Source of the DNA: Mytilus californianus
Taxonomy: Eukaryota
Direction: 5' to 3'
NCBI RefSeq assembly: GCF_021869535.1
Contig: NW_026262690.1
Span: 46,376,001 to 46,440,000, forward strand
Length of the DNA: 64,000 bases
Shown here: positions 1-64,000 of the stretch, in pieces
Layout of the letters: each line of letters begins with the position of its first letter
How positions within the stretch are numbered: the first letter of the stretch is position 1
Position numbers and translations under genes: made by a program
Notes under the pieces: model-generated
Database searches by the model: none
What the model was told of the DNA's origin: nothing
What the model saw: the letters and a program-made list of their open reading frames with translations, nothing else

Positions 1-1404
1 TTCATTGTTTATTAGATGATTTTAAGTCCAAGCCTATCATCCCTAAATCATAACGTTTGGTAACTTTTTATATGGTACAAGAATATTTCCCAACAGAGTT
101 GCTGTTTAAAAAATATATGAGAAAAAAAAATAATTTCTGATGGTTACTGGTACTAGACCAGTATTGAAATGTTACTGTAACACGTAACCGTTATTTTTTG
201 GATGCAAAACCGTTTTCAAATTATATTTTTGATTGTTGTAAACCTTGTTATTCAGATATAAGTTATATTGTATTTCTGTTGCCTATAGTATTTGCTTCAT
301 ATTAATAAACCTGGAAAAAAAAAAACATTTTGTGTCAAACTATTTTGTGTCCTTCACCTAGCCTTAAATATCCTGTTATGACTCATTTTATATGCCCATT
401 AACTATACATGTACAATGGTATTGCATCAATTCCCATTGGGGCATGACTTGCTGCTTTATTAGAGTAAGCGTCTCCTACTATGCATGCATCACCTGTCAT
501 GCAAAACCACACTCAGTCAAAATGTCACATTAAAGTTAGGACACTAAAGGTTTACAGATTATGCTAGTGTCTAAAGATCTAATACTGCCAAAACATGTTT
601 CTTTTGAGTTGAGAGACTTGACAAATCATTTCAGCCAACCAAATTGTGATGATGACTGTGAATCTTATCTTATTTAGACTGATTTGTTTGTGGGTAAGTC
701 CTCTTTCTCACTGTTGGCTATATTGTGGTGCCCAGTTTTTATTGATGTAGAAAACCAGAGTGCCAAAAGAGAACCTTCAGCAGGTAAACTGGCACTCCTA
801 GGCTAGTGATAAAGAGTAGATGAACTACTTAGACCACTTAGCCACCAAGGCCTGTCTCTTCTGAAGATTTACAGTCACCATTAGGATCTTGCACTGTGAC
901 TTCAACCTTGGCTACTATTTTGGCAAATTCAATGCTTAACACAACATTATTCTATAAATATTGATATTTCATTGACGTTGTCGTTGTCTGAAGTCATATG
1001 GTTTCCAGACAATAACTTGAGTATAAGTCTATGGATCTCTATGAAATGGTATCGCAAGGTTCCATACCACAAAAGGACGGTTGGGATTGATTTTGGGGGT
1101 TATTGTTCTAACTGTTTAGGAATTGGGGGCAAAAAACAAGCATTGTTCTTCTTTCAGGACAATAATTTGTGCATAAGTGTATGGATCTCTACGAAATTGT
1201 ACCACAAGGTTCCATACCGAAAAAGGAAGGTTGGGATTGATTTTGGGGGTTATGGCCCGAACTGTTTAGGAAAAAAGGGCAAAAAGCAATACTTTTCTAA
1301 TACTTTATAAATTGCTTATTTCTTGACCAATTTCAATGGGGTATAATTCAAAGTCTTGAATTTTTGTGGTTCTTCAATATGCTGAATCTTGCTGTATATT
1401 TAGA

Positions 1405-3350
1405 TTTTTATACGACCGCAAAAAAATTTTTGTGGTCGTATATTGGTATGACGTTGGCGTCGTCGTCGTCGTCGTCGTCCGGCGTCGTCCGAAGACACAT
1501 TGGTTTTCGCACTCTAACTTTAGTTTAAGTGAATGGATCTTTATGAAATTTTACCACAAGGTTCAATACCACAAAAGGAAGGTTGGGATTGATTTTGGGG
1601 GTTATGGTAATAACAGTAAAGGAATTAGGGGCCAAAAATAAGCATTTTTGTAACTTCCAGACATAACTTGTGTGTTAGTGTATGGATCTCTCTGACATTG
1701 TACCACAAGGTTCCATATCACTAAAGGAATGCTGGGATTGATTTTGGGGGTAATTGCCTCAAAATTTTAGGAATTAGGGGCCAAAAAAGGGGCAAAAAAC
1801 AAGCATTTTTCTAGTTTCATGACAATAACTTGTGTGTAAGTGTATGGATCTTTCTGAAATTGTACTACAAGGTTCCATATCATAAAGGGAAAGCTGGGTT
1901 TGAGTTTGGGGGTATTTGCCCTAAACGTTTAGGAATTTGGGGCCAAAAAGGGTCCAAAAAACACATTGTTTTCTAGTTTCCAGACAATAACTTGTGTTCA
2001 AGTGTATGGATCTCTCTGAAATTGTACTGCAAGGTACCATACCACAAAGGGAAGGCTGGGATTGAGTTTGGGGGTGATGAATCATAATGGGGGTTCAAAA
2101 AATTTTGGGGGGGGATTTATTTGTTTTCTCTTTTTTTTTCTTTTTTTCCTTTTTTGTTTCTTTTAAAATTTTCCATTTTAAGTTGGTTATTTCTGATTTA
2201 TATTTAAAATCAAATAATAATGATATGGTAGGAGATACACACCAAACAGGATGTGTAAATTATTATATAATAAGTATTGTGCAATAGCAAGAAATTTTCA
2301 ATTGCACAGTATTGCACAATAGCAAGAAATCTTCAATTGCACAGTATTGCGCAATAGCAAGAAATCTTCAATTGCACAGTATTGCGCAATAGCAAGAAAT
2401 ATCCAATAGCACAATATTGCGCAATAGCAAGAAATTGTCAATTGTACAGTATTGCGCAATAGCAAGAAATATTTAATAGCACAGGATTGTGCAAAAGAAG
2501 ATACTTCCTATAAATTGCTTATTTCTTGACCAATTTCAATGGGGTTTTATTCTTGATTTCATGGGGTTCTTTAATATGCTGAATCTAACCGTGTATTTAG
2601 TTTTTGGATTTTGGGCCCCGTTTTTAAATTGGTCCACATTGAGGTCCAAAGGGTCCAAAATTAAACTTTGTTTGATTTCATCAAAAATTGAATTATTGGG
2701 GTTCTTTGATATGCCGAATCTAACTGTGTATTTAGATTCTTAAATTTTGGTTCCGTTTTCAAATTGGTCTACATTAAGGTCCAAAGGGTCCAAAATTAAA
2801 CTTAGTTTGATTTTAACAAAAATTGAATTCTTAGGGTTCTTTGATATGCTGAATCTAAACATGTATTTAGATTTTTGATTATGGGCCCAGTTTTCAAGTT
2901 GGTCCAAATCGGGGTCCAAAATTAAACTTTGTTTGATTTCAACAAAAATTGAATATATGGGGTTCTTTGATATGCTGAATCTAACCATGTATTTAGATTT
3001 TTGATTTTTGGGCCCCGTTATCAACTTTGTCCACATTGAGGTCAAAAGGGTCCAAAATTAAACTTTGTTTGTTTCATCAAAAATTGAATTCTTGGGGTTC
3101 TTTGATATGCTGAATCTAACCATGTATTTAGATTTTGGATATTGGACCATAATAGGTGAATGTCCAATTTAAAATTTTTAAGTTCTTAGACCACATTCAA
3201 TCTGTGTTAGAAACCTATGCTGTGTCAAATATTTAATCACAATCCAAATCCAAAGCTGTATCAAGCTTGAATGTTGTGTCCATACTTCCCCCAACTGTTC
3301 AGGGTTCGACCTCTGCGGTCGTATCAAGCTGCGCCCTGCGGAGCATTTTA
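1405..3350 (+). mobile_element. Helentron-associated non-autonomous element (HINE/DINE-1 type), inner copy
   Basis: 5' hairpin TATACGACCGC..GTGGTCGTATA (1409-1442), (GTC)n microsatellite, two internal tandem arrays, 3' subTIR TGCGGTCGTAT (3314-3324) plus short terminal hairpin, T-rich flanks. Confidence 0.8.
2276..2495. repeat. 35-bp tandem repeat, about 6 copies (attgcgcaatagcaagaaatcttcaattgcacagt), inside the HINE
   Basis: Units start at 2276, 2311, 2346, 2381, 2416 and 2451. Confidence 0.9.
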
Positions 3351-6300
3351 TTTATTTTGGAGCCTGTTATCAATTTGGTCCACTTAAAGGTCCAAAGGGT
3401 CTAACATTAAACTTTGTTTGATTTCAACAAAACTTGAATTGAATTCTTGGGGTTCTTTGATATGCTGAATCTAACCGTGTATTTAGATTTTGGATATTGG
3501 ACCATAATAGGTAAAGTCCAATTATCAAATTTTTTAGTTCTTTGACCACATTTATTCTGTCTTAGAAACCTGTGCTGTATCAAATATTTCATCAATTCAA
3601 ATTCACAGCTGTATCAAGTTTAAATGTAGTGTCCATACTTGCCCCAACTGTTCATGATTGAACCTCTGCAGTTGTATCAAGCTGTGCCCCGCGGAGCATT
3701 TTATAATAATTTCAATGCATACACAGTTAAAAAAAAATTCTGTTTCATGCATTTACGTTATTGCAAAATAGTGGAAAATAACCCTGATTAAAAATTCCAC
3801 ATTTACAGCATTGTTTTAGTAGCATCAATGCATTTCTGTTGCAAGACTTTAGAACCCTGATATCTCTACTCGCTATAAGTATTTCTGTTAGATTATTGAT
3901 ATTTAGAATGGCATTGTGGCAGCAGAAAGTCGGAAAGTATCTAATTTGTGATTGTAAGAGGTAAGTGAGGTCCAGCCCTGTTCTATTGCAATACTTCGTG
4001 TTGGGAGTTGGTTTGTCTACCTGCCTGTCATCATCTTTTATATGAATATAAAGAGATGTAGGATAAACTTTATTGTGATTGCAACATACCAATGTTATCA
4101 ACTTCATTGATATACAAAACTCCATAAAATTTGTCAAGCTCACAGTCCAAACAAGATTATCGATGATTTCAAAAGAGACAATAAAAAAACTTGGCAGATG
4201 TAAAGTATAGAAGGCTCTGTAAAAAAAAAACAAAGTAGCTTTGTTGCAAGTCTTTCCCCATTAAATTGAATTTGTGCATGGTTCTCACTAAGGATTTTTG
4301 TCCAGGGTGAGTCAGAAGCTCGGTAGTGAAACAATTATGATGATGATTCCAGGCTGATAATGATTTGTGACAACATATTTCACTGTTAAAGGGAAGGTGA
4401 TTAGGATATAACATAATAAAAGATTATCCTTTTGTACTGGTCATTACATTCACTTCATTGGAACTTGTGTGGATAGTTATATCATTGGCAATCATACCAC
4501 ATCTCCTTATTTTTGTATTAGTATAGATACAAGGCAGCAATGTTGCCACATACCGGATAGGTTACTTGTTTAGAGTTTTTATGTGCAGTGATGTTGAAAT
4601 CGGGTTATAATTTGTTAAATGCCCTCAGTGTCCTGGCACCAACATTTCAGTTTTCAGTTAAATTCTATTGGGTCATAATGAATATCTTGGCTTGATTATG
4701 CCCTAAGGGAAGAGGAAGATCCCTATTGATTGTAGGGCCAATAGGTCAAGGTCACAGCAGATTTTGAATGCTAAATTTTGGTTTTCACACCATATATAAT
4801 GTCAAAATTTTATCAAAGCTGATATGGTAATGCCCCGATGAGATGACAAACACTCCTTTTTAGATTTTTAGGTCCACGGTTACATCAGCAATCGATACCC
4901 AACAGAGTGGATTTGAATGTCATCTCTGGAACCTTTGTCCGACTTGCGCTGTTATTTAGCTGGAGAACGCCACTAGGATGATTGATTGATTGTTGTTTTC
5001 TTAACGTCCAGTGGCAAATATATCATGTATGTTCAGGACGAGAGAAATACAATAGGTAAGTCCTGTAGTAGGGGGCGTCCATGATGAAGGTCGGGGATTT
5101 TGGACTGCAAGGGTATATTGGATAGGGACCGAAATTTTGCCTTGCAACAGGCTACCTACAGACTTGACTGCCTATATATACATCACCTTCACAGCCAGAT
5201 GGGTGCCTTATTTGGCAAGGTTTTTACATCTGGACGGAAGAAGACCAAAAGTGACCATATTTCTATTCCCCAGTCACTCTTAGGGTTTCGCCACTCGAAA
5301 AGAAGACAACCTTGATTTTTTAGCGCATTAGGTCAAAGTTTAAGGTCACAGTACCTATAAATACACTGAAAGTTTCAACAATTTTGTTTTGTGACAATAT
5401 CTTTTTACCAATAGATCAGGTCTTTTAGTATCTTTGGTGGAAAGTACACTTTGAGGTGACACATTACGTCTTTTTGTTTTAGGTCAAGCTTGCAGCATCA
5501 ATTAATGTTGTTTTTTTTTTTATTCCGACATAAATTGTCAGCAGACTTTACAGTCTTCATTGTACTCGACACATAAATCTGTTTCTCCTACAACAGACCC
5601 ATAAAGAACACACCTCAGCTTAAGCACCCATGGTATTTCTGTAACTTAAATAAAATTAATCAGGCGAGTTACTGTTGTTAATCCAATGAGCTTATAAGAC
5701 GGTACCTGTCTTGTATATACTAGTCTACAGCTGTGAACTTCGTTTGTTTGTTCCCATTAGAATACTGTAGTTTTCCAAGCGGCAAAACTTTGTTTATATC
5801 AGGAGCTTTCTCAATGGACGGTACTAATTTTATAAATCAGTTTCTAGTATCAACCGAGAGAAAATATGTTAGAAAATATATCGAAGAATGTTCACTTCAC
5901 TTAGTGCACATATTTTAAGATTTTGAAGATTTTTTTCAGGGGGTAAATCTTTGTCCTTTTTCAACAGCATTCTCAATGCTATCAGCTTTTACGATTTTGT
6001 CTGTATTGGCCATGATCTCCAAGTAGACCGTAGTTTTTGCTTGTTCGAGTTAGCTTATGTAAGTAGAAATTAGTCTATGTCACTATTCATGACTAGCATT
6101 CAATCAGAGAATATCAAATATTGCGTCCAAGGGATAGACAAGCTATAGAATGGAATCACAATTTTCGCACAAAAATTTTTTTTTTTTGTAATTTGTTTAT
6201 TTTTGACATAAAGACAGAAAACAATCAAGCAGGATTACACACATGTACAGTTTTAAGTATGGTATTAAAGGTATTATTATATTACTTCAACTCTAAATAG

Positions 6301-7299
6301 CAAGACATAAAACAAAATATAACTATAATTTCGTACCAGTTATGTAATATTAAAAAGATTTTCAAGTTTGCTTTTGATTTGAAATGATTGACAGGAAATG
6401 AATAAATGATGATGTTGAAACACATTTATAGAAAATATGTAATTGCGTGTAGATTATTTCAAAATGCCAATTAAAAGCACTGTTGGATTTGTAAATAGAA
6501 AAGTGAATACAGCTACCATGTGAATTTATCTTTAAGGATTGACCATTTTAATTATTACTTGGGAGTATACACCATTTTGTCTAAGTGTTTAATTTACGAG
6601 TTCCTAATCCTATTGCAATTCCTAGTTTCTGCAAACCGGATGTATAGTACAAGTCACATGTTGGAGAATTAAATGTGTTTTCGCGTTACTTATATAAATT
6701 CAGCACCAGTAAGAGCTCGACACGCGACTTTGAATTCATTAAGGTATATTGATTCTAGTGTTTCTTATTTTGTTAATTGTTGTGTTACTGTCCTATTTAC
6801 TTTTACCCAACATATTTTTTTATATAAATTGGTTCTTTTGAGAGCATCGTCGGGTATATACTTCATATATATCATGATTGTCAGTATATGAGAGGTCTGT
6901 TGTGTTATTTACTCTCAAGACTTTGAATTTATGTAGACCACCTCTGTCGTGAGTAGTTAGTCATAAAAATTTAAATCCTTCAAAACCAAATTAATTTTAA
7001 TCCTGATGACGTATACAGTTTTTTCCTCTTTTTAAAATACAAAAACTATTGAAATAAGTTTCCAAGTATATCAAATTATCAAATTATGTAAATGAAGCAA
7101 TAAGTTGTCATAGCAAAAAAAACTTGTCAAGAAGACAACTCTGTATAAAAATAAGATATAGTATGTTGCCAATGAGACATCTATTCACCAAAGACCAAAT
7201 GAATGTATGCTTGCAAATAGATAAAGGACAACTCTGTATTAAAAAAAAATGGCATCCAGGGAGGTGACAATACTGGGTAGTATTGTGGCTAACTTTAGA

Positions 7300-8020
7300 A
7301 GTCCTACGTATGCTGAGTCTACCAAAAGACGAATCAAATGTATTTAAAACTTATATTGAACTCTGTAGAAAAATGAACATTGCTTTTGTATACCGGAGCC
7401 CTGTGAACTTAGCCAGATATATAACTTATTTTCCTGCTAGACAACTGTTTAACACCATAAATAATTTCTTGTCAATTGTCCGTTTGTTACATTTAGAAAC
7501 AGGGGTTGCATCCCCTTTAAATTTATGTTATGGGGTCTGTACTCAAGGGTGCTAAGCGTGTATTGGGATAAACAGTGCATAAAAGTTGCCGTTCACCAAA
7601 GATTTAAAATGAAATATTCACCTTGTTGTCACTGAGCAGTAAGGACTTGTGTTTTTGAGCAGCCTGCTTAGTTGCCTTCTTTTCCTTTTTTAAGGGAGTC
7701 AAATTTGTTCGCTCCTTCACTTTCAGGTTTTGATCCTTTGCAGCATTCAAATCAGGAAGATATCCGTTTTCATTCCGATGTTGTCCGATTCAAAATAAAG
7801 AAAACTTAAACCATTCAATTTGAAGAGCTTGTGTTAGAAAAGAGTGAGCAACTCTCATTTATGTCCATCAGACTGAGCTATCTTTCTTGATATAAAGCAG
7901 ACTCTAGCCACCCCCCCCTCACCTATTTTTCCTGCATTTGGTATACGACAAGGTTACTCCTCTTACCTATGCCGTTTTTGTAAATGCTTTTAAGCATTAC
8001 TTGGCCATTCTATACGGTTT
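7300..8020 (+). pseudogene. Decayed tyrosine recombinase of a DIRS/Ngaro-type retrotransposon
   Basis: With frameshifts and stops the frames read YAESTKR; KTYIELCRK...LARYITYF...INNFLSIVRLLHLETG; VLKGAKRVLG...KLPFT; DLCF*AACLVAFFSF/LRESNL; FDPLQH...DIRF...*TIQFEELVL; LCP; PLTYAVFVNAFKHYL. This matches the motif order of DIRS-type YR ORFs. Confidence 0.8.
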
Positions 8021-9623
8021 CATATTAACTCATAATTTCCATCCTATGAGTGAGAAAGGGAAATTTCTGGGTGAGATTGTAATTAAGCCCGATTGGCTTT
8101 TTCATTTGAATTGATAGTTATCTATAAGTCACCAGAGAAAAGTCTCAAATAAAAGAAATACAGAAATAGCAGCTTGAATGAATGATATCAACATCGGTAG
8201 GTATCTTACCCCCTTGTTTTATTAATTTTGTATTTACATTTTGTCATAGATCAAATTTATTCCATCAGTGTATGTTCACTTGTTTTTATTAATATGTCTT
8301 TTGATTGATTCAAGCCATTTCAATTGATATTTTATAGTGTGTCTTTCTATGTTGTGATGTTACACTATTGTTTCAGGCAGGGTGAAGGTTGGCGCCTATC
8401 TAAACGTTTAAACCCGCTGCATTTGTTTGCACCTGTCCTAAGTCAGAAACCTGATGTTCAGTGGTTGTCGTTTGTTGATGTGGTTCATAAGTGTTTCTCG
8501 TTTCTCGTTTTCTATATAGATTAGACCGTTGGTTTTCCTGTTTGAACGGTTTTACACTAGTCATTTCTGGTGCCCTTTATAGCTTGCTGTTCAGTGTGAG
8601 CCAAGGCTCCGTGTTGAAGGCCGTACTTTGACCTATAATGGTTTACTTTTACAAATTCTGACTTGGATGGAGAGTTGTCTCATTGGCACTCATACCACAT
8701 CTTCTTATCTATGTTAATATGATAAACAACTCCTGCACCGAAAAAGGCGAAGAGTAAAAGAAAATGTTTCCTCATTTTCGTATTGTGAATTTTTCTTGTT
8801 CTCGAGCAACATGCCCCGTTTTCTTCAATTTCTGCAGTAATTCGTTAAATTGAAATCAAATGTTTTTTTAAAGTCCATAAGCATAGCAGCAAGATATTCA
8901 GGGCTTATTGATTTCAATCTAATTACACTGTCAACTGAAAAAGTTCAACTGACATCCAAATGCGGATCAAAATACGACCAAAAAATGATTGAAGATGTTA
9001 GAATATTTGACTAACTTGAAAGTCAGAATATTCGCGTGCTCTAATAAGAGAGATCTATATTTCAATTAGATTGATCAATAGCAATACCTTGATCTGAAAG
9101 ATTTTCAAACATATTTAAATATTCAGTCAGGACAAGTAATGAGACATATCAGCGTGTACATTCTTGTTTGTACTGTACTTGTTTTATAATAAGGAGCTTG
9201 GACATGATATATTGTATACTATTCCCAGTAAGGAGTAATAACATATAACACTAATGACTTATTACAGTCGAAATACTTTAGTCCTAATTACAGCCCCTTT
9301 TCTCGGAATATTTAATGAAAATAACAATGGTTTTTTTTCGCAGCTGTGCACATTTTATTTTATTTATGGAGCAGTCAAATTGGTTTTAAGATTCTCCTAA
9401 AGAGTTTCACAGTCTTTTACAATCTAATTAAAATTAAATCTCCGCACTTGCTCCGGGAGTCATACACATCCAATCTGCATTCCCTATCCGATTATATCCC
9501 GAGTCATGATCCTGGAAGACAGAAACGACTCAATCTTAACATTTATGACCCGAAAGACTCTTTATTGCTCCATTATTCCTCGTAAGGTTAATTTTGTTTT
9601 ACCAGAGACATATACTACAATCA

Positions 9624-9857
9624 TTGATTGATTGTTGGTGTTTAACGCCACTTTCAGCACTGTTGGCTATATCGTGGCGGTCAGTTTTTATTGGTGGAGA
9701 GACTGTGACCATCAACCTTCGGCAGGAAAACTGACAACCCTAGTAAGTTAATATTTGAGTCGAACGCACCTGCCATGGGGTTCGAACTCACAACCTCAGT
9801 GTTGACAGACAAGTGATACAGTAGATGAACTACTTAGACCACTCGGCACCGAGGCCC
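9624..9857 (-). mobile_element. tRNA-derived SINE (family 1); a degraded copy lies at about 703-852
   Basis: Minus strand begins with a tRNA-like head (A-box-like GCCGAGTGG, B-box GTTCGAACCC) and ends in an (AATC)n tail. Confidence 0.75.
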
Positions 9858-10254
9858 TTATAATACAATTGATCTGGTTTTGCAATATACAACAATGTAG
9901 TTTCGAAGAAAAACGTGAAGTAGCCAATATTTTCATTCAGCTCGTTAATATCCCTAAAGTTTTAACAGTGCGATTGCCTCAATGTATGCCACCAAGGCAT
10001 GAAATGCATATTCACAGGGTTTTCTGTTCCTGAAGAGCTTGAAAACATCTCGTCTGGCTTTGTAGTTTAAATGACGGATCACTATGAAATCAGAATCGCA
10101 ATTAATCACTATATTTGTGTTGAAAATCAGTGAATGTTTTGACAAACTTTATCTCTGGTGTAAAAGTATTAAGTGACGACTATATTAGGAATGTCGTCAT
10201 AAAAGATCGTGACAGTATAGTATATCTGGGACTTTTATTGTATAATAGTCAAAG

Positions 10255-10510
10255 CCCACTGTAAAAGAGAGGCGAAAGATACCAAAAGAATATTCAAACT
10301 CATATGGCATATGGCGAAAACAAGCTGACAATTCCATGGCAAAAAAAAAAAGAAAAATAACAAAAAACAAACAACAGTAAATAAAACACAACTAAGAAAA
10401 ATAAAGACTGATTAACACGAACCCCACCAAAGCCGTGGGTGATCTCAGGTGCTCTGGAAGGGTAAACAGATCATGCTCCACATGTGGCACCCGTCGTGTT
10501 GCTCATGTAA
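10255..10510. repeat. Interspersed repeat (gaagataccaaa...acacgaaccc...gtgctccggaagggta family); related fragments at about 42500-42680, 45330-45450, 51660-51800, 55300-55470 and 58370-58450
   Basis: Recurrent homologous blocks in both orientations. Confidence 0.6.
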
Positions 10511-10942
10511 TTAAAAAAACCCGGTTTAACTTTTAATATAAAGATCAATAATAAAAGCGCGGTTAGTTTTCTTGGATTTTTTTAAGTTTATGTATAGGAA
10601 TTTTGTGTCTTGAAGTACAGACCTTCCTTTTCAATAACATTGATGAAGTGTGTCTCTCATGTTGTGTGCAGTACGAGTTCCCATTATTTAAGGTGCATGC
10701 TCTCACATTTTTACAGTTATGGCTGGTTTATTCTTGACATAAGTTATCTCTTGTGTTTATAGTTTATTATACAAATATATAAAAACAACATGAATGTGAA
10801 ACAAAGGAAATGTAAAAAAAAAACGTACTAAAACATATATATATAGGAAAAAATTCATACATGTAATTGTTTAGCTATCACTGAGATTATTTGTATGATT
10901 TAGCACCCTTTAGTCTATTTACAGCAGACATCAACTAGGTTG

Positions 10943-11126
10943 TCATCGCGGACTCCAGTCGGATGAACGATTTTGTCTGTAAAGATTTGTATAAGATGGA
11001 GGATCACTTATGGTTGAAATTGGTGAGTGAACACTGGCTCGAATGTCACTTGGTGAAGCTGTACTTCTACTGAGTAGGGACCTGTCTGAACTAGTTGATG
11101 ATGGTCTTGATCGGGGTCCACGAACT
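10943..11126 (-). CDS. Gene B terminal exon: Ser/Arg/Pro-rich tail ...[20 protein letters not shown]
   Basis: tttttattcag acceptor, phase 2, 60 codons then TGA. Confidence 0.85.
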
Positions 11127-14100
11127 CTGAATAAAAAAAAAGATAGTTCAGTGAAACACTATGTTTAAGAGTAATTTCTTTCATACCTTATTTCAATCAG
11201 TCCTATTTTGTCCACCAAGATTTCTGGGAGAACCTAAGCGGTAAATAGGACGTTAAAAATTTAACGATAGTTTGTGTGAATGTTATTATTGATATTCATC
11301 AGATAGCGGTGTACAATGAATAAACACTAATAACAAAGACGAAGTTATAAAAGAACACGTATTCTGAGAGTATTGCATGGCAATACATAGTCCCCTGCCG
11401 GGTAAAAATTCATTTTACTGGAACAAAATGCTAACTTGTTCTATAACTTGTCATGGTGTAAACAAAAAGTAAATATCAGGTCAATATCTTCAAGCATGAC
11501 TAAAAACAGTGTGGACAACTGATTACATGAGTGAAAAAAACATTAGATATGATTAATAGTTCTCTAAAATTAGATATGATGTAATACAGTGTATATCTAT
11601 TTTCAAATTATAATCAAATATAATTAATAGTTCCAAATATTTTTTCTTTCATTTGTTACAAACTAATATAGATTTGTAGCTTATCTATAAAAGGTCAACA
11701 ACTTTTATCTACACAATGAAATGTATTGAAATATATACATTAATAAAAATAGATTATTATCATAATTTTTTTTATATCTATAGCATTCAGAAAATTAGTT
11801 TATACTAAATAACAAACACACCTGCCAAAAAAATCTTCAAATAATTTAACAAAGAATGCCTTTTAAAAAATGAGTTATCTCCCTTTGTACAGAAATATGG
11901 TTTAACATAGTACTCGAACATTAGATATGGTCCAGAGTTATGGTCCATAACTCTGGACTAAATCATCAGACCGGAACAAAATTCGAACTTGATCTATAAC
12001 TTGTCATGATAAAACTATGTATCAAATATCAAATCAATATCTTCAAGAACGAAGAAAAAAAGTGTGGAAAGCTGATTTGCCGGACTGACGGATGGACAGA
12101 TGGACAGATGGACAGACGGACAGACGGACGGACGAACGGAGTGCAAACCTAAAGTCCCTTCGACTTCGTCGGTAGGGGACTAAAAATGTGTGTTCAACGA
12201 ATTTATTCCAATATTTAATTAAACACAATAAAGTTAATGCAAATGTACATTATGACTAACAATTTTTGATATTGAATATCACATACCCGTCATTTTTATT
12301 GAAGCATCTTGGTCTGATAAGTTTATGCCAGAGAACACACAAAAGTAAACCTGTAGCTATTCCAATGGGTAGTCCAACAACACCGGCTATTAAATCATCT
12401 GTTGAAAACCCTTCTGTCTTAGGTTGTGGAAATGGTAACTTTACACGACGACCATTCAGTAAACACATACAGTGATTGTCATCATCAACACCACAACTCT
12501 GGTAGAAAACAGAAACATAAGTTAATAGTATGTATTAGATGTAAGCTTCTCATATCTGATGGGCGTTAGCTAGGAAGACATGAGACGATTACATCTGATT
12601 TACATGAAGTAATAAATAGATATTTTATCTTTTCTCTTGTTCTAAAAGAGCAATTAGTTGATAAAACAGGAAAAGTGTCATTACCTCAAATTTACCAGAT
12701 GCAGGGACACTTTCAGAAGATGTTTTGTAGTTATGGATTTGGAATGAAATCTTAATTTCGTCTATTTTTCTGTCATCATTTATCAATGCTTTTGTATGGC
12801 AATATGAATCGCTGTACTATCTTGTCTTTTTTGGGTTTAACTGCCAAAATCTGAAATTTTTGCTGATAAATGATAACACTTCTGTGTGAGATAAGATGAC
12901 ATTTGAAACTGCCCAGATGTACTGTGGATAGGGGATTTAAAAAAAGTATATGATAGGAATGTATTTGTAGGTTTTTTAATGACCTCCTTTAATTTAAGCA
13001 ATTTTCCATACTCAAAATCATCGTGACAAATCAGTAAATCATCAACAACAACAAATGTATGCAAATACGCTATTGAAATAGATATGGTGCAAATATTTGT
13101 AAAAATTATATTTGCACATGCGCTTAATTTGAGTCTTTTTTGTATTTGTTTTCCTTTTTTTAATACGATTTTAAATGTTCTTTAATTTTCAAATCTAATA
13201 TTTTCCATTATTATATTAGAGACGCAGTATGTATGAACTACAGTTATTTTAAGATTGAATGGATACTAGAAAAAAGAGGGTCCATGCACCAAGGGCCTGT
13301 ATTCTAAAGCACGAAAAATGAATATCTGACTGTCAATAATAAGAATCCAAGTAATCATTTTACCTCAGGTTGATATATTTCACAGTCTAGACCTATGTAC
13401 CCACTCGGACAGGAACATCTGTAACTATCTTTGTAGTTTGTACATACACCATTGTTAGCACATGGGTTTGGCTTACAAAAATCATGTGCTGTAAAAGAAG
13501 CGAAGAGTTTGTATTTATGGATAATAAATCACAAGATTAAAGAAATGTAAAATACATCAATTTTCGATACTAGTAATATAAAAGGTTTTTTTTTTTTAGC
13601 AATAATGGGTTTTCGGATTAATAGTAAGGATGTGTACGATTTGTATTGTGTTGTTTATAGTATATATATCTATAAAATGGGAAAATCATTAGTTTTACCT
13701 TAAACTATGCATTAACTTCTATATTATCAGGGTAAACATGGTTTTCGTTCTTTTTTTCTGTCACAGAAAAATCTATGGACACCGAACCTCTCCCTGTGCA
13801 ATGTAGAAGTCTGTCTTCAATGGAAGTTGGTGCTTATGATTATGTTAAATTTGTTCATTTTGAACAGTTTATATAAAAATATGGAGATCGTTTAGTTTAC
13901 TAGCGTTATCAATCATTGAAACTTCAAAAACTGAGCTATTTTGATAAATGTATGATGTAGATTATTTATGTGAACAAAACTTTCGACAACTACTAGCCAT
14001 CAAGCTAAGTTTTTTTTTACTAATAGTTTATGCTTTCTGGATTACAGTTGTCACTATTTTTTATTTCCAATGCTGTCAATATGTTTTGCACAGCAGCACT

Positions 14101-17100
14101 TATCAGAAAAAAGATAATTGCAGATTGTCGGATATAAGTCAGGGATCATTTTGAAAAAAAAAACATACTTACGAGTGCTACAGTTTTTGCCTTTGTATTC
14201 AATAGGACATTCGCAGAAGAAATCACCGACCATGTCTGTACAAGTCCCGCCGTTTTCACACGGGCTGCTGGCACACTCGTCCAAATCTGTGAATTTATGT
14301 ATATCTATGTTAAATTGAATAAAAAATGTTTGTGTATAGATATATACTTTTGTTATTAATTTTTGTAAACATTTTTAAAGACATTTTACTTTCCACCATT
14401 GATTTAAAAGTATCTTGAAACAACGTCATTGCAGTGTTTGTTAAATGATTCTTACCTATATTGCAGTTGTAACCAGTGTATCCAGGACCACACGAACAGG
14501 TATAACCTGTACTTGTTGATGTGCATGTTCCGAAGTTCTGACAAGGCGATGAGGCACAATAATCAATGGCTGCAAATAAGAGTAACATATAATTGTTTGT
14601 ATTGTTTAAACATGGTTCCTGCTAGTATTTTCTATGATTTAACGTCTTGTCCTATATACTTGATAATATAATCTTTGTTGTTAATAAGAAGTTGCCATTT
14701 ATTTATTTTATACAGCTAGAATTGATGAATGTCTTTTTTCAATACAATCGGACAATTCAAGCAGTCGGCAATCAGTCAAGCAACATAATCACGAATCATG
14801 CCTTGTAATAAGTTATTTCTGGATCATTCTTCCAAATTTTAGTAGTTTTTTTCATGTAGCTAACATGAAACCAGTATATTATAGGAACAAAATGTAGAGG
14901 TACTCACCTTGGCATTCGTTACCCATAAAACCAATTGGACAAAAACATTTATAATCACCAACTTGGTCCCAACAAGTGCCACCATTTTTACATGGAGAAC
15001 TTAAGCAATCATTAACATCTAAAAATATCAAAATGTGCATGAGTTATTACTGAAATATATGATAAATAAAAATGAAGCAAATTAGTAGACTAAATTGTAG
15101 TATTACTATTACTTGTCAGACACATATGTTTGTGTTTTAGGATAGAGAAATACTTTAACATATTCAATACAGGCGTTCTCATAATTAGTAAAATTATCAC
15201 AAAACATCACATAATAACATTGTAGCATCTAACCAATTTAATAATGTTTTAATGATTTTTCTTAAATTCTACTAATTTCTATGGCAGAGTTCCTTTCGTC
15301 ATTCAAATGTGTTATTATACTCATGAAATGTACAATTTACAAATAATAACTAATGTACCTATTGAACAGTTTCTGCCTTCATATTCCGGTGTACATGTGC
15401 ATACAAAGCTGTCCAACTGCACTTGACACGAACCTCCATGTTCACATGGGTTTGCCGTGCATGGGTCCTCCACTAAAATGATGATACAGTATCAATATTA
15501 TCAGTGATCTTGCACTAATAGTTTATATAGTAAAATCAAAGTTGATTTGGATGAAATTATGTATTTTTCTACTTTCAGCATTTGGTGTCGTTTACCCATA
15601 TACATCTTTTTTCATATAATGTTAGAATAACGCTTTATAAACTTGTTGCGTCCAAGTTGTTTGTTTGGATTAACCTTCATCAGAAACGCTCAAAACAAAA
15701 AAATCGAAAACCAATGATGTATGAGTTATAAATAATGGAGAAGCAACATAACCAAATGTGACATAAACAGAAGAGCCAACACAATCTAAGGTCAACTTTG
15801 GCTGATGGACTTGGAAACTTAGTTTCTAGGTAATTTCGAACTTTGTCGAAGGACTATTTATCTTTAAGGAATGCATGTCACGAGATTCTAACTTATGATA
15901 TAGAACTATGATCATATAGTATTCATTCGTATTACAGAGATCTGTAAAGTAACATACCTCCTGCTAAAAGTGTCAAACAATGTTGTTCGCTGTACAATCT
16001 GTTAAAAGAAAACAAATAGCAACTAGATTTTTTAAACTCTAGATTAAAATGATTTGTAACATATGTATTAATTTGATCCTCTCAACTGTCATGTTTAGTC
16101 GTCATATTTTCACATTTTGTTTATACATTTAAATAATTATGAGCTTATGTAACCATAATTGTATTGAAGCATTTTAAGTATTGCCAGCATGGTAAGCTTG
16201 AGGGTCAGCAAAATTTCTAAGAGCTTGTATCACACTCAGGGTAAAAACCCGAAAGTGACTGAAACATAGCCGATTTTAATACCAAACAGCGTAACTTTGA
16301 TACCTTTAATATTTTTCGACATTTTCCCATTGAGTCCATATAATTAAACTCTTATTCTAAACCATAAGGGTCAAACAAAAATTTCCGAAACAGTGTAAGG
16401 TAAACTTTACGTGAGGGAGTTATATCCTTATTCTAATAACGTTTATGACAAAGTTCCTGACTTACGGGACAGGCGCATACACTTGCCATTGGGTTAAACA
16501 AATCAAAATCCTAGACCGACGTCTTTCATTTACGACCACGTGCACAGTAAGACATATAATGGAGAATAAAAACGGGGAATGTGTCAAAGAGAAAACAATC
16601 CTACCAAAGTGCAGAAAACAGCACAAGGCCAATAATGGATCTTCAACGCAGCCAGAAAATTCCGCACCCGGAGCCGTGCTTCAGCTGGACACTAAACCAT
16701 AATGTATACTATTAGGAAAAAACAAAGGATATGGAGTATCCATCCATAACACAAAATCAGTATATAAACAGTAAAAAAAAAAACACTAAAAGCAAAGGAA
16801 CACCAAGATCATGACTACCCCTTTTACACTAAGAACTAACTGTCTGACTGGGATAAAGTTAACACGACCTTTTCAAGACCATCTTTAAAACAGCATAATG
16901 GCACTTACCCTCTATCGTCAACGGCCTGAAAACATATGATGTTTGTCGAGTATTGAATAGGTTTAGGTGTCCATGAAAACTCTGTGCTATATACCTGACC
17001 ACTTTCATTCTGTAATGGAGTATGTGCTGTGTCATATGGTACCGAGGTAACAATAGTTTGAATCCTGAAATAGATCGAAGTTGCATAAGTAGTAAAATTT

Positions 17101-20100
17101 AAGTACTAAAAAAAATCAATTAATTCCGTCGAGAAATCAGAATAATGCGCCTATAAATAAGAAATAATAAGGATGCAAGATACAATAGAAACCATAGGAA
17201 TATAACTCCATCAGCCTATAGTGGGTTAAAACATTGCATACAAGGTCAATCTGCAAAAATAATATCATGTTATTAATTTTTATTACTGTTTAGAACAACA
17301 GCAGTTTCCCCTGATATTATAACCCTTTTTTTCCAGATATGATAGTATACAAATATATCACCTATCATTTAATTCAATTACTGGATATGATAGGGTAAGC
17401 TTAAATCACTTAACAAATCCCAGTAACGACAAAATTTCAATGCAAACAATTTTGTCTTTTTTTTTAGTTTTTTTTTCTGTCACAACTTTACCTCACAGCT
17501 GGTGAATTAAATTTTGCGTATATTTTCTGTTTGAATGTGTCTCCTTTAGGAACAATAAACACTTGTCCATTTGGTGGAGTTGGGTTTTCTATTTGTGGAA
17601 TATCAGAACACGTTGTGGAAACTTTCACTGTCGTTACAACAAACTGGAAAGAAAGAAAAAAAAACAGCAGATAACATACGGCATTTTACTAAGAAAATAG
17701 CATGTTTATGTTGAATGTCAGATTATAATTTGTTATGAAGATTTGGAAGGTGGATCCCATTCAGACACATACCTGTAGTGGTACCTGACTCAGTGCAGTA
17801 TTTGGGTTAACAGTACTAGAACCAACTGTGATTGTGGTGTGTGGAGAATCTTCTACGGTCAACGTGATTATGTAGGTTCCATTATGGATAAATCCTGTAA
17901 CAGTCTTTGGTTGTATTGTTAAAATACATCTTTGCTGAAAACACAAGAAAAGAAAACGCATGCTTAGATAGGATGTGTATAAACGTTTCATATTCTACAA
18001 GAATATTTAATAAAAAAAAAACCAATACTCGATACCGTTGCTGGTGCAATATCAGTCCTCCAATAGCTCAGAAGTCAGTACTTCGTCACTGACATGATTT
18101 ATAACTTTTTAAAATTCTTCGTTGGTAAATTTAGAAAATTATTAGAAAACTTAGGTTCCAACTCCCTCAGGTAAACTAACCCTTATGTGGATTTGGTTAC
18201 TCTTTTTGTGTCCCTTTGATCATAGCAGTTTAATATTCAATAACTTATTACCCCATTAGGCTTCAAATTTTTGGGTATGAGCGTTCCTGATAATCTAGGA
18301 AAGCGCTTTATCGTCAAATTATCATCAAATTTATAAACTGTTATTTTCATCATTTAACCATTCGAATCTTAGTGCAATACAACCACTAAAAATAAAACAT
18401 TCGTCGTTCTGGTTTCCTTGCTGAAGCGAAATTGTCAGCTTAATATTCAATACAAACCGATGTCCTTTAAAGATTTCTAGCTAGGGTTTCGTGTGATTTT
18501 TTGCCTCTCTATCTCATCAACAATTCATGGACATAGTTACACTATGCTGAATACTTAACAGTCGAATATTTTAAAACATTTAATCTTATATTAATGCTTA
18601 CCGAATCTAGTTTTGATTCAGGTAGCCCATTACAAACGCCACCGCACTCTACACCAGCAGACCATCGACATGAGGTAACATCGCCATCCGGGTCATATAC
18701 TGGAAGCTGTATACTGGTAATACAGTCAAATGGTATTCTGGAATAACGAAAATGTTGTTAACTTCATCTCCATATGTATTAATTTGTGACCATTTGCTAG
18801 CTATAATACATTTTTGTTTTTGTTTGGTTTTGCGCATTGACAGCTTATTTTTACTTCGTTGAGTCATTATTTTATAAGACTGATATATTATATATATTTG
18901 TCTTTTTGGCTCCCAAATGTAAGAAAGATTATAAAATAATAGACGCATACGATCATGTAGACACAATAAACAAAAAACTATAAATAGTACCAAGGTTCTG
19001 TTCGTCTTTATTTTCGATCGAAATTCTTTTACGAAAGGGTAACAAACAAACAATGTCTGCATATATAATATACACGCTTTACAATTCGATTGACGACTAA
19101 AGAATTTTAACTCTAGCTAATCAAATAAGTCTGTGTGTAAAATGTCATTTCACAAAAACCTAGACCTCAGGTGGCCGATCTGTTAACAAATATTTGTACG
19201 TCAAGTCAAAGAATAGATTTGATTCCTCTGTAACTTTTTGAGATGAAAACTGGATCAATCAATAATACCGAGTATTACTTTTAAGATTGGTTTAGTCCGT
19301 TATAAATACAGTGGATCAATTAGAGGATATAACTTTTGCCATAATATATTAGAGCTACCATATTGCAATGTGAATAAATTAGAGTTTGCTTTTTACAGTT
19401 CTTTGGCACACAAAAAAAAAAAACAACCTTGAACAGAGTATACTGTTTTTTATATAACAGACGGTGCTTATTTGATGTTTTTTCTCAACAAATGCAATAC
19501 CTAGATTAAACACTAAACCCCAGATAATAAAACTTCTGCAATATACATGTATTTCAGCTTATAGGTTTCACTTCCTCAAATCTTTTTGACATCTAACATT
19601 GATATTAGACTTCTTTTTTTCAAAAATAGTATTATCATGTATTTCTGTATCACTCGTAACTTAATACTTTTACCTTAAATGAAACTTAAACACATCTCAT
19701 AATTTAAAAAAGCTTTTGTAATTAAACAGACATCAAATTAACCAAAACAAAATTCACATATGTACACTTTTTAAAGAATCATATGATCTGGACCATAACA
19801 TATCAATGCCAGATTGCTGGGAAAAGATGAATATATCTTATGACTGCCAAACGGTCAATACCAATTTTAGTGGGTTTTAAGTCCTTGAAGATATTATTCA
19901 AACGGTATATTATGATGTTGTCTCTATAAAAAAAAATGAACGTAAGTTCATTGTGTAAATCTTAAATCTTCATTTTTTTTCAGGCAAACAGTTTCATATG
20001 TTTTTGTTATATTTCAAACCTTTTTTTAGATCATCTTCCAAAAGATATCACGGTTTTAAACATCATTAACTTTGCAAGTTGTGAATCAGTTTGGGTCAAA

Positions 20101-23100
20101 CCTAGACTGAATAACACTGAGGTAGTCTATTGTCAATGGAATATGCTGGATGAACGTACAAATAAAGATGATTTAACAAACGTTTACCCTGCAGATGAAT
20201 TGGCACTCGTTATAGCTGAAAAAGTTTTCGCGACCAAATCAGAAAACGGTGGTACTTTAATGGAAACTATTGGCGAAATATTGTATAAATTCTTATAAAA
20301 AATGTATTCCTCCGGATTTGATCCGAAAAATTCCTGGGTGGTTCATTTCAGTCCACTAAATGATCATTGAGACATCATGCAAAACAGTTTTACAAAGGCT
20401 ATTATGAAATATATATACAATTGGAAATCAATCTGGCCTAAAATATCCTCAACCATAGTTACAGTAATAGGCAAAGGACAACTAATTTTACCCAATATAA
20501 AAATGAGGAGATGTGGTATGATTGCCAATGAGACCACTATCCACCAAAGTTCAAATGAAGTGGATGTAAACAATGATATGCAACCGTACGGACTTCAACA
20601 ATGAGAGAAACCCATACCGTATAATCGGCTATAAAAGACCCTATCATGAAAGATATGAAACAATTCAAATGAGAAAACTAAAGGCCTGGTTAATAACAAA
20701 ACAATTTACGAAAAAAATATGACAGACATGAACCAACGACAACTTCTGAACTACAGCCCCTGACTTGGGACAGGCACATAAAGAATGTGGCGGGGAAAAC
20801 ATGTTTGAAGGCGCCAACCTCTCATAACCCGGGACAGTGGTAAAACAGTACAACATAATAACAAACTATAAAAATCAGTTGAAAAGCTAGAGAGTGGAGG
20901 GGGTACTAGTATATAGTTATTCACCTGTCAGTCCGTCCGTCCATTAGTCATTTTTGTTCCTAATACTTTCATATACAATGTACTTTATATCGGATTGCAA
21001 CCCTACTTGGATTTATGTTCATATATGTATTGAGAGAAAGATTTATACTGAATTTGAGGTCAAACACTCAAAGGTCAATGTCATGATTACTAATAGAAAA
21101 TAGACCACAATTTGTACAAAAGCGGTTTTCGAATGGTAAATCAAAAACTTCATATGGGTTGCAACCTTACTTAAGGGTGTGTGTTCGCATATAATTAAAG
21201 GAAGATCCCAATTGATTTATGAGGTCATTACCCCAAAGGTGAATTTCAATGTTACTAAAGATAGACCAAATTTTGTGCAGAAAAATGGTTAAAAGATACT
21301 TAATAAAACTAATGATAGGTATGAAACCTTAGTGGTCATATATAGTTAAGAGGAATATCCCTATTAATTTTAAGGTCAAATATTTCAAAGTTCAAAGTCA
21401 TAATTACTAAGAAATAGACCGCAATTTGTGCCGTGGTGATTTCTAAATGCTAAATCATACAAAAACATTTATGATTTCAGTTTAAGGTAAAGAATCAAGG
21501 CCATTAGTTAATCAAAATGAAATGAGTGACATTATCTTTACAAACAATATATCATTAGCTAGAATGTTTGACTGAACAAAGTAAAATACAATAACAATTA
21601 CCTTTAAGTCAAAGGTCAAGGTCATAGGAAGACTAATATGACACTTTATGATTGTTAAATAAAAATCACCGTTTGAAATCAAAATGGACATTGATTATTA
21701 CATTGAAGGAGTATATCACAAAGCCAGTTAAGAAAATATGTTTGTGAAATTCTGTTATTGCGGTTCAAAATTGTATCGGATGACTCCCATCGACTCACCA
21801 AAATTGCCACGTAAATAAAAAGAAAAAAAAAAAAAAAAAAAAACAGTCAATAGTTATATATCATGGTATTTAGTTTATAGTATTATATGGAAAGTTGTAT
21901 GTACTTTTTTCTTCTTCAGCCAAAGCTAAAGAAAAATCCAAATGTCAAAAGATAAGTAGAACCTTATGGATACAATCTTATCTGTTTGATAGTTGAATGA
22001 CTAGAATCATTTTACTCACTGATACTTAGGTAACGAGGATGTTACTGGAGACGAATTTGGTCGCTTTGTATCACTTCTTATTCTGAGGTCAATAGTTGTT
22101 TGGATGTAAACATTTCCCGTTGATCCATAGTCGTGGTGTATCCAAGGATTCCCAGTATACCTAAAAGTATAATAAAAAATTTCACAATCTAATCTTAATT
22201 CATAAAACCTTACCAGATTTAATTAAGAACATTCGATAAAAATAGAAAATTAGCTATTTTCTGATGCTAACAGTCTTTCTTCGTATATACAAAGACGTTA
22301 TCTTCTACTAAGAAACAGTGTCGCTTTTCTGGTCGTCGTGAATACTTTTTCGACTATATTCATAGCTGTAACAATTTTCAGTTGTTTTCGTAGGTCTACA
22401 TCGTTTGCTTTCAGCGTTTTTTTTTATCGGATATCTTGTCTACTATCATTGCTGAACTACGAAGATATTTTTACTATCAATGATAAACCACGAAGGTTCG
22501 TTGTTCAGCTTTCATGGTTCAGGTTCAGGTTCGTGGTTCAGCAATGAATATCCGTTTAAAAACGTTGAAAGCAAATATGGACCTACGAAGGCTTATATCA
22601 TAGGACTAGTCTTTAAATATAAGAACACAAAAAAAATGTGGAATGACCATCAATGAATCTGCGAATAAAAAAATAAATGAAAAGACAAGTACTCACGACA
22701 CTATGAACTTGCCAGATGATGGAAATGTGTGACTGATGAATTCGTCACCTTGCTCCCAATCAGACTTTGAGTAAGATGCACAATGATAATTGAGATCTCC
22801 GTAAGTGATGTTCTGTGAAGGTGTACATCCGTGTGTACAGGCAAGACTATTACCTCCGACCAAACCACTAGCAAACGAACCAACAGGAACTGTGTCACCA
22901 CAACCAGGGCCTTTACCATACTGGAAACCATAACGTCCATGGAGGTTTACCTAACAAATCCGACAGAAAAAAATCGAATTCTATATTTTATCAGTATATT
23001 TCTATTAATCCTATAACTATTCTAATGGCTTTCATTTTGTCATCAGGCAATCTACTCCTGGCTTAATTTCAAATTTTTAATTGTGTTTTAACCGTCTAAG

Positions 23101-23994
23101 ATTATTTTAAAAGACCGTATAAATATAGTGCATGGTTATAAGTAATCTTCACCTACATTTTTGCTTCATATTTCATATGATTATTCCTAATAAATATTGT
23201 GAAGGTATTCGAATTTGATTTTTTACCAAGCAGGTGTTGAAAATCGCAGAATTGTTTGAATTCTAAATAATTATTTATTCTTTATTTTTTTTACATTTTG
23301 TTGAAAAAAATATAGAAAATTTCTGGACAAATTCAACATTGGGGTTTATGACTGTTCACATCTTTATACTATAGTCTATGGATAGTGGTCTCATGGTCAA
23401 TTATACCACATATCCCTTATCTTTATATTTATCGAGCAGATGCTTCTTATCTGTAAAATCTTTTAACCTTTTAATTTTGCAGCGTTGTTACAATGGAATA
23501 TTATTGTTGAAACGAAAAAAAGTTCTGGTTAAAATTTATTTCTCGTCGTTTACATCGATACCATTTGATATTCAGGGGAGGGGGAAAGGGAGGGGGTTGG
23601 ACTGAATATTCATTTTTACCTATTGCAAGACTCGCATATTTTTTTTTGGTTCTTAATTTTCTACCCAATAATTTCCTGCAGCTTGCTGTATTTAGGGAGT
23701 CAGAATAATCATTTTCATCCTGTCTTCGGAAAGATTATTCATCTTCAATTCTTACCATGTCGGACTTCAATTTCAAAATCCTCCTGTCAATGTTACTTAA
23801 AACAAAATAAAGTAGGGAATATTTCATAACTGAACACCTAACTCATCAATTGAACGTTTTCATTTTCATCTAGAATTTACCTGAGTGTTTAGTGGTAAGC
23901 CTATTGGTTCCCAACTCACAGTTCCACCTAGAAAATTGGCAAAAATTACTCGAAAATTCACTCCAACAAAAACAAGAAATGCTGTTAAATTCAT
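10943..23994 (-). CDS. Gene B (complete, 15 coding exons, 709 aa): signal peptide + Sib/integrin-beta-like-protein ectodomain + 5 EGF + Cx7CxC + TM + cytoplasmic tail
   Basis: All 15 exons have GT-AG boundaries with matching phases and join into one ORF (2130 nt incl. stop) from ATG at 23994 to TGA at 10943. Confidence 0.9.
11370..12185 (-). mobile_element. HINE/DINE-1-type element in the last intron of gene B
   Basis: TTTTTAGTCCCCTACCG 5' subTIR, (GTCC/GTCT)n microsatellite, CGGCAGGGGACTA 3' subTIR and GTATTGCCATGCAATAC hairpin. Confidence 0.8.
12287..12498 (-). CDS. Gene B Cx7CxC + transmembrane exon: [14 protein letters not shown]...[29 protein letters not shown]
   Basis: ctaccag / gtatgt, phase 0-2; hydrophobic helix followed by basic residues. 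Confidence 0.9.
13364..13488 (-). CDS. Gene B EGF 5 + linker: [41 protein letters not shown]
   Basis: ttacag / gtaaaa, phase 1-0. Confidence 0.9.
14173..14286 (-). CDS. Gene B EGF 4 (cbEGF): [38 protein letters not shown]
   Basis: 114 bp, phase 1-1; in ORF 14054-14284. Confidence 0.93.
14456..14569 (-). CDS. Gene B EGF 3: [39 protein letters not shown]
   Basis: 114 bp, phase 1-1; in ORF 14310-14588. Confidence 0.93.
   Translation of the reverse strand, partial: PLIIVPHRLVRTSEHAHQQVQVIPVRVVLDTLVTTAI
14908..15018 (-). CDS. Gene B EGF 2: [38 protein letters not shown]
   Basis: 111 bp, phase 1-1, ag / gtgagt. Confidence 0.92.
15359..15472 (-). CDS. Gene B EGF 1: [39 protein letters not shown]
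   Basis: 114 bp, phase 1-1, six-Cys EGF spacing. Confidence 0.92.
   Translation of the reverse strand, partial: WRTHARQTHVNMEVRVKCSWTALYAHVHRNMKAETVQ
15958..15998 (-). CDS. Gene B exon 8 (41 bp): [13 protein letters not shown]
   Basis: ttttaacag / gtatgt; supplies the required phase 2 to phase 1 bridge into the EGF exons. Confidence 0.8.
16909..17064 (-). CDS. Gene B exon 7: IQTIVTSVP...[23 protein letters not shown]
   Basis: tttcag / gtaagt, phase 2-2, WTP...ICFQA motif. Confidence 0.88.
17492..17643 (-). CDS. Gene B exon 6: [26 protein letters not shown]...KFNSPAV
   Basis: ttccag / gtaaag, phase 0-2. Confidence 0.85.
17773..17934 (-). CDS. Gene B exon 5: [10 protein letters not shown]...[13 protein letters not shown]...ALSQVPLQ
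   Basis: tttcag / gtatgt, phase 0-0; also in ORF 17761-17991. Confidence 0.9.
18602..18737 (-). CDS. Gene B exon 4: [45 protein letters not shown]
   Basis: ttccag / gtaagc, phase 2-0, carries the DPDGD..CRW...ECGGVC motif. Confidence 0.9.
19777..20298 (+). pseudogene. Candidate two-exon antisense coding remnant in gene B intron 3 (19777-19941 and 20030-20298), product unidentified
   Basis: Phase-matched C|gtaagt...tttttttag|AT intron. The downstream exon is about 89 open codons and protein-like; the upstream exon has an in-frame TAA at 19878. Confidence 0.35.
20501..20885. repeat. Abundant interspersed repeat (agatgtggtatgattgccaatgagac... family); related copies at about 8331-8710 (inverted), 25310-25735, 26530-26715, 47670-47745 and 51490-51530
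   Basis: Multiple homologous copies in both orientations. Confidence 0.75.
20890..21660 (+). mobile_element. Degraded HINE-like element with (GTCC)n head and ggtcaaaggtcaa internal repeats
   Basis: Microsatellite head and recurring internal units; termini eroded. Confidence 0.45.
22020..22160 (-). CDS. Gene B exon 3: YTGNPWIHH...[25 protein letters not shown]
   Basis: ttttag / gtgagt, phase 2-2, carries the RSDT..PNSSP motif. Confidence 0.9.
22697..22950 (-). CDS. Gene B exon 2: [19 protein letters not shown]...[31 protein letters not shown]
   Basis: ttgttag acceptor, gtgagt donor, phase 0-2, open frame. Confidence 0.9.
23881..23994 (-). CDS. Gene B exon 1: [38 protein letters not shown] (signal peptide + FxGGTVSW motif)
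   Basis: ATG, hydrophobic N-terminus, CAG|gtaaat donor, phase 0. Confidence 0.85.
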
Positions 23995-26060
23995 ATTTGT
24001 GACACAATATCCAACTGACCAAAGTTTTACGGATGCAATTTTCCCTTTCTATCTGCTATATATTACCAATATAATATATCTGTAGGTAATATACAGTTAT
24101 CAAGTAATTTAAATCCTTTGATGAAAGTGATTCTTCTACTGACTACGATAATTTGTCTATCTGTTTAAATACAACAGTGATAAGTTTGTACGGGTGCCAA
24201 GAGGTGTTGACAATGTAAAAGCTCAGAACGACTGTAAATTTAAATGTAACTGAAAGTTGGTCAAGTTATGTGTTATAAAATAACCACGTTTTCTGTATCA
24301 ACAAGTTTGCCTAATAATTGCTTATTCCCCAAATCAGATTTATCAATTCACATGGATATGGTTCTTCCCAGTCTTTACAATATTCCAATAGAACTAGAAA
24401 TTGAGAAGAGTTCTAAACCTTTCTGTTAGATACGAGCTAATTCAACGATTATAAAAAATGTAACTGTTAGATGTGAAAACTCTGATGAATGATACCAGGA
24501 ATCGAACATTTCTATTTGGAAAGTCCAACTTCCTGGTGGATATGTGTTTTGGAAAGAGACCAATCGAACAGAAATGATATTTCAACTTGCTTACATCTTT
24601 ATTTCTTACCACGAGTCACATGTTTGTTACAACTTTACATGTATGCGGAAAGACATTTATTTCAGCGTGCTTTCTGGTTAGAGTTTGGTGGTTGTCTTTC
24701 CTGCAACACACGGTATTGTGGGTGAAATTTTGGTATAATTTTTCTGACGACGACGGCGGCGTTAATAATTTGCAGATACTCTTATATCCCCATGTTATCT
24801 AGGTTAAGAAATGTACAAAAGTGGTTCATCGCGAGACCTTGTCACCATTCATTGTCACCTGATATTGACCTCATTTTCACGACCTATCGGTCAGATTAAA
24901 TATCCAGTCTTCAATTTATCTCTCATGTGTACTTACAAAATAAATCGTGAAAAAATTAAGGCGAAGATGTTTAACGAAGTCATTTCAATTTGTTTTCTTC
25001 TTAAAATAAGATATTTGTCAGATGTTGAACGTGTCTTATTGAAACCCATTGCATATTACTATCACAGCAATCAACGCCAGTTTTCCATTTTGGTATGAAA
25101 AAAACAGCATATGCCTCAGTGACCCACTGTATTGAGTGAAATTATTTATTTCTCCGAGGGATTAAACGAATTAAATAAACTCTTTGCAGTTGATATCTGT
25201 GTAACTTAACTAATGGCCATAATTGTTCTTCCAATCGAACACTTTTGGTTTATCTGAAATTATTTTGTTTTTATTTTCCAAACAAAACATAAGAGACAAA
25301 GTTAGCAGTTGATTGTCAATGAGACACCTTTCCACCAGAGTCAAAATGATGTGGATGTAAGCAACAATAGGTCAGCGAACGACTATCAACAATGAGCAAA
25401 ACCAATACTGTATAGTCGGCTATAAAAGGCCCCGACATGACAAATTATGAAACAGTCTAAACGAAACGAGAAAACCAACGGTCTGATTTATGACAAAACA
25501 ATTAACGAAAAAACAAATATGACAGACAGCAATTATCGACAACAACTCAATTCCAGGCTCCTCGCCTTGGACAGGCACATAAAGAATGCAAAGGGCTAAA
25601 CATGTTTGTGAGCGCCCAATCCTCCTATAACCCAGGAAAGTGGTGTAACTAGACGATTTGTTTATGTTTTGATCTTATAAAAACAAGAGGATGTGGTATG
25701 ATTGCCAATAAGACAACTATCCAGAGTTCAAATGACTTAGACAGTTTTGGGTTTCAATCCTAGACGGGTTTAGCTTTTTTGTTAAGGTCATTTGATTTCA
25801 AGTTTCAGAACGTTTTATGTATTTTAATGATACTAAATTTTTAATCTTGCACTAATTGAAAATAGATTTTTTCAAAAACGAGGTCTGGTGACAGTAAAGA
25901 AAGATGTAAAAAAAGGTTTTGGTAAATTTTTTTATGAAAAAGTTTTTTTTTATTTCAATCTAGGCACATGGTGATGTTTCAAACTAGAAACTGTCCTCGA
26001 CAATAGTTGTCTTGGTGTTAATATTAATAACTTTTAAAAAGTTCTTTTTGTGTCACAACA

Positions 26061-26478
26061 TGTCCACACTTAAGGTACGTTCAGCTTGTCCACACTGAAG
26101 GTATGTACAGCTTGTCCACACTGAAGGTACGTTCAGCTTGTCCACACTGAATGTATGTATAGCTTGTCCACACTGAAGGTATGTACAGCTTGTCCACACT
26201 GAATGTATGTATAGCTTGTCCACACTGAAGGTATGTACAGCTTGTCCACACTGAAGGTACGTTCAGCTTGTCCACACTGAAGGTATGTACAGCTTGTCCA
26301 CACTGAAGGTACGTTCAGCTTGTCCACACTGAAGGTATGTACAGCGTGTCCACACTGAAGGTACGTTCAGCTTGTCCACCCTGAAGGTATGTACAGCTTG
26401 TCCACACTGAAGGTACGTTCAGCTTGTCCACACTGAAGGTATGTACAGCTTGTCCACACTGAAGGTATGTACAGCTTG
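26061..26478. repeat. 26-bp minisatellite, 16 copies (tgtccacactgaaggtatgtacagct)
   Basis: Direct reading; it produces the 26-aa-periodic spurious ORFs at 26081-26579. Confidence 0.95.
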
Positions 26479-29400
26479 ACAAATGTTATGAACGCTGATA
26501 TTATAAAGAATGAAAAAAAAACCAGTTTAATATAAAAATAAGAAGATGTGGTATGATTGCCAATGAGACAATTCTCCACAAGACACCAAATGACATAGAA
26601 GTTTAAAACTATGGGTCACCGCACGACCTTCAAAAATGAGCAAAATCCATACCGCATAGTCAGCTATAAAAGGCCTCGAAATAAAAAATGTACAACAATT
26701 CAAAAGAGAAAACTCAGATCTACCTCCAAAAAATAAAATACAACAATTCGTGCTATGTTATATACGCTTCTTTATTTTCTATTTCTATTTTTTTCTTACT
26801 GTTTTTCTTTTTGTAATTCAATCCTTAAATGTTCAATAGTCTTGTTTTGATTTATAATTGATTTTGTGTCACTCACTTATGTACTCAATTTTCTCAACAA
26901 TAAACGAATATATTTTACTTACTTAAATGACTTCCTAGTATATAAACGATAAATACAAATGTGAAAAAATCCACTCAGTAAATATCTGTTTTTATATATA
27001 TATATTTTTGGGCTTCTTGACTAAAACTGTCAGACGACTCCCTTAAATGGTGATACTGTACAAACATTTAAAAAAAAAGGAATTATAGAAAATATTTCAT
27101 GGGGATATAACTTTTAGAAATCAGAAGATTCGAAGTGAAAGTTTGTATCATAAAATCTTAAACACCGTTTCAGTTAGAGAGCACATGACAATATCAGACG
27201 ACTTGTTTTAAGAGTGATTGTCCTTTTGTGACGAATTTAATCCTTTCTAGCGTTTTTTTCCTATTCTATTTTAATAGATTGATGGAAACTTGAAATAGTA
27301 AAAGCGATAAGCAAAACAAGATCTACAAATTAGTTGAACTGCTGAAATGGTCATTCGACTCCTTTTAAGAATTCTTGCTTTTTTTGCTATACCTTTGAAA
27401 ACAATAATAATGTAGAGAATTAGCTTTTGAAAATAACAAATGACCAGCAAGACAAGATCCACAAATCAGTAAATGACAGAAATCTGTTGTTGACCTCTCA
27501 TTGGAATTATTAGCTTTAAGTGATGATTTATATCCATTTTTGCGTTTTTGTCTTAGTAGATAGAGAGAAACTTTAAACAGTAAAAAGTACGATCAACAAG
27601 ATAACTTTATAAAGTCAGTCCAAATAGCTGAAGTCATTTCATATTCTATAGTGGTCAGTCGAATCCTTATTGGAGTTAACGCCTTTAATTAATATTTTGA
27701 CAAATTTTCCGGACATTATGTAGTTTTTTCAATAATTAGTGTGAAAAATATAATAGATAAACCGAAACTTCGAACAGCAAAAACGATCAGCAAGACAATG
27801 TCTTCACAGAAGTCAATATGACTGAAGTCGTCAATCGACTGCTTACATGAGCTGTCTCCACGAAATCACATTTTTAACCCATTTTTTTCATTTTGCCTAT
27901 CATCTTGAAAGTCTAAATGGATAGGCGAAAACCTCTGTCCAGCAGAAATGATCAACCAGACAAAATTTTAAATTGGCCCATATAGTTTACATTCAACACA
28001 AATATTTTGTAGTTGCATTGTATGTATTTTGTGCAATTATACCAGATAACCGATACCGGGTCACTGGAGCCTCTATGTTTTACACAAGTTCAACTTCGAG
28101 AGGTTAATATGACGTTGGAAAACATTTCGAGAATTACTTGTTTTAAATTTGGCACACCACCACAGCAGTCTCGTGGTAGCATGCTCGTTAAATAGAAAAG
28201 ACTAAACGGCTCGGAGTCTGACAAATGTGTCCCTAAGGTAACATCTCTTTCTGTGGAGTGATACACTGTGAGGTTGCATTTGAAAAAATTGGCTTGGTGT
28301 GTCCAGCTAGTACACCAGGGTTCATAATATTGTCACTAACATGCCATCGTCTTGAAAAAGGCTGAATAATTACGTTTCACATGCATCGATTTGTTCCTTG
28401 TTTTTTCGTATATTGAAATATAATCATACATTTGAATTATTTCCAGAAAAGAACATTTGCTTGCATCTTTTATGTCGTCTAATAGTTTAGAGAATTTAAA
28501 TTTGAGTGGTTTTGGTAGGAATGTTCATAATCACAGCTTTTCTTAATAAGTCTTAAACAAACTAAACTTAATGCTTGTAATGAGATCTAAAATAGGTAAT
28601 GTAATCAACAAGAAACGGAGTCCTAAATCCTGATGATGTACATACATTTATGAAAATGCAGTCGTAGAAAATACTCCATGGAAACATATCATTTATATAT
28701 CAGAAGATTCGAAGTAAAATTTTGAACCATAAGTCTGAAGATCCTTTAATTAAAGCATGAGCTCACACGAAGCAGATTGATCAAAACTAAAAGGAAGGAA
28801 ACCCAAGTAACCCAAATTAACATTTCAATTTGACGGGAAATTTTCGAATTCTATTGATTCTTAAGGTCAATTACTCATAAACCATTTTATGTATACACCG
28901 ACAAGTTGAAATGAAGTACTGTGTTCGCACAAGTTTTGCTCGTATGCCAGTATAAGTATACACAAATGAATTATGATCTTCCTCTTCCTACATGTATAAC
29001 ACTCTCTTCAATTGATAACCAATAAAAATTAAAAATTATTGATTGACTGGATATTTCACATTGGTTAATCGTTAATCTATAGAACTAGGAAGTCATGTAT
29101 GTAAATAAAACAGGTTCTTTGGTTGTTGAGAAAGTTAAGTAGATAAGTTGGACTAAAACGTAAAATCAATTACAAATCAAATAAAACAACACTTGCGGGT
29201 GGTATTCTAAAGCATTTAACTTTTTAAATGAGAATGATAAAACCGTAAGAAGAAAGGAAATAGAAAATAAAGAAGAGCTTATAACATGACACAACATCGC
29301 ATGAATTGTTGTATTTCAATATTGTATACTGTAAATTCATTTAAAAAGAGCCCAATATTCGTATGGATTTGGAATTCTAGAAACCTCCGAAATTTTCCGA

Positions 29401-31038
29401 ATGCATTGCTGTATTTTAATCTGTAAGGTCATTAGTGAAGAGTCAAATATTCGTATTGACCAGAAAAGTATTTTTGAAACGTCTAGACACATGCGCACTT
29501 TTTGTCTGCCGACAACAGGTTGATTTCTTTGTTTCAGACAAATTTTTGTCATGTTAGAAAATAATCCTTTCGACTTCGAGCTGACTTATTTTTTACCATC
29601 TTCACTTGAAAATGATATAAGATTATTCAATGACTGGTTCTATAGAAGGTAGACTCCTTTCTTACTGTCAGCTGACTTTAACTTATCTAGCAGACAATTT
29701 TTACAAAGAGAGGTCGACTTTAGACATTTGTAATATCATAATGTATTGTGTTTAGCAGCCCAAATGTTTAGATTTACTCGAAGAACATATTGATAACTTT
29801 TGTATGAAGATCCCTTTACTCTAATCTGGTAAAAATGGAACAGTTTAGTCTAGATTTTTTTCTTGAGTTGCCTGAGGGTTACATACATATTAGAGAACCT
29901 AATTAAATGAAATATGATTAGAGTATTGTATCATTGATCATTTGACGGATTTCATGTTAATCATTAAAACATTTTATCATATTTAAAAAGGTACTGTAAG
30001 GCGATGGATAGCAGCGTTGGTAAGTTTATCCAGTACGAATTGTTGCAGATATTTGCATAATAAAGCAATGAAAAAGGAGAAAATAAATTAAGACAGTAGT
30101 TTTATAGTGATAGGTAATCAAAATATCATTTATTAGGATATGAATTTTCGTATCTTGATTTTCTAAAGACAAGACTTTTTTAAATAGTTTACAATGTTCT
30201 CTTTCGTTTTATTCAAGATAATCATTGAACATTTAACAGTATTCGGCACGTTAGTGACTAAGGAATGGTGATAAGCTCAAAGTAGTCTATCTAAATAGAT
30301 ATAATAATTAATAAGTTGCTTCCTGTCATAAAACGTTTAAAAAACACTTTAAGTATTGATGTCTATTTACCAATGAATTATCGCTTATTTCAGTGCCTCT
30401 TAAAAGAATTTGTCATCTGCGCAGATAATTTTCCATGTAAATATTATCAAAATAGAAACCACTGTAACTGATTGGAGAAGATACCAATAAATGCGTATTA
30501 TATCCATAAATAGGTATCAATTTTCAGTGATATCAAAATAATTTTATATTTCACAATAATGTCTGTCATGGCACATACATTCATGTTAATGGCAACAGTT
30601 CCCTCTGTGGGATCATAGTTCAAATGAAAACTGAAAAAAATAAGTGGCCTCTAAAATATTTCTTTTTTTGAAGATCATTAAGTTTTCTACAGATGAAATT
30701 TCAGTCATGGTGTCTTTTGTCATCATGTTGTCCTTTACATGGATGTTTGCACAATGACAGCAAATATAAAAAAAATCCAAAGTTCCATTTTATCACTGAA
30801 AATTAAACCACTAGCCTAACGTTTTTCCTCTATGATATTTTCCTATTAAGCAAAGTCAGGATGAAGAACGACAATAAAAGAGCTGTTCCTTTGATATTAT
30901 TTATCAAACACATCCGTGTCATCTTTTTCTGTTCTACATCAATAGCAATAAACATGTTTGTTTATAGCCGATCTTTTCCTTTCCGTTGAATTTCTTCGAT
31001 TTTTTTTAAGACACGGAGCGATATAGAGCTTGAAATAA

Positions 31039-31970
31039 TGTAAAATTGAGAATGGAAATGGGGAATGTGTCAAAGAGACAACAACCCGACCATAGAGCAG
31101 ACAACAGCCGAAGGCCACCAATGGGTCTGCAATGCAGCGAGAAACTCCCGCACCCGGAGGCGTCCTTCAGCTGGCCCCTAAACAAATATGTATACTAGTT
31201 GTGTGATCCTGGACGTCATACTAAACTCCAAATTATACACAAGAAACTAAAATTAAAAATGATACAAGACTAACAAAGGCCAGAGGCTCCTGACTTGGGA
31301 CAGGCGCAAAAATGCGGCGGGGTTAAACATGTTTTTTGAGATCTCAACCCTCCCCCTATACCTCTAGCCAATGTAGAAAAAACAAACGTACAACAGTACG
31401 CACAGTAAAACTCAGTTTAAGAGAAGTCCGAGTCCGATGTCAGAATAGGAAACACAAGAAAATAAACAAAATGACAATAATACATAAATAACAACGGACT
31501 ACTAGCAGTTACTGACATGCCAGCTCCAGACCTCAATTAAACTGATTGAAAGATTATGTCTTCATCATATGAATATCAGGCACAATCCCTCCTGTTAGGG
31601 GTTTAGTATTATACCATCATAAAATATATGAGAAGAACATAACCCGTGTCATGCCAACAACTGGTTTTAGAACAAATATGTTTAATTCCGGTGCAAAGAC
31701 CCTATAAGTGAATCAATATTAAAGCCAAAATATGCAATCTTTAATGACCTGACAACAGCATCGTAACTATATCCCTTCTTAATAAGTCTGTTTAAAGGTT
31801 TTGTTAGCTTTTGAGGTGAATACTGACATTTTTGTGCTTTGTAAAGAATATTACCATAAAAGATTGGATGTGAAATACCCGAACGTATAAGATGTCTGCA
31901 TGTCGAGTTATATTTACGAATGATGTCCTTACACCGATGATAAAATTTAGTAAATGTTTTGACTAGTTTA
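31039..31970. repeat. Interspersed repeat, long copy (gtaaaattgagaatggaaatggggaatgtgtc...); a partial copy lies at about 16560-16710
   Basis: Homology between the two copies within the window. Confidence 0.7.
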
Positions 31971-33286
31971 TGATATCGAAAACTTGTATCTTGTATCTTG
32001 CACTTGTATCTGATTATTGTCGAAGACTGTATGTCTCTCCTCTTTAGTGTCGTTGGATTGCTGTCTCATTGACGTATAACCCACATTTCCTACTATTCAT
32101 ATCTTAAATGCAAATTCTGTGTACACGTATTATTTTTTTAGTATAACCTTTTGACATGCTTGATAATTTTTGGGAAGCAAATACATTAAACGATTCACCA
32201 ACACTCAGAGCGCCGAAACAGTACAGCTACTATAAACTTAGATCCTCCCTACATCAGTATTTTACAACTTAAGCCTTAAAACTACTACATATTTTACCAA
32301 CTGAAAATTTATAGTGAAAAAGTATCATTAAATTCATACAAGTACCTAACAACTGCTACGGGGTGATGTTATTCTTCGAGACTCATAGTTCATCCACAGA
32401 AGTAGTGGTATGTTACACATTTCAGTGTACTCGACAAGTGTGTCAAGTATAATCTTCATCAGATGATTTTGAACCCCAAAATATAAACGTTTTAAGAGTA
32501 TGACAACCTATATGACCCTAGAAATTGGAACAACCCGGACAAGATAATCACTGGCGTAGGAGCCGGGAGGGGGCAATGGGAACAATCCCCCCCCATTTTG
32601 GCCTACAAAATTCATTAAATATAAAAAAATAAAATGGAAGAGAACACTGACTAACTTCTAGATTATAAGACTATAGAAACTTTTGTTGTGTTTTTTGCTT
32701 GTCACTTTAGAAGTTTGCCACTACTTAAATCAGTCTGCTCCTACGCCATTGAAAATGGAACAGTAGCAAAATGTGTAACGATTTTCTGTAGCCTGAATGC
32801 AAGCAAACGAAAAAGCCTTGAAATATAATTTGCTGTCTGAACAAACATAGTTCCGTTCTTCTTTTCCTTCATTTATTATCAATAAACTGATTGTATACGA
32901 ATATGAATGGAATGTGCTCCTAACTACATTAACATGTGACTAAAAGTCAGCAGTTTTAATGCATGCATGCGTTTCTAGTGTACATGCAACAGAAAAGTAT
33001 GCTTAAACACATTTTTACAAGTGGTCAGAACCGTAGAAAAACTGCTGAACATCCTATCATGAAAACGATCCAATATATTCGCACTTGTTAAATAAATTGA
33101 AAAAGGCTACCCAATATCAATATACATGTATCTAGAAAATGCAATAAAATAACAAACGTGTAGCTTATTTACAGTGAAACAAACCAAGGCTAATAACTAT
33201 ACATAGAATAATAAATTTTTGTTCGGATACAATATAAAATGTGGTAAACAGCATATAACTATTATTAACAGTTTGTTCCGTTGTTT

Positions 33287-62934
<29,648 letters not shown>

Positions 62935-64000
62935 CTGAAAAATAAAAATGATTGTCACCAAGTATGAAATTGAAGATTGATAAATTATCGGGGGATACCA
63001 ATTTTCCTGGATTTCCCGTATAGGGTGATACATCGATTTTAAATAATAGACGACATAACGAATCTTAGCTACATTATTAAAAGTAAATAATAAAAGCACG
63101 AACTAAGGTACCGCCGAAATAGTGAGCTTTTTACGAATCAGACTTTCTACCAAGGAAATAAAGGAATCCATGGTAACACGAATATTGAAACTTGTAAATC
63201 TGGAAATATCTATCTGGGGAAGAATGATCTCTCAGAGCCATGACCGATCGGAAATATAACACTGAACGAATAAACAAAGGGAACATTTATGAACCATAAA
63301 GAAGGGGAAGCATTAGTTTAACGAAATTCAAATACAGTAAATCCTTTAGAAATTATAAATCAGATTAATAAACTTAGGTAATTGAATCAATTTCAAATGA
63401 GCGAAAGTAGATATGTTAATAGGGTGAGTTTCTACTGATAAGCATGCAAAAACCTCGATGTGACTCTAAATTCGGACAAAACTAATTTCTCAATAAGGAA
63501 TATGACATATTCTGTAAATTTACCGTTCAGACAACTATTCTGGTATCTAAAGATATAAGACGGCGAAAATATATCACTTATATCACTTATGGGATTAGAT
63601 GCGAATGGAATTTGATTCGACTGTCATACAAGTGAGAGGTTTAGCGCTATAAAACCAGGTTCAATCCACTATTTTCTACATTTGAAAATGCCTGTACCAA
63701 GTCAGGAATATGACAGTTGTTGTCCATTCGTTTGATGTGTTTTAATATTTGATTTTGCCATTTGATTAGGGACTTTCCTTTTGAATTTTCCTCGGAGTTC
63801 AGTATTTTTGTGATTTTACTTTTTAGACACAGACAATGTATCAGTCAAGCAATAAGTCGATGAAAGACAGACAGACTAAATCAGGTCAAATTAAAGGCGA
63901 AAAGATAAATAACGTTTTAACAAAAGCACTACACAATACATTAAATAAGTAAAGGAAGTACAAACTGATAGTAGAACATCCCAAAAATAAAGCCAAAATG

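Follow-up and report, generated by a model that had tools for sequence, protein, structure and literature searches.

Two tandem genes for EGF-repeat membrane proteins in Mytilus californianus and the likely relationship of their membrane anchors

Introduction

A stretch of 64,000 nucleotides of the Mytilus californianus genome (the window) contains two genes of EGF-repeat proteins, A and B, which a sequence-only reading had regarded as a tandem pair of receptors with a common membrane-proximal cassette and EGF stalks of very different length. The question raised by this locus is whether A and B are indeed two genes, whether their anchors descend from one ancestral cassette, and whether they belong to a set of receptors that vary in length.

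Organisation of the locus

The window is AT-rich (GC about 32%) and contains no N runs. A regular expression and ORF scan of the whole window found EGF-like reading frames on the minus strand without exception. The two genes lie head to tail on this strand, as had been proposed, with the stop codon of A at 33287-33289 and the ATG of B at 23994, so that B is located downstream of A behind a spacer of 9.3 kb, in which one repeat was found:

26061-26478, no strand assigned: 26-nt tandem repeat, about 16 copies, 91% matches

The sequence-only reading had also predicted further paralogues nearby; tblastn and a regular expression scan found no third paralogue, no head-like exon outside B and no extra cassette within the window.

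Gene A

A regular expression and splice site scan identified 28 exons inside the window that carry one EGF each, the first at 62934-62821 and the last at 34254-34124, which bears out the at least 26 repeats counted from the sequence alone. These exons are 111-117 nt long, of phase 1-1 and bordered by AG and GT, the exceptions being the donor of A17 and the phase of A28 (1-0). The features of A are as follows:

42313-62934, minus strand: EGF exons A1-A24, one calcium-binding-type EGF per exon (regular expression, splice sites, Pfam EGF/hEGF)
49348-49461, minus strand: dead EGF exon A17, frame intact, donor GA instead of GT
35206-36166, minus strand: EGF exons A25-A27, one-to-one in five relatives
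34124-34254, minus strand: A28, last EGF and 8-residue linker, not calcium-binding, phase 1-0; linker identical in relatives
33287-33658, minus strand: terminal exon, phase 0, with x-C-x7-C-x-C, glycine-rich transmembrane (TM) segment, tail of about 66 aa, TNIYR, final DW and stop
32872-32965, minus strand: candidate polyadenylation signals (ATTAAA from 32960, AATAAA from 32877; motif match only)

The same GA donor is present at the counterpart of A17 in Mytilus galloprovincialis, where the exon has decayed; the death of this exon predates the split of the two species, and 27 of the 28 exons in the window are live, leaving the stalk one repeat shorter.

The six-cysteine EGF pattern was found in all 33 EGF exons of A and B, and each of the ten that were tested with Pfam (five of A and five of B) passed PF00008 with 31.7-40.3 bits against a cut-off of 21.5 (hEGF is PF12661). 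The calcium-binding signature, defined as N-terminal D/N-x-D/N-E/Q-C together with an Asx and an aromatic residue located between Cys3 and Cys4, is carried by A1-A27, B2 and B4 and absent from A28, B1, B3 and B5; the scores of the Pfam EGF_CA model are below its own cut-off. Consensus sites for O-glucose, O-fucose and O-GlcNAc of the Notch type occur in most of A1-A27, and A28 carries none.

The terminal exon encodes 123 aa, including the tail with TNIYR and, directly before the stop, HDW, and is conserved in at least six other sequences, including those of Mytilus species. Nucleotide similarity to relatives does not extend beyond the borders of this exon, for which pN/pS is 0.12-0.23. In the C-terminal part of A that lies within the window, hydrophobicity peaks only at the TM segment. 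Judging from the gene calls of congeners, which give 2,608-3,260 aa, A is far longer than the window shows, with approximately 1,400 residues encoded beyond position 64000.

Gene B

Gene B was assembled from 15 exons with phase-consistent GT-AG sites into a single open frame of 2,100 nt, encoding 699 aa in the order signal peptide, head of about 355 aa, five EGFs, linker of six residues, x-C-x7-C-x-C, glycine-rich TM segment and tail:

23881-23994, minus strand: exon 1, ATG, signal peptide, head start F-L-G-G-T-V-S-W
15958-22920, minus strand: span of head exons E2-E8, phase-consistent GT-AG; all present in the ENA orthologue with 50-74% identity
22920-22697, minus strand: head exon E2
22160-22020, minus strand: head exon E3
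18737-18602, minus strand: head exon E4
17934-17773, minus strand: head exon E5
17643-17492, minus strand: head exon E6
17064-16909, minus strand: head exon E7
15998-15958, minus strand: head exon E8
13364-15472, minus strand: span of the five EGF exons (Pfam and regular expression)
15472-15359, minus strand: EGF exon B1
15018-14908, minus strand: EGF exon B2, calcium-binding type
14569-14456, minus strand: EGF exon B3
14286-14173, minus strand: EGF exon B4, calcium-binding type
13488-13364, minus strand: EGF exon B5, phase 1-0, with the 6-residue linker
12287-12498, minus strand: TM exon, x-C-x7-C-x-C and glycine-rich TM segment; phase 0 at its start, phase 2 at its end
10943-11126, minus strand: last exon, Ser-rich tail, TNLYR and DW; stop at 10945-10943

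The number of EGF exons is exactly five, as stated by the sequence-only reading, and hydrophobicity peaks are limited to the signal peptide and the TM segment. The tail motifs are encoded in an exon of their own, attached by a phase-2 join that is the only one keeping the frame open; the resulting Ser-rich tail has 74 residues and ends with TNLYR and DWSPR, DW being three residues before the stop. The joined spliced models of the two genes were used for the frame check, for shuffles, for tblastn against fetched loci and for hhalign, while Pfam and PDB searches used single exons. The mature head, which contains 12 cysteines and four N-glycosylation sites, is probably composed of three modules and unclassified: its exons gave no match in exon-wise searches of Pfam and PDB, apart from one sub-threshold PKD-like hint, and a word search with E2 returned zero candidates.

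An orthologue of B with all 15 exons and likewise five EGFs was found in the 284-kb ENA contig ctg47028. It keeps the ATG, the hydrophobic leader, the F-L-[GS]-G-T-V-S-W motif and the donor of exon 1; in that contig, no A exon was found within 3 kb of B exon 1 and no called gene in the 10 kb upstream. The TM exon shows 71-94% identity to its counterparts in three relatives and a pN/pS of 0.16; in the tail, two relatives retain N-x-Y-R and S-[ST]-D-W, and the remainder drifts (pN/pS 0.49).

Probable separateness of the two genes and public gene models

Three observations indicate that A and B are separate genes: B starts with an ATG and a signal peptide of its own, which are conserved in a relative; the terminal exon and stop of A are kept in at least six other sequences; and the public annotations of M. 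galloprovincialis and Mytilus edulis have CDS models (3,260 and 2,608 aa) that end exactly at the A stop. A and B are probably distinct tandem genes, both conserved and each encoding a type I membrane glycoprotein of a mussel. The pair as observed is real and conserved, yet ordinary for molluscs.

Another possibility is that A and B form one complex transcription unit, in which read-through from A28 to exon 2 of B would yield a giant product whose head is internal, the TM exon of A serving as an alternative 3' end. The CDS calls of this genome (3,141 aa) and of Mytilus trossulus (4,479 aa) continue beyond the A stop, as a joined model of both genes would. The donor of A28 and the acceptor of B exon 2 are both of phase 0, and the arithmetic of lengths fits, 3,141 minus 661 (B without exon 1) being 2,480 and the 2,608 of M. 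edulis minus 123 (the terminal exon) being 2,485. However, such a join would lose the first strand of the head and the signal peptide of B, both of which are conserved with the ATG in the relative, the stop and terminal exon of A are under purifying selection, and the 9.3-kb spacer with its satellite lies between the genes; the calls of the two congeners ending at the A stop also stand against it. Automated annotation pipelines frequently fuse tandem paralogues. Read-through is improbable and, since the lengths 2,480 and 2,485 agree and both phases are 0, the 3,141-aa model is read as an automated fusion: the annotations of this genome and of M. trossulus have probably merged the two genes, linking A minus its terminal exon to exon 2 and all later exons of B.

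Origin of the two membrane anchors

The C-terminal parts of the two separate genes were described by the sequence-only reading as alike in four respects, and each of these was found in both. The last EGF exon with its linker is of phase 1-0 (A 34254-34124, B 13488-13364); the next exon is of phase 0 and starts with x-C-x7-C-x-C (A from 33658, B from 12498); the TM segment contains GxxxG; and the tail has TN[IL]YR and DW (TNIYR and HDW-stop in A, TNLYR and DWSPR-stop in B). In both genes the intron lies one residue before the first cysteine. The set of features proposed for the cassette, namely the phase 1-0 last EGF exon, phase-0 x-C-x7-C-x-C, glycine-rich TM segment, [TV]N-x-YR and near-terminal DW, is complete in A and B. 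Six A-type and three B-type sequences retain every one of the following: Cx7CxC followed by [ML]-L, the glycine-rich TM segment, a cytosolic cysteine, [TV]N-x-YR and the near-terminal DW; the surrounding tail drifts.

The alignment statistics are weaker. The sequence-only reading had named a non-significant alignment of the Cx7CxC-TM part as an argument against the relationship, and the support from alignment is marginal: pairwise comparison was not significant, with BLASTP E-values of 0.016 (Cys motif only) and 0.28 (tail) and a p of about 0.1 in a shuffle test of the cassette alignment, and profile-profile comparison by hhalign gave P of 0.012 for the TM exons and, for the joined cassettes, 0.009 in local and 0.003 in global mode, with all features in register. 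In segment-preserving shuffles of B the three motifs appear together with a frequency of about 3e-7, a value to be read with the fact that the motifs were chosen post hoc. A tblastn search of the window gave no cross-match between the two cassettes at E<1, a library-wide phmmer search with the terminal exon of A retrieved only its own orthologue and one repeat artefact, and Pfam and PDB searches with both anchor exons yielded nothing usable. A28 and B5 were considered as specific counterparts and rejected, not being reciprocal best EGFs.

The resemblance might be explained by chance or convergence, A and B being unrelated neighbouring EGF-repeat membrane proteins. This would agree with the marginal alignment statistics, with the choice of motifs after both sequences had been seen, with the terminal EGFs of A and B showing no specific relation, and with the structural differences of the tails, which comprise an extra intron in B and a 12-residue insertion in A between NxYR and DW. 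On the other hand, five collinear features together with identical intron phase and position, each conserved in the orthologues of both genes, a global profile alignment with P of 0.003, and the adjacency of A and B on the same strand speak against it, and this explanation is considered unlikely. Since the relatives of both genes retain each of the motifs, distant paralogy is likely, though not proven. The claim that A and B are paralogues was thus partly upheld: conservation of the motifs within orthologues and profiles in register (P 0.003-0.012) speak for it, while pairwise similarity is marginal and the terminal EGFs are not best matches. Judging from the sequences, common descent of the two cassettes seems quite likely. 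Both cassette types are also present in one distant run, SRR26215656, with 67-71% identity to the sequences of the window; the split between them must be old, because both already occur in a relative of such low identity.

Evolution of the EGF stalk and a possible variable-length family

The EGFs within A are 50-89% identical to each other. A1 and A2 resemble A6 and A7 (74% and 89% identity), which points to duplication of a two-exon block. Since its introns can no longer be aligned, the duplications in A are old. A recent segmental duplication inside A was sought as well and rejected, only exon-limited similarity and mobile-element repeats being found. The proposed expansion of the stalk by exon duplication therefore holds in part: symmetric one-EGF exons, one block duplication (A1-A2/A6-A7) and one exon death agree with it, and the duplications concerned are old ones.

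Variation of EGF number between species was not seen in the visible parts of the genes. A18-A28 and the terminal exon each have a single counterpart in four other Mytilus species, as do A26-A28 in a more distant relative, and the B orthologue also has five EGFs, so the examined parts are stable rather than hypervariable. Public product lengths for the A orthologue across Mytilus are 2,608, 3,260 and 4,479 aa, plus one split call of 1,697 and 262 aa; the differences of about 650 aa between calls could stem from genuine changes by whole blocks in the part upstream of the window, or from noise in the annotations.

These lengths bear on the full reading proposed from the sequence alone, in which A would carry at its N-terminus the same putatively Sib-like head as B, so that a variable-length receptor set would hold one head close to the membrane or far from it (5 and 50 or more EGFs). 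The cassette common to A and B fits such a set, as do the differences of about 650-680 aa, or roughly 17-18 EGFs, between A products of different species, and the approximately 1,400 aa of A upstream of the window leave room for a head and many EGFs. Yet no head-like exon was found outside B within the window, B keeps five EGFs in a relative whose TM exon is about 80% identical, each of A18-A28 has one counterpart in four species, and the differences in call length may be artefacts of annotation or assembly. EGF-only giant proteins without a special head are common. This reading is considered rather unlikely. Still more speculative, and in our opinion improbable, is a single receptor family in which A and B have a common signalling cassette and head on stalks of 5 and of 50 or more rigid EGFs, with length steps of about 17 EGFs between species, as a graded molecular ruler for surface recognition; if true, such a ruler would serve an animal relying on innate immunity.

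The reading preferred here is that of two separate genes with probably related anchors and stalks that are stable in the examined parts. Gene A probably encodes a giant rod made of calcium-binding EGF repeats of the Notch type (27 live and one dead exon in the window). At its membrane end the rod has an EGF that lacks the calcium-binding signature, followed by a short juxtamembrane segment with three cysteines, a glycine-rich TM helix and the tail of about 66 residues. The 699 aa of B comprise a signal peptide, a head probably of three modules, five EGFs and an anchor of the same kind as in A. The two anchors most likely arose from one ancestral cassette, as suggested by the exon phases, Cx7CxC, glycine-rich TM segment, cytosolic cysteine, [TV]N-x-YR and near-terminal DW. 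From their architecture, A and B might be cell-surface receptors for adhesion or recognition, in which the head of B or the EGF rod of A could bind ligands, calcium may stiffen the EGF stalk, and the conserved tyrosine motif with the terminal DW might dock a common cytosolic partner. The EGF arrays probably grew by duplication of symmetric phase 1-1 exons, with shrinkage possible through the death of splice sites, and are stable among Mytilus species in the parts examined.

Comparison with known systems

In their long arrays of EGFs of about 38 residues, encoded one per symmetric phase 1-1 exon, in type I topology, and in the calcium-binding signature and O-glucose, O-fucose and O-GlcNAc consensus sites on most EGFs, these proteins are similar to Notch, Crumbs and fibropellin-type proteins. 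The anchor is different, being a short lineage-restricted cassette without a Pfam family. Unlike Notch, A and B have no LNR, NRR, RAM or ankyrin parts behind the EGFs; the last EGF leads directly to the Cx7CxC-TM exon and a tail of 66-74 aa with no Pfam match.

The Sib proteins of Dictyostelium ('similar to integrin beta') have type I topology, a glycine-rich TM segment and a short, conserved cytosolic tail that carries a tyrosine motif. Their features include a pair of talin-binding NPxY motifs in this tail and an extracellular VWA domain (PMC9197732). A and B are like Sib in the single TM peak, the glycine-rich TM segment with GxxxG, and the short conserved tail with a tyrosine motif, but an EGF stalk such as theirs is not among the Sib features named in that work (PMC9197732). 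The NPxY feature of the Sib tail is missing, as no NP.Y was found in B or in the C-terminal part of A, and the head exons of B gave no VWA match in an exon-by-exon search, B having no MIDAS D-x-S-x-S. The tail of integrin beta-3 ends with a T-N-I-T-Y-R-like stretch, which is superficially like TNIYR; compared with integrin beta tails, however, the motif of the mussel proteins has one residue less (N-x-Y instead of N-x-x-Y) and comes without a membrane-proximal NPxY and without an integrin beta ectodomain. DNER and DLK1 resemble B in layout (few EGFs, one TM segment, short tail with a tyrosine motif), while B has in front of its EGFs an unclassified head of about 355 residues.

The pair consists of lineage-specific EGF-repeat membrane proteins whose gene models are already present in public annotations of congeners and is not a new kind of system; because these models exist, its novelty is modest. 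The locus is a clean example of change in EGF stalk length, with symmetric exons, one block duplication and one exon death by donor mutation common to two species. If the cassette is truly a shared module, it would be an unstudied mussel-restricted anchor and tail, and a handle for finding the whole receptor family and its cytosolic partner.

Nested genes and repeats in introns

One intron of A contains two further genes:

36167-42312, minus strand: A24-A25 intron, about 6 kb, housing two intronless B-box/NHL (TRIM-like) genes
36914-38410, plus strand: B-box/NHL gene 1, intronless, tail to tail with gene 2
40013-41560, minus strand: B-box/NHL gene 2, intronless, tail to tail with gene 1

The TRIM-like proteins have orthologues with at least 90% identity in M. 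edulis, M. galloprovincialis, Mytilus coruscus and M. trossulus, and their genes occupy the same intron in these four species.

Introns of A also contain repeats. A CT/GA-type microsatellite (54301-54360) directly follows the donor of A10, and two sets of dispersed repeats with 81-92% identity, probably fragments of mobile elements, were found at 43143-43482 and 62259-62593, and at 36293-36484, 39662-39767 and 63637-63825. In the ENA orthologue of B, the intron between EGF1 and EGF2 contains two tandem ORFs of about 346 aa (L004, 1660-2700 and 3321-4364), which are absent from the window and probably represent the insertion of a mobile element.

What the first reader, a model, noticed from the sequence alone, without database searches (positions are those of the whole stretch)
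15958..23994. Gene B ectodomain is a Sib/'integrin-beta-like'-type module grafted onto EGF repeats and a TM anchor
Seen: exons 1-8 encode, in order, [43 protein letters not shown]...[27 protein letters not shown] and WTP...ICFQA.D..G...C.TL. Recalled knowledge: this motif series resembles Dictyostelium Sib adhesion proteins, many uncharacterised invertebrate proteins, and Bacteroidetes surface proteins (H..GG.I.Y / NSSP.F / DPDGD). Inference: this is a largely uncharacterised adhesion or microbe-recognition receptor with a patchily distributed domain. The ORF track misses it almost entirely because it is split across short exons.
Basis: partly seen in the sequence, partly recalled or inferred. 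Interest (0 to 1): 0.75.

Follow-up and report, generated by a model that had tools for sequence, protein, structure and literature searches.

The report
Mollusc surface receptor with Sib-type head
This is an intact 15-exon gene for a single-pass surface protein whose three-domain tip is related to the tip of the amoeba adhesion protein Sib and resembles Bacteroidota surface proteins; the family is already in the databases, but its function in animals has not been studied.

Summary
On the minus strand, 15 GT-AG exons (23994 to 10943) splice into one open 2130-nt frame of 709 aa.

- **Gene model:** the protein is collinear over residues 1-705 with scallop proteins (about 44% identity, 603 bits).
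- **Head:** residues about 18-392 form a conserved unit of three beta-sandwich domains. A model of the closest homologue has pLDDT 93.6.
- **D1:** matches Pfam PF24907, the N-terminal domain of Dictyostelium Sib A-E. Three close homologues pass its gathering cut-off.
- **D2 and D3:** D2 is a PKD domain. D3 weakly matches PF24910, the third Ig-like domain of Sib.
- **Bacteria:** the whole head superposes on Bacteroidota T9SS surface proteins at TM 0.60-0.65. This is shape evidence only.
- **Not a Sib or an integrin beta:** there is no VWA domain and no NPxY motif.
- **Rest of the protein:** five EGF exons, a glycine-zipper transmembrane helix, and a tail with PPSY and a conserved N[IL]YR...DW motif.
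- **RNA:** one RNA-seq run gave no reads on the exons, so the junctions rest on homology, not RNA.

RefSeq already names homologues "integrin beta-like protein A/C/D". This scan has also noted a 19-EGF paralogue elsewhere in the same genome. I class it as a new member of a known but unstudied family.

The parts
23881..23994 (-). Exon 1: ATG, signal peptide, and the first strand of D1 (..[12 protein letters not shown]..). Ends in phase 0.
   Evidence: aligns with the HFRGGTISW start of homologues
22697..22950 (-). Exon 2: core of D1, the SIBA-E_N-type beta-sandwich (..[25 protein letters not shown]..).
22020..22160 (-). Exon 3: last strands of D1 and the D1-D2 linker ([19 protein letters not shown]).
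   Evidence: in homologues PF24907 reaches this region
18602..18737 (-). Exon 4: start of D2, the PKD-like domain. Carries the DPDGD motif and CRW..ECGGVC.
17773..17934 (-). Exon 5: rest of D2 ([18 protein letters not shown]).
   Evidence: PKD_4, E 0.1; PKD passes its cut-off in P0009 and P0065
17492..17643 (-). Exon 6: end of D2 (FVVTT) and first half of D3.
16909..17064 (-). Exon 7: second half of D3 ([17 protein letters not shown]).
   Evidence: D3 is an Ig-like fold (Z 9.3) and matches PF24910 in homologues
15958..15998 (-). Exon 8: last strand of D3 ([13 protein letters not shown]). Ends in phase 1.
13364..15472 (-). Five EGF exons: 15359-15472, 14908-15018, 14456-14569, 14173-14286 and 13364-13488. 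The first four are 111-114 nt and phase 1-1.
   Evidence: (EGF, E 8e-7)
12287..12498 (-). Exon 14: Cys-containing juxtamembrane stretch and the transmembrane helix [22 protein letters not shown], which carries a GxxxGxxxG glycine zipper.
10943..11126 (-). Exon 15: Ser-rich cytoplasmic tail with PPSY and [12 protein letters not shown], then the stop codon.

Best explanation
Gene B is an intact gene of a mollusc. An earlier scan note calls the genome a mussel; I did not test that.

It encodes a 709-aa type I membrane protein with these parts, in order:
- a signal peptide;
- a rigid head of three beta-sandwich domains (D1 of the SIBA-E_N type, D2 a PKD domain with a DPDGD motif, D3 Ig-like);
- a stalk of five EGF repeats;
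- a transmembrane helix with a glycine zipper;
- a short Ser-rich tail with PPSY and a family-conserved N[IL]YR...DW motif.

**Shown here:** the gene structure, the domain order, homology of the head to the first three domains of Dictyostelium Sib A-E, and conservation of the transmembrane helix and tail across bivalves, gastropods and a nemertean.

**Inferred:** the head, always at the membrane-distal N-terminus, is the ligand- or surface-binding part. The EGF stalk sets its distance from the membrane. The glycine zipper mediates helix-helix association. The conserved tail recruits a cytoplasmic partner, with PPxY pointing to a WW-domain protein. On this reading the protein acts as a cell-adhesion or particle-recognition receptor, by analogy with Sib and with Bacteroidota surface adhesins.

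My confidence is about 0.85 for identity and architecture, and about 0.5 for the adhesion or recognition function.
For: - **Gene model:** 15 GT-AG exons form one 2130-nt frame. The protein is collinear with scallop proteins over residues 1-705 (603 bits).
- **Head is a unit:** about 390 aa align end to end in more than 40 proteins.
- **Structure:** the AF2 model of the closest homologue, built with an alignment that includes the window's exons, has pLDDT 93.6 and pTM 0.91 and shows three beta-sandwich domains.
- **Sib link:** PF24907 passes its cut-off in P0063, P0064 and P0075. Thirteen of 33 homologues hit it and 15 hit PKD. PF24910 lies on D3 in P0065 and P0066. Gene B's D1 scores 85-93 bits against the PF24907-positive proteins, and its D3 scores 47 bits against the PF24910-positive ones.
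- **Bacteroidota:** T9SS proteins superpose at TM 0.60-0.65 over 277-298 residues spanning all three domains, whereas solved multi-Ig proteins reach only about TM 0.2. D1 alone gives TM 0.62. The nearest cluster by features is also Bacteroidota (score 0.89, 193 shared features).
- **Transmembrane helix and tail:** both are conserved. The same N[IL]YR...DW tail is present in the neighbouring gene A.
- **Sib function:** Sib proteins mediate adhesion to substrates and particles (PMC9197732, PMC3279395).
Against: - No RNA support: run X21 gave zero reads on exons 2-7.
- Neither gene B's exons alone nor its closest homologue P0008 hit PF24907. Membership of D1 therefore rests on transitive homology.
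- No Sib sequence and no bacterial sequence could be fetched for direct comparison.
- The head has no solved-structure relative that would indicate a ligand. The best match for D1 is Z 6.3 in a flat list, and no PDB sequence hit was found.
- The function is inferred entirely by analogy.
Confidence: 0.8

Rival explanations
1. The head is just a generic run of Ig, PKD or FN3-like domains. On this view the Sib and Bacteroidota resemblance is the background similarity that any beta-sandwich array shows, not specific homology.
For: - PDB searches return only generic Ig-like matches.
- Most Pfam hits to the Sib families are below the gathering cut-off.
- Gene B itself gives no Pfam hit on single exons.
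Against: - Three homologues pass the curated PF24907 cut-off, two of them (P0063, P0064) over nearly the whole profile.
- Hits fall in the same order as in Sib: N domain on D1, 'third Ig' on D3.
- TM 0.60-0.65 across three domains requires the same inter-domain geometry, which solved multi-Ig proteins do not show (about TM 0.2).
Confidence: 0.07
2. The gene is a silent or decaying copy in a tandem, expanding receptor family. On this view it is an intact-looking reading frame that is no longer used.
For: - No reads on the exons in RNA run X21.
- The tail is shorter than in the orthologues and in gene A.
- Paralogues exist nearby and elsewhere in the genome (scan note s1-274888).
Against: - All 15 exons are open and all splice sites are canonical.
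- The conserved cysteines and motifs are kept.
- Only about 6% of one run of unknown tissue was read, so absence of reads is weak evidence.
Confidence: 0.1
3. The protein works through its EGF repeats as a Notch/Delta-type or matrix/shell-type protein, and the head is a structural spacer rather than a binding module.
For: Automatic names of homologues include fibropellin, jagged, Notch, eyes shut and SVEP1. All of these names are driven by the EGF repeats.
Against: - No DSL, MNNL or other Notch-ligand domain was found.
- The head is the conserved part, and it recurs with unrelated C-terminal partners: ZP, TSP1, Big_5, HYR, Sushi/HRM.
- The number of EGF repeats varies freely: 5 here, at least 26 in gene A, and 19 in the other paralogue.
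Confidence: 0.12

Closest known systems
Dictyostelium discoideum Sib A-E ('similar to integrin beta') adhesion proteins; Pfam PF24907 SIBA-E_N and PF24910 Ig_SIBA-E_3rd
   Same: - Type I membrane protein.
- The membrane-distal N-terminus has the same domain series, with the N domain and the 'third Ig-like' domain in the same order.
- Glycine-rich transmembrane helix.
- Conserved short cytoplasmic tail with a Tyr motif.
   Different: - No VWA domain.
- No NPxY talin-binding motifs; the tail has PPSY and N[IL]YR...DW instead.
- An EGF stalk replaces the long Sib ectodomain.
- 709 aa, against a length I recall (not checked here) as about 1900 aa.
RefSeq 'integrin beta-like protein A/C/D' and 'uncharacterized' proteins of bivalves, for example Argopecten P0008, Mizuhopecten P0009, Mercenaria P0063/P0064, Ruditapes P0061/P0075 and Crassostrea P0016
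   Same: Same architecture throughout: head, EGF stalk, transmembrane helix and tail. The match is 43-45% identity and fully collinear with the scallop proteins. This is the family gene B belongs to.
   Different: Gene B is no closer than about 45% to any protein retrieved. It has N-F-L instead of H-F-R at the start of D1, and a shortened tail.
Bacteroidota T9SS-sorted surface proteins (CHU_C or Por_Secre_tail C-terminal domains)
   Same: The predicted three-domain head has the same shape and inter-domain arrangement (TM 0.60-0.65). It is the nearest non-animal neighbour by both shape and features.
   Different: - Bacterial sorting domain instead of EGF repeats and a transmembrane helix.
- No sequence-level match could be tested here.
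- The relationship could be homology, transfer or convergence.
Metazoan integrin beta subunits
   Same: Single-pass adhesion-receptor layout with an EGF-type stalk and a Tyr-containing tail.
   Different: No PSI, hybrid or beta-I domain, no I-EGF pattern, and no NPxY. It is not an integrin.

Membership tests
Pfam PF24907 (SIBA-E_N) domain family | Score at or above the gathering cut-off (28.1 bits) against the PF24907 profile | tested here: inconclusive
   Gene B's domain is split over exons 1-3, and the spliced protein could not be handed to the scan. Exon 2 alone gives no hit at E<=1. The closest homologue, P0008, also gives no hit. Homologues P0063, P0064 and P0075 pass with 28.6, 28.5 and 31.8 bits.
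Pfam PF24907 (SIBA-E_N) domain family | End-to-end homology of gene B's D1 to proteins that pass the cut-off | tested here: met
   phmmer with gene B residues 18-168 gives P0075 92.8 bits, P0064 84.8 bits and P0063 84.6 bits. The query is covered over positions 3-150 of 151, on the same residues that PF24907 covers.
Dictyostelium Sib (integrin-beta-like) proteins | Extracellular von Willebrand A domain (PMC9197732, PMC3279395) | tested here: not met
   No VWA hit in any exon or homologue. The 709 aa are fully accounted for by the head, five EGF repeats, the transmembrane helix and the tail.
Dictyostelium Sib (integrin-beta-like) proteins | Cytosolic NPxY motifs that bind talin (PMC9197732, PMC12686525) | tested here: not met
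   The tail read has no NPxY. It has PPSY and TNLYR. The orthologues have N[IV]YR.
Dictyostelium Sib (integrin-beta-like) proteins | Glycine-rich single transmembrane domain | tested here: met
   The helix [22 protein letters not shown] carries a GxxxGxxxG pattern and is conserved in scallops, Lineus and Elysia. It was not compared with a Sib sequence.
Dictyostelium Sib (integrin-beta-like) proteins | Third Ig-like domain (PF24910) after the N domain | tested here: inconclusive
   P0065 (19.6 bits) and P0066 (18.3 bits) are below the cut-off of 27, but they cover profile positions 5-85 of 86 on D3. Gene B's D3 scores 47 bits against these two proteins.
PKD domain (PF00801), for D2 | Score at or above the gathering cut-off (23.5 bits) | tested here: inconclusive
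   Gene B's exon 5 alone gives only PKD_4 at E 0.1. Homologues P0009 (26.1 bits) and P0065 (25.7 bits) pass on the equivalent residues. Fifteen members hit at E<0.1.
EGF-repeat type I membrane proteins | EGF domains (PF00008) followed by a transmembrane helix | tested here: met
   The first EGF exon hits PF00008 at E 8e-7. There are five six-cysteine EGF exons and a hydrophobic helix at residues 614-636.
Bacteroidota T9SS surface proteins | C-terminal T9SS sorting domain (CHU_C or Por_Secre_tail) | tested here: not met
   Gene B and its homologues have none. Only the head resembles these proteins, and only by shape.
Integrin beta subunits | PSI, hybrid and beta-I domains, plus a cytoplasmic NPxY | tested here: not met
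   No such Pfam hits, and the tail lacks NPxY.

The most novel reading that the evidence does not exclude
The three-domain head is one inter-kingdom adhesin tip shared by Bacteroidota T9SS surface proteins, amoebozoan Sib proteins and a patchy set of animals. The lophotrochozoan head/EGF/glycine-zipper/N[IL]YR...DW receptors would then be the animal counterpart of Sib: an integrin-independent adhesion or phagocytic receptor family whose EGF stalk length (5, 19, at least 26) tunes its reach.
Probability: 0.2. Interest if true: 0.7.

Novelty: new member of a known kind. Interest (0 to 1): 0.4.

Why it matters
If the head is a binding module shared by bacteria, amoebae and some animals, it would give a handle on integrin-independent adhesion and particle recognition in molluscs and rotifers, and on how such a module moved or persisted across kingdoms.

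As it stands, the family is already catalogued (Pfam PF24907 and PF24910; RefSeq names of the form 'integrin beta-like protein'). This gene adds one more member.

The parts that go beyond the databases are:
- the high-confidence three-domain model of the head;
- the whole-head resemblance to Bacteroidota T9SS proteins;
- the conserved glycine-zipper transmembrane helix and the N[IL]YR...DW tail cassette, which gene B shares with its tandem neighbour.

Tried and rejected
**Searches that gave little or nothing**
- Pfam on single exons: nothing except EGF.
- ESM Atlas features search with exon 2: no usable hit.
- HMMER with exon 2 against 1.84 billion representatives: only 19 hits. Two of them (P0001, P0010) are long repetitive proteins matched only on a short Gly-rich stretch of the query, and I judged them spurious.
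- Profile searches of the head and of D1 against PDB sequences: nothing significant.
- Foldseek and VIA-align against PDB: only generic Ig-like matches.
- NCBIfam on 40 members: nothing.

**Sequences I could not reach**
- Word-limited searches with P0023 and with the profile A1 did not reach Sib or bacterial proteins because of length and word limits.
- The roughly 250-aa metagenomic hits looked like fragmented gene calls on a eukaryotic contig rather than bacterial genes, probably rotifer-type, though the source organism was not checked.
- The Cornillon 2006 and 2008 papers are not held.

**RNA**
- RNA-seq did not cover the exons. Runs X19 and X20 behave like low-depth DNA.

**Ideas dropped**
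- A histidine-brace (LPMO-like) reading of the conserved HFRGG start. The His is not at the predicted mature N-terminus, and it is absent in gene B and in Tegillarca P0002.
- A paralogous head inside this window: none found.
Full report
**1. Observation**

The window is AT-rich (about 32% GC) and looks eukaryotic.

I read the sequence around each stretch and spliced it by script. This gives 15 exons, all with AG acceptors and GT donors and with consistent phases. They form one frame of 2130 nt, or 709 aa.

The protein aligns collinearly with scallop proteins: residues 1-705 against 11-713 of Argopecten P0008, at 603 bits and 43.6% identity. It also aligns with more than 30 other proteins. The window holds no second copy of the head exons.

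**2. What the gene encodes**

- **Signal peptide:** residues 1 to about 19.
- **Head:** residues about 18-392, from exons 1-8.
- **EGF stalk:** five EGF repeats, one per exon. The first four exons are 111-114 nt and phase 1-1.
- **Juxtamembrane and membrane:** a Cys-containing juxtamembrane stretch, then the transmembrane helix [22 protein letters not shown].
- **Tail:** 73 aa, Ser-rich, ending ..[20 protein letters not shown].

**3. The head is a conserved unit**

phmmer with residues 1-392 finds the whole 390-aa unit, end to end, in more than 40 fetched proteins. Their sources are:
- bivalves: scallops, Mercenaria, Ruditapes, Crassostrea, Ostrea, Dreissena, Tegillarca, Mactra;
- gastropods: Elysia, Plakobranchus, Aplysia;
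- the nemertean Lineus;
- the sea star Acanthaster;
- many bdelloid rotifers;
- a frog, in part.

The unit always sits directly after the signal peptide. Its C-terminal partners differ: EGF plus a transmembrane helix, ZP, TSP1, Big_5, HYR, or Sushi/HRM.

The consensus is HFRGGTISW .. GPGC .. WEQG .. RSDTG.PN.SP .. D.DGD.VRCRW..EC..VC .. G.YAVA.T.ED .. LSSVP.QFL ..

**4. Fold**

I modelled the closest full-length homologue (P0008:25-402) with AlphaFold2, using alignment A1, which includes gene B's exons as rows. The model has pLDDT 93.6 and pTM 0.91 and shows three beta-sandwich domains. The spliced gene B protein has no reference, so I did not hand it to the remote tools. The model is therefore a surrogate at 44% identity.

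- **D3:** an ordinary Ig-like fold (Z 9.3, rmsd 2.0 over 89 residues, against the MuSK Ig3 domain).
- **D1 modelled alone:** pLDDT 87.9. It has no close solved relative. The best Z is 6.3 in a flat list, and there are no PDB sequence hits.

**5. Relation to Sib**

Pfam holds families built on Dictyostelium Sib A-E.
- **PF24907 (SIBA-E_N):** matched above its curated cut-off by P0063, P0064 and P0075 (28.6, 28.5 and 31.8 bits against 28.1). The match covers profile positions 1-117 of 119 on residues 26/27-147 for P0063 and P0064, and 1-100 on residues 25-129 for P0075. Thirteen of the 33 full-length homologue rows of A1 hit it at E<0.1.
- **PF24910 (third Ig-like domain of Sib):** lies on D3 in P0065 and P0066. 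The match is nearly full length but below the cut-off.
- **PKD (PF00801):** passes its cut-off on D2 in P0009 and P0065.

Gene B's own domains align end to end with these proteins. D1 scores 85-93 bits, D2 70-91 bits, and D3 47 bits against the PF24910-positive scallop proteins. The link of gene B to the Sib families is therefore transitive, but strong.

RefSeq already calls several homologues 'integrin beta-like protein A/C/D'.

The features that make Sib 'integrin-beta-like' in the literature are a VWA domain, a glycine-rich transmembrane helix, and two NPxY motifs that bind talin (PMC9197732, PMC3279395, PMC12686525). Gene B has no VWA domain and no NPxY motif. It shares the Sib head, not the Sib architecture.

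**6. Relation to bacteria**

- **Whole head, by shape:** a search of the ESM Atlas finds the animal clusters first (molluscs, rotifers, echinoderm ZP proteins; TM 0.78-0.87). Next come five Bacteroidota clusters carrying T9SS sorting domains, at TM 0.60-0.65 over 277-298 residues that span all three domains. Solved multi-Ig proteins reach only about TM 0.2, so the inter-domain geometry is shared, not just the fold.
- **D1 alone:** again picks a Bacteroidota CHU_C cluster (TM 0.62), ahead of unrelated sandwiches.
- **By features:** a language-model search with P0075 puts a Bacteroidota cluster first (0.89, 193 shared features).

I could not fetch any bacterial sequence. This link therefore rests on shape and features only.

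**7. Transmembrane helix and tail**

Within the EGF-stalk orthogroup, the juxtamembrane acid pair and the transmembrane helix are conserved from bivalves to Lineus and Elysia. The pattern is L[IV]AG[LV][IV]G.PIG.A.G...LW[HY], which contains a GxxxGxxxG glycine zipper.

The tails carry N[IV]YR ... Y..G..DW near the C-terminus. Gene B keeps a short version, [12 protein letters not shown], plus a PPSY motif. Similar motifs occur in Mercenaria (PPPSY) and Mactra (PPPRY).

The neighbouring gene A has at least 26 EGF exons on the same strand (34100-62800). It ends in an exon encoding a comparable cassette and the tail ..[24 protein letters not shown]. It is therefore a tandem paralogue whose head must lie beyond the end of the window.

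**8. Expression**

Of the runs offered, only X21 is recorded as RNA. With about 6% of X21 read, no read fell on exons 2-7. All laid reads sit on dispersed repeats in introns, at 20480-20900 and 17880-18280. X19 and X20 cover introns and exons alike at depth 2-7 and behave like DNA.

The junctions therefore rest on canonical splice sites, phase consistency and collinear homology, not on RNA. This neither supports nor refutes the model.

**9. Mechanism (inferred)**

A membrane-distal rigid head on an EGF stalk of variable length, a self-associating transmembrane helix, and a conserved tail add up to an adhesion or recognition receptor. The analogy is with Sib, which mediates adhesion to substrates and particles, and with Bacteroidota surface adhesins.

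One published data point may bear on this. [quoted passage not shown] I could not verify that this transcript belongs to the family.

**10. Novelty**

The family is in Pfam and RefSeq. This scan has already followed up a 19-EGF paralogue elsewhere in the same genome, with the same conclusion (note s1-274888). That note is an AI note, and I reached my reading independently before seeing it.

Gene B is a new member of a known but functionally unstudied kind. The more novel reading is that this is an inter-kingdom adhesin head and that the lophotrochozoan receptors are animal counterparts of Sib. The evidence does not exclude it, but it is unproven.

Noticed in passing
window 33287-62800, minus strand: Gene A has at least 26 EGF-type exons and a terminal exon (33287-33709) that encodes a Cys-rich juxtamembrane stretch, a transmembrane helix, and a tail ending TNIYRA...HDW*. 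This is the same tail motif as in gene B's orthologues. Gene A is therefore a tandem paralogue of gene B whose head lies beyond the end of the window.
   Followed up: partly
window 20495-20885 (intron 3 of gene B); also 25310-25644, 26529-26714, 8318-8708, 4444-4519 and others: A dispersed repeat with at least 8 partial copies in the window (68-88% identity). It is very heavily covered in the RNA run and in the contig sets, so it is a high-copy, transcribed element. A second covered patch lies at 17880-18280.
   Followed up: partly
window 11417-11524 and 11970-12077 (intron 14 of gene B): Two direct copies of a 108-bp segment at 79% identity, next to ORF-like stretches rich in [11 protein letters not shown]. 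This is probably another repeat family.
   Followed up: no
window 13364-15472: The first four EGF exons are 111-114 nt each and phase 1-1. This is the classic layout for exon shuffling and for changing the number of EGF repeats between paralogues (5 here, 19 elsewhere, at least 26 in gene A).
   Followed up: partly
L001 8001-8789 (ENA metagenome contig, 511 kb): Metagenomic 'proteins' of about 250 aa that match two thirds of the head are pieces of a split gene call on a contig that looks eukaryotic, probably rotifer-type. They do not look bacterial.
   Followed up: partly
   Followed up: no
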